This document shows positions 1-64,000 of a DNA stretch of 64,000 bases, piece after piece. Below the pieces are notes generated by a model that searched no databases, was not told the DNA's origin, and worked only from the letters and a program-made list of their open reading frames with translations. Source of the stretch: Patescibacteria group bacterium (GTDB lineage: Bacteria; Patescibacteriota; Minisyncoccia; JAHIHE01; JAGLIN01). The position numbers were made by a program, and so were the translations under genes. Positions within the stretch are counted from its first letter, which is position 1, and every line of letters starts with the position of its first letter. The stretch covers positions 14,885 to 78,884 of the forward strand of contig JAHYJV010000001.1 of assembly GCA_019428855.1 (NCBI GenBank), in the 5' to 3' direction.

Positions 1-90
1 ATTTAGCTTATTTTGCCTAATTTTTAGATATATCTTGTTCAATTATCGCTTAGAGGAAGATTTAATAGGAAGAGGACAGAGAAGAAAATC

Positions 91-112
91 CCCTCCTTAA
101 GTAAGGAGGGGC
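91..112. terminator. Perfect 10-bp-stem hairpin (CCCCTCCTTA / TAAGGAGGGG), terminator-like, flanked by a T-run on the minus strand
   Basis: Inverted repeat read directly; the orientation and the gene it serves cannot be determined from this window. Confidence 0.35.
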
Positions 113-252
113 AGGGGTTGTCGTGAATCAAACTTACAAAGAGAGGAACAATTGAAGAAAATCAGTAGGTCCTAATTTGCAAAAAATTGTAATTCGGGGG
201 CAGTTCTTGAAATAACGGACTGTTTCGTTTTGGCAAAAAACCTAGTTTTTAC

Positions 253-281
253 TTGAAATATCTGTTTTTTTAGTGTATACT
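253..281 (+). promoter_or_regulatory. Sigma70-like promoter upstream of gyrB (TTGAAA -17- TATACT)
   Basis: Near-consensus -35 hexamer, 17-bp spacer and -10 hexamer about 25 nt upstream of the gyrB ORF. Confidence 0.5.
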
Positions 282-304
282 AGTGGAGTGGTAATAAATG
301 ATAA

Positions 305-2365
<2,061 letters not shown>

Positions 2366-2410
2366 AAGAATTTAAAGAGGTTAAGCTTTTTAAATGAGTA
2401 ATACTGAAAA

Positions 2411-2530
2411 ATAAAAATGAAGAAGAAAAAAAATACTAGTTATTGGAACTGGCGGAAAGATAGCATCTGTGAAGACAAAAGAAGGATTGCGAGCAGCATA
2501 CAAAACTGATGAACTGATTGCATTTTTTCG
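2411..2530 (+). pseudogene. Remnant of an L-asparaginase/GatD-family N-terminus (..KKILVIGTGGKIASVKTKEGLRAAYKTDELIAFF..) with no start codon
   Basis: The reading frame follows a TGA directly and stops after about 38 codons. The TGG(T/K)IA nucleophile-loop motif is recognisable. It lies just left of the IS element. Confidence 0.25.
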
Positions 2531-2785
2531 GAAGTAAAAGAAATTGATAAGATTTCTGGGAAAATGTTTTTCAATCTTGATAGTACTAACATTCAACCAC
2601 ATCATTGGTCGAAGCTTGCCAAATAATAAAGATATGAAAAAATTGATGGTCGGGAATTTCGTTGGTGAAATAAAGTAATCTTTAATAATTTCATAAAAAA
2701 ACTTAAGCTTATGGGCTAAGTTTTTTTCAATTTAAATTTCTTGCTCTTAATTTATATGGCAAAATATGCTATCATACATATAATG

Positions 2786-2884
2786 TTATAAGAATGCGGG
2801 CAGTACCAAAGCAAGAATCATACTGAAAGCGATAATACTGATTGCAATAAATTTAATCGCTTCTTTTAATTTTTTCTTTTTCAT
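2786..2884 (-). CDS. Possible 32-aa hydrophobic peptide (MKKKKLKEAIKFIAISIIAFSMILALVLPAFL)
   Basis: ATG-to-TAA ORF below the ORF-track threshold with a single TM-like segment. Weak evidence. Confidence 0.2.
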   Translation of the reverse strand: MKKKKLKEAIKFIAISIIAFSMILALVLPAFL

Positions 2885-2973
2885 ATGGATGGTTAATAGT
2901 AATCGATAATAGAAATGATTTCTGCTTTAAGAATAACACTAATTTCTGATAAAGTCCATACTGCGTTATACCC

Positions 2974-4310
2974 CATAAATAATGTTACCGAAACAGGTAG
3001 TGGATAGCTCATAAATGGTGTTACCATAAGGTTATTAATTTTTAACCTAAAAACACCATGAAAACAACAGTAGAACCTTTTGAAAAATATAGGGAAGAAT
3101 ATTGGAAAGCGAACAAAAAGAGGAAGGGGGAAATTTTAAATGTGATGGCAGAATTGACTGCGATGCATAAGAAATCAATTATCCGTAAATTCAAGAAACT
3201 GCAATTCGCTGATCAGGCATCCAAAAAATCTATGCCTGTTAAACAGGGAAGGCCTTGCGTCTATAATTTTGAAATTATTTTTGCTTTAAAACAATTATGG
3301 GAATTGAGTTTAAAATTATGCGGAGAGTTGTTGCATCCGATGATTGGGGAATATTTGGAACAATACAAGCAAAATGGCGACTGGAAATACAGCGAAGAAA
3401 TTGACTCTAAATTATTGATGATGAGCGTTTCCACGATCAAGAGAAAAGTCAGTCAATCTTTTAAAGAAGACAAGAATTCTTTTCGCAAAGGAAAATCAAC
3501 AACAAAATCATCATCTATCAAAACAATTATTCCGATCAGAGACGCTTCTTGGTTTGACGCTAAAATCGGCGAAGGTCAATTAGACACCGTCGTCCATTGC
3601 GGAGACAGTTTGTGCAGAGATATGGCTTATACGCTTAATTACACTGATTTCAAGACTTATTGGATTGGACTGCGAGCACAAATGAATAAAGGACAAATCG
3701 CGACTCAGAAAAGTCTGTTTTACATTCAAGAAAGATTGCCATTTGATTTATTGGAAATACACCCTGACACAGGCAGCGAATTTATTAACTATCATTTGAA
3801 GAATTGCTGCAATGAAATCGGAGTTAAAATGACTCGCTCGCGTCCTAATCATAAAAATGATAATATGTGCGTAGAAGAAAGAAACGGACATATTATCAGG
3901 AAGAAGGTTGGTTACATCAGAATTGATTATCAGGAAGCAGTGAATGTTTTGAATGAGTATTATGAGAATCTCTGTCTGTTTCAAAACCATTTTATAGCCG
4001 TGAGAAGAACCAAAGATAAAGTTAGAATCGGTTCCCGTTATCAAAGAACATTTGAATCAGCCAAAACTCCTTATCAAAGAGTTGTGGAATCCAATGAAAT
4101 TTCTGACGATCAAAAGAAAAAATTAGAATGAATTCATAAAGCTCTTAATATATTTGAACTGCAAGAAAAAATGGATGAATTATTAGAAAAAGTTTGGATT
4201 ATTCAAAAGAAAAAAAGAGGCAAACTATATTAATTCTTCTGCTTGCTTTCGGTAACATACTTATGAATTACACATCTTAATTTCGGTAACATTTACTTAT
4301 GAGCTATAGC
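2974..4310 (+). mobile_element. Insertion sequence with a single DDE transposase and duplicated subterminal inverted repeats
   Basis: Left end carries CATAAATAATGTTACCGAAA (2974-2993) and ATAGCTCATAAATGGTGTTACC (3005-3026). The right end carries their reverse complements TTTCGGTAACATACTTATG (4247-4265) and TTTCGGTAACATTTACTTATGAGCTAT (4281-4307). Confidence 0.6.
3058..4131 (+). CDS. DDE (rve/integrase-core) transposase
   Basis: Catalytic triad candidates DTVVHCGD ... HPDTGSEF ... CVEERNGHIIRK (D-D-E), an N-terminal HTH-like segment, and flanking inverted repeats. Confidence 0.75.
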   Translation: MKTTVEPFEKYREEYWKANKKRKGEILNVMAELTAMHKKSIIRKFKKLQFADQASKKSMPVKQGRPCVYNFEIIFALKQLWELSLKLCGELLHPMIGEYLEQYKQNGDWKYSEEIDSKLLMMSVSTIKRKVSQSFKEDKNSFRKGKSTTKSSSIKTIIPIRDASWFDAKIGEGQLDTVVHCGDSLCRDMAYTLNYTDFKTYWIGLRAQMNKGQIATQKSLFYIQERLPFDLLEIHPDTGSEFINYHLKNCCNEIGVKMTRSRPNHKNDNMCVEERNGHIIRKKVGYIRIDYQEAVNVLNEYYENLCLFQNHFIAVRRTKDKVRIGSRYQRTFESAKTPYQRVVESNEISDDQKKKLE

Positions 4311-4383
4311 GTACTGTTATTATTATTTTTGGCAATTATCTAGTAGCTGTAATTGTCAAGAAAATAGAAATTTAAATAAATTT

Positions 4384-4791
4384 ATGATTATAAAAAAAAG
4401 AAAAAAAAATAAATCTGGAAAAATATTATCTTTTAAATTATTTTTGATTTTTAGTGTCGTTCTAGTTGTTTTTTTGAGTGTTGGCGTTGGAGAAGAATAT
4501 TATAGAGAATATCAAATTCAAAAAGAAATTAGTTCTTTGACAAATGAAATTGATTATTTTGAAAAGAATAATTATAAATTGTCGCAATTGATGGAATATT
4601 ACCAAACAAAGGAATATAAAGAGCTCGAAGCAAGAAAAAGATTGAATATGCAGAAGGAAGGGGAGAGTGTTGTGATAATATCACAATATGATACGAATTC
4701 GACAGAGTCAGCAGTGGAAAATGAAAATAAAATTGCGGAGATGGCGAATTATATAAAATGGTGGAACTATTTTTTCGCGACCAAGAAATAA
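4384..4791 (+). CDS. Septum formation initiator FtsB/DivIC-like protein
   Basis: N-terminal basic segment, one TM helix, then a coiled-coil (EISSLTNEIDYFEKNNYKLSQL...KELEARKRL). Size and architecture are typical of FtsB/DivIC. Confidence 0.55.
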   Translation: MIIKKRKKNKSGKILSFKLFLIFSVVLVVFLSVGVGEEYYREYQIQKEISSLTNEIDYFEKNNYKLSQLMEYYQTKEYKELEARKRLNMQKEGESVVIISQYDTNSTESAVENENKIAEMANYIKWWNYFFATKK

Positions 4792-4813
4792 ATTCTTTGG
4801 ATCATTTGTTTTT

Positions 4814-4884
4814 GCGGGTATCGTATATCGGTATTATGTGACCTTCCCAAGGTTAAGAGACGGGTTCGACTCCCGTTACCCGCT
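4814..4884 (+). tRNA. tRNA-Gly (anticodon CCC)
   Basis: Cloverleaf folded by hand: acceptor GCGGGTA/TACCCGC; anticodon stem TGACC/GGTTA with loop TTCCCAA; T-arm ACGGG-TTCGACT-CCCGT; discriminator U. Confidence 0.7.
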
Positions 4885-4953
4885 CAAAAGTATATTACTT
4901 TTTGAATTACGCAACGCAAAATATATTAATTAGTATATCTTAAAAAAATTACC

Positions 4954-5006
4954 GGAGTTCAGGTTTTAACCTGCAATCTAAAATTACAGAATAAAGTCTG
5001 AACTCC
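4954..5006 (+). other. Nested stem-loop (GGAGTTCAG[CAGGTT..AACCTG]...CTGAACTCC) downstream of tRNA-Gly
   Basis: 9-bp outer and 6-bp inner inverted repeats read directly. Function unknown. Confidence 0.3.
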
Positions 5007-5514
5007 AGATATTAGAGTTACATAATTCAATTGTGAACCAAAAAATTATAGTATTATTAGCAATAATTTTAATCGCCATTTTAGCGATAGCTATTATTGC
5101 TATGAAACAAAATCAATCTTAAAACGAAGGAACTAATAAACAGAAACTCCAACAGAAATTTTAGTTAATAAAATCTCAATATGAACGGGCAAAAGCAGAA
5201 GTATCCGATATTTTTCTTATAACAATAATTATGGCACCGAAATAAAACTCGCTTAAGGAAATATCTTAGTAGAAATTATGCAGACAGATCAGAATGTTGA
5301 ATGGAGTATTAAGTTATTTTTGTCATTGCGAGGAGCCGAAGAGACAAAGCAATCTCTCTCATGCATTTCTCATCTCTGTTATTGCGAGGAGTAGCAACGA
5401 TGAAGCAATCTATAGCTGTAACATAAGACTACTTCGCTATGAATACATAACTCGCAATAACAGAAGTATCGGCAGGGTTAATCAATAAAATAGTTAAAAA
5501 TTAAATTAAATAAT

Positions 5515-5991
5515 ATGGCGGGCAACAAACAAAGTATTAAATTTACAAAAGAACAATTTGAAGATTTATCAAAAATGGTATATCTCGGCAATTGGATGGC
5601 GAATGCTCATCGCGATGGTAGCACCGAAGATCTGCATATAGAAAAATACGAAAAAATTCAAGACTATATTTTTTCTTTGGCGCCGAAATTCGGGCTGGAA
5701 AAATATATGGATCACGAGGATTCCGATGGAGATAAATATTATCCGAGTAGATTTTTTGAGGAGGAAACGGATATAAATTTACTGCATGATGAATATGATG
5801 AAAACACTTTTTGGCAAGAATTGCCTAATCGATTGGGTGACAGGGATTTTTTTGAAAAATTTTCAAAAGCGGAAATTGAAGCAATGAGTGATAAAGAAAG
5901 ATTTATTAAACGATGCAGGCACAGTGAGACATATGAAGATGAACTGTCAAAAAATGGTATAGAAAGATTGCGGATTTTGAAAAAAGATTAA
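5515..5991 (+). CDS. Hypothetical acidic protein (158 aa)
   Basis: Clean ATG ORF with no recognisable motifs. It lies between tRNA-Gly and tRNA-Thr amid hairpin repeats. Confidence 0.5.
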   Translation: MAGNKQSIKFTKEQFEDLSKMVYLGNWMANAHRDGSTEDLHIEKYEKIQDYIFSLAPKFGLEKYMDHEDSDGDKYYPSRFFEEETDINLLHDEYDENTFWQELPNRLGDRDFFEKFSKAEIEAMSDKERFIKRCRHSETYEDELSKNGIERLRILKKD

Positions 5992-6261
5992 ATTTTTAGG
6001 GCCATAAAGACTTGTCGACAATAGTTATTTATTCAAACGAGCATGTCTTATCTCTTTTATCTTAAAAATAATTGGCGATGATACAAAGAGGAAATTTTTT
6101 ATTTGTTTTTAATTATCATGGTGAGTGTAATTTTTATGATTATTTAAATTTTATAAATACGGATTTGTCTAAACTGATTAAAGTGAGCTGGCTTGATGGA
6201 AAGAGTTTATAGATAACATCAAGTATGGCAAGGTAAACATCTGTAAGAATGATAAATAGTT

Positions 6262-6296
6262 GACCAAACGGTAAATAATATTGTATTATAAAAATG
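6262..6296 (+). promoter_or_regulatory. Promoter upstream of tRNA-Thr (TTGACC -16- TG-TATTAT extended -10)
   Basis: Consensus-like hexamers about 30 nt upstream of the tRNA. Confidence 0.4.
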
Positions 6297-6328
6297 CAAT
6301 GTTTTTTTGCTAAGCATATTTTATAAAG

Positions 6329-6401
6329 GCCACCCTAGCTCAGTTGGTAGAGCAACGCACCCGTAATGCGTAGGTCGCCAGTTCGAATCTGGCGGGTGGC
6401 T
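6329..6401 (+). tRNA. tRNA-Thr (anticodon CGT)
   Basis: Acceptor GCCACCC/GGGTGGC; D-arm GCTC-AGTTGGTA-GAGC; anticodon stem ACGCA/TGCGT with loop CCCGTAA; T-arm GCCAG-TTCGAAT-CTGGC. Position 33 appears to be C, which is unusual. Confidence 0.6.
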
Positions 6402-6686
6402 CCCAAATAACTTATAACGCCTAACTTATAACAATCATTTTTGTTATTCTGAAATTGTTTTAAGAATCTTTTATATTTAAAGTTCTGACTTATTCTATTT
6501 AACACTGATCGTCATTTAAGGCGTAAATTCAATTATCTTTTTGTACAACATAATAATTGTGTTTTAGTTTTAATAAAACATGCAAAGATTATGAATTAAA
6601 TTAGTGTAATAGCTGAAAAATCTTAAAAAAAGTTCAAGACGACAGTAATATTTTCCATTTCTAAAAAAATATGCTATTATGTATTT

Positions 6687-7797
6687 ATGAAAGAAACAGT
6701 TGAAAAAATTCAAGATTTAAAAAAGAGGGCCCTCCTGGTGAGGGAATGTCTTTGACTTGAATCGAAAGAAAGCGGAGATTGTTGGACTGGAAGCGGAAGT
6801 TAATGAGACTGGATTTTGGAGTGACACCAGGAAAGCAAAAAGGGTTATGCAGAAATTAGATAGTTATCGAGAAATAGTAGGTTTTTGGGATGATATTGAA
6901 AAAAGAATCGATGATTTAGAAGAGATTTTGAACATAATTGATGAAAAAAAAGATAAGGAAGTTCTTCGGGATGCAAAGGAAAGGCTTACTTTTTTGGAAA
7001 AAACATTTATAGAACACGAATTTGAGGCTTTGATGAGTGGTAAATATGACAGTGCGAGTGCAATTATGGCAATTCACAGCGGAGCAGGTGGGGTTGATGC
7101 ACAGGATTGGTCAGAAATGGTTTTGCGAATGTATTTGCGTTATGCAGAAAATCATAAATATAAAACATCTATAGTAAGTATATCAATAGGAGAAGAAGCT
7201 GGAATTAAGAGCGTGACATTTATAGTTACTGGGCCGTTTGCTTATGGACATTTGAAAAATGAAGCTGGGGTGCATAGATTAGTGAGACTCTCACCGTTTA
7301 ATTCTGATAATTTGCGTCAAACTTCATTTGCTCTAGTGGAAGTGTTGCCAGAAATTGAATCTGATGACGAAGTGAAGATTAATGATGATGATTTGAAAAT
7401 TAATACATTCCGGGCAAGTGGAGCAGGCGGTCAGCATGTCAATAAAACAGATTCAGCCGTTCGTATTACTCATCTTCCGACAAAGACAGTAGTAGAATGT
7501 CAAAACGAAAGAAGTCAGTCACAAAACAAGGAAAGTGCCATGCGAGTTTTGAAGGCAAAATTATATAAGTTACAACAAGAAAAAGAAGAAGCAGAAAAGA
7601 AAGAGCTGCGCGGAGAATATACTTCGGCAGAATGGGGAAATCAGATTAGGTCATATGTTCTTCATCCCTATAAACTTGTCAAAGACCACCGCACTGGAGT
7701 TGAAAATAAGGACACAGAAAAAGTTCTTGAGGGAGACATTAATCGATTTATAGAAGCGAGGCTGAAGGGGGTTGTGGAGAGAGGGGATAGGAAGTAG
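6687..7797 (+). CDS. prfB: Peptide chain release factor 2, including the 22-codon leader and a programmed +1 frameshift
   Basis: The main ORF (track 6757-7797) has GGQ (SGAGGQHVN) and SPF motifs. The upstream ATG at 6687 gives the leader MKETVEKIQDLKKRALLVRECL, which ends at CTT TGA C. Confidence 0.85.
6738..6757 (+). promoter_or_regulatory. RF2 +1 frameshift site: internal SD-like GGTGAGGG, then CTT-TGA-C
   Basis: This is the canonical autoregulatory recoding motif. By my hand count the register is uncertain by 1 nt. Confidence 0.6.
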
Positions 7798-8084
7798 GAT
7801 TTGTCATTACTTAAATACAAGATTATGGATTCATGGTCTCGCGGGATCTTGGATGGCTAAATAGAATTTTTATTTTATAGAGAAAAGATCCCGTTGTCAT
7901 TCCGTACGCAGAGAAAAGAAGTTGAGGAATAGCTCTTTTTTTCAGTTATCATATAAATACTAATTTTTAAACTGGTCATTACCGCGGAGCAAGAATGACA
8001 ATTAAAGTCTAGGGTTAATAAGAAAGCTGTAAATGACAATCTGAAATATAATAAATAACTTTATTAAAAACTAATTTTAAACAT

Positions 8085-8549
8085 ATGACAAAAAAAAATA
8101 TCAAGAAGGTAGAAAAAATGGAAATTAAGAAGGATATGCCACAGGACCACTACTATACAAATTCAACACAATTACCAGTTAATTATACTGATGATTTATT
8201 TGAAGCAGTTGATTTACAAAATCCTTTGCAAACAAAATATACAGGTGGAACTGTGATGCATGCTTTTTTAGGTGAAAGATTGCCAAGTGGAAAAGAAGCA
8301 AAGCTGTTGGTAAAAAAAATATTTGAAAAATCTCAAATGCCATATCTTTCTCTTACTCCAACTTTTAGTGTTTGCCCAAATCATGGTTATCTTTCTGGTG
8401 AACATTTCACTTGTCCAAAATGCCTAATTGAACAACCTTGCGAAGTTTATTCAAGAGTAGTGGGATATTTGCGTCCTGTTCAACAATGGAATAAGGGAAA
8501 AGTTTCCGAATATGCGAGAAGAAAAGTATTTAAGGCTAAAATAAAATAA
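8085..8549 (+). CDS. Stand-alone NrdD C-terminal domain protein (glycyl-radical loop + Zn ribbon), copy 1
   Basis: YYTNSTQLPVNY...YTGGTVMHAFLGE...LTPTFSVCPNHGY...CPKC...YSRVVGYLRPVQQWNKGKVSEYARRKVF matches the C-terminal ~150 aa of anaerobic ribonucleoside-triphosphate reductase, including the RVxGY glycyl-radical motif. Confidence 0.8.
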   Translation: MTKKNIKKVEKMEIKKDMPQDHYYTNSTQLPVNYTDDLFEAVDLQNPLQTKYTGGTVMHAFLGERLPSGKEAKLLVKKIFEKSQMPYLSLTPTFSVCPNHGYLSGEHFTCPKCLIEQPCEVYSRVVGYLRPVQQWNKGKVSEYARRKVFKAKIK

Positions 8550-8673
8550 GATTGTTCAAGATTAACATTACCGCGGAGCAAGAATGACAATTAAAGTCTA
8601 GGGTTAATAAGAAAGCTGTAAATGACAATCTGAAATATAATAAATAACTTTATTAAAAACTAATTTTAAACAT

Positions 8674-9138
8674 ATGACAAAAAAAAATATCAAGAAGGTA
8701 GAAAAAATGGAAATTAAGAAGGATATGCCACAGGACCACTACTATACAAATTCAACACAATTACCAGTTAATTATACTGATGATTTATTTGAAGCAGTTG
8801 ATTTACAAAATCCTTTGCAAACAAAATATACAGGTGGAACTGTGATGCATGCTTTTTTAGGTGAAAGATTGCCAAGTGGAAAAGAAGCAAAGCTGTTGGT
8901 AAAAAAAATATTTGAAAAATCTCAAATGCCATATCTTTCTCTTACTCCAACTTTTAGTGTTTGCCCAAATCATGGTTATCTTTCTGGTGAACATTTCACT
9001 TGTCCAAAATGCCTAATTGAACAACCTTGCGAAGTTTATTCAAGAGTAGTGGGATATTTGCGTCCTGTTCAACAATGGAATAAGGGAAAAGTTTCCGAAT
9101 ATGCGAGAAGAAAAGTATTTAAGGCTAAAATAAAATAA
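8674..9138 (+). CDS. Stand-alone NrdD C-terminal domain protein, copy 2 (identical)
   Basis: The translation is identical to the ORF at 8085-8549. Confidence 0.8.
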   Translation: MTKKNIKKVEKMEIKKDMPQDHYYTNSTQLPVNYTDDLFEAVDLQNPLQTKYTGGTVMHAFLGERLPSGKEAKLLVKKIFEKSQMPYLSLTPTFSVCPNHGYLSGEHFTCPKCLIEQPCEVYSRVVGYLRPVQQWNKGKVSEYARRKVFKAKIK

Positions 9139-9308
9139 GATTGTTCAAGATTAACATTACCGATCAGGAATTTCAATATTTTGTTTTCAAATGTCTCAGA
9201 GACCCTAGAGCCTCTAGAGACATTGAGGTGCAAAAATGTGAAGCTTGTTTTGAGTTTTGCTGAATGTTTGAAACAGCGATGATTAATGTATGTAATTAAT
9301 ATAATTAA

Positions 9309-10004
9309 ATGAACCAGATAATGATTGAATTCGAAAATGTATCAAAAATATATAATGAAAATAGCTTTGCCCTGAAAGATATTAATTTTCAGATTGTTAA
9401 AGGAGAATTTGTTTCAATCGTTGGTCAAAGTGGTGCGGGAAAATCTACACTTTTGAAAATGGTTTTTGCAGAGGAAAATCCGACAGAAGGAAATATTTTA
9501 ATTAAGGGCAGAAACATAAGCAAAATCAAGAGTAACAAAATGCCGGTTTTGAGAAGGCACATTGGTGTTGTTTTTCAGGATTTCAAATTGCTATATGGGA
9601 AAACAGTTTTTGAAAATGTTGCTTTTGCTATGGAGGTTTCTGGAAAAACGGACAAAGAAATTAGAGAAGATGTTCCTCAAGTCTTGGAAATTGTAGGATT
9701 AGCAAGCAAGGTTGATAGTTATATAGATGAACTATCTGGTGGAGAAAGACAGAGAGTCTCAATTGCTAGAGCGTTGGTTCACAGACCAGACATTATTATT
9801 GCGGATGAGCCGACTGGAAATCTTGACCTTGTTAATACTTGGGATATAGTGCAACTTTTGATGAAAATTAATCAATACGGAACTACTATCGTTTTGGCCA
9901 CACATAATAGGGAGATTGTAAATTTAATAAACAAAAGAGTAATTACGATTGAAAAAGGAAGAATATCAAGAGATCAACACGATAATGGAAAATATCTAAT
10001 ATAA
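9309..10004 (+). CDS. ftsE: Cell-division ABC ATPase FtsE
   Basis: Walker A GQSGAGKST, signature LSGGERQRVSIARAL, Walker [13 protein letters not shown]. It lies adjacent to ftsX. Confidence 0.85.
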   Translation: MNQIMIEFENVSKIYNENSFALKDINFQIVKGEFVSIVGQSGAGKSTLLKMVFAEENPTEGNILIKGRNISKIKSNKMPVLRRHIGVVFQDFKLLYGKTVFENVAFAMEVSGKTDKEIREDVPQVLEIVGLASKVDSYIDELSGGERQRVSIARALVHRPDIIIADEPTGNLDLVNTWDIVQLLMKINQYGTTIVLATHNREIVNLINKRVITIEKGRISRDQHDNGKYLI

Positions 10005-10051
10005 AAAAAGAAAATAAATTTAATAAATACAACTATAATTGAATTATCTCA

Positions 10052-10975
10052 ATGAAAAGATTGATTGTTACAAATTTTAAAAGAGTTTCGAAATCTGCTA
10101 TTAAGGATTTGACTCGCAACCTCTGGTTGAATATGGCAACAGTTATCATCGTAGTCATCGCTCTATTTACTATTACAACGATGCTGGCGATTGATGCGGT
10201 TGGTAATCATGCACTTCTGTCTTTGCAAGAAAAAATTGATATATCTATCCAGTTTGATGATGATGCCGAAGAATATAAAATATTAGAATTTAAAAAAGAC
10301 TTGGAGAATTTAGAGGAAGTGAAAAGTGTTTCATATATCTCCAAGGAGCAAGCTTTAATTAATTTCAGAGAAACTCACAAGGACAATGCATATGTAAATC
10401 AGTCAATTGATGAGTTGGGAGAGAATCCATTGTTTGCAGTTTTAAATTTAAAGTCAGCACAAATTACTCAATATAGTGCAATTAATGAATATATTCTTGG
10501 AAATGATAATTACCAAGATATAATTGAAAAAGTAAATTATAAAGAAAACGAAAAAGCGATTGAAAATCTTTCCAAGATATTGGCTACGATTAAAGATGGA
10601 ATTTTTGCTTTAACGGTTTTGTTTATTTTTATAAGTATCTTAATTGCATTTAATACAATTCGTCTAGCATTATATTCTCACAAAATGGAAATCGAGATTA
10701 TGCGTTTAGTTGGCGCGAGTAACTGGTATATTAGAATGCCATTCGTAATTGAGGGTGCTATATTAGGTGCAATTAGTTGTTTGATAACCCTCGCGATTAT
10801 ATCTCCTGCGGCCGTCTATGTTTCTCCAAGGATTACTCAATTTTTACCAGAATTTGATTTATATATTTATTTTATGGATAATTTTCTCAGTATCTCTGCC
10901 TTACTAGCCTTAATTGGAATCGGGATGGGAGTGTTTAGTAGTTTGATTGCAATTAGGAGATATTTAAAAGCATAG
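10052..10975 (+). CDS. ftsX: Cell-division permease-like protein FtsX
   Basis: N-terminal TM helix, a large extracytoplasmic loop, three C-terminal TM helices, and a position immediately downstream of ftsE. Confidence 0.8.
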   Translation: MKRLIVTNFKRVSKSAIKDLTRNLWLNMATVIIVVIALFTITTMLAIDAVGNHALLSLQEKIDISIQFDDDAEEYKILEFKKDLENLEEVKSVSYISKEQALINFRETHKDNAYVNQSIDELGENPLFAVLNLKSAQITQYSAINEYILGNDNYQDIIEKVNYKENEKAIENLSKILATIKDGIFALTVLFIFISILIAFNTIRLALYSHKMEIEIMRLVGASNWYIRMPFVIEGAILGAISCLITLAIISPAAVYVSPRITQFLPEFDLYIYFMDNFLSISALLALIGIGMGVFSSLIAIRRYLKA

Positions 10976-11065
10976 GAATTTTAATAGGGCTCAAAATAAA
11001 GACAGTTTTTTGAAGTTGTATCTCAATAGGGTTGTTTAAGTATATTCTTGGTTTATGTAATATTC

Positions 11066-11196
11066 TTGAATTACGAAATACAACATACTTGTCACCCTGA
11101 GCTTGTCGAAGTGTTGAAGTTGCAAGAAATACTACTAATCAAGATGAATTAACTTCGACAAGACCATCATGAGAAATTTAGCTATTTCATAATTCA
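11066..11196. mobile_element. MITE copy A (variant 1) with TIRs TTGAATTACGAAAT / ATTTCATAATTCAA
   Basis: It shares termini with five other copies and its internal sequence with copy B (43322-43454). Confidence 0.55.
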
Positions 11197-11342
11197 AAAT
11201 AATATACAATTTCTAAGGGACTGTCCTTTAATGGGTTGTTCGGTCTAATTTAAATTAACTCAGTAAAATGAGTTATTTTATTGATTCGCACAGGTTGATT
11301 AGTTTCTTTTTCTGTGATATAAATTATATATTGTTCAAATAT

Positions 11343-11413
11343 TCGGGGGTCGTCTAATGGTAGGACGGCAGGTTCTGGTCCTGCTAATCGGGGTTCGAGT
11401 CCCTGCTCCCGAA
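11343..11413 (+). tRNA. tRNA-Gln (anticodon CTG)
   Basis: Acceptor TCGGGGG/CTCCCGA with a U1-A72 pair as in bacterial tRNA-Gln; anticodon stem GCAGG/CCTGC with loop TTCTGGT; T-arm CGGGG-TTCGAGT-CCCTG. Confidence 0.7.
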
Positions 11414-11467
11414 CAAACAAAATATCCGCCTTAGCTAGCGGTTATTTTATTATTATCCCAATATATT

Positions 11468-11598
11468 TAATTCCTTTGAATTACGAAATGCTGTTTTCTT
11501 GTCTTCTCGAATAATATGAGAGATCTTAAAATACGGGAAATGAAACTAAATTTATTTTTAGACCATTCCGTCGCTACCGCTCTTTCGGGATGACAAAG
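11468..11598. mobile_element. MITE copy C (variant 2), truncated and lacking the 3' TIR
   Basis: The 5' TIR and internal sequence match copies D and F; the element ends at ..GGGATGACAAAG. Confidence 0.45.
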
Positions 11599-11656
11599 TA
11601 TGCTGAGTTCAGGTGCTTGATATGTTGGTTTTGATGTAATGTGCAATAGATTCTGA

Positions 11657-11818
11657 ATTACTTTGAATTAGGAAATGCTGTTTTCTTGTCATCTCGAACA
11701 ATATGAGAGATCTTAGAATATGGGAAATTAAAATAGATTTAATTTTAGATCCCTTTGTCGCTACCTCTTTTTCAGGATGACAAAAAAAGAAATGCTAATT
11801 TCGTAATTCAAAGTAATT
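11657..11818. mobile_element. MITE copy D (variant 2), complete with 21-bp TIRs AATTACTTTGAATTAGGAAAT / ATTTCGTAATTCAAAGTAATT
   Basis: Inverted termini read directly; the internal sequence is about 90% identical to C and F. Confidence 0.6.
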
Positions 11819-12116
11819 CATTAGTTCTTGACATTATTTTTTATCAGATATATACTTATGATACTTACTTACCAACTGGTAAGTAAGTAAACAAGAGACA
11901 ATAAAGGAGGAAAAAAGTATATCGAATTTAATTAAAAAAAAAGAGATATTTTTACGAAAAATCTCTTGTATAGTGTTTTTTAATTTAATTTTTCTTCGAA
12001 TAATACGCAGAAAAATTAAGCACAGAGGCTTTCGGAATTTTTTGTAGAAAAAAATATTTTTCTACACCTTTTAAAATTACAATTTTCAATATTAAGCAAT
12101 TATTAAAATATTACAT

Positions 12117-12701
12117 ATGATTAATGCCAAAGAATCAACAATGTCTACAAAAGTTTTAATCCTTGAAACCGCTGAACATCTATTTGCAGAGTTTGGTTAT
12201 TTGGGTGTTTCAATGCAGGACATTGCTAGTGCTTTGGGAATTACGAAATCGGCATTATATTATCATTTTGATAGTAAAGAAAAAATTTATTTGAAAGTAT
12301 TAGATGACGCATTTTTAGAATTCTCAGAAGAAATTCAAAAAGTAACTCTTGATAAAAAATTATCAATTGAAAAAAGGTTTCACAAAACAGTTCTTGCATA
12401 CATTGATTTTTGTTTAGAAAAAAGAGATTTGGTTAAATTAACAATGCATAAATTGTCCAATGATAATGATGGTATCGTTAAATCTATTGCTAAAATAAAA
12501 ATTAATATTATTAATCAACTTGAACCTATTGTTGAGGAATATCTTGTCTATAAAAAAAGAAGCATATTGATTAATGGCAAAATTGCGACTTACTTTCTGG
12601 TCGGTATTCTTAATGCTTTTATTCTTGGTGAGATTGTCGATGGTGGAAAAGTCTGGAAGACAAAAGATATTGTTAGGCAGATTGAAAAATTATTTTTTTA
12701 A
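12117..12701 (+). CDS. TetR/AcrR-family transcriptional regulator
   Basis: N-terminal HTH: LETAEHLFAEFGYLGVSMQDIASALGITKSALYYHFDSKEKIY. Confidence 0.8.
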   Translation: MINAKESTMSTKVLILETAEHLFAEFGYLGVSMQDIASALGITKSALYYHFDSKEKIYLKVLDDAFLEFSEEIQKVTLDKKLSIEKRFHKTVLAYIDFCLEKRDLVKLTMHKLSNDNDGIVKSIAKIKINIINQLEPIVEEYLVYKKRSILINGKIATYFLVGILNAFILGEIVDGGKVWKTKDIVRQIEKLFF

Positions 12702-12842
12702 GTTACTGATATTTTTCTTAAATGAATTTATTAATTATAATTTAATCAATCTTGATAAAATTATAAAAAATGAATTAATTACTGATAAACTTATTAGTAA
12801 AAAAATGGTTCATTAAAAATCGAGTAAAATGGAGGAATTACA

Positions 12843-13355
12843 TTGAAGGACAAGTTTAAGTTTGTATCCAGCTGTATTATTATTTTTTTTGTGATAATTG
12901 TATTGCTCGGAATATTAGGCATGATTTTTGGAGCTTTAGCGACGGGATTGATCTTTATTTCCCAAATAGTTCCAATTAAATTGGGAATTGTTCTGTTAAT
13001 GGTAATGGCAGTTACTATTAATATTATTAGCAAGATATCGCAGTCTGAAGACAACACAAAATTTTCTTTTTTCAAAGAGATTATTGTTATAAAAAATATC
13101 TCTGAAAGTTTGTTGAAAAATGGACATTTTAAAGTAGTCTATGTAAATCTTAGTGATAATATTTCTGTTATTGGATTTACCAATGGAGAGGTTACTGACA
13201 CAGGAAAAATCTTTGTCTTCGTGTCAACCACTCCAATTGCATCGACTGGTATAACTCTGCTTGTTGATTTAAAAAATATTCAGTACTCTGATTTATCAAC
13301 AAGAGAGGCTTTAATAGCAATTGTAACAGGAGGTCTTGGCTCAAAAAAGAAATGA
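12843..13355 (+). CDS. DUF502-like small membrane protein
   Basis: Two N-terminal TM helices, then IFVFVSTTPIASTGITLLVD...ALIAIVTGGLG, which resembles the DUF502 signature. Confidence 0.5.
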   Translation: MKDKFKFVSSCIIIFFVIIVLLGILGMIFGALATGLIFISQIVPIKLGIVLLMVMAVTINIISKISQSEDNTKFSFFKEIIVIKNISESLLKNGHFKVVYVNLSDNISVIGFTNGEVTDTGKIFVFVSTTPIASTGITLLVDLKNIQYSDLSTREALIAIVTGGLGSKKK

Positions 13356-13484
13356 GGTTTTCGTAGGAAAAGAAAAGGAATGCATTCTCTTACTATTAAA
13401 AAAAATAGATTAAAAGATGCATTCCGAATTTTTTAAAATCAAATTCAATTTAAATATTTATAGTTTATTTATAATTTAAAAAAT

Positions 13485-13826
13485 ATGATTTTAAACCAAA
13501 AATATATTAGTAAGTTTATTTTAGGTCTTTATATTTTGACTTTTGTATTTGCTTTAAGTTCTTCCATACTGCCTGAAACTTCGCAAGGTGCTACGATTTC
13601 TGGCTGGGGAACAGCATATGTTCCAGACGGAACTCCCACTGATATCAGACAAGCCATTATAAATGTAACTAATTGGATTTTAGGGTTTGTTTCGATGGTG
13701 TGTGTTTTGGTTGTTCTATATGGACTGGTCAGTGGTGCCGACACCATAAAATATGGACTTTTGGGTCTTGTTATTTGTGGCTTGGCCTATGCAATCGTAA
13801 TTGTTGTTTCGACTGTTATCTTATGA
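13485..13826 (+). CDS. Small secreted/membrane protein (signal peptide plus two hydrophobic helices; weakly TrbC/VirB2 pilin-like)
   Basis: The assignment rests on hydrophobicity pattern only. Confidence 0.4.
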   Translation: MILNQKYISKFILGLYILTFVFALSSSILPETSQGATISGWGTAYVPDGTPTDIRQAIINVTNWILGFVSMVCVLVVLYGLVSGADTIKYGLLGLVICGLAYAIVIVVSTVIL

Positions 13827-14031
13827 TTTTAATATAAAAATTAAGAATCTAAAAATAATTTCGAAGTAGCTTTAAAAAAACTCATAGAATAAAAAAACTA
13901 CTAGACTATATAAATCATTTAATCATATCTTTTTTGTAGACTATTTTTTACTAGCAAAATAACGAAAAAAAATTCCATTTTTTCTTATCTGGTGAGCAGA
14001 CTTATTCACAAAAAACAGAATCGAAAAAAGT

Positions 14032-14060
14032 TGGCTCCATGCTTTCGCAGGGAGCCTTTT
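14032..14060 (+). terminator. Rho-independent terminator-like hairpin GGCTCC-N12-GGAGCC followed by a T-run
   Basis: Read directly; it lies about 200 bp downstream of the previous gene. Confidence 0.4.
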
Positions 14061-14153
14061 GAAATTTGGGCAGATACTTTTTTTATGAAAAATTTAATTC
14101 GAATTATTTTGCATTTTGTGTTAAAATAAAGATATAATAAATAATTAATCAGC

Positions 14154-15890
14154 ATGAAAAAAACAAAAGACAATTTTTTAGATGTTGCTTACTTTTCAAT
14201 GGAAGTGGCTATTAATTCGGAAATGATGACATATAGCGGTGGTTTGGGAGTGTTGGCGGGTGATACGCTAAAAACTTTTGCTGACTTTAAGTATACAGCA
14301 GTAGGAATTACGATTTTACATGAACAAGGCTATGTCAAACAGAGTCTTGATTCAGCAGGACAACAAATAAGTAAATCGGTGCTTTGGAATAAAGAAGAAA
14401 ATTTAACAAAACTTCCTTTTACTATCGAGGTTCCCTTGAGCGATCATGTAGTTGTGTGTGCAATTTGGCAATATAATATTGAGGGACAATTCGGCGATAT
14501 CGTGCCTGTGTATTTTTTAGATTCTAATCTTCCTCAAAATACTGAGTATGATCGTACATTTACGAGTCACTTATACGGAGGTGATAGATTTTATCGCCTT
14601 TGCCAAGAACAGTTACTTGGATTAGGTGGTTTGATCTTGCTTGAGATGTTAAATTATAATTCTGACAAAGTTCGTATCTACCATTTGAACGAAGGTCATG
14701 CTTCTTTTGTCGGATTGGCTCTGTATGAGCAGGCTAAGAAATTATTTTCAACCCATATTGAAGTAATTGATTATATAGGTTCCAAATTAGTATTTACGAC
14801 ACATACCCCTGTTGAGGCTGGTCATGATCGTTTCTTAATTTCTGATGTTAAGCACACTCTTCCTGCCAGTCTTTTTGAGAAGATTCCGCAAGAATGCTTT
14901 TTAGAAGATAAACTTTGTATGACATTATTGTCTCTTTATTTTTCTGGCATTGTAACTGGAGTAGCGAAGATGCATGAAAAAGTAACAGAAAAGATGTTTC
15001 CAGAATATGATATCATACCTGTCACAAATGGTGCCTATCATCTGGAATGGACTCATCCAGATTTAAAAAAAGTTTACGATGAATATATTCCCGAATGGAC
15101 CATTGATCCATCTAGCTTGCGAAAAGCAATTAGTATACCAGATGAAAAAATATGGGATGCACATGTTGAGGCGAAAAAGAAATTGATAAAATATGTAAAT
15201 CAATTCTCAGAAAATGAATTTTCAGTGGATGTTTGTACTTTGGGATATGCTCGTCGTTTTACATCGTATAAACGACCCGCCCTTATTTTAGCTGATCTCG
15301 AAAAATTGGAAAATATGATTTCTGCCGTGGGAAGTTTGCAAATTATTTTTGCTGGAAAGGCTCACCCTTCCGATGAAAAAGGCAAGGATTCGATAAGGGG
15401 TATTTACGAAATAATTCAAAAACATCAGGGAAAAATTAAGATGATATTTTTAGAGGACTATAATATGGAAATGGCTAAAAAATTGGTGGCTGGAGTTGAT
15501 ATTTGGCTAAACACTCCCTTGCAAAAGTTTGAAGCTTCTGGAACAAGCGGAATGAAAGCATCATTTAATGGAGTTCCACATCTAAGTGTCTTGGATGGTT
15601 GGTGGCCAGAGGGCTGGACTGAAGGGGTGACGGGATGGTCAATTGGTAAAAATTCTTCAGAGGCTAGAATTGATGATTTGACTAGCTGGAATTTTGAAGT
15701 TGAAGACTTATATCAAAAGCTTGCTACGAATATTTTACCTTTGTATTATCAAGACCGATTAGGATTTATAAAGATAATGAAACATGCTCTTGCGTTAAAC
15801 GGGTCACATTTTAATACATATAGAATGATGAACGATTATGTCGCAAAAGTTTATTTTCCATTGAAAAATGGATTAAATAAAAAGTGGTAG
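14154..15890 (+). CDS. glgP: Alpha-glucan (glycogen/maltodextrin) phosphorylase, GT35 short form
   Basis: N-terminal YFSMEVAINSEMMTYSGGLGVLAGD and the PLP-lysine region EASGTSGMKASFNGVPHLSVLDGWW. Confidence 0.8.
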   Translation: MKKTKDNFLDVAYFSMEVAINSEMMTYSGGLGVLAGDTLKTFADFKYTAVGITILHEQGYVKQSLDSAGQQISKSVLWNKEENLTKLPFTIEVPLSDHVVVCAIWQYNIEGQFGDIVPVYFLDSNLPQNTEYDRTFTSHLYGGDRFYRLCQEQLLGLGGLILLEMLNYNSDKVRIYHLNEGHASFVGLALYEQAKKLFSTHIEVIDYIGSKLVFTTHTPVEAGHDRFLISDVKHTLPASLFEKIPQECFLEDKLCMTLLSLYFSGIVTGVAKMHEKVTEKMFPEYDIIPVTNGAYHLEWTHPDLKKVYDEYIPEWTIDPSSLRKAISIPDEKIWDAHVEAKKKLIKYVNQFSENEFSVDVCTLGYARRFTSYKRPALILADLEKLENMISAVGSLQIIFAGKAHPSDEKGKDSIRGIYEIIQKHQGKIKMIFLEDYNMEMAKKLVAGVDIWLNTPLQKFEASGTSGMKASFNGVPHLSVLDGWWPEGWTEGVTGWSIGKNSSEARIDDLTSWNFEVEDLYQKLATNILPLYYQDRLGFIKIMKHALALNGSHFNTYRMMNDYVAKVYFPLKNGLNKKW

Positions 15891-16084
15891 TGAAATAAAA
15901 TATTATAAATCAAAATAAGCATTAAAATTATTGAAAATCTAGAATTTCAAGGTCCGTTTAGATAATATCAAAAATTGATTGCTACTCAAATTGAGAACAC
16001 CAGAGTAAAAGACATTATTATTGCACTAATCTCATAATATTGGTAAAATATAAGTGTTAAATAGTAAAAAAGGAGGCAAAGCAT

Positions 16085-16750
16085 ATGAAAAACAAAAAAG
16101 AACTTAAATGGCTAATTATAACTTTGCTGGTGGCCATCATTATATATCTCGTGCTTTCTTCTGCAAGCAAGTGTGCTTTGGCAACTCAGGCGGATTTTTG
16201 TTCGGGTGGGTATACTTTTGGAATGTCTTTTAGTGCTTTCATTTCTAATATGTTTTATGTTTTTTTGGCGATGTTTTTTTGGTTTATTTCACCGATTGGT
16301 GTTTTATTCTTATTAGGCATAAAGTTGTTTTTTTCTGAGAATGCATCAAGTGTGAGGAGACATATCGCCATGTTAATTCAATTTCTATCTTTTCTGACTT
16401 GGTCTTCAGTGATGTTTATATTAATAGTTGTTTACATTGATTCAACTTCGTATCAAGTACTTGGTTCGGGAGGGGCAATGTTAAATTTGGTGATTAAATC
16501 AGGGTTAGGTTTCATGATATTTATGATTATATTGGCTTTGGCTGAAAATAATATTATAAATAGGCAGAAATGTAAATTAAAAAATGAGAAGGAAAAAATA
16601 AAGAATATTGATGAAAATAGAAGAGAAGGAAAAAATAGTAAATTTGAAGAAAATTCTGGAGTCAAGAAAGGTGGGATAAAAAATAAAATTAAGAACAAAA
16701 TTAAAGAAGAAATTAAAGAAATTATTGATAATAAGATTGATAAATTATAA
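16085..16750 (+). CDS. Polytopic membrane protein with a lysine-rich C-terminal tail
   Basis: Several TM segments followed by KKGGIKNKIKNKIKEEIKEII. Confidence 0.5.
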   Translation: MKNKKELKWLIITLLVAIIIYLVLSSASKCALATQADFCSGGYTFGMSFSAFISNMFYVFLAMFFWFISPIGVLFLLGIKLFFSENASSVRRHIAMLIQFLSFLTWSSVMFILIVVYIDSTSYQVLGSGGAMLNLVIKSGLGFMIFMIILALAENNIINRQKCKLKNEKEKIKNIDENRREGKNSKFEENSGVKKGGIKNKIKNKIKEEIKEIIDNKIDKL

Positions 16751-16773
16751 ATTATAAATTATTAATTAAAATT

Positions 16774-17385
16774 ATGGCTATATTAAAAAGCTTACAAAAT
16801 TTATTAGAAAAAAATAGTGTGAAGCATGAAGTTATTGAACACAAAACTGTTTATACGGCTCATGATAGTGCTGAAACTCAGCATATTAAACCGCAGGAAG
16901 TTGTGAAAACTCTAGTGATGAAAATAAGCTCAAACAAACATGTTTTGGCTTTAATTCCTGCGCATAGGAATTTAGACAAGAAAAAACTTCTCAAGGAAAT
17001 AAATGTCTGGCTGAAAAAGGAAGAGAGTAGGGCTGTCAAAACTGTGGAGTTCGCCAAAGAGGCTTGGATGAAAAAGAATATGAAAGGGAAAATTGGGGCG
17101 ACTGTTCCCTTTGGTTCTCTCGCCAAAATGAAGACTTTTATCGATAAGAGTTTGTTGAAAAATAAAGATTTGATTATTAATACTGGGGATTACAATAAAT
17201 CAATTAAATTGGCGACGGCTAAATTTTTAGAATTGGAAGATGTAGTGAAAGGACTTATTTCAAAAGCAAAGCCAGTAAAGAAAAAAATAAAAGTCAAGCC
17301 TAAAGCGGTGATAAAGAAAAATAAGATTAAATCAAAAGTTAAACCTCGAGCTTTCGAAGTAAAAAAGAAAAAGACTAAGATATAG
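16774..17385 (+). CDS. YbaK/ProX-like aminoacyl-tRNA deacylase domain with a lysine-rich C-terminal tail
   Basis: VKTLVMK...HVLALIPAHRNLDKKKL...VPFGSL...INTGDYNKSIKL matches the YbaK fold pattern. About 50 C-terminal residues are K-rich (KPVKKKIKVKPKAVIKKNKIKSKVKPR). Confidence 0.55.
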   Translation: MAILKSLQNLLEKNSVKHEVIEHKTVYTAHDSAETQHIKPQEVVKTLVMKISSNKHVLALIPAHRNLDKKKLLKEINVWLKKEESRAVKTVEFAKEAWMKKNMKGKIGATVPFGSLAKMKTFIDKSLLKNKDLIINTGDYNKSIKLATAKFLELEDVVKGLISKAKPVKKKIKVKPKAVIKKNKIKSKVKPRAFEVKKKKTKI

Positions 17386-17587
17386 AAATAAAAAAAACAG
17401 ACTATGTTATGTCTGCTAGTTGTTTTATACTATTAATTATCTTGTTTATGCCCTTATAAATAACTATTTTAGAGCCATCTTCGAGGCATATTATTTTTTT
17501 CCCACCTATCATAATTCTTGTCAGGGGAATGTAAGTGAATTCAACCAACGTATATTTTTTTATCACCATATATTATATATATCACAT

Positions 17588-18313
17588 ATGTCCTATATTG
17601 TTAAGGCACACAATTTACAGAATCAGGAACAGATGTTTGAAGGTCCACTCGATCTTCTTTTGGATTTGATTGAAAAAGAAAAACTTGATATTACGGATAT
17701 TGCGCTGGCTCAAGTTGCAGATCAATTTATAGGTTATCTTGAAAACTCAAAGGAAGATATTACTCCAGAATATCTTTCAAGCTTTATTTTAGTTGCCGGA
17801 AAACTTATCTTAATTAAGTCCAAAGCAATCTTGCCAATGTTGGAGCTTGAAAAGGAGGAAGAAGAGGATATTGAAGAATTGAAATCAAGGTTAAGGGAAT
17901 ATCAAAGATTCAAAAATATTTCCAAGGAGATTAAATTGTTGGAAAAAAGAAGCGAAATGTTTTATTCCAGACAGAGTTATTCTGGTATGAAAAATATATT
18001 TAGTCCTCCTGAAGATATAAGTTGTATTGATTTGCAGTCGTCTCTGGAAAATATTTTTATTAAAATGCCTCAGATTGATACGACAAGAAAAATGGTGATC
18101 ATCAATAATATTAACATAAAGGATAAAATACAATATATAAAAGATCGGATGATGCATCGAATCGAAATGACATTTAAAGATATGACAGTTGATGCAAGTG
18201 ACAAAATTGAGATTATTATAACATTTTTGGCCATGCTTGAGCTTGTAAGAAAAAGTTTAGTTGTCGTAGAACAGGCTGACATGTTTGGAGATATCAAAAT
18301 AAAGAGAATTTAA
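17588..18313 (+). CDS. scpA: Segregation and condensation protein A
   Basis: FEGPLDLLLDLIEKEKLDITDIALAQVADQFIGYL. The track ORF starts at 17420, but a 56-aa low-complexity N-extension is implausible, so the likely start is the ATG at 17588. Confidence 0.8.
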   Translation: MSYIVKAHNLQNQEQMFEGPLDLLLDLIEKEKLDITDIALAQVADQFIGYLENSKEDITPEYLSSFILVAGKLILIKSKAILPMLELEKEEEEDIEELKSRLREYQRFKNISKEIKLLEKRSEMFYSRQSYSGMKNIFSPPEDISCIDLQSSLENIFIKMPQIDTTRKMVIINNINIKDKIQYIKDRMMHRIEMTFKDMTVDASDKIEIIITFLAMLELVRKSLVVVEQADMFGDIKIKRI

Positions 18314-18331
18314 TATTAATAATAAAAAATT

Positions 18332-18913
18332 ATGAATACCGAAGCGGTTATTGAGAGTTTATTATTTATTTCAGGAGAACCAATGAGTTTCAAAAAACTT
18401 TCAAAAATTATTGAGGTTGTTGAAAGTGACATAAAGTTGGCAGCTGACAAACTGGCAGAGCAATATTCCAAGTCAAATAGGGGATTAAGAGTTATTATTA
18501 ATGAGAATAAGATTCAAATGGTTACTGCTGGGGAGAGCAGCCTATTTGTTGAAAAATATCTTAAAACTGATATTGAGGGTGATCTTAGTAATGCAGCACT
18601 AGAAGTTCTCTCAATTATTGCATACAGAGGACCAATTTCACGATCTGCGATTGAAGAGATTAGGGGGGTGAATTGTAGCTTTACAATAAGACATCTAACG
18701 ATTAGGGGTCTTGTTGAGAGAATTAGTAATCCAAATGATGCCCGAGCATATATTTATCGAGTTTCTTTGGATTTTTTGAAAAAATTGGGAATTGAAAAAG
18801 TTCAAGACCTACCTAAATATAGTGAATTGCGAGACCGAAAAATATTTGAGAAAAATAAAGAGAATATTATTTTTGATAATGTCGCAGAAGAGAAATTTGA
18901 TAAGCAAAAGTAA
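18332..18913 (+). CDS. scpB: Segregation and condensation protein B
   Basis: ESLLFISGEPMSFKKLSKI and tandem winged-helix architecture, immediately downstream of scpA. Confidence 0.85.
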   Translation: MNTEAVIESLLFISGEPMSFKKLSKIIEVVESDIKLAADKLAEQYSKSNRGLRVIINENKIQMVTAGESSLFVEKYLKTDIEGDLSNAALEVLSIIAYRGPISRSAIEEIRGVNCSFTIRHLTIRGLVERISNPNDARAYIYRVSLDFLKKLGIEKVQDLPKYSELRDRKIFEKNKENIIFDNVAEEKFDKQK

Positions 18914-18928
18914 TAATTAAAAATTAAA

Positions 18929-19885
18929 ATGATTGAAAATATTGCCATAATTATATTAGCCTTATTATCTCAGATTAATATTGTTACAGGTGATGCAGGA
19001 CTAAACCAGATATTAAATCAATTTGTAAAAAATGATTCAGTTAATGTCTCTACTAATAAAGAGAATTGGAATACATATAAAATTATTTCTGAAAATGAAG
19101 CAGAAATACGGCCTTTACCTTCTAGGATTAAAAATAATAAGATTAACATAGACTCAAGCTCGGCGATTGCCTTTGATGTGGGAACGGACTATATTCTGTA
19201 TTCAAAGGATATAAAAAAAAAGTTGCCCATAGCAAGTTTGACAAAAATTATGACATCAATAATTGTATTAGAAAATAATAATCTTGATGATGTCGTGGTA
19301 ATAAATCAAAGTGCTCTTCAGACCGAAGGAAGAAAGGTGGGTCTGTTGACAGGAGAAAAGATTACTGTGGATAATTTATTAAAGATTATGTTAGTAAGTT
19401 CAAATAATATCGCTGCCGTTGCTCTTGCGGAACATACGGGTGGGGATGTTAAAAATTTCGTTGAGTTAATGAATCAAAAAGCAAAAGTTTTAGGGCTTGA
19501 TGATACCGAATTCTATAATCCAACTGGTTTAGATGAAGTAAATATCAACATATCTACTGCTTATGATGTTGCTCAATTAGTTGATTATGCTTTAGAAAAG
19601 TCAATTATCTGGGAATATTCCAAAACTAAAAGTGTTACAGCGAGCTCTGTAGATGAAAAAATAAATCACAAAGTAAATAATACCAATCAATTGTTAGGAG
19701 TAATGGAAAATGTGATAGGTGGGAAAACTGGCTTCACGGATATGGCAGGTGAATGTTTGATGATAATCCGAGCTGACCCTAGGGATGAAAATAATCGAGT
19801 TATTACTGTCGTGCTTAATGCCCAAGATCGATTTATGCAAACGCAGAGATTACAAAATTGGGTTTGGGAAAATTATAAGTGGTAG
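18929..19885 (+). CDS. D-alanyl-D-alanine carboxypeptidase (S11 PBP5/6-like)
   Basis: SxxK (ASLTK), SxN (SSNN) and KTG (KTGFT) motifs with an N-terminal signal/TM segment. Confidence 0.8.
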   Translation: MIENIAIIILALLSQINIVTGDAGLNQILNQFVKNDSVNVSTNKENWNTYKIISENEAEIRPLPSRIKNNKINIDSSSAIAFDVGTDYILYSKDIKKKLPIASLTKIMTSIIVLENNNLDDVVVINQSALQTEGRKVGLLTGEKITVDNLLKIMLVSSNNIAAVALAEHTGGDVKNFVELMNQKAKVLGLDDTEFYNPTGLDEVNINISTAYDVAQLVDYALEKSIIWEYSKTKSVTASSVDEKINHKVNNTNQLLGVMENVIGGKTGFTDMAGECLMIIRADPRDENNRVITVVLNAQDRFMQTQRLQNWVWENYKW

Positions 19886-19917
19886 TGTTAATTTTATCAT
19901 TTTGTGAAATGAAAATT

Positions 19918-20268
19918 ATGAGCATAGAAAATATGACAACAAAAGAGATTTGTTCGGAAAGTGAATTTCGTGATACTCTTCTTATGGAGTTGCTAAAAAC
20001 GAAAGAAACTGGAATTACTAGTAAGGATTTGTTCAATGTTATGCAGGTCGCTATTCCCGATGACATTAAAAAACCTAAACTTGCTCAACTAAATGATGTT
20101 TTAAGAGAGCTGGCAAGCAAAGGACTTATTACTATTAATAGTATTTTGGAAAAGGGAAAATATCAATATTTTGACATTTATCCAAATGATATTATTAAAG
20201 TCAGTCCTCAGGAAAATAATAGTTTATTGAGCTTGTTAAGAAAAAGGGATGATGATAATAATAAGTAA
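19918..20268 (+). CDS. Hypothetical protein, possible winged-helix fold
   Basis: Start placed at MSIENM to avoid a long overlap with the preceding gene. No diagnostic motif. Confidence 0.4.
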   Translation: MSIENMTTKEICSESEFRDTLLMELLKTKETGITSKDLFNVMQVAIPDDIKKPKLAQLNDVLRELASKGLITINSILEKGKYQYFDIYPNDIIKVSPQENNSLLSLLRKRDDDNNK

Positions 20269-20497
20269 CTATGTTATCCCGAGTGACGAAAGGAGGCGAG
20301 GGGTCACTCTCTCTTTAATCACGCTAAACATTATTAAATGTCAATCCCAATTAAGAGCGATTCCTCTATCTTTCTGCCATTCTTCTCGGAATGACAGTTG
20401 AATATTGCTCTTTTTTTGATGACAAAATTTCAAAGTTAAAATAAAAACATGCGAAAAATGAAAAAATAATAAATATTTTTCTACAAAAAAAAGCATA

Positions 20498-20537
20498 CAA
20501 AAAAAGATGAAAAAACTAACCTTTTCATCTTTTTTAC
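20498..20537. terminator. Bidirectional terminator hairpin (AGATGAAAA...TTTTCATCT) flanked by A- and T-runs, downstream of rplT
   Basis: Read directly. Confidence 0.45.
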
Positions 20538-20549
20538 TATTATATAAAA

Positions 20550-20906
20550 TTATTTTATTACTTCTTTTGCTTTTTCGATTATGCTTTTAAAAACCTTTGG
20601 ATTTTCAATTGCCATTTGTGAAAGCACTTTTCGGTCAAGATCAATCTTTGATATTTTGAGAGCATGAATGAATTTACTATAATTCAATCCGTATTCTCTG
20701 ACACCAGCATTAAGTCTGATTAGCCAAAGGCCTCGCATTGATCTTTTTTTAGCTTTTCTATCTCGATATGCATAAGTACCAGCTTTCATCAATGCTTCTT
20801 TTGCGGCTTTATATTTCTTACTTCTAGCATTTAGAAATCCTTTCGCTTTTTTCAAAACTTTTTTCCTTCTTTTGTTGGCCATTACGCCTCTTTTTATTCT
20901 TGTCAT
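20550..20906 (-). CDS. rplT: 50S ribosomal protein L20
   Basis: MTRIKRGVMANKRRKKVLKKAKGF... Confidence 0.95.
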   Translation of the reverse strand: MTRIKRGVMANKRRKKVLKKAKGFLNARSKKYKAAKEALMKAGTYAYRDRKAKKRSMRGLWLIRLNAGVREYGLNYSKFIHALKISKIDLDRKVLSQMAIENPKVFKSIIEKAKEVIK

Positions 20907-20934
20907 TTCAGTTGATTATTTAATCTAATTATAT

Positions 20935-21126
20935 CTATTTCCCAAGCTGTCTCTTGATAGATTTTTTCGTGGCATTGGTAATTTTTTTGTCTAATCTTTT
21001 TGCTCTCGTAACATTACCTGACTCACTAGAATTGAAGTGATCTTGATTTGCTGTTCGTGCTATAACTTTTCCAGTCTTAGAAATTTTAAATCTTTTAGCT
21101 ACAGCTCTTTTAGTTTTAATTTTCAT
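20935..21126 (-). CDS. rpmI: 50S ribosomal protein L35
   Basis: MKIKTKRAVAKRFKISKTGKV... Confidence 0.9.
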   Translation of the reverse strand: MKIKTKRAVAKRFKISKTGKVIARTANQDHFNSSESGNVTRAKRLDKKITNATKKSIKRQLGK

Positions 21127-21164
21127 TTTTCTAGAAATTATTAGTTAAGTATAAGTGCTGATTA

Positions 21165-21734
21165 TTATTTTTTCTTAAATTCAATAACTATATTCAACCC
21201 TTGTGGAGTTTTCTTGATTTCTTGCTCTTTGACAATATCTCTTTCTTCTGTTTCCTTGTCAGCTTTTGACATCTCGGTAATCATAGTGAGAAATTTTTCC
21301 ATTTTTTCAGTGGCTAGATTTTGATGAGCCTTCTCTCTGCCCTTAAGGACCATATCAATTTTTACTCTGTCGCCATTTTTGAGAAATTTGACCGCATTCT
21401 TTGCCTTAAAGCTTAAATCATGTTTTTCTGCCCTCATGCTAATTCGGAGCGCTTTGGTTTCTGTTTTTTTTATTTTTGCATTTTGGTGCCTTTTTTGCTT
21501 AGCAATCTTATAAAGATATTTGCCGTAATCCATTATCTTACAAACTGGAGGTTTGAGATGCGGAGAAACTTCTACTAAATCAAGTTCTCTTTCTGTAGCT
21601 AAAATTAAAGCATCTTTAAACTTCAGAAGTCCTAATTGCTTCCCCGTTTCATCAATCACCATAACTTCTGGTAATTTGATTTGTCCGTTTACTCTTAATT
21701 CTTTTGTTTTTGCTATATATTTATCTTTAATAAT
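21165..21734 (-). CDS. infC: Translation initiation factor IF-3, extended to a probable AUU start
   Basis: The track ORF starts at 21662 (MVIDETG). The in-frame upstream residues ..IIKDKYIAKTKELRVNGQIKLPEV match the conserved IF-3 N-terminus, and infC classically starts at AUU. Confidence 0.8.
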   Translation of the reverse strand: MIKDKYIAKTKELRVNGQIKLPEVMVIDETGKQLGLLKFKDALILATERELDLVEVSPHLKPPVCKIMDYGKYLYKIAKQKRHQNAKIKKTETKALRISMRAEKHDLSFKAKNAVKFLKNGDRVKIDMVLKGREKAHQNLATEKMEKFLTMITEMSKADKETEERDIVKEQEIKKTPQGLNIVIEFKKK

Positions 21735-21739
21735 TAGTC

Positions 21740-21998
21740 TTATTTGATTTAAGTATATATTAATAAGGAATATTTTGCAATATTTACTAGTAGTACATGC
21801 CTAAAACATATATATTTTTGTGAAGACGGTGGTAATTTCACTGTCCACCTTTCAGGCAGTGCTTTAAAACTCCTCGGTTTTAATATTTAAGCCATGGGAA
21901 ATTGTCGTTTTCCAAACCTTTTATTGTTTAATTCCCTTCGGCTATTTATTTCTTGAATATTTCTTTTTTAATGATATCTATTTCGCTTGAGAAATTAT
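21740..21998 (-). promoter_or_regulatory. Candidate structured 5' leader of infC-rpmI-rplT (possible L20-responsive element)
   Basis: Several hairpins are visible, including GGTGG-N12-CCACC and GGGAAA-N6-TTTCC. This is inference from position only. Confidence 0.25.
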
Positions 21999-22395
21999 TG
22001 GTGGAGATGGCGGGAATTGAACCCGCGTCTAGTAAATCCATTTAAAAATCATCTACCAATATATGCCGTTCTTTGGGGTTTAAAATTTATAAGCAATGAA
22101 CGACCAAGACCTCATAAATTCGATTCTGACTAAATTTTCAGATTTTTGCGGTAAGAAATCACAAAGTCCTATCTTGATGTATAACACCGAAGTTTTGCCT
22201 ATCAAGATTTGGCAAATCGATGGCTACCGGTCTATTAGACAGTAGCAGTCGCAAATGTAGGAACTCTAAATAGAGAAGCTACTTTGCTTACAAGTGATTC
22301 TGCACTTATATTTTTCTGATAATTTTTACGAGATTAACCAGAATGCTCGATTGGCAATTTTCAAATTAAGATTCCTATCGAATCTAAACATCCCC
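21999..22395 (-). ncRNA. ssrA: tmRNA (SsrA)
   Basis: 5' GGGGATG pairs with 3' CATCTCC-ACCA and includes the G3-U70 wobble. The T-arm GCGGG-TTCAATT-CCCGC precedes the CCA end. An internal tag frame starts at GCA near nt 93 and ends in tandem stops TAA TAG. smpB lies immediately upstream. Confidence 0.85.
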
Positions 22396-22443
22396 ATAAG
22401 TATGATGAAATTAATTTAAATATCAACATACTTATGATTATCT

Positions 22444-22890
22444 TTATTTTTCTCGTAAAGCTCTTTTCATACTCACTTCAGCCTCTCTTTTTTTGATATC
22501 TTCTCGCTTGTCAATTTTCTTTTTTCCCTTACCAACACCAAACTCAAGCTTTATAAGCCCGCGAGTAGAGTATACTCTAATTGGTACTAATGTCAACCCT
22601 TTTTGGCTAATTTTTCCAAGTAGAGATTTGATTTCTTTTTTATGGATGAGAACCTTCCTAGATTGATTGGGGTCGTATTCTGGTGGCATATTTTTTACTT
22701 GATAGGCTGGGATATTGGCATTTGTTAAAAATGCTTCATTTTCATGAATTGTGACGAATGCTCCTTTAAGACTAATGTGTCCAGTTTTAATTGATTTAAC
22801 TTCATATCCAGCTAATACTAACCCACCTTCTAGTTTTTCTAGAATTTCATAATCAAAATTGACTCGTTTATTAATAGCGTATGTTGGCAT
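22444..22890 (-). CDS. smpB: SsrA-binding protein
   Basis: MPTYAINKRVNFDYEILEKLEGGLVLAGYEVKS... Confidence 0.9.
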   Translation of the reverse strand: MPTYAINKRVNFDYEILEKLEGGLVLAGYEVKSIKTGHISLKGAFVTIHENEAFLTNANIPAYQVKNMPPEYDPNQSRKVLIHKKEIKSLLGKISQKGLTLVPIRVYSTRGLIKLEFGVGKGKKKIDKREDIKKREAEVSMKRALREK

Positions 22891-23100
22891 GTTTACAATT
22901 GCTTTATTTTAAGTAATTTATTGTCATTTCAGATCCCATTTGGTAAGAAATCTCTTAGTGGATTTTTTCAGAAAACATAATAAATATCAGAATAAAATCT
23001 AGAAAATCTTTCAATTATACCTCATTTCGAGATAATAAATAATATAATTTTAGTTTAACATAAATATCGAGAATGATGAATAGAAAATGATGAAATTTCT

Positions 23101-23262
23101 AATTACTTTGAATTACGAAATACCTCCTTTTGTCATTTCGAAATGAGCGATAGCGATTGAGAAATCCCTTCAACAATGTAAATAGCGATAATAATATTGA
23201 AGGGATTCCTCGCTTAAGGCTCAAAATGACACAAAAATTTGCATTTCGCAATTCAAAGTAAT
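23101..23262. mobile_element. MITE copy E (variant 3) with TIRs AATTACTTTGAATTACGAAAT / ATTTCGCAATTCAAAGTAATT
   Basis: It carries an internal 11-bp inverted repeat AATCCCTTCAA/TTGAAGGGATT and ends 60 bp upstream of a GT4 gene. Confidence 0.6.
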
Positions 23263-23322
23263 TATTGACACTCCAGACCATAGGCTTATAATTAAAGCAG
23301 TAAATAACTAATTTGTAAATAT

Positions 23323-24480
23323 ATGAAAATTGGAATTGATGCACAAACGATTTTAAGTCCAAAACTGGGAGATGCTGCAGGGCTTGGGCATTATACTTAT
23401 CATTTGATTGACAACTTGCTTAAAATTGATCAAAAAAATAAGTATGTTTTGTTTTTTAATTATAAAGCTCGAAAAGCTGATATTGAAAAATTGAGTAAGC
23501 AAAATGTGACAATTCGAAGATTTCCTTTTTCATATTATAAAAATTTTTTGCCACTAGCATATTCTGAAACTTTGGCGACAGCTTTTTTCTTGCGTGATAA
23601 ACTTGATGTACTTTTTGTTCCAGGAGGTCGAGTGCCAATGACCTATCAGAAAAAAATTGTGGTGACGGGATATAATTTAGCCGTGAAAAAATATCCAGAA
23701 CTTTTTTCAAAAAAAGAAGCTTTGAAATATAAAATAAAACCTTCAGCTTTCAAAAGAGCTGATGTTGTAATTGCCTCAAATCAAGCTGCAAAAAGTAATA
23801 TGGAAGCTGATTTTGGGGTTGAGAGCGAAAAGATACGAGTTATTCATAATGCTTTTGATGAAGATTTTTTTCAAATTGCCAGTGTAAATGAAATTCAGAA
23901 TGTTAAAAATAAATATAAAATAGAAGGCGAATATCTATTATATATGAATACTATTAAGCCGTCTAATAATCTGCCGAAACTAATTGAAGCATTTTCAATG
24001 TTACGATTGTTATTAAAGGGTAAAAAACCAAATTCAAATTATAAATTAGTCTTAGCTGGAAAAAATGGCTGGCTCTCTGACGAAATTCATCAGGTTGCAA
24101 AAGACTTTGGCTTGAAGAATGAAGTTATTTTTCCAGGATATATTGCACAGGAAGACCTGAATCCGCTTTATAGTGGAGCTGATGTTTTTGTTTCTGTTCC
24201 AATTTATGAAGAATTTGGAGCGACAGTTTTAGAAGCGATGGCCTGCGGAATACCGGTAGTATGTTCGAATGTACCTGCCCTTTCTGAAATTACAGGCGGG
24301 GCAGTTCAATTAGTTGACCCCTATGATGTGGATCGAATTAAATGTGTGATTTTGAAAGTTCTTGATGATGATGTTTTGCGAAGAGAGATGAAGGAGAGGG
24401 GATTAGAGCAAGCCAAGAAATTTCATTGGAGAAAAACTGCAGAAGAGACCTTGAAGGTTTTGGAAGAAGTGGCGAAGTAG
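23323..24480 (+). CDS. Glycosyltransferase family 4 (GT-B, retaining)
   Basis: C-terminal EEFGATVLEAMACGIPVV motif. Confidence 0.8.
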   Translation: MKIGIDAQTILSPKLGDAAGLGHYTYHLIDNLLKIDQKNKYVLFFNYKARKADIEKLSKQNVTIRRFPFSYYKNFLPLAYSETLATAFFLRDKLDVLFVPGGRVPMTYQKKIVVTGYNLAVKKYPELFSKKEALKYKIKPSAFKRADVVIASNQAAKSNMEADFGVESEKIRVIHNAFDEDFFQIASVNEIQNVKNKYKIEGEYLLYMNTIKPSNNLPKLIEAFSMLRLLLKGKKPNSNYKLVLAGKNGWLSDEIHQVAKDFGLKNEVIFPGYIAQEDLNPLYSGADVFVSVPIYEEFGATVLEAMACGIPVVCSNVPALSEITGGAVQLVDPYDVDRIKCVILKVLDDDVLRREMKERGLEQAKKFHWRKTAEETLKVLEEVAK

Positions 24481-24776
24481 TTTTTAGATTTGCATTTTTA
24501 TAATTCTGAAGGATTAAGCTACGAGAAAGGTTTGATGTTTTAGTTTCTGTTATTTCAAATTTGATTTAGAATTTTTGTTATTACAAGTTTTTATTTTTTA
24601 TTTAGAAATTTTTTTTTATTTACAGTCTAATTGCAATTATTTGCTTAATTGCATATTGTGTTTTTATTATGAGAAAAATAGCATGTCAATTATGGTTTAA
24701 ATTAATGTAATGGACAAAAGTCCTGAATCAAGTTTAGGATGGTAAATTGGTTGATAATTATATTATATTATCAAAA

Positions 24777-24813
24777 CAAAATCCGCAGACTGATGAGCGG
24801 ATTTTGTTTTTTT
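24777..24813 (+). terminator. Orphan Rho-independent terminator (AAATCCGC-N10-GCGGATTT + T-run)
   Basis: Read directly; it lies about 300 bp downstream of the GT4 gene in a 1.2-kb AT-rich gap. Confidence 0.45.
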
Positions 24814-24998
24814 CTCAACTCGTCTTTCGGGAAAGATGGGATGGGAAAAAAGAAAAAGGAAGGGACTAACTAATTGTCCTTGTAATTAATTTTAATTTCT
24901 TTTTGATTTCGTCAATTTCTAATCCTTTTTGCATTATACCAATGCAATGGTTTATCTGACTGATAAGAAAATCTAATTTATATAGTCCCCGTCTTCTT

Positions 24999-25202
24999 TT
25001 AAAAATTATTATTTGCATGCAACAGAATTATTTCCCCGATACTTTTCTTTTTAGAGGACTTTAAGGAATACGCCAATTCCGTTAGCATTTCTTCTGGATC
25101 TCCCTTTTTATAATTATTGCGTTTTTTACAACCTCTTAATGATGTAATTATCTTTAAGAGAAGAGTGTATCCCTGATTGAGTTTCTTATTTACTTCTTTC
25201 AT
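24999..25202 (-). CDS. Possible small basic protein (67 aa)
   Basis: ORF only, no motif. Confidence 0.2.
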   Translation of the reverse strand: MKEVNKKLNQGYTLLLKIITSLRGCKKRNNYKKGDPEEMLTELAYSLKSSKKKSIGEIILLHANNNF

Positions 25203-25713
25203 ATTATAGCCTCCATAACTGGAAAACTAATAATTAAAACAGTTTTTATAATCAATTTTCTGGGATAAAGGTTTTTTTATTTTCTTCCTAATATTTCAAA
25301 GAACTTGTTTAAGTAGTTTTTGTTGTTTTTTATAAAACTTAGTAGGTTAACATAATTGGAAATATGTATAGCTTTACTTTTTGCTGTTTTTGGCTTATTA
25401 TAAAAGAGTATATAAGAATGTTTTACTTCAGTTCATATAAATTAAGTCTGTCATTTAGAACTTGATTCAGTATTATTATATAGCAATGAAATAATTTTAT
25501 AAATCACTGAATGTTTGATAAAAGTGAAAAATCAATAATTAGAAGATATAGAAATAACGGTCGCAGTTAAACTGTAAGCAAACAAATATTGTAAGCTAAA
25601 AAAAAATAAGATGTAATATTCGAAGGATTTTGAATTAAGTTCAGAATGACAAAGATAATGTCAATAATCTAATAAGAAAGTATTATTATATATTAAAATC
25701 TAAAATTAAAATA

Positions 25714-28700
25714 ATGTTTAAAAAGGTAAATCCGAGGCAGAATTTTCCAGAGATGGAGAAGGATGTGATGAAATTTTGGGAAGATAATAAAATATTTGAA
25801 AAATCTGTAGAAAATCAGGGTAATAAAAAAACATATAGCTTTTTTGATGGACCTCCGTTTGCGACAGGGCTTCCTCACTATGGACATGTTGTCGCCAGTT
25901 TGATCAAGGATGTTGTACCACGATTTCGGACAATGAAAGGCAACAAAGTGAACCGTAAATGGGGTTGGGATTGTCATGGTTTGCCGATTGAAAATTTGAT
26001 TGAAAAAGAACACGATATCAAAAATAAGCAGGATATTGAAAAGTGGGGGGTTGATAATTTCAATAATACTTGTCATAATTCTGTTTTGCGTTATGCGGAA
26101 GATTGGAAGAAATTTATTCCACGCATGGGTAGATGGGTTGATATGGAAAATGATTATCGCACGATGGATTGGAAATATACGGAAAGTATTTGGTGGGTTT
26201 TTTCCGAGCTTTTCAAAAAAGGACTGGTTTATGAAGGACACAAAGCGATGCATATTTGCCCAAGGTGTGAGACGACGCTTTCTAATTTTGAAGTGACGCA
26301 GGGATATAAGTATATCACAGATTTATCGGCGACAGTGAAGTTTAAGTTGAAAAAAGAGAGCGGAAAATTGTTAAGGGAAAAGATCCTGAATCAAGTTCAG
26401 GATGACAGTGCAAATCAGGATGAAAAAAATCTCAGGGCGAATTTCTCAAATCATAATGATGAAGATGTTTTTTTGTTAGCTTGGACAACAACGCCGTGGA
26501 CTTTACCGGGAAATGTGGCTTTGGCGGTTAGGGAAGATATTGAGTATATAGAAATTGCTGAAAGCATTAAAGGTAGTATAAGTTCAGATAATAAAACATA
26601 TGAGCTTCCTAGTAATGAAAAATATATCATTGCAAAAAAAATCTTTTCAAAAGAAAGTCAAAAACTTGTGACAGATAATGATTTAAGTCAGGTTTATATT
26701 TACGAAGGAAAGAATTATAAAATAATTAAAGAATTTAAAGGTAAAGATTTAGTCGGTTTGGAATATGAACCTTTGTTTGACTATTATTTTCAAAAAGATG
26801 ATTTGGAAAATAAAGATAACGGTTGGAAAATTTATGCTGGTGATTTTGTTTCCACAGATGAAGGAACAGGAGTTGTTCATATTGCACCAGCATTTGGAGA
26901 TGACGATATGAAGATGGGGCAGAAACATAATTTGCCTTTTGTTCAGCATGTTAAAATGAGCGGGAGATTTACAGAGGAAGTGGTTGATTTCAAGGATAAA
27001 GATGGAGGAAATGCGGAAGTAAAACCTAAGGGAGTGGCTGGCGAAAAAGATGCAAACATGAAGACTGATATTGAAATTATCAAATATTTAGCACATCATA
27101 ATTTTCTGTTTTCAAAGAAAAAATATGAACATAGTTATCCTCATTGTTGGAGATGTGATACGCCGCTTTTGAATTATGCGACGAGTTCTTGGTTTGTGAA
27201 GGTGACGGAAATTAAAGATCAAATGGTGACAAATAACAAACAAGTAAACTGGACTCCGGAATATATTAAGGAGGGGAGATTTGGAAAGTGGCTGGAAGAT
27301 GCGCGCGATTGGGCAATTTCACGAAACCGATTTTGGGGAGCTCCGCTACCAATTTGGAAGTGCTCAGATTGTGAGAATGTTGAAGTTGTGAATTCGATTG
27401 ATGAACTTCGAGAAAAAACAGAGGAGAAAATCACCAAGTTTATTTTTGTCAGACATGGGGAAAGTGAAAGTAATTTAAATAATACGAAAGTAAGTCAAAT
27501 AAATGATTATCCATTGACGAACAAAGGCATTGAACAGTCGAAAAATATTGCAAAAATATTAAGTGACGAAAAGATTGATATCATCATTTCTTCTCCTATA
27601 CTCAGAACAAAACAGACCGCTGATATTATCAATGAGGTTTTAAATATTGAGAGAATTGAAGATGATAGAATCAAGGAATATGAATATGGGTCTTGGAACG
27701 GTCATAGCAGTGAGGAATTGTTTTGTGAAAAGAATGAAATATATCAAAATTATAAAAAGATGGAGGGTCCCGAAGAAAAATGGCATTTTAAATTTGGGGG
27801 AGACGGCGAGTCAAGGCTTGAAGTTGAAAAGAGAGTGCGGATTTTTATGGAAGAAATTAACAAAAAATATGCGGGTCAGAATATATTAGTTGTCAGCCAT
27901 GGCGGAGTCAATGCAATGCTTGTCAAGATTTTTGAGAATTTATCAATCAAGGAAACATACAAACATGAGTTTATCGGTCATGCAGAAAAAAGTGTTTTTT
28001 ATGCAAACAGTGAAGGAAAAAAATTTGACCTTCATAAACCAAATATTGATGGAGTAAAAATTAAATGTTCTGCTTGTGGTAGTGAGGCAAAAATCGTCGG
28101 TGATGTATTTGATTGTTGGTTTGAATCTGGTTCAATGCCTTATGCTCAGTGGCACTATCCATTTGAAAACAAGGATGAATTTGAAAAAAATTTTCCAGCA
28201 GATTTTATTGCGGAAGGGTTGGATCAAACGCGAGGTTGGTTCTATACTTTGATGGTGCTTTCGACGGCACTTTTTGACAAAGCTCCATTTAATAATGTGA
28301 TTGTGAATGGTATGGTCCTAGCCGAAGATGGGCAGAAAATGAGCAAGAGATTACAGAACTATCCCGAGCCTAATTTGGTAATCGAAAAATATGGAGCTGA
28401 TGCTTTGCGATATTATCTTTTGTCTTCACCGGTGATGAAAGGGGAGAGTTTGCGATTTTCAGAAAAGGGAGTTGATGAAGTTCTGAAGAAGTTTATTTTG
28501 ACGCTTTGGAATACCTATTCATTTTTGGTGATGAATGTGGACGAAGAGATCTTTCTTCGCCAAGCTCAGAATGACAAAGTATATTTAAAATCTGAAAATC
28601 TACTTGATCAGTGGATTATTTCAGAATTCAATATTTTAATTGGAGAGGTGAATAAGGAAATGGAAAACTATGATTTGGTGCGTGCCACCAGACCATTGCG

Positions 28701-29550
28701 TGAGTTTATAGAGAAGCTTTCCAATTGGTATGTTCGTCGAAGTAGAAAAAGATTTGCGTCAGAAAATGTTAATGATCGGAATTTTGCCCAGCAAACTTTA
28801 TATTATGTTCTGAGCGAATATGCGAAATTGTTAGCGCCATTTATGCCATTTTTATCTGAAGAAATATATCGAAATTTAACTGACAAAGAGTCTGTTCATC
28901 TGTCGGATTATCCCATTTCTAATCAAGATTTAATCAATGAAAAAGTAAGCGGTGAAATGAATTTTATTAGACAGGTGATTTCGCTGGGCTTGGCGATTCG
29001 TGCCAAGAATGCAATTAAGGTCAGAATGCCTCTGGCTACTTTACAAATTCAAAGTGAAAAATCGAAATTGGAAAATAAAGAATTAATGAATTTGATAAAG
29101 GAAGAATTAAATGTGAAGGCCGTTGAGTTTGTTGAATCTTTGCAAAAAGGATCTACTCAAGAGAATGGAGCAGACGAAGGTGGCTGGGCGATTGCAGAGG
29201 AAGTAGGATTGAAAGTGGCACTTGATTTGAATTTGACGGAAGAATTAAAAAATGAAGGATTGGCCAGAGAGTTAGTTCGACATATTCAAGTGATGAGAAA
29301 AGAGGCAAAATTTAATCGAGAGGATTTGATTTTTATTGAATACAGCTTTATAAAAGAAAGCAAGGGAGTGGAGAAAGCTTTTGAAAGCTGGAAAGATTGT
29401 ATCAAAAAAGAGTGTTTGGCAAAAACTATGAAATTCAAAGAAGTAATTGAAAGTGAAAATTTTGATTCAGTGAAAGAATTGAAGGTGGGGGAGTCTGTGG
29501 TTAAAGTTGGGGTTAAAAAATATAATAAAAAAGAAAGGAAGATTTTATAA
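25714..29550 (+). CDS. ileS: Isoleucyl-tRNA synthetase with an embedded histidine-phosphatase domain
   Basis: HIGH (PHYGHVV), WAISRNRFWGAPLPIW and KMSKS (KMSKR) motifs. At 1278 aa it is about 200 aa longer than typical IleRS because of an insert between the WKCSDC and CSACGS zinc-knuckle halves. Confidence 0.9.
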   Translation: MFKKVNPRQNFPEMEKDVMKFWEDNKIFEKSVENQGNKKTYSFFDGPPFATGLPHYGHVVASLIKDVVPRFRTMKGNKVNRKWGWDCHGLPIENLIEKEHDIKNKQDIEKWGVDNFNNTCHNSVLRYAEDWKKFIPRMGRWVDMENDYRTMDWKYTESIWWVFSELFKKGLVYEGHKAMHICPRCETTLSNFEVTQGYKYITDLSATVKFKLKKESGKLLREKILNQVQDDSANQDEKNLRANFSNHNDEDVFLLAWTTTPWTLPGNVALAVREDIEYIEIAESIKGSISSDNKTYELPSNEKYIIAKKIFSKESQKLVTDNDLSQVYIYEGKNYKIIKEFKGKDLVGLEYEPLFDYYFQKDDLENKDNGWKIYAGDFVSTDEGTGVVHIAPAFGDDDMKMGQKHNLPFVQHVKMSGRFTEEVVDFKDKDGGNAEVKPKGVAGEKDANMKTDIEIIKYLAHHNFLFSKKKYEHSYPHCWRCDTPLLNYATSSWFVKVTEIKDQMVTNNKQVNWTPEYIKEGRFGKWLEDARDWAISRNRFWGAPLPIWKCSDCENVEVVNSIDELREKTEEKITKFIFVRHGESESNLNNTKVSQINDYPLTNKGIEQSKNIAKILSDEKIDIIISSPILRTKQTADIINEVLNIERIEDDRIKEYEYGSWNGHSSEELFCEKNEIYQNYKKMEGPEEKWHFKFGGDGESRLEVEKRVRIFMEEINKKYAGQNILVVSHGGVNAMLVKIFENLSIKETYKHEFIGHAEKSVFYANSEGKKFDLHKPNIDGVKIKCSACGSEAKIVGDVFDCWFESGSMPYAQWHYPFENKDEFEKNFPADFIAEGLDQTRGWFYTLMVLSTALFDKAPFNNVIVNGMVLAEDGQKMSKRLQNYPEPNLVIEKYGADALRYYLLSSPVMKGESLRFSEKGVDEVLKKFILTLWNTYSFLVMNVDEEIFLRQAQNDKVYLKSENLLDQWIISEFNILIGEVNKEMENYDLVRATRPLREFIEKLSNWYVRRSRKRFASENVNDRNFAQQTLYYVLSEYAKLLAPFMPFLSEEIYRNLTDKESVHLSDYPISNQDLINEKVSGEMNFIRQVISLGLAIRAKNAIKVRMPLATLQIQSEKSKLENKELMNLIKEELNVKAVEFVESLQKGSTQENGADEGGWAIAEEVGLKVALDLNLTEELKNEGLARELVRHIQVMRKEAKFNREDLIFIEYSFIKESKGVEKAFESWKDCIKKECLAKTMKFKEVIESENFDSVKELKVGESVVKVGVKKYNKKERKIL
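27433..28020 (+). other. In-frame histidine-phosphatase (phosphoglycerate-mutase superfamily) domain inserted inside ileS
   Basis: FIFVRHGESESN (RHG catalytic His) ... LVVSHGGVNAM (second His motif). It is flanked by the IleRS segments ..PIWKCSDCENVEVVNSIDELREK and DLHKPNIDGVKIKCSACGS..DVFDCWFESGSMP. Confidence 0.7.
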
Positions 29551-29594
29551 TTTATATAATCATCTGCCTTTCGTAATTTGATTTCGTTGAAGAT

Positions 29595-29873
29595 TTATCT
29601 TTTGGCTAGTACATTTACTGTGAAAACCGAGATTTTATATCCTCCTTTTTGTATAGTAAAGAGAGGTTTTTCCCCTATTATACTTGTATTACAAAAAAAA
29701 GATCCGACCTTATCTGGAATAATTCCATACCCTCCTTTAACATTGATTTTTTTGTTTGGAATTACTAATCTTCCATCAGGTGTTATAGCGACTAGTTGTG
29801 CAACGCCGTTCAAGCTTTTTTTTTCGAATGTTAGTACCTCTATTGAAATTGCTGCTGTACTTATTTTTACCAT
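29595..29873 (-). CDS. Hypothetical small protein (92 aa); it looks more protein-like than the overlapping plus-strand ORF
   Basis: Composition only. Confidence 0.3.
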   Translation of the reverse strand: MVKISTAAISIEVLTFEKKSLNGVAQLVAITPDGRLVIPNKKINVKGGYGIIPDKVGSFFCNTSIIGEKPLFTIQKGGYKISVFTVNVLAKR

Positions 29874-29960
29874 TAAATCACATCTTTTTGGAGTTAAGAA
29901 TATTAATATCTTAAAACAATTAAATTCTATATAAAAAAAGAATATTTGTCAATTATTTGA

Positions 29961-30755
29961 ATGTCCACATATAAAACTCAGGGAATAGTAATTAAAAGAA
30001 GTCACTTTGGAGAGTCGAGCTTGATTTTGAGTGTTTACACAAAAGACTATGGAAAGGTTGAGGCTGTGGCAAGATCCGCGCGTAAGGTCCATGGAAAGCT
30101 CAAAGGGCATCTTGAACTTTTTCTGCTGTCGGATTTTATATTTGCCTACGGAAAAAATATCGATAAAATTGCCAATAGCTATTCTTTGGATAATTTTGAG
30201 AATCTGAGAAATAATTTAAATATTTCTTTTGGTGCTTATTATATTTTGGAATTGACAGATAGAATCACTGAACAGGGTTTTCGGAATGAAAGGTTATATT
30301 ATTTATTGAAAGACACGATGAATTTTTTGGATTCATTATCTCAAGAAGATGCCTTGAAATATTATTTGGCAATAATTCAATATCAGATAAATGCAATACA
30401 ATTATCTGGATTTTTCCCAGAAATGAACGAGTGTACTATTTGCCAAGAAAAAATTAAACTTGAGGAAAATTATTTCAGTTTTTATCACGGAGGGATTATT
30501 CAAAAAAAATGTCTGCATAGTGACAAAGATGCAGTTGCAATTGATAATGATGTCATTAAAATAATGAGATTATTATATATAGACAAGGGTGAAATTAATG
30601 AATATAGAGGTAATATAAAAAATAATATTAAAATTATTAATAAGTTGAAAGTGAAAAAAAAGTTAATTTTTCAATTGCTTAAGTTGATGAATAAATTTAT
30701 TGAAAATAATATTGAAAGAAAGATTAACGGTATTGATTTTCTAGGGGTCGTGTAG
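29961..30755 (+). CDS. recO: DNA repair protein RecO
   Basis: N-terminal OB-fold pattern (GIVIKRSHFGESSLILSVYTKDYGKVEAVARSARK) and a C4 zinc finger (CTICQEK..KKC). Confidence 0.8.
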   Translation: MSTYKTQGIVIKRSHFGESSLILSVYTKDYGKVEAVARSARKVHGKLKGHLELFLLSDFIFAYGKNIDKIANSYSLDNFENLRNNLNISFGAYYILELTDRITEQGFRNERLYYLLKDTMNFLDSLSQEDALKYYLAIIQYQINAIQLSGFFPEMNECTICQEKIKLEENYFSFYHGGIIQKKCLHSDKDAVAIDNDVIKIMRLLYIDKGEINEYRGNIKNNIKIINKLKVKKKLIFQLLKLMNKFIENNIERKINGIDFLGVV

Positions 30756-31097
30756 TATCTTTGAATTAAATCCTATTTTTCTTCGGAATTTATGCTGAAT
30801 TTATCAAAGCAAAGAGATGACAAAAAATGTGTTTGAAAGAGGTTTATGTAAAAGGCTTGAATAGCGACTAACCGCACTCTCGGAGATGATAAATTAAAAT
30901 AATTTGTGCAGTTTTGGACAAAAGCGTTAAATTTCTGTATTATTAAAATATGATAACTAATAATCAAAGGACAGTCCTTTCCTTGGTTTATTTAATTTGC
31001 ACTGATATATTTACGCAAAGCAAAGAAAACTTAAAGACTTAATAAATGAAGTAAAGGACTGTCTTTCTATCAATAACATAATCTAACATTTTAACAA

Positions 31098-32630
31098 ATG
31101 TCATTTAACTTTCCATCACCAACTCCAAATAATAAAAAAGATTATTACATTCAGAGAGGAATAGAGGTTCTTCCGGGGCTTATAACCTGGTCTTTTTTGA
31201 TTTTGAGTATATATTTATCTTTTCGTTCACCATTATATATAGCAATTTTTATTATTATCTTTGATTTATATTGGATGATTAAGGTATTTTATATCACGGT
31301 CTTTATGGTTTTCGGTTATCGGAGAATTAGGATTTGGGAAAAAATTGATTGGCTTGTAAAGTGTGAAAAAATTTCAAATGAGAAAGAGAATCTTGATTGG
31401 AGAAATTTATATCATCTAGTTATAATTCCGACCTATAAAGAGGGAATTGAAATATTAGAGCCATCATTAGACTCGCTTTTGAACTCTGATTATCCAAAGG
31501 AAAAAATGATTGTCATTTTAGCCTTCGAAGAGCGTGCCGGAAGTGAAGCAATTAAGAGAGCACAAATATTAGAGGAAAAATATTCAGGTAAATTTTTTAG
31601 CTATCTGACAACTTTTCATCCAGATGGTATTTCTGGCGAAGCAAAAGTGAAGGGAGCAAATACGAGCTGGGCAGCCGAGGAAGCAAGGTTGTTTTTGATT
31701 GAAAAAAATATAAAAAATGAAAATGTAATTGTTTCTACATTTGATTGTGATACTTGTGTACACTTTAAGTATTTTTCGTGTTTAACTTATCAGTTTTTGA
31801 AAAATCCACTTCGCCATCAATTTAGCTATCAGCCACTACCTCTATATAATAATAATATTTGGAAAACTAATAGTGTTGTCAGAGTAATAATGGTAAGTTC
31901 TTCTTTTTGGCAAATTATGCAATCTGTGCGGTATAATAAAATGGTTACCTTCTCAAGCCATTCAATGAGCTTTAAAACTTTGGTTGAAATAAATTATTGG
32001 CCGAAAGATATGATTTCTGATGACTCAATTATTTTTTGGAAATGTTTTATGCTTTATCATGGAAATTATTTCGTCGAACCAATATATTTGACAGTTTCTT
32101 TAGACGCTGTGTTGGATGATAATTATGTTAAAACACTAATAAATCAATATAAACAGCAGCGTCGTTGGGCATGGGGAATTGAGAATATTCCTGTGATATA
32201 TAGAGCATTTTTAAGCGATCATAAAATTTCGCTCAAGAAAAAAATTAGTAAAGCTTGGGAAGAATTAGCTGGAAGAATTTCGTGGGGGTTGACACCTATC
32301 ATTATCGCTTTTTTTGGATGGCTTCCTATTTGGTTTGGCGGAGATGAATTTAATCAGACCGTTATTGCTTTGAATTTACCAAAGATTTTGGGTTATCTGA
32401 TGACATTCGCTATGTTTGGTTTGTTTATTTCAATGTTTATGTCACTTTATTTACTTCCTACTCCTTCAGGGAAGGTAAGTATATTTAAGAGGGCGACAAT
32501 GGTGATTCAATGGATTCTTGCTCCTCTAGTTGCTATTCCGCTTGGTGCTTTGCCGATGATTGATGCTCAAACCAGAATGTTGTTTGGAAAATATATGGAA
32601 TTTTGGGTAACGAAAAAGGTAAGGAAGTAG
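31098..32630 (+). CDS. Membrane-embedded processive GT2 glycosyltransferase (cellulose/chitin-synthase-like)
   Basis: GT-A D motifs (IIPTYKE, TFDCDT) and QQRRWAWG (the QxxRW motif), with N- and C-terminal TM helices. Confidence 0.75.
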   Translation: MSFNFPSPTPNNKKDYYIQRGIEVLPGLITWSFLILSIYLSFRSPLYIAIFIIIFDLYWMIKVFYITVFMVFGYRRIRIWEKIDWLVKCEKISNEKENLDWRNLYHLVIIPTYKEGIEILEPSLDSLLNSDYPKEKMIVILAFEERAGSEAIKRAQILEEKYSGKFFSYLTTFHPDGISGEAKVKGANTSWAAEEARLFLIEKNIKNENVIVSTFDCDTCVHFKYFSCLTYQFLKNPLRHQFSYQPLPLYNNNIWKTNSVVRVIMVSSSFWQIMQSVRYNKMVTFSSHSMSFKTLVEINYWPKDMISDDSIIFWKCFMLYHGNYFVEPIYLTVSLDAVLDDNYVKTLINQYKQQRRWAWGIENIPVIYRAFLSDHKISLKKKISKAWEELAGRISWGLTPIIIAFFGWLPIWFGGDEFNQTVIALNLPKILGYLMTFAMFGLFISMFMSLYLLPTPSGKVSIFKRATMVIQWILAPLVAIPLGALPMIDAQTRMLFGKYMEFWVTKKVRK

Positions 32631-32766
32631 GATTAGAAATTTGTGATTAGTGTCGAGTAGCAAGTATTAAATATTAAGGAAATTATTTAATTTTGTTGCT
32701 GGCTTAATTTTTTTTATCTAACAATACGGAGGAATTTTTCATGTGGTTGGATGTTTTAAAAAACAG

Positions 32767-33084
32767 CTTAATGTAATTTTACATTTAGTCTGACGAGATT
32801 TATTTTGTTGCCTTCAGAAGTGCTATTCCGAAATTACCTTTTGAGGACCCAACAACTTTGAGTTGTTCTTCGGTTTGCAGGTAGCGTACTAACCATTCAA
32901 TTTCATCTACTGCCTTCAACAATCCAGAGTGCTCAGTTTTCTCAGGATATTTTTCACAAATTTTTTTATATGCAATTTCCGCAAGCTCTTCTGATGTCCA
33001 TGGATGATTTCCACTCGCGGCTTCAAGAATCGTTTTAATTATCTAATTTTCACTTCTCTTCACAAAACTCTCAATATTTTCCAT
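32767..33084 (-). pseudogene. Small ORF (105 codons) interrupted by one in-frame TAG at codon 14
   Basis: ATG GAA AAT ATT GAG AGT TTT GTG AAG AGA AGT GAA AAT TAG ATA ATT ... continues in frame through ..WTSEELAEIAYKKICEKYPE..LKVVGSSKGNFGIATSEGNKINLVRLNVKLH to TAA. Confidence 0.4.
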
Positions 33085-33138
33085 TAAATCTTCTCTATTT
33101 TCATTTATGTTAATTGAAACTTATCAAACTACAAAAAA

Positions 33139-34185
33139 ATGTCAAGCATATTTTTATATTTCCAACCATTTTTAATAACATTTATTTTCAGTCTTATTAT
33201 CACTATGGCGCTTATTTTGTTTGGACAGAAATACAAGCTATTTGACCCTTTAAAAGAAGATAAGATTCATAAGCAAAACGTGGCAAGGTTTGGTGGAGCG
33301 GGAATTATACTTTCTTTTTTGATTGGAATGTTTTTTTCAGGTGAATTGGTTTTTGATAGTTTGAAGTGGGGGATTGTATTTTCTACTTTGATGATTTTGT
33401 TTTTTGGTATGTATGACGATTTAAAAAATGCAAACTGGAAAAAGCAGTTTTTTGTTCAATGTTTTGTCGCTCTGTTGATGATTTATGCGGGGCTGACTGT
33501 CGATTATATTGCGAATCCATTCGGCGGAGCAGAATTCCGATTAGACGGTCTGAGTGGTCAATTTTTTGGATTTTCATTTTCAATTTTAGGCTCACTGTTC
33601 ATTATTTTTTGGATTGTGGGATTGATGAATGCCATGAATTGGTTGGATGGACTTGACGGTCTTTCTGGGGGAGTTGGATTTATCGGAGCGATGACAATGT
33701 TTTATTTGAGTGTTTCAGCGATTGTAAATCAACCGCCGCTTGCCATAATTTCAATAATATTTGCTGGATCAATTTTGGGATTTTTGGTTTTTAATTTTCA
33801 TCCGGCAAAAATATTCATGGGAACGAGTGGTTCAATGTTCTTGGGATTTATGTTGGCAGTTTTAGCAATTTTTTCGGGTGGAAAGATTGCTACTTTACTC
33901 TTGGTAATGGGATTGCCAATCTTAGATGCAATATGGGTTATTATGCGAAGAATAAATGCAAAAAAATCTCCTTTTAAAGGGGATATGCGTCATTTACATT
34001 ATCGTCTGTTGACCAGAGGCTGGAGCCAAAAGAAAATAGTTCTTTTTGTTTATTCAATTTGCATCTTATTCGGATTTTTAGCAATACAACTGCAAAGCTT
34101 TGAGAAGATACTGTCTTTCATTTTTCTGTTTCTAATTTCAATAATAATGTTGATATATTTTAATAAAAATTTAATTAAACATTAA
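33139..34185 (+). CDS. Polyprenyl-phosphate N-acetylhexosamine-1-phosphate transferase (WecA/TagO/MraY family)
   Basis: DDLKN and NAMNWLDGLDGL motifs with about 10 TM helices. Confidence 0.75.
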   Translation: MSSIFLYFQPFLITFIFSLIITMALILFGQKYKLFDPLKEDKIHKQNVARFGGAGIILSFLIGMFFSGELVFDSLKWGIVFSTLMILFFGMYDDLKNANWKKQFFVQCFVALLMIYAGLTVDYIANPFGGAEFRLDGLSGQFFGFSFSILGSLFIIFWIVGLMNAMNWLDGLDGLSGGVGFIGAMTMFYLSVSAIVNQPPLAIISIIFAGSILGFLVFNFHPAKIFMGTSGSMFLGFMLAVLAIFSGGKIATLLLVMGLPILDAIWVIMRRINAKKSPFKGDMRHLHYRLLTRGWSQKKIVLFVYSICILFGFLAIQLQSFEKILSFIFLFLISIIMLIYFNKNLIKH

Positions 34186-34270
34186 AGAATTTAAATATTC
34201 AATTTTCAAGTCTGAAAGAGCTTTTATTAGAGACTTGGGTGCGAAGCTTAATATATAAGAACTTCTAAAA

Positions 34271-36748
34271 ATGAAGAAAATAGTATTTAGAATAAAAAAA
34301 ATTTTGAAAGAAAAGATTGGTGATTTTTTGGTAATTGGTGTATTAATTTTGGCAATATTAATTTTCTTTCAAGAACCAATTTATAATGGTTTTGTTCAGT
34401 CTTCGGCAAAGATATTATATAGTACTGATAGCTTGCATATAAATGATTCATCAGCTGTAGAAAATTTTACAAGTAATGGATTACTCGGTGATACGATTTA
34501 TCAATTTTACCCTTGGCACAAATTCACCTTAGACTCAATAAAGAAATTTGAAATTCCTTTTTGGAATCCATATGTTCTTGGAGGTGTTCCTTTTTTTGCA
34601 AATTATCAATCTTCCCTTTTTGAATTTACAAGATTGGTATCTTATTTATTAAGTATTCCATTAAATCATTTTTCCTTTTTTTCAGCATTTGTTGAATTGT
34701 TTTTTGCTGGTTTATTTACTTTTTTGTTTGTGAGAAATTTAAAGGTTAGTAGATTAGGTAGTATTGTTAGTGCTATATCCTTTATGTTTTCGCTACCACT
34801 CGTTGTTTGGATGCAACACCCAATTGGGAAAGTAATTATTTGGTTGCCACTTATACTACTTTGTATTGATAAGATTATAAAAAGAAAATTTTACTATATT
34901 TCAATATTAGCATTCGCTATTGCTTTTCAGTTTTTTGCTGGTAATCCTGAGATTTCTTTTTTTGTTCTTCTGTTAGGCTTATCCTATGCTATTTTCCGAA
35001 CTTTAAATCAAGAATATAATCTGAAATATTCAAAAATAAAAATTTTATCTATTCTGACAATTCCATTTATCTTAGGTGGATTAATCGCCTTAGTACAAAT
35101 TATTCCATTTTTAGAGTTATTATCTCAAAGTGATATGGTTGGTGTTGGCAGAACAGGGAGTGCTGGCACAAATATTTTTGAAGCGATTTTTTCTGGTCAA
35201 TGGAATACCTGGAATAGTTCAGAAGGAGTAAAGGAATTTATAAAAAATATATCTGTAGCCTTTAATCCAAATTTATACGGTTCTCCGGTAATTAATAGTT
35301 GGTGGAGAGAAACTGGAAATTATAGTGAGAATTCAATTTATTTTGGATTTTTGCCTTTCTTATTCTCTTTGATAGCTGTAATGTTCTCTTTCAAAAAGAA
35401 GAATGTTAAGTTTTTTTTAGTAGTTGGAATTTCATCATTATTCATATCAATTGCTATTCCTATTTTTGTTTTGTTTAATTATTTACCTATATTTAATTTG
35501 GTTAATCTGGGAAGATTAAGATTAGTTTATGTTTTTTGTGGGGCCGTGCTTGCCGGAATTGGCTTTGATTATGTATTTAATAAAGAAAATATAAATAAAA
35601 AGAAAATTATTATTATTGTGCTATTATTCGTTTTGCTTCTTACATTTTATTCTATCGTAGTGTTTACATTGAGAAGTTTAATGCAGGTTGATTTGTTTAA
35701 AGCTCAACTGATAAAAAATTATTTATTGATATTTTCAAGTATTTTTATTTTAGGCATTTCTTTGTTTGTTGTATATAAAAAAGGTGAATTAAAAAAATCG
35801 TTTAGGTTTAATAAACATGTTATCATTACTATGATATTTTTTGATTTATTTTTATATGGAAGCAGCTATCATCCGTCTTTAGAGGAAAAATATATTTATC
35901 CTCAGAGAGAAGGAATTGCTTTTTTGACTCAAAATACAAGCAATTATGAAAGGGTAACAAGTTTAAAATTTGATAACACAAAATTACAATCTTCTCTAAT
36001 ACCAAATTCAAGTATTGTATATAATCTTTATGATGCAAGGGGATTTGAGGTTGTAAAAATTAGTAGATACGAGAAATTGGTTGAAAAAGATTTTAATCAG
36101 ATAGGAGAATATTTTTTAGGAGGTAATCCACCAGACAGGCTTCTGGATGTTTTAGGAGTAAAATATATTATTCAGGAAAAAAATAGTAGGGAAGATCAAA
36201 ATTTAGCTGATAAAAAATATAAATTGTCATATTCGGATGATGATATAAATATATATGAGAATTCTGGTTATTTGCCGAAAGTTTTCTTTGTTGAGAATAT
36301 AATTAATATAAAAAATATCGATGATGCCTTAAATATGTTTCCGAAATTTAATTATACAAAAGAAGCTTTAGTAGAAATAGATGATCTGGAAAAGATTAAA
36401 AGCTATAATTTAAAGAGTCAGAGAGAAAATTCTGAGAGTGATGTTCTAGAAATTAAACAATATTCTCCAAATTATATCGAGGTTCAGTCTAGTAGTGAAA
36501 ATGAGAACTTTATGGTACTAAGCGATACTTACTATAAAAATTGGCATGCTTATGTAGATGGTGAAGAAACAATTATATATCCTGTGAATGTTGCCTTTCG
36601 TGGAATATTTGTGCCAGACGGAAACCACAGAATCGTTTTTAAATATTCTCCTTATAGATTTAATTTATTAATTATTATCTCAATTTTTACTGTTTTCATC
36701 TCAGTTATTTTATTCATGAAAGAAATTAGACCTAGGAAGAATAAATAG
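34271..36748 (+). CDS. YfhO-family large membrane protein (GT-C-like)
   Basis: 825 aa with more than 12 TM helices; the N-terminal region PWHKFTLDSIKKFEIPFWNPYVLGGVPFFANYQSS is YfhO-like. Confidence 0.5.
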   Translation: MKKIVFRIKKILKEKIGDFLVIGVLILAILIFFQEPIYNGFVQSSAKILYSTDSLHINDSSAVENFTSNGLLGDTIYQFYPWHKFTLDSIKKFEIPFWNPYVLGGVPFFANYQSSLFEFTRLVSYLLSIPLNHFSFFSAFVELFFAGLFTFLFVRNLKVSRLGSIVSAISFMFSLPLVVWMQHPIGKVIIWLPLILLCIDKIIKRKFYYISILAFAIAFQFFAGNPEISFFVLLLGLSYAIFRTLNQEYNLKYSKIKILSILTIPFILGGLIALVQIIPFLELLSQSDMVGVGRTGSAGTNIFEAIFSGQWNTWNSSEGVKEFIKNISVAFNPNLYGSPVINSWWRETGNYSENSIYFGFLPFLFSLIAVMFSFKKKNVKFFLVVGISSLFISIAIPIFVLFNYLPIFNLVNLGRLRLVYVFCGAVLAGIGFDYVFNKENINKKKIIIIVLLFVLLLTFYSIVVFTLRSLMQVDLFKAQLIKNYLLIFSSIFILGISLFVVYKKGELKKSFRFNKHVIITMIFFDLFLYGSSYHPSLEEKYIYPQREGIAFLTQNTSNYERVTSLKFDNTKLQSSLIPNSSIVYNLYDARGFEVVKISRYEKLVEKDFNQIGEYFLGGNPPDRLLDVLGVKYIIQEKNSREDQNLADKKYKLSYSDDDINIYENSGYLPKVFFVENIINIKNIDDALNMFPKFNYTKEALVEIDDLEKIKSYNLKSQRENSESDVLEIKQYSPNYIEVQSSSENENFMVLSDTYYKNWHAYVDGEETIIYPVNVAFRGIFVPDGNHRIVFKYSPYRFNLLIIISIFTVFISVILFMKEIRPRKNK

Positions 36749-37251
36749 TGGTTTTATTAAACAATGTTAGGCTTAATGTTTTATAAAATTTTATAGATGT
36801 AATTTTAGACATTTTACTTAGCTTATTAAAAAATTGTAATTTTCTTCAGGGATGTTTTACCGAGGTTTGTGTATTTTAATGAGGCTGTTATATCTTTTAT
36901 GAGTATGTCCTATATCTTGCGGGGTATCTGTTTTGGGTTCGTGCGTTTATGTGATAAAAATGCCTTGCAAGATGTAAGGTATCTTCGTTAAAGATAAAAA
37001 TATCTACTGGGCTGTTTTTTTAAATTTAGATTTTATCGTGATATTGACATAAATTCAATCAGTTGCTATATTAGAGGGGTTAGTAAGCGATAAGAACAAA
37101 TATGTGAGAAGGATATTACATAGAAAAAAATTTTCTATTGGTAATATTGAAGAAATAGTGAAAATTTGAAGATTTATTAGTGAGATTATATAAATTTATA
37201 ATCTGGCGAATATCAATTAAATATTTTAAAATATAAATTAATAAAAACATC

Positions 37252-37572
37252 ATGATTGCAGTAATAAAAACAGGTGGGAAGCAATATAAAGTTTCTCCGA
37301 AAGATAAATTAAAGATTGAAAAGATTGAAGGCGAGGAAGGTGCAAAAGTTGTTTTTGATCAAGTGCTTCTTATTTCAGATGACAGTGGTCATGAAATCTC
37401 AATCGGAGCTCCAATCGTTGAAGGATCAAAAGTTGAGGGTGTCATATTGAAACAAGCAAGGTCAAAAAAAATTGATGTTATCAAACATAAGGCAAAAAAG
37501 AGATATAACAGAAGAGCAGGTCATAGACAATATTTTACTGAAGTAGAAATCGGAAATATTGTCAAAGCATAA
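37252..37572 (+). CDS. rplU: 50S ribosomal protein L21
   Basis: MIAVIKTGGKQYKVSPKDKLKIEKIEGEEG... Confidence 0.9.
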   Translation: MIAVIKTGGKQYKVSPKDKLKIEKIEGEEGAKVVFDQVLLISDDSGHEISIGAPIVEGSKVEGVILKQARSKKIDVIKHKAKKRYNRRAGHRQYFTEVEIGNIVKA

Positions 37573-37587
37573 ATAAATCTGAAAACA

Positions 37588-37618
37588 AAAAAGACTTTGT
37601 TAGAAGTCTTTTTTGTTT
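37588..37618 (+). terminator. Rho-independent terminator after rplU (AAGACTT-N7-AGTCTT + TTTTGTTT)
   Basis: Read directly. Confidence 0.45.
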
Positions 37619-37947
37619 GCAGATTGGGGTTTGAGAAACTGATTTAAAATAAGTTAAACTAGGTTTATCAACACATCGAAGGATAGTCCTTTGGAGATTT
37701 CATATAACAAAAATCAAAAAATAAATCAAAACGATATTATTAAGATGTTGACTTAAGGAACTGCTCTTGTTTTAGGGAATATTGAAGGTACTCTATATTT
37801 TTCGGTATCAGTTTACACTTTAAATAACTTGCCCTGAGTGATAGTCGAATTGGGAGGTAAAATTGCAAATTATTAAGAATGATTATTAGAATTTTAATAA
37901 TTCTATCTCGCTTTATAAAAAATAGATGAAAAATCAGTAAACTCGAA

Positions 37948-38544
37948 TTATTTATATTCTACTCTTTGCGTGAGGGCATTGCCGATTGTAGCTTGGTCAA
38001 CATATTCCAAATCACTGCCAGTGGAAAGCCCTCGAGCGAGGCGAGTGATTTTGACTTTAAAATTTTTCAAAACATTAAGTAAATACAATGCAGTAGTTTC
38101 ACCTTCTGAATTTGGGTTTGTAGCGATGATAATTTCCCGAATCTCAGCTTGATTTATTCTTTTTACTAATTCTTTGATATGAAGTTTTTCGGGGCTAATT
38201 CCTTCATTGGGTTTGATGCTTCCACCTAGTACATGATATAGTCCTTTGAATTTGTTAGTTTTTTCTATGGAAGGTATATTCATTGCTTCTTCAATAACAC
38301 AGATAATTGAGTTATCTCTTTTTGAATCGATGCAAAATTCACAGAAATCATTTTCTGAGATGTTGAAACAATTTTTACAGATTTTAATATCTTTTTTAAG
38401 TTTTGCAATCGCGTGGGAAAGTAGTTCTGAATCAAAATCGGAACGACGCAGAAGGTTAAAGGCAAACCGTCCAGCAGTTCGTGGTCCTATTCCTGGTAGT
38501 TTTGCAAATTCATTAATAACATCTTGAATAGGTTTGGGATACAT
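37948..38544 (-). CDS. recR: Recombination protein RecR
   Basis: HhH (LPGIGPRTAGRFAF), C4 zinc finger (CKNCFNISENDFCEFC) and a Toprim domain. Confidence 0.9.
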   Translation of the reverse strand: MYPKPIQDVINEFAKLPGIGPRTAGRFAFNLLRRSDFDSELLSHAIAKLKKDIKICKNCFNISENDFCEFCIDSKRDNSIICVIEEAMNIPSIEKTNKFKGLYHVLGGSIKPNEGISPEKLHIKELVKRINQAEIREIIIATNPNSEGETTALYLLNVLKNFKVKITRLARGLSTGSDLEYVDQATIGNALTQRVEYK

Positions 38545-38609
38545 ATTTTTAAGTTAAGATATTACTTGATAGAAAAAGTTTAGATTTGTCGTGCTTAAGC
38601 TTGGGTTTA

Positions 38610-39980
38610 TTATTGACGAGATTTATCAATATTTCTGAAGCTAGTGCATTGTTCATTGAAATATAGGCTAGCACTTCCAATTGGCCCATTTCTGTGTTTT
38701 GCGACAAGTATTTCTGCTATGTTTGTCTTATCAGTGTCTCTATTAACTCTGTCTTCTCTGTAAATAAACAAAACAACATCAGCATCTTGTTCGATTGAAC
38801 CGCTTTCACGCAAATCTGAAAGTTTTGGCTTTTGATCGGTTCGAGATTCAATGCCTCTTGAAAGCTGAGAAAGGGCGACAATCGGAATATTTAATTCTCT
38901 GGCAAGTCCTTTTAGGGATCTGGAAATCTCGCTAACCTCCAAGACACGATTTTCAATCCGACCACCTCTACCTTCAATGAGTTGTAGATAGTCAATGATA
39001 ATTAGTCCAAGACCGTGTTCTGCTTGTAATCTTCTTGCCATAGTTCTCATGCCCATAACATTGAGACCAGCAGTATCGTCAATAAAAAGAGGTGCTTCGG
39101 AAAGAACTCCCATAGCATGTCCAATTCTTGAAAAGTCGTCATTTTCTCCTATACTGGAAAGTTTTCCTGTTCTCATTTTCCAAAGATCAATATTCGCTTC
39201 AGCACAAATTAACCTATCAATAACCTCTCCTTTTGACATTTCCAAGGAGAAGACTCCAACTGGTACCTTTTCTTTGACGGAGGCATGTCGTGCGAGATCC
39301 ATCGCTAGCGATGATTTACCAACACTAGGTCGGGCACCGATGATAATTAAGTTTGATTCTTGGAGACCAGAAAGAATGTTATCAAGGTCGGTGAAGCCTG
39401 TTGGAATACCACGCATCTTTCCTTTATTTTTGTGTAGGTCGTCGATTCTATCAAAAGCTTCTTCGAGGATTGGTTTTATTGGCGTAAAATCCTGTCTGAC
39501 ATGTTTTTTAGAAACTGAAAATATTTTTTTTTCAGCGTCATCAAGAGTTAATTCAATTTCTTTGGTTTCCTTATAGGCATCGGAAATAATTTCAGATGCA
39601 TTATCGATTAATTTTCGAAGGACAGATTTTTTGGAAACAATTTTTGCATAATGAAGAACATTGGCGGCAGTTGGAACAGTATTTGCTAGTGATGCTAAAT
39701 AGCTATGCCCCCCAATTTTTTCAAGGCTTTCTGTATCTTTTAGTCGATTAGAAAGACTTAAAAGATCGATTGGTTCATGATGCTCATAGAGATAAAGCAT
39801 GGCCTCATAAATTTTCCCATGAGAATTTTTGTAAAAATCTTCAGGAGAAATTAAATCTCCGACTTTAATAATGGCATTTTTGTCTATCATTAATGATCCC
39901 AGAACAGATTGTTCAGCTTCAAGATTTTGTGGTGGTAATTTTTCTGTGTTAAAATCAGGATTTTTATCTTTTTTTGACAT
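38610..39980 (-). CDS. dnaB: Replicative DNA helicase DnaB
   Basis: N-terminal PPQNLEAEQSVLGSLM, Walker A GARPSVGKSSLAMD, and RecA-like motifs. Confidence 0.9.
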   Translation of the reverse strand: MSKKDKNPDFNTEKLPPQNLEAEQSVLGSLMIDKNAIIKVGDLISPEDFYKNSHGKIYEAMLYLYEHHEPIDLLSLSNRLKDTESLEKIGGHSYLASLANTVPTAANVLHYAKIVSKKSVLRKLIDNASEIISDAYKETKEIELTLDDAEKKIFSVSKKHVRQDFTPIKPILEEAFDRIDDLHKNKGKMRGIPTGFTDLDNILSGLQESNLIIIGARPSVGKSSLAMDLARHASVKEKVPVGVFSLEMSKGEVIDRLICAEANIDLWKMRTGKLSSIGENDDFSRIGHAMGVLSEAPLFIDDTAGLNVMGMRTMARRLQAEHGLGLIIIDYLQLIEGRGGRIENRVLEVSEISRSLKGLARELNIPIVALSQLSRGIESRTDQKPKLSDLRESGSIEQDADVVLFIYREDRVNRDTDKTNIAEILVAKHRNGPIGSASLYFNEQCTSFRNIDKSRQ

Positions 39981-40130
39981 ATGATTAAAGATGTATTAAT
40001 TAAAAAAATATATAAAATAGGACTAAATTTCGTGAGACTATCTTGATCTCTATCTGTGTAGTATACAAAAATAAGCCATTTAAATCAATAGCTTATTTAT
40101 GCTCTTATAATACACAGGTTGTTCAAGGAT

Positions 40131-41540
40131 TTATTTTTTTCTAAGCCTAGTTTCTTTTGAGGTGTCTTTGACAGTGAAACCTTTCATTTCAATCTCTGTT
40201 CGTAATTTATCTGAGAGATCCCAATTTTTGTTTTCTCTGGCTTTATTTCTTCGATTCACTAAGTTACTAATTTCTTGAGGAATATTTTCTTCCGGAGAAA
40301 TATTGTTTAATTCAAATCCAAAAACTTCATCAAATTTTAGCAATGTAGCTTTTTTGTCTTCCGTGTTGAAATTTTTTGACTTTATCATTTCCCAGGTGAT
40401 TGCTAATGCTTTTGGGCTGTCTAAATTATTTTCTAAAGCTTCTTTAAACCTTGTTTCGTAGTCCGCAATAATTTTACCATTATTATTTTTGCAAGATTTC
40501 AAGAAGGTGTAAATCTTATTCAGAGTAGTTTGATTTGCCTCGAGGCTTTTCCAAGTAAAATTTAACTTAGATTGATAGTGGGCAGTTAAAAACAAATATC
40601 TAAGTGATAGGGGATGAAAACCTTTTTCTTTCAATTCTTGCAAAGAATAAGAAGTTCCTTCTGATTTGGCCATTTTTTTATTATCCACGAGGAGATGTTC
40701 ATTGTGAAGCCAATAATTTGCAAATGTCACACCGTTTGCGCTTTCACTTTGAGCAATTTCGTTCGTATGGTGGACGGGAATATGTTCAATACCTCCCATA
40801 TGTATATCAAGTGTATTTCCAAGATATGTTTTGCTCATCACGGAACATTCAATGTGCCACCCAGGAAAACCATTTCCGTTTTCAACAAGTTTGGATGTGA
40901 AAGGGGACGACCAAAATTGTAAAGCATGCTGGTGTTTTCCGGCTTTGAAAAACCAGAGGGCAAAATCGGAGGAATGTTTTTTTTGCGGGTCGCTTATTTC
41001 ACTTTTCCCAGCACCTTGAATGTTTTCTTCCATAATTTGTCCTGATAATTTTGTATAGTTTTTTACTTTTGACACCTCAAAATATATAGCTAAATCTGTT
41101 GTGTAGGCATACTTTTTTTCAATCAAGGTTTGAACCATTTTAATTATTGCGTTGATGTGTTGAGTGACTCGTGGCTTAACTGTTGGCTCAAGCAGGTTTA
41201 ATTCTTTTGTATCTTGTTCAAAAATGGCAATATATTTCTTGGCAATTTCTTCAGGACTTGTGCCTTCTCGGCGAACTCCTTTTTCCATTTTGTCCTCACC
41301 TTCATCGCCGTCAGATGTGAGATGTCCTACGTCGGTATAGTTTCTGACATGCGTTACTGCATAGCCGAGATATTTAAATGTTCTCACAGCAAGGTCAGCA
41401 CAAAACATTCCTCGTAAATTTCCGATATGCTGAGTCCAATAAACGGTGGGTCCACAATGATAAAGCTTAATTTTTTCTTTCTCTATTGGCTCAAATTCAC
41501 GCATACTCTTTGAGAGGGTATCATAAAGTTTAATTGTCAT
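40131..41540 (-). CDS. cysS: Cysteinyl-tRNA synthetase
   Basis: HIGH (HIGN) after CGPTVY, and KMSKS (KMAKS). Confidence 0.9.
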   Translation of the reverse strand: MTIKLYDTLSKSMREFEPIEKEKIKLYHCGPTVYWTQHIGNLRGMFCADLAVRTFKYLGYAVTHVRNYTDVGHLTSDGDEGEDKMEKGVRREGTSPEEIAKKYIAIFEQDTKELNLLEPTVKPRVTQHINAIIKMVQTLIEKKYAYTTDLAIYFEVSKVKNYTKLSGQIMEENIQGAGKSEISDPQKKHSSDFALWFFKAGKHQHALQFWSSPFTSKLVENGNGFPGWHIECSVMSKTYLGNTLDIHMGGIEHIPVHHTNEIAQSESANGVTFANYWLHNEHLLVDNKKMAKSEGTSYSLQELKEKGFHPLSLRYLFLTAHYQSKLNFTWKSLEANQTTLNKIYTFLKSCKNNNGKIIADYETRFKEALENNLDSPKALAITWEMIKSKNFNTEDKKATLLKFDEVFGFELNNISPEENIPQEISNLVNRRNKARENKNWDLSDKLRTEIEMKGFTVKDTSKETRLRKK

Positions 41541-41609
41541 ATTATATATTTGGTTAATATTATCTAGTATTTAAATTATTGCATAATTTCGGAAAAATGC
41601 AAATAAAAA

Positions 41610-41716
41610 GGCTCTACACTAATTAGTGTGGTTGATAACTAAAGAAGTGGTAGAACGATATTGATAAATTAACAATTCATGTCACTCCTTTGAAAAATGT
41701 AATCAAAAACTCGTTT
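41610..41716 (+). repeat. Conserved intergenic module R1-R2, copy 1, containing the perfect 14-bp palindrome ACACTAATTAGTGT
   Basis: GGCTCTACACTAATTAGTGTGG...GTGGTAGAA..ATATTGATAAATTAA..CACTCCTTTGAAAAATGTAATCAAAAACTCGTTT. Homologous copies lie at 43257-43504 and 59698-59803. Confidence 0.55.
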
Positions 41717-41928
41717 AAAATTTCATCATAGGTGGCGGTAAAAGCCGAGAAGTCCCTATTAATCGCACTAAGTCTTATCAAACATCAATTCCGAGCTATA
41801 AACGATTCCTTTATGCAGTTTTACTATTATTGGAATGACAGTTAAAAATTATTATATTTTAATCATCATCTGTTTTGAAAAAAGCTAATAAAAAACAGCC
41901 TATTGGCGTTTAATTTAGCGGGAGAGTA

Positions 41929-41988
41929 GGGTAGCTGTAGCAACGAACTCCAGCTACCCCATGTGTTCCTTTTTCGGAACATTTTTTA
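41929..41988 (+). terminator. Two consecutive hairpins plus a T-run (GGGTAGCTG..CAGCTACCC; TGTTCC-TTTTT-GGAACA-TTTTTT), an orphan terminator or small RNA 3' end
   Basis: Read directly. Neither flanking gene is on the plus strand. Confidence 0.3.
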
Positions 41989-42264
41989 TTACATTAAATA
42001 TATCAATTAACTATAATAATGTCAATAGCACAAATATGGTGACAAATAAAAGGAAAAATATACTTATCCACATTTTACAGAAAAGTGAATTGGTGCGGTG
42101 TACTGAATATTGAAATACAAAATTTAGATTAAATATCTAAATTTAGCGTGGTTAGTTTTTTTCAAAGCCCATCTTTACATTATAATATTTTTTTAAAAAA
42201 CAAAAAAACTTGTAGCTAAGGATTTTTGTTTATACAAACTTTAAGATTTTGATTATTGCTAGTG

Positions 42265-43182
42265 TTATAACCATGTTTTGAATTTGAAATAAACAAATGA
42301 AATTGAAGTTACGAACATCATGAAAAATATTACAGTCCAAAATCCGTATGGTTGATTTTCAAAAGGCATCCCGTTAGTGACATTCATGCCGAAGACATTG
42401 GCTATGAGTGAGAGGGGAAGCATAATAACGGAAAATGCGGTCAAAATCTTCATGGTATTGTTTAATTTATAAGACAAAAGGGATTCGTTAGTATGCTCTA
42501 GGGCTTCAATCATTTCTTTGTGATTTTCTAAAGTATTCCATACTTTGATGTTTGAACCGATTACTTCGGTGGAAAGTCTGGTTAAATTCGAATCAGAAAT
42601 TTTTGTAATATTTCGAGAAAGAATTTCAAGAACCATTCTCTGTGGTTTCATTATTCTTCTGAAACTGATGATATCGTGTTTGACAATGGCAATTTCACTA
42701 ACCATCTTTCTTTCATCTCCATTAAAAATTCCATCCTCGACATTACTAATATGATCATCAATGTGATCAAGCATAGGCATTCTGGTATCAATTAGTTTGT
42801 CTAATATTTTAAAGATAAGTTCTCCAGCATTATTTTTCAGATAGTAGTTTTTTGCCAGTTCATGAGCATTGCATTTTTCATATATTTTTTTGAGTTCAGG
42901 TAAAGACCCATTGTGACTAGTGATGAGAGTATCATTGAATAAAAGTATATCAAGTTCTGTTGCAGTTGTTTTTCTAATTTTCCTATTAAAAACTGGAAAA
43001 TGGATGACGATAAAAAAATAATCCTTGTAAATTTCAACTTTAGGTCTCTTTATTTTTGGGACATATTCTCTGAGGATTGATGGACAAATATTAAAATCAC
43101 GTTTCAAATATTCTACAGTATTTTTATTTGGATTTTCAATGTCAATCCATTTTACTTTACCATTTTGGATTTCTTGTTGCAT
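42265..43182 (-). CDS. corA: CorA-family Mg2+/Co2+ transporter
   Basis: GMN signature (FGMNVTNGMPFEN) followed by two C-terminal TM helices. Confidence 0.8.
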   Translation of the reverse strand: MQQEIQNGKVKWIDIENPNKNTVEYLKRDFNICPSILREYVPKIKRPKVEIYKDYFFIVIHFPVFNRKIRKTTATELDILLFNDTLITSHNGSLPELKKIYEKCNAHELAKNYYLKNNAGELIFKILDKLIDTRMPMLDHIDDHISNVEDGIFNGDERKMVSEIAIVKHDIISFRRIMKPQRMVLEILSRNITKISDSNLTRLSTEVIGSNIKVWNTLENHKEMIEALEHTNESLLSYKLNNTMKILTAFSVIMLPLSLIANVFGMNVTNGMPFENQPYGFWTVIFFMMFVTSISFVYFKFKTWL

Positions 43183-43256
43183 ATATTATTTTAATAAAAA
43201 ATTTAAGATCATTATCGTTATTATACAGTTTTTTAAAACGATTGACAAATAATTTG

Positions 43257-43504
43257 GGCTCTACACTAATAATTGTGGTGAAAAGCTAAAGAAGTGGTAG
43301 AATTATATTGATAAATTATTTTTAAATTACAAAATTCAACATACTTGTCACCCTGAGCCTGTCGAAGGGTTGAAGTTACAAGAAATATTATCAATCAATA
43401 TGAATTTACTTCGACAAGCTCACCATGACAAATTTAGCTATTTCGTAATTCAAAAGAATAAACAATACACCACTCCTTAGAAAAATGATATCAAAAAACT
43501 GTTT
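43257..43504 (+). repeat. R1-R2 module, copy 2, split by the insertion of MITE copy B
   Basis: R1 (43257-43318) and R2 (43471-43504) are contiguous in copy 1 but separated here by about 150 bp carrying the MITE. Confidence 0.55.
43322..43454. mobile_element. MITE copy B (variant 1)
   Basis: AAATTACAAAATTCAACATACTTGTCACCCTGAGCCTGTCGAAGG...CTTCGACAAGCTCACCATGACAAATTTAGCTATTTCGTAATTCAAAAG is about 85% identical to copy A. Confidence 0.55.
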
Positions 43505-43571
43505 TTATATATCAAGTATTTGCTTTTCTCTCAAGCCCCTTGACGCATTTTCTAAAACTATTATAATGTAA

Positions 43572-43598
43572 TTAGCACTCTCGTAGTGCAAGTGCTAA
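43572..43598 (+). promoter_or_regulatory. CIRCE operator (TTAGCACTC-N9-AAGTGCTAA) upstream of hrcA
   Basis: Matches the CIRCE consensus TTAGCACTC-N9-GAGTGCTAA at 17 of 18 positions. Confidence 0.8.
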
Positions 43599-43614
43599 TC
43601 GGTCTAGAATAATT

Positions 43615-44358
43615 ATGGAAAGTCGGCAAGAAATTATATTGACTGCAATTATAAAGGAATATGTAAGTTCTGCAATTCCTGTCGGATCTTCGTTGATATT
43701 TGAAAAGTATAATTTGAATGTTAGCTCGGCTACGATTCGAGCGGAAATGATGGAGCTGGAAAATTGTGGATATCTGTATCAGCCCTATACTTCCGCAGGA
43801 AGAATTCCGACTGATCAAGGATTTCGATATTTTGTGGATGAGTTGATGAAGGATAAAAAATTGACGCAAAAAGAGCAAAATTCTTTGCAGGTTGAAGTGC
43901 TGAAATTGAAAGCACAAAATAGGATGCTTGCTCGGACGACTGCGAAGTTACTTTCTCAGATGTCTGATAATCTGGCTGTGAGTGGTGTGATTGGCTCGGA
44001 TGATTTTCAAAAGGCTGGATTACAAAGACTTTTTTCCAAACCAGAGTTTCAAAATTCAGACAGTGTTTGTCGAGTTGCCGAAGTGCTTGATTATATCGAT
44101 GAGAGTATAGATGCTCTTTCGAATGAATTGAAAAATAAATCAGAAGTGGAAGTTTATATCGGCAAAGAAAATCCAATTTGTGCCGTGGATGAATGTAGTA
44201 TGGTTATTTCAAAATATTCGTTGGAAAGTGGTGAAGAGGGACTGCTGGCGATTATTGGTCCGAAGAGGATGAAATATTCCCATAATGTTTCTTTGATTGA
44301 TTATTTGAAAAAGCTACTGAGTGGAGGAGTTATGATAATTTTGATAATTTTGGTCTAG
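43615..44358 (+). CDS. hrcA: Heat-inducible transcription repressor HrcA
   Basis: N-terminal wHTH (ILTAIIKEYVSSAIPVGSSLI) and a position preceding grpE. Short form, 247 aa. Confidence 0.85.
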   Translation: MESRQEIILTAIIKEYVSSAIPVGSSLIFEKYNLNVSSATIRAEMMELENCGYLYQPYTSAGRIPTDQGFRYFVDELMKDKKLTQKEQNSLQVEVLKLKAQNRMLARTTAKLLSQMSDNLAVSGVIGSDDFQKAGLQRLFSKPEFQNSDSVCRVAEVLDYIDESIDALSNELKNKSEVEVYIGKENPICAVDECSMVISKYSLESGEEGLLAIIGPKRMKYSHNVSLIDYLKKLLSGGVMIILIILV

Positions 44359-44392
44359 AATATTTAAATAATATAATCTTATAGTTTAAAAT

Positions 44393-44926
44393 ATGTCCAG
44401 CGAAAATAAAGAAAAAATGCAAAAAGAAAAGCAAAAAATATCTTCAAAAAAAGTTAATAAAGAAGTTGAAGAATATAAAAAAAAGGCGGAAGACAATTTG
44501 ATTTGTTGGCAGAGAACACAGGCTGATTTTCTCAATTATAAAAAAGATCAAGAGAAATATTTGGGCGAGTTTCGAAAGTATGCCAATGAAGATATTATTC
44601 TGAGCCTACTTCCAACAATTGACAGTTTTGTACTTGCGACTAATTATTTGCCAGATGATTTGAAGGATTCTGATTGGGTGAAAGGGATTTTGTGCATTAA
44701 GGGACAGTTTGATGGATTTTTGAAAGAAGTGGGAGTTGAGGAAATTAAATCCATGGGAGAAAAGTTTGATCCAAATTTGTTTGAATCGGTTGGCGAAGAA
44801 GAGTCAGACGAAGAAGAGGGAACAGTGGTTGTGGAAATTCAAAAAGGGTATAAGATGGCAGAAAAAGTGATTCGGCCGGCGAAAGTGAAAATTGCGAAGG
44901 GGAAAGAGGAGAAAGTGGAAAATTAA
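44393..44926 (+). CDS. grpE: Nucleotide exchange factor GrpE
   Basis: Coiled-coil N-terminus and a conserved C-terminal beta domain (DPNLFESVG...VVVEIQKGYK). Confidence 0.85.
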   Translation: MSSENKEKMQKEKQKISSKKVNKEVEEYKKKAEDNLICWQRTQADFLNYKKDQEKYLGEFRKYANEDIILSLLPTIDSFVLATNYLPDDLKDSDWVKGILCIKGQFDGFLKEVGVEEIKSMGEKFDPNLFESVGEEESDEEEGTVVVEIQKGYKMAEKVIRPAKVKIAKGKEEKVEN

Positions 44927-45333
44927 TTAGTTTGAATTAAGAAATATTAATTATCATTTCGTGGGAGTGATAACGATGAGAAATCTATCTATAAAATTAA
45001 GCTTACTCAGCCTACTTTCAGATTTCTCGATCATATCTCACTTCGAGATGACAGTGAATATATATTTTTTCAATAAAATAAAAAAAGACGAAAAGTTTTA
45101 TGTTTAACTTTCCGACTGCAACATTTATCCTTTTTTTGTTTTCCGTACCCAATTATAGGTGCAGTCAAGATTGCATGTAGTGCCATATAAATTGTACTTA
45201 TGACAATACTAAGAATAATAATGTTTGGTATTTCTATAAGTAAAATGTTTTCGGTAAAATGGAAAAAATAAAATATGTCAGATGATTAACAGAAAAAAGA
45301 AGCCTTAAATAATTTAATAAATAATAAAAAAAT

Positions 45334-45510
45334 ATGTCAAAACTTTACAAATGTGCAAAAGGGTGTGGGAGTATTGAAGAAAGTGATGCGAAAAAAATCC
45401 CTACTTGTTGTAATGAGCCAATGGTTGAAACAAATGAAGAAGAATTATTCAGTTGTCCAGGTTGCGCTGGTTGTCACACTGGATGTGGAAGTACAAAAGA
45501 AGAAGCATAA
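45334..45510 (+). CDS. Unannotated 58-aa cysteine-rich protein (8 Cys: CxxxC..CC..CxxCxxCxxxC), putative metal-binding
   Basis: MSKLYKCAKGCGSIEESDAKKIPTCCNEPMVETNEEELFSCPGCAGCHTGCGSTKEEA. Clean ATG-to-TAA ORF between grpE and hsp20; below the ORF-track length cutoff. Confidence 0.45.
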   Translation: MSKLYKCAKGCGSIEESDAKKIPTCCNEPMVETNEEELFSCPGCAGCHTGCGSTKEEA

Positions 45511-45567
45511 AGTCAATTGTTAATACTATGTTTTTTTTAATCCTTAAGCTAAAAGGAGGTGATAAAT

Positions 45568-45999
45568 ATGGATATTATAAAATGGAGTCCCTTTGGGGAG
45601 ATGGATAAATTTTTTGCGGCGGAAGACTTTTTCCCAGTAATTCCGGCATTGTCCCGCAAGTCAAAACCAGCGATGGATATCTATCAAACCAAAGATAGTA
45701 TCGTAGCTGAGGTTGCATTGGCAGGAATCGATCCAAAAGATGTGGAAGTCTTAGTGGAAAATGATGTGCTTACGGTCAGGGGAGAGACAAGGAAAGAAAA
45801 AGAAACCAAAGAAAAAGACTATTACTGTAAAGAAATTAGATCTGGAAGTTTTACTCGTGCGATGAGTTTGCCTGTTCATGTGAAAGCAGAAAGTGCTCAA
45901 GCAGAAAGTAAAGATGGAATATTAATGATTACAATCCCCAAGGATGAAAAGAAAATGCTCAAGAAAATTCCGATTAAGATAGCTAACAAGAATAAATAA
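45568..45999 (+). CDS. Hsp20/alpha-crystallin family small heat-shock protein
   Basis: Alpha-crystallin domain (MDIYQTKDSIVAEVALAGIDPKDVEVLVENDVLTVRGE). Start placed at the ATG 6 nt after the AAAGGAGGTG Shine-Dalgarno sequence; the track uses GTG at 45559. Confidence 0.85.
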   Translation: MDIIKWSPFGEMDKFFAAEDFFPVIPALSRKSKPAMDIYQTKDSIVAEVALAGIDPKDVEVLVENDVLTVRGETRKEKETKEKDYYCKEIRSGSFTRAMSLPVHVKAESAQAESKDGILMITIPKDEKKMLKKIPIKIANKNK

Positions 46000-46123
46000 A
46001 ATGAATGAATTTGGAAAATTAGGAGACCGACCAAGTGCCGGCTCTCCAGAAGATGAAGTTGTGAAAACAGTTTTATCTTTTGGGGAGTTTGATTAAATTT
46101 AAATAAATTAATAATAAAAAAAT

Positions 46124-48064
46124 ATGGGTAAAATACTAGGAATCGATCTTGGAACAACAAACTCTGCGATGGCAATTGTCGAAGCAGGGGAACCAAGAAT
46201 ATTAGAAAATAAAGAAGGAAACCGAACTACACCTTCAATCGTAGCTGTGAATAAATCTGGAGAAAGACTTGTGGGAGTTGTGGCGAAAAGACAATCCGTC
46301 ACAAATCCTGAAAATACGATTTTTTCCGTGAAGAGATTGATTGGCAGAGGATTTGAGGATGAAGAAGTTCAAAGAGATTTAAAATTATTGTCATACAAAA
46401 TTACCAAGTCAAACGGTGGTGTGACAGTGAAAATCGGTGATAAAGAGCACACCCCACAAGAAGTTTCCGCTATGATTTTGCAAAAGTTGAAAGCGGATGC
46501 GGAGGAAAAATTGGGTGAGAAAATTACGGAAGCGGTGATTACTGTCCCAGCATATTTCAATGATTCTCAACGACAAGCAACCAAAGATGCTGGTAAAATC
46601 GCTGGCCTTGAGGTGAAAAGAATTATCAACGAACCAACAGCCGCAGCTCTGGCTTATGGTTTTAATAAAAAGAAAGACGAAAAAATTGTGGTTTATGATT
46701 TGGGAGGGGGAACATTTGATGTTTCAGTTTTGGAAGTCGGAGATGATGTCGTGGATGTAAAAGCGACAAACGGAGACACGCACTTGGGTGGTGATGATTT
46801 TGATCAAAGAATTATTAGTTGGATTGTGGATGAATTTAAAAAAGATCAAGGTGTTGACCTTTCCCAAGATGTAATGGCCTTACAAAGATTAAAGGAGGCT
46901 GCTGAAAAAGCAAAACATGAACTTTCGACATCTGTTGATACAGAGATTAATCAGCCGTTTATTAGTGTCGATGAAAATGGTCCAAAGCATTTGAATTTGA
47001 AATTGACCAGAGCGAAACTGGAAGAGCTTGTTGATGATTTAGTACAAGGAACACTTGTGCCATGCAAAAAAGCTCTCGAGGATGCGAAATTAAGCGTGGT
47101 TGACATTAATGAAGTAATTTTAGTTGGTGGGATGACAAGGATGCCTATTATTCAAGAAACCGTAAAGAAATTTTTCGGAAAGGAACCACATAAGGGTATT
47201 AATCCTGATGAAGTCGTGGCTCTGGGAGCTGCAATTCAAGGTGGTGTTTTAGCAGGTGATGTAAAGGATGTTTTGCTTTTGGATGTGACTCCACTTTCAT
47301 TTGGAATCGAAACTCTTGGTGGAGTTTCTACAAAATTAATTGAAAGGAATACGACAATTCCAACGGCAAAGACTCAAATATTTTCAACCGCCGCAGATAA
47401 CCAGCCGTCAGTTGAAATTAATGTTATTCAAGGTGAAAGGGAAATGGCAGTTGATAATAAGTCTTTGGGAAGATTTATCTTGGACGGAATTCCACCTTCA
47501 CCAAGAGGATTGCCACAGATTGAGGTGACATTTGATATTGATGCAAACGGAATTTTAAATGTCAAAGCAAAAGACAAAGCCACGAACAAAGAACAGTCAA
47601 TACGAATTGAAGCTTCATCTGGGCTTTCCAAAGAAGAAATTGAAAAAATGACAAAGGATGCAGAGATTCATGCTGAAGATGATAAGAAAAAAAGAAAACA
47701 GAATGAAGTGAAAAATAGTGCCGATACACTTGTTTATTCTACGGAAAAACTTTTGCGAGATTCTGGAGATAAAATTAAGGAAGAAGACAAGAAATCAGTT
47801 GAAGAAAAGGTAGAGGCTTTAAAAAAAATTAAAGATGGTGAAGATTTTGAAGCTATTGAAAAAGCTTCAGAAGAGCTTTCGCTTGAAGCTCAGAAAATTG
47901 GAACTGCTATGTATCAACAGGCTCAAGAAAGCGTGGATGCCGAGAAGGCTAAAAAAGAAGAAGCTGATAAAGGTCCTGTAGAAGGGGAGTTTGAAGAAGT
48001 GCAAAATGAAGAGAAGAAAAGTGACGAGCAGACCAAAAAAGATGATGACAGTGAAAAGAAATAA
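46124..48064 (+). CDS. dnaK: Molecular chaperone DnaK
   Basis: [16 protein letters not shown], and a full Hsp70 architecture. Confidence 0.95.
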
Positions 48065-48119
48065 ATAATTCAATTGGCTCCATATTCTGCTGTGGAGTCT
48101 TTTGTGATTTAGTTTCAAA

Positions 48120-48153
48120 AAACAGCGACTGTCTTTGTCGTTGTTTTTTTGAT
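48120..48153 (+). terminator. Terminator after dnaK (ACAGCGAC-N7-GTCGTTGT + T-run)
   Basis: Read directly. Confidence 0.4.
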
Positions 48154-48220
48154 GAAAAAGTCTTGCTAAAGGTTTTATATTAAAATGTTGAAGTATATGT
48201 TTCCGTGGTGTTTAATACAT

Positions 48221-48391
48221 TTAATATAATATAAAATTTTTAATTGGTTCAAACCAACCTTCTCTTAAACCAGCTTTGATGAATCCAGCGAGAAGAAGAA
48301 AAACTAGCACTTGCATAAACCGATTAGCTGCTTTTGTTGGTAAAGGTTTGCCAACATAGGCTGAGGTGCTATTCCATTTGGACTTTGACAT
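48221..48391 (-). CDS. Possible 56-aa small membrane protein (MSKSKWNSTSAYVGKPLPTKAANRFMQVLVFLLLAGFIKAGLREGWFEPIKNFILY)
   Basis: ATG-to-TAA ORF below the track cutoff with a single TM segment. Confidence 0.3.
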   Translation of the reverse strand: MSKSKWNSTSAYVGKPLPTKAANRFMQVLVFLLLAGFIKAGLREGWFEPIKNFILY

Positions 48392-48962
48392 ATGGTTAGT
48401 AAGTTAGATTATTATATAATATTCATAGTAGACAAGTACCTTTACTTTACTGGAAAAAGGGAGAATTGACAAGAGTTATTTTTTATACTAAACTAATCGT
48501 AGTAATTTCCATTGAAATCTATATAAATAATGATAGATTAATGATGTGGAATAAAAGAGGGATAAAATGAGTAAAATAATAATAAAAGATAAAATTGAAG
48601 ATAATAGAAGAAAACGGAATCGCGCAGGCGATCCGTACCCAGAAGACCTTATTGCAAGGTCAAATAGGGAAGTAGTTTTATATATGGGGGATCGGCAATA
48701 AGTAAGAGAAGAAAGGGAATTATAAAGAAATTGAATATCAAAAAAAGATTATTCTGCTTATAGTTCTCTCTTCTTCTCTGAAAACTTTTTTAAACAGAAA
48801 ATCGCAGCTGTTGGCTGTTTTTTTTGTTTTGGTAAATTTTAGAATGGCAAATTATGGAGGAAACTGTGGATAGAGGTTATTTGTCAAAAAGTAAAAAAGG
48901 GAGCATACTAAAAGTTAAGAAAGGGTTGTTTTCTTATGTTAAATCAATAAATAGATAATTCT

Positions 48963-49316
48963 ATGAAAATACAACGAGCAAAAAATCCAAAGGCTCTTAC
49001 TGGTTTTGAGCAGATGCATTTGCCTTGGATTTCATTTCCTGAATTTATTAAGATTGGAGAGGAATTTGATTTGGTCGTGAAAATTGGAGAAGTTTCTCAT
49101 CCCATGACTAGTGAACATTATATCAGATGCATTCGGCTTTATATTAATGAAGAGCAATTTGAATGCCAGATTTTAAAAGACAAAAAGAAAGCACAAGCTG
49201 ATTTTAAAATTAAGCTTGAAAAGGATTCTACTATTACCGTTGTGACGGAATGTAATTTTCACGGAGCATGGGAAGCCAAGAAGAAAATTATTTTATATCG
49301 TGGAAACGGGGAATAG
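48963..49316 (+). CDS. Superoxide reductase (neelaredoxin/desulfoferrodoxin-type 1Fe-SOR)
   Basis: EQMHLP, HPMTSEHYIRCIRLY and CNFHGAWE match the SOR iron-site motifs (E..H.P, HP..EHHIR.IEL, CN.HG.WE). Confidence 0.75.
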   Translation: MKIQRAKNPKALTGFEQMHLPWISFPEFIKIGEEFDLVVKIGEVSHPMTSEHYIRCIRLYINEEQFECQILKDKKKAQADFKIKLEKDSTITVVTECNFHGAWEAKKKIILYRGNGE

Positions 49317-49513
49317 GTTTTTTTAGTGTAAAAAATATTGCCAAGCATTTTACTCTGAGCAGGCCGACAATTTCTCATCATCTACATTTAATGAAGTGGT
49401 CTAGACTTTTGGTTTCAAGAAAAGATGGTCAAGAGGTTTATTATTTTTTTAATACGCATTATGTAAAAAAATTTATGAAAGTAATTAATGATAGTTTAAA
49501 TTCTTGTTACTGA
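49268..49513 (+). CDS. Truncated ArsR/SmtB-like wHTH (recognition helix and wing only)
   Basis: IAKHFTLSRPTISHHLHLMKWSRLLVSRKDGQEVYY resembles the ArsR core (S.PTVSHHL..L..AGLV..R.G..VYY). The first helix is missing and the track ORF overlaps the SOR 3' end, so it is possibly a remnant. Confidence 0.3.
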   Translation: MGSQEENYFISWKRGIGFFSVKNIAKHFTLSRPTISHHLHLMKWSRLLVSRKDGQEVYYFFNTHYVKKFMKVINDSLNSCY

Positions 49514-49567
49514 ATGTTTATTAAAAAAATATTTAATGTATATAATTTATTGGTAATCTTATAAAAT

Positions 49568-51418
49568 ATGACAAAAAAGAAAATTATTATAATCATAGTT
49601 GTCTTAGTAATTTTGATAATTGCTTTTTTGGGTTTTTCAAAAAAACCAGAAGTGAAATATACCACAGTAAAAGTTGAGCAAGGGTTTGTTTTGCAAACTG
49701 TTTCAGCGACCGGAACGGTGGAGGCGGCGACCAAGCTTGATTTACGATTTGTAAATTCTGGAAAAATTGAGCAGATTAATGTGAAAGTGGGAGATAAGGT
49801 GGAAAGTAAAACGGTTCTGGCACAGCTTGATACAAGTCAATTAAATTCTCAACTTGCTAGGTCAAAGGCTAGCTTGAGTGCTGCCAATGCTAATTATAAT
49901 AAACTCGTTACCGGAGCAATCGCCGAGGATTTACAGATTTCTCGAACGGCCGTTGATAATGCCCAGATTACTTTGAATAGTGCTAATCAAAATTTGGCGG
50001 ATGTTCAAATTGGTGGACAAAAGGATATTGATAACTCCAGTTCGTCGTTAAATAGCACACAAGTGTCGCTTGATAATGCTAATTTAAGTTTAGAAAATGT
50101 TAAAATTTCTAATGAAAATAATCTCAATCAAGACTATGACGATGCTTGGGATGTGGTCAATTCTTCGCTTTTGACGATGTTTGATGCTTTAAATACAAAT
50201 AAAACCACGCTTGATTATGAAGATGCACAAGATACTTTGAGCGTGCTCAATACTCAATATCTCAATTATTCATCTCAAAGTAAGATTGTGGCTCAGAATT
50301 CATATAATGATGCTCGGGATTATTTAGATAGTATGCGAGATAATCGATCTTTTGAGAATATTGATGAAGCTCTTTTGAAAACAAAAAATGCCCTTGAAGA
50401 TGTGAGAGATACTTTGGGCGACACTGGCAATGTTTTGAGTTCAACTATTACTTCTTCACAGCTTTCACAGACTGAATTAGATTCTTTGAAATCTAGCATT
50501 TCATCATCTAGAGCAAGCATAAATACGACTATTTCTAATGTTACAACTGCAACTCAGAATATAGCCACTCAAAAAGTAGCAAACCAAACCAATCTCAATA
50601 ATGCCCAAGCCACCGTGAGTTCTGCTGAAAGCTCCTTGACTGTGGCCAACAATTCTTTATCGGCTGTCAAATCTTCTGTCGACATTAAAATAAATGCAGC
50701 ACAAAATACCATTAAATCGGCCGAAGGAGCTTTGAAACAGGCACAAGATCAGTTGGCTTTTAAGATGGCAGGTCCGAGTTCTTCTGATATGCAATTATAT
50801 CGAGCTCAAATTCAAGAAGCACAAGCAAGTGTAAATATGATTCAGAGTCAAATTAATGATTCAATTTTGTATGCACCGCGAGATGGCGTTATAACTGTGA
50901 TAAACGGGGAAATAGGGGAGGCTGTTAATTCAGCAATGACATTTATCTCTTTGATAACTGACGAGAATTTTGAAATTAAGGCTAATATTTCTGAGGTTGA
51001 TATTTCAAAAATAAAAATCGATGATGTCGTTGAAATTAATTTTGATGCTCTTGATCCTGATGAGAAGTTTGAAGGAACAGTTGTCAGTATTGATCCAGCG
51101 GAAACAGTAATTTCAGGAGTGATATATTATAAATTGACCACGATGTTTACAGGTGATGGAAAAATTATTAAACCTGGAATGACTGCTAATCTTGATATTA
51201 TGACTGCGAGAAAAGATAATGTGGTAAAAATTCCTTTTCAAGCTCTCAAGAATAAGGATGGGCAGAAATATGTGCAAGTTCTTGAAGGCGAAGTGGCTCG
51301 TGATGTTATTGTCGAAGTTGGACTTCGGGGAGATCTTGATTTGGAAATTACAAGCGGATTACAAGTGGGACAAGATGTGGTGACTTTTATGGAAGAATAT
51401 AAAAGAAAACAACCATAA
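49568..51418 (+). CDS. Periplasmic adaptor (HlyD/MacA-family membrane fusion protein), unusually long
   Basis: N-terminal TM helix, biotinyl/lipoyl-like motifs, a very long S/T/N-rich alpha-helical hairpin and a C-terminal beta-barrel region. It sits upstream of a MacB-type ATPase and permeases. Confidence 0.7.
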   Translation: MTKKKIIIIIVVLVILIIAFLGFSKKPEVKYTTVKVEQGFVLQTVSATGTVEAATKLDLRFVNSGKIEQINVKVGDKVESKTVLAQLDTSQLNSQLARSKASLSAANANYNKLVTGAIAEDLQISRTAVDNAQITLNSANQNLADVQIGGQKDIDNSSSSLNSTQVSLDNANLSLENVKISNENNLNQDYDDAWDVVNSSLLTMFDALNTNKTTLDYEDAQDTLSVLNTQYLNYSSQSKIVAQNSYNDARDYLDSMRDNRSFENIDEALLKTKNALEDVRDTLGDTGNVLSSTITSSQLSQTELDSLKSSISSSRASINTTISNVTTATQNIATQKVANQTNLNNAQATVSSAESSLTVANNSLSAVKSSVDIKINAAQNTIKSAEGALKQAQDQLAFKMAGPSSSDMQLYRAQIQEAQASVNMIQSQINDSILYAPRDGVITVINGEIGEAVNSAMTFISLITDENFEIKANISEVDISKIKIDDVVEINFDALDPDEKFEGTVVSIDPAETVISGVIYYKLTTMFTGDGKIIKPGMTANLDIMTARKDNVVKIPFQALKNKDGQKYVQVLEGEVARDVIVEVGLRGDLDLEITSGLQVGQDVVTFMEEYKRKQP

Positions 51419-51475
51419 GGCTGTTTTGAGGTTTATATTTATTTGTTGCTAGATAATGAGAGATTATTTTGCTCA

Positions 51476-51621
51476 TTATTTAGAAAGAGCTTTTCTTGAA
51501 CTTTCACAAACAGAACATTCTTTTTGGTCAAGTATAACCTTTGAATCTTTTGGCAGATCGTTTTTTATTATTCCCCGTCCGCCACATACATCACATTTTT
51601 TGTAGTGCTTTTCTCATCCAT
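51476..51621 (-). pseudogene. Small double-CxxC zinc-ribbon ORF apparently frameshifted in an A6 run
   Basis: Shine-Dalgarno AAAGGAGGGG precedes ATG GAT GAG AAA AGC ACT ACA AAA AAT GTG A, with a stop after 17 codons. With one extra A the frame reads MDEKSTTKKCDVCGGRGIIKNDLPKDSKVILDQKECSVCESSRKALSK. Confidence 0.3.
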
Positions 51622-52257
51622 TGAAATAACCCCTCCTTTTTGATTTTATGTATAAAGAGTTTATCATAAATCCTATAGATGTTAATATTTGGAAATAAAA
51701 AAAGGAGAATAACTATTTATTGTTTAATTTATAATTCTTCAAATTTTTTTCTACTGGTTTGGGGATCATATTTGTTTCGCCATTAATTATTTTGGTAACA
51801 TCCCTTACTAGTATTCTTTGACAAATTCTTTCTCCTAGACTAGTACAAGTCTGAATGCATAGAATTACCAAATCTTTTGGATTCAAGAAAATTGTTTGCC
51901 TTAACAACACTGTGGGGCAAGTCGACAATGAATCACAAGCCGAAAATAGTTTACAGTAAGTTACTTCTCCAAGTGGGCATTCATTTTAAACCAACTATAG
52001 TTTTTATATGCCTAGCAAAACTGCAGTCGGTTCGTTGATGGCATGTTTATATATGGTCTCCACTGTTTTCGCATTTTGTTATGCAATTACAATCATCAAC
52101 CCATTTTGTCATATTTATTCCTCGTGTTATTTTAGGCTTGTATACCTTAATAACTTTTGTAATATTATCAAAAGTTTAATATAAAAAAAATATAAATGTT
52201 AATGTCAATGTCTTGTCGCGGTTTAACTATTTCTACTAGTTATTTAATATTAAATTT

Positions 52258-52983
52258 ATGTCAATTTTAATTAGAACTCAAAATCTTGCAAAAGATTATG
52301 TCACTGGCGACATTATAACCAGCGTCTTGAAGGGGGTTTCTTTTGAAATTCAGCAAGGGGAGTTTGTTTCTATTATGGGTTCATCGGGATCTGGGAAATC
52401 AACCTTGATGTATATTTTGGGATTTTTAGATATGCCGACCAGTGGAGCATATTTTTTTGAGGGTTTAGATACATCAAAACATGACGAGGATAGGTTGGCA
52501 GAATTTCGTAATGAAAAAATTGGTTTTATATTTCAGTCATATAATTTGCTTCAAAGAACATCAGTTTTAGATAATGTTCTTTTGCCATCGACATATTATG
52601 TGGGGGGTGATTTAAAGAAAGCCGAAGTCGAAGCACGAAAACTTTTAGAAAGAGTAGGACTGGGTCATAGGATTGATCACAGACCGAATCAGCTCTCAGG
52701 TGGTGAACAACAAAGAGTTGCCATTGTTCGTGCTTTAATAAATAATCCACAATTGATTCTGGCTGACGAGCCAACTGGAAATTTGGACAGTAAATCTGGA
52801 GAAGAGATTATGGATATTTTGCAGGATTTAAACAAGGAAGGAAAAACTATCATTATGGTAACCCACGAGCAATATACAGCAGAATGTGCAAAAAGAATCT
52901 TACACATCAAGGATGGTTTGATTATTAGTGATGACAGAGTCGGCTCACAAAGATTGGCAGTTAATGGAGATTTTAAAAAGTAG
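52258..52983 (+). CDS. ABC transporter ATP-binding protein (MacB/LolD-type)
   Basis: Walker [10 protein letters not shown], signature [15 protein letters not shown], Walker [13 protein letters not shown]. Confidence 0.9.
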
Positions 52984-53035
52984 TCAGTATTAAGTATCAA
53001 TTATTAAGCAAGACGACATCGGTACTACTTTATAC

Positions 53036-54289
53036 TTGATACTCGTTACTTTTTTTATGAACATAGCTCAAACTATTAAATCATCTCTTGTAAATTTAGC
53101 CGTAAACAAATTTCGGTCTTTTTTGACGATGTTAGGAATGATTATTGGAGTTGGTTCTGTAATTGCAATAATGTCCATTGGAGCAGGAGCACAAAGTTTG
53201 ATTTTTAATGAAATTACATCCTTCGGCACAAATTTAGTTGGAGTTATTCCGGGAGGAAGTGAAGAGGGTGCTCCTCCAGCTGCGATGATGGGTGTTATGA
53301 TAACTACTCTAACTTATGAAGATGCGAAGGCAATTGGCAATATTCCCCATATTCTGGCTGTAACACCCTATTCCAATGGGAATGCTAATCTTTCTTATGG
53401 TGACAAAACGAAAAATGCAGGTTTTGTGGGAGTTTCCTCACAATATCTTGGAGTAGAAGAAAACAAAGTCAGTCAAGGCCGATTTATTTCTGCCGCGGAA
53501 GACGAAAGCACCACGAGGATTGTCGTTTTAGGTTCGGAGATTAAAGAAGCTTTATTCGGTGAAAATAATCCTATAGGAGAGAGAATTAAAATAGATCAAA
53601 CAAGTTTTGTGGTTGTGGGAGTTATGGAGAAAAAAGGTTCTTCTTTAGTAGCAAATAGAGATAAGAATGTTTTTATTCCTGTAAAAACGGCACAGAAAAC
53701 TTTGCTAGGAGTTAATCATGTTGGACTGATTAGAGTGAAAATTGATGATGAAAAAAAAGCACCTCTAGTAATTAGTGAAATAAAAAAGCTTTTGCAACAG
53801 AGACATAATATTAAAGACCCTAAGAAAATTGATTTCACAGTTCAGAGTATGAGCCAGGCACTTGATATGATTGGAACGGTGACGGATGCCTTGAACGCAT
53901 TTCTGGGTGCAATCGCGGCAATTTCACTTTTGGTTGGGGGAATTGGAATTATGAATATTATGCTTGTAAGTGTAACAGAAAGAACCAGGGAAATTGGACT
54001 TCGAAAGGCATTGGGTGCAAAAAGAAAAAATATCATAAGTCAATTTTTGACTGAGTCGATTGTCATTACTTTTATAGGTGGTTTGATTGGTATCGTTGGA
54101 GGTTCTCTTTTTGCAGCTATTATTGCTGTAGGTGTGCAATATTGGGGATATGATTGGGATTTAGTAATTACTTCTTTTTCTGTAATTCTTTCTTTTTCTA
54201 TCGCAGTTATAATTGGACTTCTTTTCGGAATTTATCCTGCTAAAAAAGCGGCTAGTCTCAATGCAATTGAAGCACTAAGACATGAATAG
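53036..54289 (+). CDS. ABC transporter permease, FtsX/MacB-type (N-terminal TM, large extracytoplasmic domain, three C-terminal TM)
   Basis: C-terminal GIGIMNIMLVSVTERTREIGLRKALGA motif typical of MacB/LolCE permeases. Confidence 0.8.
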   Translation: MILVTFFMNIAQTIKSSLVNLAVNKFRSFLTMLGMIIGVGSVIAIMSIGAGAQSLIFNEITSFGTNLVGVIPGGSEEGAPPAAMMGVMITTLTYEDAKAIGNIPHILAVTPYSNGNANLSYGDKTKNAGFVGVSSQYLGVEENKVSQGRFISAAEDESTTRIVVLGSEIKEALFGENNPIGERIKIDQTSFVVVGVMEKKGSSLVANRDKNVFIPVKTAQKTLLGVNHVGLIRVKIDDEKKAPLVISEIKKLLQQRHNIKDPKKIDFTVQSMSQALDMIGTVTDALNAFLGAIAAISLLVGGIGIMNIMLVSVTERTREIGLRKALGAKRKNIISQFLTESIVITFIGGLIGIVGGSLFAAIIAVGVQYWGYDWDLVITSFSVILSFSIAVIIGLLFGIYPAKKAASLNAIEALRHE

Positions 54290-54737
54290 AATCTGGAGCT
54301 CAGACTTCAGCAAATAGTTCTTGGAGCTTAGACTTTAGTCTGTAAGATTCTGAAGTCTAGGATTTAATTCGTAATTTACAGGTTGAAACCTGAAATCCAG
54401 TTTGAGATTAATGGGAGAAAAGAGGCAATAAAAAAAGACAGACTTGGTTAGAGTGCTGTCAAGCTCTTTTCCAGAATTATTCTACAAGGATAATTCTGGA
54501 AGGCTTTCCGACCCGAATGTGAGCCATGATCCAAAACTATACCAATAAGCTCTTTTGTAGCATTTGTGTTTTGCAAAATCTAAACAAACATGAAATTGAA
54601 TAACCGAAGCTACTATTAATCCTAGTACTATTATTTCCTTCATTTTTCTTTTTCTCCAATTTAACTCTACTTCATCTGAGATAGGTCATAGCTGCTTTAC
54701 TATAACAAAGCAATCTAATACACACATATATATCTTT

Positions 54738-55997
54738 ATGTCAAGACTGCCAATTAAAACTCTCAAACTCGCCATTGTCGGATTAAAGGCGAATATGACT
54801 AGGACAGCCCTTTCGGTGCTGGGTATTGTGATTGGAGTGGCGGCGGTGATTGTGATTGTTTCAGTCGGTCAGGGATTAAAAGTTTTAATTGTCAATCAGA
54901 TTAGTGTGTTTGGAGATAATATGATGAGCGTGCAAGTTAAAATTCCAGGAAGTGATTACAGATCTTCAATGCAATCAATGGTTGAAGGAACGGTGATTAC
55001 CACGCTGAAATATGAGGATGTTGAGGCGGTGAGAGATAAAGAAAGATTTCCCTACATCAAATCGGCTTCTGGTTATGCGGCGGGAATGGATTGGGCAACT
55101 TATCGGGAAAAAGAGAAACAGGTGATGATTATTGCCAGTGATGCCTTTTATCCTGATATTGATGGACAACTCAAAATTGCTACGGGGCGATATTTTTCCA
55201 GTGAAGAAGAAAGGGGTATAGTTAGGGTCGTTGTAATTGGGAGTAAGATTGCTGATGATTTTTTTCGAGGAGAAAATCCAATCGGCAAGCAGATTAAAAT
55301 CAAACAGATTGGTTTCAAAGTAATTGGAGTGATGCAAGAAAGAGGACTTGTGATGACAATGGATTGGGACACAATGGTTTATATCCCTTTAAAAACTTCC
55401 CAAAAACTTATTACCGGAGTTGATCATCTACTTGAGTTTGCCATGGTTATGGAAGATGATCAACATTTTGCACAGGCAGAAGTGGAAATTACGCAGTTGC
55501 TCCGCCAGCGACATAATATTGATGACCCTGCGAAAGATGATTTTGAAATTATGTCAATGGATCAAATAATTAAAATTGTTAATACGGTAACAAGTGTGAT
55601 TTCTCTGTTATTGGGTTTGCTGGCGGCGATTTCATTGATTGTCGGAGGGGTTGGGATTATGAATATTATGTTAGTTATTGTCACAGAAAGAACATGGGAA
55701 ATTGGACTTCGAAAATCAGTCGGTGCCAAGCGAAAGGATATTTTAAATCAATTTGTGACAGAAGCGGTATTGATATCAGTCCTGGGGGGAATTATTGGTA
55801 TAATAGTCGGAATTACAGTTTCTTTTGTTATCACAATTGCTGTCAGGGCATATGGCTTTGACTGGCCGTTTGTCATTTCAATGGAAGCAATAATTATCGC
55901 ATTTTTGACGGCCGCATTTTTTGGGATTGTATTTGGTTGGTATCCAGCGAAAGAAGCTGCAAAATTAAACCCAATAGATGCATTAAGGCAGGAGTAG
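54738..55997 (+). CDS. ABC transporter permease, FtsX/MacB-type, paralog of 53036-54289
   Basis: Same architecture, with VGIMNIMLVIVTERTWEIGLRKSVGA. Confidence 0.8.
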   Translation: MSRLPIKTLKLAIVGLKANMTRTALSVLGIVIGVAAVIVIVSVGQGLKVLIVNQISVFGDNMMSVQVKIPGSDYRSSMQSMVEGTVITTLKYEDVEAVRDKERFPYIKSASGYAAGMDWATYREKEKQVMIIASDAFYPDIDGQLKIATGRYFSSEEERGIVRVVVIGSKIADDFFRGENPIGKQIKIKQIGFKVIGVMQERGLVMTMDWDTMVYIPLKTSQKLITGVDHLLEFAMVMEDDQHFAQAEVEITQLLRQRHNIDDPAKDDFEIMSMDQIIKIVNTVTSVISLLLGLLAAISLIVGGVGIMNIMLVIVTERTWEIGLRKSVGAKRKDILNQFVTEAVLISVLGGIIGIIVGITVSFVITIAVRAYGFDWPFVISMEAIIIAFLTAAFFGIVFGWYPAKEAAKLNPIDALRQE

Positions 55998-56552
55998 AGT
56001 TTTTGGAAGTTTTTTTGGATTTTAGGCTTTAATTATTTTTTAAAAAAAGAAAATATTAATTATATTTAAGAGTAAGAAAGTAGAAGACATCTATTGTAGA
56101 AATGCTAAATGAAATTATTCAATGACAAAAAGAGAAAAAATAAGATAATCAACAAAGTATATTCCCTATAATGCCAAAAATATTTAATATCATGCAAAAC
56201 CAACAATGAAAAAACTAATAATAAAAAATTATAAATTCTAATTTTGACAGTACAAATTTTGACAATCCTGAGTATATCTGATAATATGAAATTACATAAT
56301 TAAATAGTTAATTTTGATTGAAAGATATTGTTGATAATCTAGATAAAATCATATGTCGTTACTTTATAGCTTTAAAATACAATTAATCGCCTTAATTTAT
56401 ACTAATAATGGTTCTTTACATAAAAGAGACTTTTAGTGAGTCTTTTTAATATTAGTATGGATTAAAAATGATAATACATTTTAAAAAAGGTAGACAAGTA
56501 GATTCTAGATTATACATCGGTATTTGATCGATTGATTTAGAGGAAATATAAA

Positions 56553-58082
56553 ATGAATGAAATACAAATAATGATTGGTTTGCTTGTAGCTTTTAGTGTG
56601 GGTGCTATGATAGGATATTTAGGTAGGCAGTTTCTGGCAACAAAACAAATGGAAACTGCAGAAGGAAAAGTTAACAAGATTTTAAGTGATGCCAAAAATC
56701 AGGCAGCAGAAATTTCGTTGAATGCCAAAAACAAGGCTGTCAAAATTTTAGATGATGCCAAGAATGAAGAGATGGAAAGAAATAGACAAGTAAATCGAAA
56801 TGAACAAAGGCTGGTAAGTAAGGAAGAAAATTTAGAAAAGGAAAAAATAGAAATTGAGAATCAAAAAGTAATACTTCAGGGAAAGGGCAAACAAATTTTG
56901 AAAATCAAGGATGATATTGAAAATATTAAGCAAGAGCAAATAAAAAAATTAGAAGAAATTGCTGATTTAGATCAAGAAGCTGCTAAACAAATTATTCTTG
57001 AAAAGGTTGAGCAAGTTCACAAAGAAGAAGTGATCAAGAAAATCAAGGATCTTGAAGAAGAAGGTCAAGATGTTCTCAAGGCGAAAGCAAATGATATTAT
57101 TGTGCAGGCTATTCAAAGATATTCTGGAGCACATACAGCTGAAACTACGACTTCAAATGTTTCTTTGCCAAGTGATGAAATGAAAGGAAGAATTATTGGT
57201 CGAGAGGGAAGAAATATAAAAGCCCTAGAACAGGCAACTGGAGTGGAGATTATTATTGATGACACTCCTCAGACAATTATTGTTTCTGGATTTGATCCGA
57301 TTAGAAGGCAGGTTGCTAAGCTGTCGTTGGAAAAACTTATGCTAGATGGCAGGATTCATCCAGCTCGAATCGAAGAGATTGTTGATGAAGTCAAAAAAGA
57401 GATAATTGAGACAGTAAAGCATGCTGGACAGGTTGCTGTTTCAGATGTAGGTGTGGTTGGATTTAATCAAAAACTGGTTCAACTAATTGGAAGATTGAAA
57501 TATAGAACGAGTTATGGTCAAAATGTTTTAATTCATTCAATTGAAGTTGCTCATTTATCAGCGTCTATTGCTTCTGAGCTTGGTGCAAATGTTACAGTTG
57601 CCAGAAAGGCTGGGCTGCTTCATGACATCGGTAAGGCAGTTGACCATGAGATTCAAGGAACTCATGTTGAAATTGGTAGAAATATATTAATTAAATTTGG
57701 AATCTCAGAAGATATTATCAAAGCGATGCAGTCGCATCACGAAGATTTTCCTTTTGAAACGACAGAGTCAGTGATTGTGCGAGTTGCAGATGCAATTTCA
57801 GCTTCTCGTCCTGGTGCTAGAAAAGATTCTCTGGAGAATTATTTGAAGCGCTTGGAAGAGCTTGAAGGTATTGCAAATTCCTTTGAAGAGGTTGAGAAGT
57901 CCTTTGCGATTCAGGCTGGGAGAGAGATTCGTGTGTTTGTGACGCCAGAAAAGATTGATGATTTAGGAGCTGTAAAGATTTCAAAAGATATTGCAAAGAA
58001 AATTGAAGAGACTCTGAATTATCCTGGAGAAATTAAGGTTCATGTTATCAGAGAAACGAGGGCTATCGATTATGCCAGATAA
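56553..58082 (+). CDS. rny: Ribonuclease Y
   Basis: N-terminal TM helix, coiled-coil, KH domain (GRIIGREGRNIKALE) and HD domain (LLHDIGK). Confidence 0.9.
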   Translation: MNEIQIMIGLLVAFSVGAMIGYLGRQFLATKQMETAEGKVNKILSDAKNQAAEISLNAKNKAVKILDDAKNEEMERNRQVNRNEQRLVSKEENLEKEKIEIENQKVILQGKGKQILKIKDDIENIKQEQIKKLEEIADLDQEAAKQIILEKVEQVHKEEVIKKIKDLEEEGQDVLKAKANDIIVQAIQRYSGAHTAETTTSNVSLPSDEMKGRIIGREGRNIKALEQATGVEIIIDDTPQTIIVSGFDPIRRQVAKLSLEKLMLDGRIHPARIEEIVDEVKKEIIETVKHAGQVAVSDVGVVGFNQKLVQLIGRLKYRTSYGQNVLIHSIEVAHLSASIASELGANVTVARKAGLLHDIGKAVDHEIQGTHVEIGRNILIKFGISEDIIKAMQSHHEDFPFETTESVIVRVADAISASRPGARKDSLENYLKRLEELEGIANSFEEVEKSFAIQAGREIRVFVTPEKIDDLGAVKISKDIAKKIEETLNYPGEIKVHVIRETRAIDYAR

Positions 58083-58125
58083 TTCAAACTGACTATGCTA
58101 AGAATTAAGTATTAAATATTAAGCA

Positions 58126-58923
58126 ATGAATATTTTATTTTTTGGAGATCTTGTAGGAAGGTCAGCCAGGAACATCTTAAAGCAGATTTTGCCAGAAATG
58201 AAAAAAAAATATAACATTGACCTTACCATTGCTAATGGTGATAATTTAGCACATGGAAAGGGAGTAACGAAAAATACGCTTCAGGAAATAAAAGAGTATG
58301 GGATTGATATTATAACTTGTGGTGATCATACCTGGGATACTTCCCAGGCAATCGAAATATTAAAGAGCAGTGAGTTTAACTTTATCTGTCCAGCAAACTA
58401 TCCCATCTTAGATCTTAAGAAAGGTTATAAAATCATTAAAATTAAGTCTAAGAAGGTTTTAGTTATAAATTTGATTGGCAGGGTTTTTCTAAAAGATCAT
58501 CCTGATTGTCCATTTCGTGCTGTTGATAAAATCCTCAAAGATAATAAAGAAAAATTTGATATAGCGATAGTTGATTTTCATGGCGAGGCGACAAGTGAGA
58601 AAAGAGCTCTTGGTTTATATTTAGACTCAAGAGTTTCTTGTTTTTTGGGAACACATACACACATTCAAACTGCTGATGAGCAAATCTTTCCAGGAGGAAC
58701 AGCCTATATTTCCGATGTTGGAATGGTTGGTCCGAATGATTCTGTTTTGGGCTGTAAAAAAGAATTTGTGATAGAGCAAATGCAAAATCAAACTAAATTT
58801 TGCTATCAAATTAGTGAGGACAAAAATATTTTGATTGGGGCGGTGGTCGTTGAAATTGATGATAAAAAATTAGTAGCAAAAAATATTTTGCGTATAAATG
58901 AGGTTGTAAAAAGTTCTGTTTGA
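58126..58923 (+). CDS. ymdB: YmdB-family metallophosphoesterase (2',3'-cyclic-nucleotide phosphodiesterase-like)
   Basis: MNILFFGDLVGR..IANGDNLAHGKG..GDHTWD motifs, and rny-ymdB synteny. Confidence 0.8.
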   Translation: MNILFFGDLVGRSARNILKQILPEMKKKYNIDLTIANGDNLAHGKGVTKNTLQEIKEYGIDIITCGDHTWDTSQAIEILKSSEFNFICPANYPILDLKKGYKIIKIKSKKVLVINLIGRVFLKDHPDCPFRAVDKILKDNKEKFDIAIVDFHGEATSEKRALGLYLDSRVSCFLGTHTHIQTADEQIFPGGTAYISDVGMVGPNDSVLGCKKEFVIEQMQNQTKFCYQISEDKNILIGAVVVEIDDKKLVAKNILRINEVVKSSV

Positions 58924-59034
58924 AAAAATTTGCCTTATTTCAGCTCTTTGTATATAATGATGATATTAGCTATAATATAAAATATTTTGTTTTTTAAAAG
59001 TATATAAATAATTAAATCCTTATTAAGAAAGGAG

Positions 59035-59319
59035 GTGTATCAAATGACAAAAGATGAATTAATAGAAGTTGTTTCTGCAAAGACTGATTCTTCAAAAAAA
59101 GACACAGAAAGGACCGTTAATGCAGTTTTAGAGTCAATCACAAAAGCACTCGTTGATGGTGATAAGGTTGCTTTTACAGGTTTTGGAACATTCAGTGTTA
59201 ACAGAAGAGAGGCAAGAACAGGGGTTAATCCTCAACATCCAGAGCAAAAGATTCAAATTCCTGCAATGAATGTACCAAAATTTAAAGCTGGAAAAAGCTT
59301 GAAGGATGCTGTAAAATAA
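59035..59319 (+). CDS. hup: DNA-binding protein HU
   Basis: MTKDELIEVVS...GFGTFSVNRREARTGVNPQHPEQKIQIPA. The likely start is the ATG at 59044, after a GGAGGTG Shine-Dalgarno sequence. Confidence 0.9.
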   Translation: MYQMTKDELIEVVSAKTDSSKKDTERTVNAVLESITKALVDGDKVAFTGFGTFSVNRREARTGVNPQHPEQKIQIPAMNVPKFKAGKSLKDAVK

Positions 59320-59337
59320 TTTTTTATGTAAAATAAA

Positions 59338-59367
59338 AATTCCCTAAATTATATTAGGGAATTTTTA
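59338..59367 (+). terminator. Terminator after hup (TTCCCTAA-N6-TTAGGGAA + T-run)
   Basis: Read directly. Confidence 0.5.
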
Positions 59368-59697
59368 TTGACATAAGTCTGTTTATTAGAAAAAAGGTTC
59401 TTTGTCAAAATTTGTGGTGGTTAAGCATCGAAGTGGAACAAATGCTGATATAACCTTGGCTATATAATTTTGTCTGAAAGAAATGAGTAATTTAATAGTT
59501 CTTCTGGCTGGAGCGATAGCGGAGTGGAGTTTTACTGAAAACGCCGTGCTGTGAAATTACGGTCAAATTTTAGCTCTCGTAACATTTGACACTCCTGGAA
59601 ATTTGATTGTGCTTAGTTGGGGATTAATATCGGTAAAGATTTAGTAAGTCAAAGAGAGACTACTAATATCCTCTCGTCACTCTAGACAACATTTGAA

Positions 59698-59803
59698 AAC
59701 AGTTTTTTGATATCATTTTTCACAGGAGTGGTGGGAATTGTTAATTTATCAATATACTTCTTTTATTTTTTCATCTATCCACTATAATAATTAGTGTAGA
59801 GCC
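59698..59803 (-). repeat. R1-R2 module, copy 3 (reverse orientation)
   Basis: The reverse complement reads GGCTCTACACTAATTATTATAGTGG...ATATTGATAAATTAACAATTCCCACCACTCCTGTGAAAAATGATATCAAAAAACTGTT. Confidence 0.5.
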
Positions 59804-59844
59804 AAAAGAAATTGAATTTTTTATGTTAGTATTTAATGAAGTTT

Positions 59845-59995
59845 TTTGAATTACGAAATGAGCATTTCTTTTTTTGTCATCCCGAAAGAGCGGTAGCGAC
59901 GAAGGGATCTAAAAGTAAAGCTAGTTTCATTTCCCGTATTTTAAGATCTCTCATATTGTTCGAGATGACAAGAAAACAGCATTTCGTAATTCAAA
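59845..59995. mobile_element. MITE copy F (variant 2, reverse orientation relative to C/D)
   Basis: TTTTTGAATTACGAAATG....ATTTCGTAATTCAAAGG. It ends 30 bp upstream of a GT4 gene. Confidence 0.6.
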
Positions 59996-60024
59996 GGAAG
60001 TTATAAAATTAACTATATTAATGT

Positions 60025-61146
60025 ATGAAAATTGGAATAGATGCTAGAAGTCTTGAGAATTCAAAAACTGGAGTTGGCAGATATCTGTCTAACTTATTGA
60101 AATTTTGGAAGAATGAAAAGAGTATCCAGTTTGTTCTTTATTTTAAGGATCAAATTCCCAAAGAAGAGCTCGCTGATACTGATAATTTTGAAAAAGTGTT
60201 GTTGAAAAATCCACTTGGTTTTTCGAGTAATTTTTTCTTTCAGCATTTTTTGTTGCCCAATCGTCTTAAAAAAGATAAAATTGATTATTTCTTTTCTCCA
60301 TTTTATCTCAAGCCGATTTATTGTCCCGTAAAATCATCTATAGTCCTTCATGATATTTCTTATGAAGCTCATCCAGAGTGGTTTGATTTTAAAAGTCAAT
60401 TTGTCTTAAGAATGCTTTCAAGATATTCTGCTAAAACAGCACAGAGAATATTTACTGTTTCGTTTTATAGTAAAAAGGAGATTATTAAATACTACGGTAC
60501 TGATTCTGAAAAAATTACAGTGACTAATTTAGCTCCCGATGATAGTTTTTCAAAAATTGAGGATTTGGATAAAATAAAAACCATGAAAAAAAAATATGGC
60601 ATTGTAAAGAAATTTATTTTTTGCATTGGAACAATTTTTTCTAGAAGACATATCAGTGAAATTATTGAGGCATTTGAAAAGATTTCGGATAAAAGCTTGG
60701 AATACCAACTTTTAATTGTCGGAAAAAACGTGACGCATCCTTTTGTTGATATTGATAAAAAAATAGAGCTAATCAATCAGAATATTAAAAATAATAGCAT
60801 AATCCATCTTAATTCCGTTTCTGAGCAGGAATTAATGGCTTTGTATAGCTCTTGTGATTTTGTCATTTATCTCTCTGATTATGAGGGATTTGGTTTACCT
60901 GTGATTGAAGCTCAGTTTTTTGGCAAAGCTCTGCTTACAAGCTATAATACATCGTTGATTGAAGTAGGGGGAAATTCAGTTGAATTTGTGAAGGAAAACA
61001 CGACAGAAGAAATTCAGAGATCCATGGAGAAAGTTATTTTTAATGAAGATTACAAGGGCCAGCTAGTGCAAAAGGGTGCTGAGAATTTAAAAAGGTTTAG
61101 TTGGGAGAAGTCTGCAATGGAGACACTGAATAAGTTATTATATTGA
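60025..61146 (+). CDS. Glycosyltransferase family 4
   Basis: C-terminal EGFGLPVIEAQFFGKALL motif. Paralog of 23323-24480. Confidence 0.8.
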   Translation: MKIGIDARSLENSKTGVGRYLSNLLKFWKNEKSIQFVLYFKDQIPKEELADTDNFEKVLLKNPLGFSSNFFFQHFLLPNRLKKDKIDYFFSPFYLKPIYCPVKSSIVLHDISYEAHPEWFDFKSQFVLRMLSRYSAKTAQRIFTVSFYSKKEIIKYYGTDSEKITVTNLAPDDSFSKIEDLDKIKTMKKKYGIVKKFIFCIGTIFSRRHISEIIEAFEKISDKSLEYQLLIVGKNVTHPFVDIDKKIELINQNIKNNSIIHLNSVSEQELMALYSSCDFVIYLSDYEGFGLPVIEAQFFGKALLTSYNTSLIEVGGNSVEFVKENTTEEIQRSMEKVIFNEDYKGQLVQKGAENLKRFSWEKSAMETLNKLLY

Positions 61147-61429
61147 AAATTGACTGATCAAAAGAGAAGAAGCAATGATATGAGCTGTAATTTAAAAAAG
61201 CTAAATTTACGCATTCAAATTGTAAGGGCTTTAAATCTCTCTTATTATTCCGCGCTATAGTCCAGAATTCAAATAAAAAAGAAGGTGTTTGTTCTCTATA
61301 ATTATTATGAAAATTCTCTGTCTTTATTGTGGCGAGGCACTAAGTTTCCAACATGTTTCTTTTTCCTCTTATGTTTTATCATTTTGATAAAATATCTAGC
61401 TTTCATTACTTAATAATACAATTTCAAAA

Positions 61430-63058
61430 ATGTTGACATCCTTGAAAACAATTTTCATCTCAGAATTAATCCTGGTTTTTGCCATGGTTGCGGGAATTAT
61501 TCCTCAGGAATTTTCATATCTTATTTTGTTTTTGCTTTCGGTGAGCTTTCTTAAAATGAAGATGTCGGATTCCTTAAAGCTTTTTATTCTTTCAGTTCCC
61601 TTTTTTGTCGCACTACCGGCTAATGCGTTTTCAGATTCAATGAGTAGCTGGAGGGTTTTAATTCTGGTATTGTTTCTGAAATTATGTTATGAAAAGTTGT
61701 ATGCAAAAAATGTCGGAAAGTCATTTAGTTTTCTACAAATTTTCAAAAAGAGATGTCAGAGAGTTAAAAAGGAACTAAGCTATCTTAATAAAAAAAGTTA
61801 TTATAAATTATTCATATTAGTTTCTGTGTTTCTCTCCTTTACTATTGTATCTTTATTATTTGCTCAGGATATATCAGCGGGAGTGAAAAAGATATTGTTT
61901 TTTGTAAATATTATATTATTATTTCCAATTACATTATATTGCCTAGAGAGCGAGAAAGACTTAATTAATATAATTAAATATTTATTTTATTCGATTTCAA
62001 TTATTCTTTTTTTCGGATATTTTCAGTTTGGATTAACTTTTATTATTCCGTTGCACGATTTTTGGCAGTTCTGGTCGCACAATGTAATAAAGGTTCTATA
62101 TGGCGAAAATCTCAGTGTTTTATTAAGCTATAGTAATACATGGTTCTCTTATTATTCAAACTTACCACCAACATTAAGAATGTTTTCGGTGATGCCTGAT
62201 TCTCACTCATTTGCAATGATAGTTATTATTTCAATCCCATTGTTATTAGTCTTATTGTCTCAAAATATTGTTAGTAAAAGGATTTTGATTTGGACATTGA
62301 TATTGGCAGCATGTTCAATATTTTTTTCTGGAACGAGAGGTATTTGGGTTGGATTGATAATGACTTTATTCGTCGCTATGTCTCCTTTTTTTTCGTATAA
62401 GTTTACGAGAAGAAGACCATATTTAGTAAGAACAAAGAAGCATAATTTAGATAATGTGAATTCAAAAATAATTTTATATTCCATTATTTTATTTTTTATT
62501 GTCGCCCCAATTTCTTTTTTTGTATTAAGACAAAATCAAGAGATGCAATTATATAAAAATGGCGAGAAAATTGTGGTTGATGATAAGTTTAATTTATTTG
62601 AGCGGGTAAGATCAGTAACTGATTTTTCTGAAATCTCAAATAAAGGGAGACTTCAAATTTGGAAGGAAACGGTAGTTTCGATATCAGATAATACTTTTTT
62701 CGGAGTAGGTTATGGAAATTATCCTTTAGTCTTGAATGAAAGTCTGAATAATGTTAAAAGAGGTTCTTCGGCACATAATATATATTTGGACATTGCAGCG
62801 GAATTAGGAATTTTTGCATTACTGGTATTTATATTGTTAATTGTTGAAGTCTTGAGTGTTTGCCATCGTCTTTTCAAGACTCTCTCAAATGATTATTTAA
62901 AAACATTTGCAGGATCATTTTTTATCTATTTCTTCTGGATATCTGCATATGGACTTTTTGATGTTGTTATTTTCAATGACAAGGTTTTGATGTATCTTGT
63001 GGTTGTGATCGGTTTGGTTTATTTTGTACTGGAAAATCAGAAAAAACTAGAATTGTAG
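61430..63058 (+). CDS. O-antigen ligase/polymerase-like membrane protein (Wzy_C-type)
   Basis: More than 10 TM helices and a periplasmic loop with FFSGTRGIWVGLIMTLFV ... RLQIWKETVV..FFGVGYGNY. Confidence 0.5.
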   Translation: MLTSLKTIFISELILVFAMVAGIIPQEFSYLILFLLSVSFLKMKMSDSLKLFILSVPFFVALPANAFSDSMSSWRVLILVLFLKLCYEKLYAKNVGKSFSFLQIFKKRCQRVKKELSYLNKKSYYKLFILVSVFLSFTIVSLLFAQDISAGVKKILFFVNIILLFPITLYCLESEKDLINIIKYLFYSISIILFFGYFQFGLTFIIPLHDFWQFWSHNVIKVLYGENLSVLLSYSNTWFSYYSNLPPTLRMFSVMPDSHSFAMIVIISIPLLLVLLSQNIVSKRILIWTLILAACSIFFSGTRGIWVGLIMTLFVAMSPFFSYKFTRRRPYLVRTKKHNLDNVNSKIILYSIILFFIVAPISFFVLRQNQEMQLYKNGEKIVVDDKFNLFERVRSVTDFSEISNKGRLQIWKETVVSISDNTFFGVGYGNYPLVLNESLNNVKRGSSAHNIYLDIAAELGIFALLVFILLIVEVLSVCHRLFKTLSNDYLKTFAGSFFIYFFWISAYGLFDVVIFNDKVLMYLVVVIGLVYFVLENQKKLEL

Positions 63059-63174
63059 GTAAGAGATTATTATCATTTTTCTATTTCAGCTTTACACTGT
63101 TTTGCTCACTATTTACAAAAATGAGAAAAAATGCGAAAATGAATGCATATGAAATTAATTAAAGTTTAATAATT

Positions 63175-64000
63175 ATGGTTTATTGTCCACCAGAAAAGCA
63201 GTTTGATATTGAGAGAATTGTTAATCAAACGGAAACTGAAAATGAGAATAGTTTAAGGGATATTCAGAGAAAAAGAAAAAAAATATCACCCAAAAAAATA
63301 CTTATGTTTTTGGGAATTTTCATTTTGATTGTTTTAATTTCGGGAGGATATATGGTTTATAGAGCAAATTCAACTTTTGATAAAATTACAGGAAAAGAAA
63401 ATTCAGTTATAATGAGTTTTATAAAAATGCTTCCCATGGGTGATAATTTCTTTCAAGTATTTCCACAAGATGATGAAAAAAGTACGATAGAAAAGCTAAA
63501 AAACAATGAGCTTGATAGACTAAATATTTTATTACTTGGTATAAGAGGTGTTGGTGACCCAAATGGGGGGTTGTTAACAGACACTATGATAATTGTTAGT
63601 CTGAAGCCAAATACAGAGCAACTCGCTTTAATTTCAATCCCAAGGGATTTATATGTTGAAATTCCACATCGAGATGATAAGAATAAGATTAATGAAGTGT
63701 TTGTTAATGGAGTGCAAGACGGCGGTTGGGAAAAAGGTTTCGAATATAGTAAAAAAACAATTAAAAATGTTTCTAGTCTTGACATCCACTATGTTGTTAG
63801 TGTTGATTTCGACGCTTTTAAGGAAATTGTAGATACCCTAGGTGGTGTGAAAATTACACTGAATAGACCATTTTCAGAAACAAATCAATTTGAAGAGGGT
63901 ATCATCAAACTTCCAGCAGGGACGCAAATTATCGATGGCGATACAGCATTACTTTATGCACGAGCGAGATTTAGCTCTAGTGATTTTGATCGATCAAAAA
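63175..64000 (+). CDS. LytR-CpsA-Psr (LCP) family cell-wall polymer transferase, 3'-partial at the window edge
   Basis: N-terminal TM helix, then NILLLGIRGVGDPNGGLLTDTMIIVSLKPNTEQLALISIPRDLYVEIP...HYVVSVDFDAFKEIVDTLGGVKI. Confidence 0.7.
   Translation, partial: MVYCPPEKQFDIERIVNQTETENENSLRDIQRKRKKISPKKILMFLGIFILIVLISGGYMVYRANSTFDKITGKENSVIMSFIKMLPMGDNFFQVFPQDDEKSTIEKLKNNELDRLNILLLGIRGVGDPNGGLLTDTMIIVSLKPNTEQLALISIPRDLYVEIPHRDDKNKINEVFVNGVQDGGWEKGFEYSKKTIKNVSSLDIHYVVSVDFDAFKEIVDTLGGVKITLNRPFSETNQFEEGIIKLPAGTQIIDGDTALLYARARFSSSDFDRSK

Follow-up and report, generated by a model that had tools for sequence, protein, structure and literature searches.

A MITE apparently nested in the decayed left terminus of an ISL3-family element between corA and hrcA of a Patescibacteria genome

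The locus described here belongs to a small Patescibacteria genome, of which we analysed a stretch of 64 kb, called the window below (G+C 31-36%, overall 32%). The genes around the site are arranged as recR-dnaB-cysS on the minus strand, corA (42265-43182) on the minus strand and hrcA-grpE-dnaK on the plus strand. The window's CorA is identical to a protein (P0001) recorded at NCBI for a "Patescibacteria group bacterium". The sequence-only reading had drawn attention to a two-part module, R1-R2, contiguous at 41610-41716 and split by ~150 bp at 43257-43504. On this point the sequence is as first read: the contiguous copy lies upstream of cysS and the split one in the corA-hrcA spacer (43257-43510), with ~143 bp between its halves. 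With a profile made from three window copies of the module, nhmmer detects the contiguous copy at 41605-41720 (E 1.6e-33) and both halves of the split one, at 43250-43318 (E 2e-17) and 43459-43512 (E 1e-09). The third copy, not mentioned in the first reading, is contiguous and lies on the minus strand upstream of a glycosyltransferase gene, at 59691-59803 (match 59686-59811, E 2e-34). All features are collected in Table 1, where the three copies are labelled w1, w2 and w3.

Promoters border the inserted material on both sides. Those of corA and cysS, placed immediately outside the left tips of the module copies, are called independently at these positions by a promoter scan. Both belong to the host rather than to an element, since they are also present in IS-free relatives: the cysS promoter reads TTGGCA...TGCAATAAT in loci L006 and L009, and the corA promoter is retained in the spacers compared below. 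On the right, the inserted material is delimited by the hrcA promoter and its CIRCE operator.

Table 1 Features of the split module, its sister copies and the related MITEs, in positions of the window
Feature	Position	Strand	Description
MITE copy A	11064-11199	+	Closest relative of copy B; perfect 6-bp duplication TAATAT at 11058-11063 and 11200-11205
cysS promoter	41575-41603	-	TTTGCA-17-(TG)AATAAT; -35 hexamer begins 6 nt beyond the left tip of w1
Copy w1, uninterrupted left end of the IS	41610-41716	+	Element-derived to ~41863; 70.6% identity to IS_L016 nt 1-125
corA promoter	43220-43248	-	TTGTCA-17-TATAAT; 11/12 matches; -35 hexamer begins 8 nt beyond the left IS tip
Split copy w2, left half (R1)	43257-43319	+	Left inverted repeat GGCTCTACACTAAT...GTGGTG...; promoter-like TGGTAGAAT; left copy of the MITE B duplication in its final 6 nt
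Left target duplication of MITE B	43314-43319		AATTAT; inferred target AATTAA, from the family position rule and the consensus of uninterrupted copies
MITE copy B	43320-43456	+	137 bp; left TIR TTTTAAATTACAAAAT (decayed), right TIR ATTTCGTAATTCAAAAG
MITE copy B, core palindrome			GTCACCCTGAGCCTGTCGAAGGG...CTTCGACAAGCTCACCATGAC
Right target duplication of MITE B	43457-43462		AATAAA, placed by the boundary rule; then CAAT, as in uninterrupted copies
MITE-free junction	across 43314-43462		Would read ATAAATTAACAAT
Split copy w2, right half (R2)	43463-43510	+	5'UTR end followed by what is left of the first ~9 transposase codons, CACCACTCCT-tAG-AAAAATGATATCAAAAAACTG
hrcA promoter with CIRCE operator	43540-43598	+	TTGACG-16-TATAAT; CIRCE TTAGCACTC-N9-AAGTGCTAA (43572-43598)
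Copy w3, complete ISL3-derived MITE	59396-59803	-	408 bp; both inverted repeats, GGCTCTACACTAAT... and ...TTTTGACAAAGAACC
MITE of the second subfamily	59844-59996	+	TIR as in MITE B; perfect 6-bp duplication GAAGTT at 59838-59843 and 59997-60002; w3 on one side, glycosyltransferase gene (ATG 60025) on the other

In the split copy, R1 and R2 flank the insert cleanly: module similarity breaks off at 43318 and is picked up again at 43457-43461; the insert in between has no match to the module. It is made up of a 137-bp element and a 6-bp duplication, and represents a genuine insertion of a TIR element into pre-existing sequence, as had been proposed. Other parts of the sequence-only reading need revision. 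The "conserved intergenic module" corresponds to nt 1-107 of an ISL3-family IS and not to a host module, and the "empty" and "filled" sites of the window are paralogous repeat copies (78-87% identical) rather than alleles. The search for an empty site among relatives was successful: an uninterrupted module occupies the same corA-hrcA position in the MAG C14-28.

The inserted element, MITE copy B, is a member of a family with a 16-nt TIR, C(C/T)TTGAATTACGAAAT, and a palindromic core. Its copies are non-coding and 120-153 bp long; at least six are found in the 64-kb window, and others in the related loci L001, L002, L006 and L009. Eight elements from the window and related loci carry the 15-nt TIR core TTTGAATTACGAAAT at both ends with at most two mismatches, and similarity ends at the TIR tips in a multiple alignment of five members. 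In six of the eight, a perfect 6-mer direct repeat (7-mer in L001) is placed on both sides, 1 nt outside the TIR core: TAATAT, TAATTA, GAAGTT, AACCTTG, TATCTA and TAATTC. The single nucleotides flanking the core are mutually complementary, either C...G or T...A. An element of this family is thus best described as N + core ... core + N', bordered by a 6-bp target duplication, where 2-4 bp had been expected. Duplications of TA, 1 nt or 7 bp were considered for MITE B and rejected, as the family-wide rule fixes 6 bp; the TA reading also misfits the consensus empty site. With its terminal inverted repeats, a duplication of constant length, and small, non-coding, multi-copy relatives that vary in presence and absence, the 137-bp insert has the attributes of a MITE.

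At the insertion point of MITE B, all uninterrupted module copies have ATAAATTAACAATT; the target of MITE B was therefore AATTAA. The two halves of the duplication match each other at 4/6 positions, and each matches this target at 5/6. Their fit needs one extra A in the A-run of the right TIR, plus the loss of 2 nt at a point 6 nt beyond it; the precise cut site is accordingly a predicted one, placed by the family rule rather than read directly. When folded, copy B also forms a long hairpin (-16.4 kcal/mol, z = -3.0); it is 75-79% identical to the copies in L001, L002 and L006. Its decayed left TIR (2-3 mismatches; 2 in the motif itself, against 0 on the right), its decayed duplication and its 88% identity to copy A (aligned over 11066-11199) mark it as an old insertion. 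The claim that the MITE family transposed within this genome can be kept for past transposition in the lineage, but does not necessarily extend to recent activity in this genome.

No autonomous partner of the MITE B family was found in the 64-kb window or in 211 kb of related loci; the latter yielded only a solo TIR at L003 7651, with no transposase-like ORF in the adjoining 350 nt. Likewise, none of the 20 window ORFs screened encodes a transposase, and the window contains no autonomous element of either family discussed here. At the gathering scores of Rfam 15, the window matches only the tmRNA and three tRNAs; neither the module nor the MITE hits any family, and scanning both regions by E-value likewise turned up nothing beyond chance. 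Weak AaHKsRNA41 matches on both strands were set aside, as they reflect only the MITE palindrome.

What, then, is the module? In w3 and in the related loci L001 and L003, it is followed after 230-590 bp by a block whose reverse complement resembles R1. This right block reads GG(C/T)TCTTTGTCAAAA(T/C)(G/T)TGTGGTGG..., versus GGCTCTACACTAATAACTGTGGTGG... in R1, and the two constitute long imperfect terminal inverted repeats: IRL is GGCTCTACACTAAT..TGTGGTGG and IRR, in reverse complement, GG(C/T)TCTTTGTCAAAA..TGTGGTGG. In w1 and w2 no right inverted repeat is recognisable. A scan of metagenomes with the right-end pattern returned 18 loci, four of them with complete elements of 1277 bp (L014, L016, L020 and L026), while other loci hold derivatives of 223-392 bp with both ends. 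The complete elements have IRL GGCTCTATACTAA..GTGGTGGATAAC..GTGGTAGAAT, an ATG at nt 81 and IRR ..CCACCACACGTTTTGACAAAGAGCC. Their ORF of ~395 codons runs from the R1 side and matches DDE_Tnp_ISL3 (PF01610, E 1.5e-54) and Zn_ribbon_ISL3 (PF14690, E 6e-09).

Aligned with these 1277-bp ISs, the module follows their nt 1-107 in colinear order (67-77% identity, E 1e-11 to 5e-19), transposase start codon included. The left half of w2, 93.5% identical to L001 7129-7190, corresponds to IS nt 1-66, and the right half aligns to nt ~67-107 with the ATG at nt 81; the ends of w3 match nt 1-107 and 1200-1277, and the right blocks of L001 and L003 align to nt 1200-1277 as well. R2 consists of CACCACTCCT followed by ATG/GTG and AAA AAT GAT ATC AAA AAA CTG, the transposase beginning with M-K-K/N-G/D-I-K-E/K-L. 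Within R1, the promoter-like TGGTAGAAT/GTGGTAGAAT would be the extended -10 of the transposase promoter. Compared with the copy in a related genome, the homology of w1 runs past 41716 to ~41807 and is found again at 41832-41863.

Published ISL3 elements have inverted repeats starting with GGCTCTTCG and 8-bp direct repeats (PMC11448079, PMC6305408). Among elements with both ends, as opposed to w1 and w2 with no right end, the 8-bp flanks of ten match at 54/80 positions, versus 32/80 for shuffled partners (P = 5e-5); the best pair is that of L022 (7/8), and the flanking 8-mers of w3 are TTTCTTTT and TTTTTTCT. On the basis of the IS homology, the related right inverted repeat and the 8-bp flanks, we identify the module as a left end, now decayed, that came from an ISL3-family element or from a MITE derived from one. 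The element combines the features of that family: related inverted repeats beginning with GGCTCT(T), an 8-bp duplication, DDE_Tnp_ISL3 in full-length relatives and colinearity with the IS terminus. Copy w3 is an ISL3-derived MITE, since both its inverted repeats are kept. Two other accounts of the module were abandoned along the way. An 18-codon reverse-strand ORF with a Shine-Dalgarno sequence was dropped, its blocks being conserved at the nucleotide level and its variable middle not conservative, and the true coding remnant, the start of the transposase, lies on the opposite strand. A reading of the module as a promoter or activator site was superseded by the IS homology.

Scanning 596 Gb of genomes with an R1 pattern of 25 specified bases yielded exactly four further copies, all of them in the related MAG JARGGI01, "Patescibacteria group bacterium C14-28"; a first metagenome scan with the R1 pattern and a viral scan gave no match. 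One C14-28 locus, L002, is syntenic over corA-hrcA-grpE-dnaK, with corA DNA 75% identical to that of the window. Its module is uninterrupted (784-881) and sits at the same position beside the corA -35, the flank abutting the terminal GGCTCT being TTGACAAATTATTAG in L002 and TTGACAAATAATTTG in the window. About 130 nt further on, L002 also has a member of the MITE family in opposite orientation, with its own duplication TATCTA: this is an independent insertion.

CorA homologues led us to five more syntenic loci. The four that cover the corA-hrcA spacer, representing three distinct spacers (L005, L007/L008, L009/L010), contain neither the module nor the MITE. Both promoters persist in these spacers: that of corA (TTGTCA-17-TATAAT) and, together with CIRCE, that of hrcA. 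Locus L006 begins at corA, outside this comparison. Between the window genome and C14-28 the module is 86-93% identical, versus 75% for corA DNA. An old relic evolving neutrally does not account for such conservation, which calls either for constraint of some kind or for an insertion, recent or independent, at one preferred site. Site-specific insertion that was both recent and independent is a better fit than a neutral relic of ancient date. The corA copies of the two genomes represent either one ancestral insertion or two at the same preferred site. We note that gene trees of these lineages are mosaic (to L009, HrcA 90% but CorA 73%).

Several other explanations of the split module have to be weighed. 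Short AT-rich matches are common in a window of 32% G+C, as the noise of blastn-short shows, and the resemblance of R1 and R2 between sites could be a chance match in AT-rich intergenic DNA; however, the nhmmer E-values of both halves exclude this, the R1 pattern has its only further copies in one related MAG, and we give chance practically no weight. The polarity of the event could also be the reverse, with the 143 bp ancestral and the contiguous copies produced by precise deletion or excision. Nothing specific favours this, although a comparison of two copies alone gives no polarity. The segment is absent from six uninterrupted module copies in two genomes (two in the window, four in C14-28) and from every full-length IS. 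It is moreover a complete member of an independent family, found without the module, for example, at 11064-11199 and in L006 (6137-6256), and a duplicated target lies at its borders. Origin of the contiguous copies by deletion is effectively refuted, with hardly any probability left to it.

A host origin of R1-R2 is somewhat less remote, yet still improbable. The module would then be a cis-regulatory element or a small RNA gene common to the cysS, corA and glycosyltransferase promoters, and the MITE would have disrupted something functional. All copies do have a single orientation and lie 5-9 nt from the -35 hexamer of the neighbouring gene, and between the two genomes the module is better conserved than corA DNA. 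Against this, it corresponds in unbroken order to the left terminus, 5'UTR and opening codons of an ISL3 element that encodes a transposase; it has a sharp end at GGCTCT, is accompanied by a matching right inverted repeat in w3, L001 and L003, has no Rfam match, and is missing from the orthologous spacers of four related loci whose promoters are intact. Exaptation of the ISL3 fragment after its insertion is possible. We thus hold it very probable that the corA-hrcA spacer contains one MITE nested in a decayed ISL3-family IS or MITE, the two belonging to unrelated non-autonomous families. Both elements are of known kinds, an ISL3-derived fragment or MITE and a TIR MITE, and are new, unnamed members from Patescibacteria; the case is one of ordinary transposon-in-transposon nesting.

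The placement of the ISL3 fragments raises a separate point. The comparison covered 15 distinct insertion sites, some in two Patescibacteria genomes and others in several metagenomes: in 12 of them TTG occupies positions 9-11 outward from the left tip, for a background of 1.75% per position (binomial P = 4e-19). The outward consensus is TTGACA, followed ~17 nt later by T-A-T-A-A-T-like bases, with the hexamer facing away from the element; in the remaining three sites the hexamer is found 5-9 nt from the left tip. Since 12 of the 15 sites are fixed relative to the -35 and the corA and cysS promoters are host DNA, an orientation-specific preference for promoter edges is suggested. As a tentative proposal, about which we are more doubtful than convinced, this ISL3 lineage may choose its targets in an orientation-specific manner, with its left tip 8 bp upstream of a sigma-70-type -35, and so home to the upstream promoter edge. 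The ISL3-type right inverted repeat carries TTTTGACAAAGAGCC, and a transposase recognising a TTGACA/TTGTCAA box, as in its own right inverted repeat, is a possible mechanism. If true, such targeting would also explain how the same corA site could have been reached in two lineages. As a side observation, the 8 bp from left tip to TTG equal the length of the ISL3 target duplication.

We now propose a history for the corA-hrcA spacer. It builds on homologies, boundaries, family-wide duplication lengths, presence or absence in relatives and the ISL3 transposase of full-length relatives, all of which were observed directly. An ISL3-family element, or a MITE derived from it, inserted 8 bp upstream of the corA -35, as sequence comparisons show. 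It presumably lost its interior and right end afterwards, or arrived as a MITE and was then truncated, leaving the left ~110 nt. The same comparisons show that the 137-bp MITE of the second family entered AATTAA of the former 5'UTR and duplicated its target; it was probably mobilised in trans by transposases encoded outside the window. Both elements have decayed since. We infer the order of events, ISL3 fragment before MITE, from their nesting.

For annotation, the apparent conserved regulatory module at three promoters is transposon debris: it should be taken neither as a regulon signal nor as an sRNA. At least two MITE families were active in the past of this small Patescibacteria genome, and at high density, with at least six copies of one TIR superfamily and three ISL3-derived fragments in 64 kb. 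The elements sit near housekeeping promoters (cysS, corA/hrcA, glycosyltransferase) and may alter their expression. The nested insertion in itself is of modest interest; promoter-edge targeting is the lead most worth following and, if borne out by experiment, would usefully illustrate how a DDE transposase selects its targets.

Nested MITE insertions, either MITE-in-MITE or MITE-in-IS, are a classic means of ordering transposition events. As in those cases, a short TIR element with its duplication interrupts here an older repeat, and uninterrupted paralogues together with the same-position copy of a relative serve as empty sites. The present case differs in its setting, a small Patescibacteria (CPR) genome, in its unnamed families and in the lack of an autonomous copy in the window. 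MITE B resembles Stowaway and other MITEs of the Tc1-mariner-IS630 type in its size of ~140 bp, its AT-rich target and its hairpin-forming sequence; unlike their TA duplication, those of its family are 6-mers of varied sequence, and its TIR, C(C/T)TTGAATTACGAAAT, matched no IS in this analysis.

The ISL3-type element differs from known members of its family in being short (1277 bp) and in having two inverted repeats that diverge at nt 7-17 (ATACTAAACAG vs TTGTCAAAACG); annotated ISL3 transposases on plasmids share only ~28% identity with its transposase. A further difference would be its strict site position and orientation relative to -35 hexamers, as a shallow, limited literature search found no description of -35 targeting by ISL3. 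In other respects it follows the family closely. Its inverted repeats begin with GGCTCT(T) and contain a GTGGTG box, as those of ISArsp7 do (GGCTCTTCGCGGTTGGTGGTGAAT; PMC6305408), and it shares with ISL3 elements the 8-bp target duplication and a transposase with DDE_Tnp_ISL3 and the ISL3 zinc ribbon. Its short derivatives keep the ends only, like the ISL3-related MITE of Microcystis (PMC11448079). Finally, an ISL3-derived hybrid promoter is known in S. pneumoniae (PMC13142319), and the IRR of the present element similarly carries an outward TTGACA.

Outward flanks of the left inverted repeat (IRL) of ISL3-type elements were compared in the window, in the metagenome-assembled genome C14-28 (L001 around 7120, L002 around 775, L003 around 2735 and L004 around 180) and at the metagenome loci L011, L012, L014, L015/L016, L019, L022, L025 and L027. 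An outward-facing TTGACA-like hexamer is placed 8 bp from the left tip of the elements, with a TATAAT-like hexamer about 17 nt beyond it; TTG occupies offset 9 from the tip at 12 of the 15 sites (P = 4e-19). Since the corA and cysS promoters are kept in relatives devoid of an ISL3-type element, this looks like target selection at the promoter edge, with a fixed orientation.

Features of the window discussed here (blank cells, no entry)
Feature	Position	Strand	Remark
Elements with the common TIR	4901-4915; 11050-11835; 23093-23266; 44931-44985		
Palindromic repeats, GTCATTGCGAGGAGC-type	5316-5411		
Direct repeat	7955-8254; 8544-8843		300 nt, 97% identity
Tandem 154-aa ORFs	8085-8549; 8674-9138		
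Outward IRL flanks	41603; 43248; 59811		
Strong hairpin, GGGTAGCTG...CAGCTACCC	within 41900-42030	plus	
Terminator-like hairpin with T-run	41963-41982	plus	3' of the strong hairpin
Promoter-like site	42025->41997	minus	11/12 matches, with TG
Region compared, corA-hrcA	42265-44358		
Second-subfamily MITE	59838-60002		TSD GAAGTT
Glycosyltransferase ATG	60025		

Ancestry forms a mosaic on the two sides of the element-bearing corA-hrcA spacer. Compared with the related corA locus L009, HrcA of the window is 90% identical but CorA only 73%; with L005, CorA reaches 81% and HrcA 74%. These opposite divergences suggest a putative recombination breakpoint near the spacer. The two hairpins and the minus-strand promoter-like site may represent a small RNA or merely debris of one-time sequence, a remnant. 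No plus-strand gene lies upstream of the hairpins, and the feature is not conserved among the related loci examined. Elsewhere, the direct repeat, at 97% identity, covers both 154-aa ORFs, which points to a tandem gene duplication that is probably recent.

Elements sharing the TIR of the MITE inserted in the corA-hrcA spacer are dense in the window; palindromic cores differ between subfamilies, the TIR being common to them. Three adjoin tRNA-Gln, one truncated (11460-11597), and one adjoins smpB/tmRNA; a partial copy directly follows grpE, and a solo TIR-like site is found 3' of tRNA-Gly. The second-subfamily MITE sits between the glycosyltransferase start codon and, upstream, the ISL3-derived MITE w3 and a weak promoter-like site. 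Its right TIR provides TTCAAA-18-TATATT just upstream of the gene, and thus the MITE may now supply the -35.

MITE copies outside the window (L002 1011-1130, L001 7454-7575 and L006 6137-6256) are 92-97% identical to one another, despite coming from different genomes and loci (C14-28 and a JGI metagenome contig). Such similarity suggests that the subfamily to which these copies belong may have been recently active, or transferred, among related Patescibacteria.

Follow-up and report, generated by a model that had tools for sequence, protein, structure and literature searches.

A repeated upstream module in a Patescibacteria genome is best explained as the left arm of a composite miniature transposable element

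A repeated module of about 107 bp, found upstream of cysS, corA and a GT4 glycosyltransferase gene in the 64,000-nucleotide stretch of Patescibacteria DNA analyzed here (the window), is most probably one arm, the left, of a miniature inverted-repeat transposable element (MITE) of composite structure. The original prediction placed three copies in the window, and all were confirmed in position and orientation: W1 at 41610-41716 (+), W2 at 43257-43318 plus approximately 43461-43506 (+), and W3 at 59697-59803 (-). Distances of 70 bp to cysS and 75 bp to corA were likewise as predicted, and the GGCTC end faces the gene start in the window copies and in five additional copies with readable context. 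Neighboring genes are CysS (40131-41540, -), CorA (42265-43182, -), HrcA/GrpE (from 43615, +) and the GT4 glycosyltransferase (60025-61146, +). The proposed boundary of 107 bp had to be abandoned, as homology runs on to 41886 in the first copy and to 59396 in the third. A non-autonomous element was among the readings originally offered and proved essentially right, although the module appears to be one arm of a MITE and not something that MITEs insert beside.

A non-autonomous transposon is an ordinary kind of object, MITEs being common, and this one is newly described for the lineage. Its identity as a MITE removes one candidate regulon or small RNA. Mobile DNA has been little characterized in Patescibacteria (CPR), where genomes of roughly 1 Mb offer it little room, and the window holds at least three nested MITE families.

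Extent and anatomy of the element

The full extent of the element was established by aligning 850 bp from each copy and then building a profile of full copies. The profile matched 41610-41848, 59803-59567 and positions 7129-7368 of a related locus (L001), with nhmmer E-values of 1e-14 to 2e-69 across copies. Element length varies from 231 to 589 bp, with stop codons in all frames and no ORF. The left terminal repeat reads GGCTCT-ACACTAATAAC-TGTGGTGG and is followed by about 80 bp of subterminal sequence and then by a nested MITE of about 120 bp. The right arm closes with CCACCACA-N11-AGAGCC, which mirrors the left end in inverted orientation, and carries an outward-facing TTGACA 7 nt from its tip. 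In L001, L006 and W3 this far end reads CCACCACA-N-ATTTTGACAAAGAGCC, and in W1 it is degenerate; its reverse complement, GGCTCT-TTGTCAAAATG-TGTGGTGG, has the same spacing as the left end. Left and reverse-complemented right ends are identical at 22 of 36 positions in L006 and 19 of 36 in L001, the 11-nt spacers of the two repeats differing throughout. The terminal repeats take the forms GGCTCTTTGTCAAAA..GTGGTGG on the right and GGCTCTACACTAAT..GTGGTGG on the left, and the right arms of L001, L006 and W3 end in TTTTGACAAAGAGCC. Within the Patescibacteria DNA examined, the bipartite motif GGYTCT-N9-14-GTGGTG is confined to element ends; beyond this DNA it matched just four times, in glycine-codon repeats of unrelated viral contigs.

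The three window copies differ in completeness. W1 opens with the terminal repeat GGCTCT-N11-TGTGGTtG, and its left arm (41610..41716, +) leads into a nested small MITE (41721..41840, +; ends TTTCATCATAGG ... GGAATGACA) and a shortened, degenerate right arm (41841..41886, +; …GTTTTGAAAAAAGCT) that can be aligned to its counterparts in L001, L006 and W3. In W2 an unrelated MITE of about 150 bp divides the left arm into two parts (43257..43318 and 43461..43506, both +); the copy ends with the second part and lacks the nested MITE. No recognizable right arm was found in W2 or in L002. W3 is a full composite copy of 408 bp (59396..59803, -), comprising the left arm (59803-59697), the nested small MITE (approximately 59691-59574) and a right arm (59573-59396) that reads out to TTTTGACAAAGAACC.

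The middle of the element, with TGTYATYCCGAG and CTCGGAATGACA as its bounds, aligns over its full length with copies that stand alone at window positions 20272-20396 (+, TGTTATCCCGAG ... CTCGGAATGACA, nhmmer E 3e-14) and at L187 3811-3692, and is therefore a separate MITE of about 120 bp nested in the master copy. Because of this nesting, the 107 bp first described correspond to the left arm as far as the nested insertion. The nested MITE is partly deleted in L002 and L006. The full-copy profile also matched 20271-20402, a stretch without a left arm; we considered and rejected 20272-20396 as a truncated copy of the main element, since what lies there is the nested small MITE in complete form.

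Two blocks of the left arm are invariant. GGCTCTACACTAAT is unchanged in all eight copies, which elsewhere are 78-87% identical, and ATATTGATAAATTA is unchanged in the seven copies not cut by a contig end, including all three from the window. Most simply, these blocks would be transposase-binding sites kept constant in the master copy.

The 14-bp palindrome ACACTAATTAGTGT, to which the original prediction gave prominence, is indeed perfect in W1 but is not a trait of the family, being perfect in only that one copy of the eight. Five copies from a second genome (below) read ACACTAATAACTGT at this position, a majority sequence that is not symmetric, and no dyad-symmetric site conserved across the eight copies was found. 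Perfect 14-bp palindromes number nine in the window against 8.4 +/- 2.5 expected from composition-matched shuffles.

Evidence for insertion and relationships among copies

W1 is flanked by a perfect 8-bp target-site duplication, AATAAAAA, at 41602..41609 and 41887..41894 (8/8 match). Deletion of 41610-41894 in silico yields GGCTGTTTTTTATTTGCATTTTTCCGAAATTATGCAATAAT, which aligns base for base with the element-free cysS upstream region of a related locus, L064. Flanks of L006 (CAATGTGT/TTATGTGT) match at 6 of 8 positions, as do those of W3 (AGAAAAAA at 59388-59395 and AAAAGAAA at 59804-59811), where the sequence is of low complexity. No target duplication was found at L001.

Related loci were fetched through homologs of CorA (L059-L064) and of the GT4 glycosyltransferase (L185-L187), and the left arm is absent from all of them. 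The corA/hrcA site is empty in L059, L060, L062 and L064, and the HU/GT4 site is empty in L185, L186 and L187, in which only 112 bp separate the two genes. Presence/absence polymorphism was thus seen at three orthologous sites: corA/hrcA, cysS and HU/GT4. The CorA of L064, a non-carrier, is 94% identical to that of a carrier, the metagenome-assembled genome (MAG) 'Patescibacteria group bacterium C14-28', with the window as outgroup at 77-81%. Absence from L064 despite this identity implies gain or loss on short time scales. Judged by these comparisons, the element is an insertion relative to related genomes and has been gained or lost between close relatives.

One genome per species was scanned with a sequence pattern, which recovered five further copies, all in C14-28 (L001, L002, L003, L006 and L008), along with three chance hits in unrelated bacteria. 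Copies therefore number three in the window and at least five in C14-28. Two of the latter, L003 2439-2497 and L008 190-260, sit at the ends of C14-28 contigs 25 and 11, a position usual for collapsed repeats, which suggests that the assembly broke at the repeat and that more copies exist than were assembled. Among themselves, the five left arms from C14-28 agree at 55-59 of 59 positions. Left arms of the window match the C14-28 consensus at 54, 55 and 46 of 59, each lying nearer to the consensus than to the others. By these identities, the copies form the star-like pattern of a transposon family.

Synteny links L002 to window 42482-49150, with nucleotide identity of 71-78%. The left arms of W2 and L002 share 54 of 59 positions, whereas the adjacent corA coding DNA is 75% identical; such conservation could mean function rather than recent insertion. 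The flanks of the two corA-site copies also resemble each other, yet an arm at 54/59 beside coding DNA at 75% would argue for either recent independent arrival or constraint.

Searches further afield gave no sign of the element. A metagenome scan with ATATTGATAAATTAACAATT returned 50 loci, all chance or coding matches and none of them the element. Among viral contigs, the left-end 14-mer gave 120 chance hits, none confirmed by nhmmer, and the right-end motif gave no hits. A blastn comparison of the 408-bp copy with plasmids and phages produced no match.

Placement at the upstream edge of resident promoters

Seven of the eight copies are adjoined, just beyond the GGCTC end, by an outward-reading sigma-70-type promoter with a score of 9/12 or more, and in five the score is at least 10/12. 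The -35 hexamers of those seven begin 5, 6, 8, 8, 8, 8 and 9 nt from the element, a result to be set against a background in which 2.8% of window intergenic positions, counted in both orientations, reach 9/12 at offsets of 4-10. The eighth copy, W3, adjoins an extended -10 promoter without a -35. All of these promoters read outward, and orientation is identical in 8/8 copies. The bias toward promoter edges is statistically solid on a small sample of eight copies at seven independent sites.

The -35 and -10 hexamers lie outside the target duplication and not inside a repeated unit with which they would travel. At cysS, the promoter TTTGCA-17-AATAAT with TG (41575..41603, -) starts 6 nt outside the element and is homologous to the promoter of element-free L064. 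At corA, the promoter TTGTCA-17-TATAAT (43220..43248, -; 11/12) has its -35 starting 8 nt outside the element, and TTGTCAA-N17-TATAAT persists almost unchanged in L060, L062 and L064, all without the element. At the GT4 gene, the extended -10 promoter TGtTAGTAT (59824..59832, +), its -10 hexamer 23 nt outside the element, has its homolog, TGtTAAAAT, at the unoccupied sites of L185, L186 and L187. Lying beyond the target duplication and already present in relatives, these promoters belong to the genes themselves, as they do at rpoB and other sites. We therefore rejected a mobile promoter cassette. A promoter-operator cassette for a dimeric regulator, offered in the original prediction, fares no better: the palindrome is not conserved, the sigma-70-type promoters of the neighboring genes lie outside the module, and homologous corA, cysS and GT4 promoters occur in relatives without it.

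Placement may reflect a choice of target at the upstream edge of promoters, for example through contact with the -35 heptamer TTGWCAA, and purifying selection in a compact genome may sharpen the outcome. The palindromic heptamer TTGWCAA occurs in five of the eight flanks and again in the right end of the element, 6 nt from the tip; further intergenic promoter-like sites with TTGWCAA in the window are unoccupied. At the corA site of both lineages the element lies 8 nt away in the same orientation, beside the TTGACAA of corA and not beside the -35 of hrcA. We tentatively propose a transposon with a homing preference for the upstream edge of sigma-70 promoters, always in one orientation, which would act via TTGWCAA or promoter-bound RNA polymerase and would have hit the corA promoter independently in two lineages, at the same nucleotide distance. 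If so, homing would give the element somewhere safe to insert in a genome that has hardly any DNA to spare. Target choice of this kind would also be a bacterial example of promoter-directed transposition and a useful natural marker of promoters in organisms beyond culture.

Placement could instead be the work of selection only, in which case the element would have no target preference, a compact genome would tolerate only insertions into the little dispensable DNA that separates a terminator from the core promoter following it, and homing to promoters would be no more than apparent. We regard this, too, as possible but doubtful. Patescibacteria genomes are gene-dense, in keeping with such an account. 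At the empty HU/GT4 site the T-tract of the HU terminator runs into the GT4 promoter with almost no free DNA, a space so short that placement there is forced, and the divergent corA and hrcA -35 hexamers of L064 are only about 38 nt apart. At cysS, however, the insertion abuts the -35 despite some 370 bp of non-coding DNA upstream, and about 720 bp are available at L006. Nor would selection only readily account for occupation of the corA site at the same 8-nt distance and orientation in two lineages, or for the uniform orientation of all eight copies. An unrelated MITE family of the same window, moreover, lands in another MITE and in a 5' UTR.

Several features of the surrounding intervals were recorded in passing. 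A CIRCE-type operator, TTAGCACTC-N9-AAGTGCTAA (window 43572-43598), lies upstream of hrcA-grpE and just downstream of a TTGACG-16-TATAAT promoter, an arrangement kept in every relative fetched. The corA-cysS interval of relatives (L060 and L062 10950-16200) holds a surface-type protein of about 1100-1200 aa and a histidine kinase; in L064 (1115-2445) it is 1.3 kb of non-coding DNA that may represent decayed remnants of these genes. In the window only about 370 bp of this interval is left (41895-42265); GGGTAGCTG...CAGCTACCC forms a strong hairpin there, and positions 41963-41982 resemble a terminator.

Relationship to known transposon families

The end signature and the 8-bp duplication fit a MITE of ISL3 type. 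ISL3 ends read GGCTCTTCG...GTGGTG with 8-bp direct repeats, and ISArsp7 of this family has the left inverted repeat GGCTCTTCGCGGTTGGTGGTGAAT and an 8-bp direct repeat (PMC6305408). A Microcystis aeruginosa MITE attributed to ISL3 has GGCTCTTCG repeats and 8-nt duplications (PMC11448079). Points in common are ends that start GGCTCTT with a GTGGTG block some 15-20 nt in (compare GGCTCTTCGCGGTTGGTGGTGAAT of ISArsp7 with the element right end, GGCTCTTTGTCAAAATGTGTGGTGG), the 8-bp target duplication, and the short, non-coding, multi-copy nature that the element shares with the ISL3 MITE derivative. Unlike ISL3, the left end of the element reads GGCTCTA, departing at position 7, and contains nothing of the TTGTCAA spacer; its GTGGTG block lies 3 nt further in than that of ISArsp7. 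Placement at promoter edges in fixed orientation is not noted for ISL3 in the literature consulted, which reports only general enrichment between tandem genes and near promoters.

The IS6 family (IS26, IS257/IS431 and IS1216) is the alternative. Its members have ends reading GGCACTGTTGCAAA and GGTTCTGTTGCAAAGTT, duplicate 8 bp, and carry an outward -35-like hexamer a few nucleotides from the tip that can form hybrid promoters. The element is similar in its ends (GGCTCTTTGTCAAAA and GGTTCTTTGTCAAAATT), its 8-bp duplication and its outward -35-like hexamer near the tip. IS6 terminal repeats are about 14-20 bp, whereas similarity in the element extends over about 30 bp and includes the GTGGTG block, and the resident promoters adjoin the element end that has no outward -35. 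Cointegrate formation is the route by which IS6 elements move, and they do not typically give rise to MITEs. Because IS6 ends are also similar and IS6 insertions also duplicate 8 bp, ISL3 appears the likelier source but is not established. Movement would presumably be effected in trans by a DDE transposase; none was found among the 28 window ORFs scanned or the called genes of the fetched loci.

Comparison was extended to other small intergenic elements. Like the Correia elements of Neisseria, the element is a short inverted-repeat sequence scattered in intergenic regions, close enough to gene starts that it may influence transcription. The target duplicated by Correia elements is TA, they bring outward promoters and IHF sites of their own, and they are found in either orientation, whereas the promoters adjoining the present element are resident and its orientation is fixed. 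Its position directly upstream of a -35 hexamer recalls operator or UP-element cassettes; unlike these, it has no conserved dyad or A-tract UP-like sequence, is missing where close relatives have the same promoters, and bears a target duplication and terminal repeats. IS200/IS605-like and IS110 bridge-RNA-like readings were considered on account of a subterminal hairpin and a possible circle-junction promoter (TTGACA-17-TAATAA), and were dropped because the hairpin is not conserved, the flanks have no specific target sequence in common and the 8-bp duplication is clean.

Regulatory and RNA readings of the module

Domestication of the module is an unlikely alternative to a MITE arm. The left arm would have been co-opted as a platform for an activator or repressor, or would add an outward promoter (TGtTAATTT, gene-facing strand), tuning housekeeping genes such as cysS, corA, rpoB and GT4. 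Such a role would be consistent with the invariance of GGCTCTACACTAAT and ATATTGATAAATTA, with a position fixed relative to the core promoter, and with a left arm more conserved than both the rest of the element and the adjacent coding DNA. The invariant blocks are, however, equally expected of transposase-binding sites in a master copy, and the same promoters do without the left arm in close relatives, including L064 with its CorA 94% identical to that of a carrier. The arm has neither a conserved palindrome nor a plausible operator symmetry, and a consensus scan gave no strong promoter inside it.

That the module, alone or with the adjacent conserved stretch, is a small RNA gene or cis-regulatory RNA, as the original prediction also entertained, is very improbable: an extended -10-like TGgTAGAAT/TATATT lies inside the arm and a hairpin, GAGTGAC...GTCACTC, with a few compensatory-looking changes lies in the adjacent stretch, but no Rfam family came at or near threshold over all copies even at a permissive E of up to 10, folding z-scores were -0.4 to +0.3 on both strands, the RNAalifold consensus of -1.75 kcal/mol had six pairs and no covariation (4-6 sequences only, hence low power), and copies differ by large internal deletions and insertions. 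The hairpin, along with its compensatory-looking changes, is part of the nested MITE and arises from pairing of that element's inverted-repeat ends. A small-ORF reading of the arm was rejected, start and stop positions not being conserved between copies.

Other MITEs and repeats in the window

The unrelated MITE inside the W2 left arm (43319..43460) belongs to a family with TTTGAATTACGAAAT ends and is 86% identical to window 11052-11210. Members of this family are inserted in the W2 arm, in the L001 copy and in the GT4 5' UTR beside W3. Window copies lie at 11052-11210, 11461-11597, 11648-11834, 23093-23266, 43319-43460 and approximately 59838-60010, and the family, with an inner core of GTCACCCTGAGC/GTCATCCCGA, is also present in C14-28. 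Two adjacent 40-nt repeats at 5316-5411 (TGTCATTGCGAGGAGC...GCAATCT), 75% alike, look like REP or small palindromic elements, and their core resembles that of the nested MITE. The stand-alone small MITE, starting at 20272, fills the gap between a 129-aa ORF without Pfam match (19879-20268, stop at 20266-20268) and the convergent rplT.

Two larger repeats involve coding DNA. A 300-bp tandem duplication, 97% identical (7955-8254 and 8544-8843), covers two 154-aa ORFs (8085-8549 and 8674-9138), each of which may encode a glycyl-radical domain on its own; the match of the first is confined to the C-terminal 136 positions of anaerobic ribonucleotide reductase NrdD. Adjacent ORFs at 53036-54289 (417 aa) and 54738-55997 (419 aa) have 190 nt in common at 72% identity; the former matches MacB/FtsX-type permease domains, and the arrangement suggests tandem ABC-transporter permeases.
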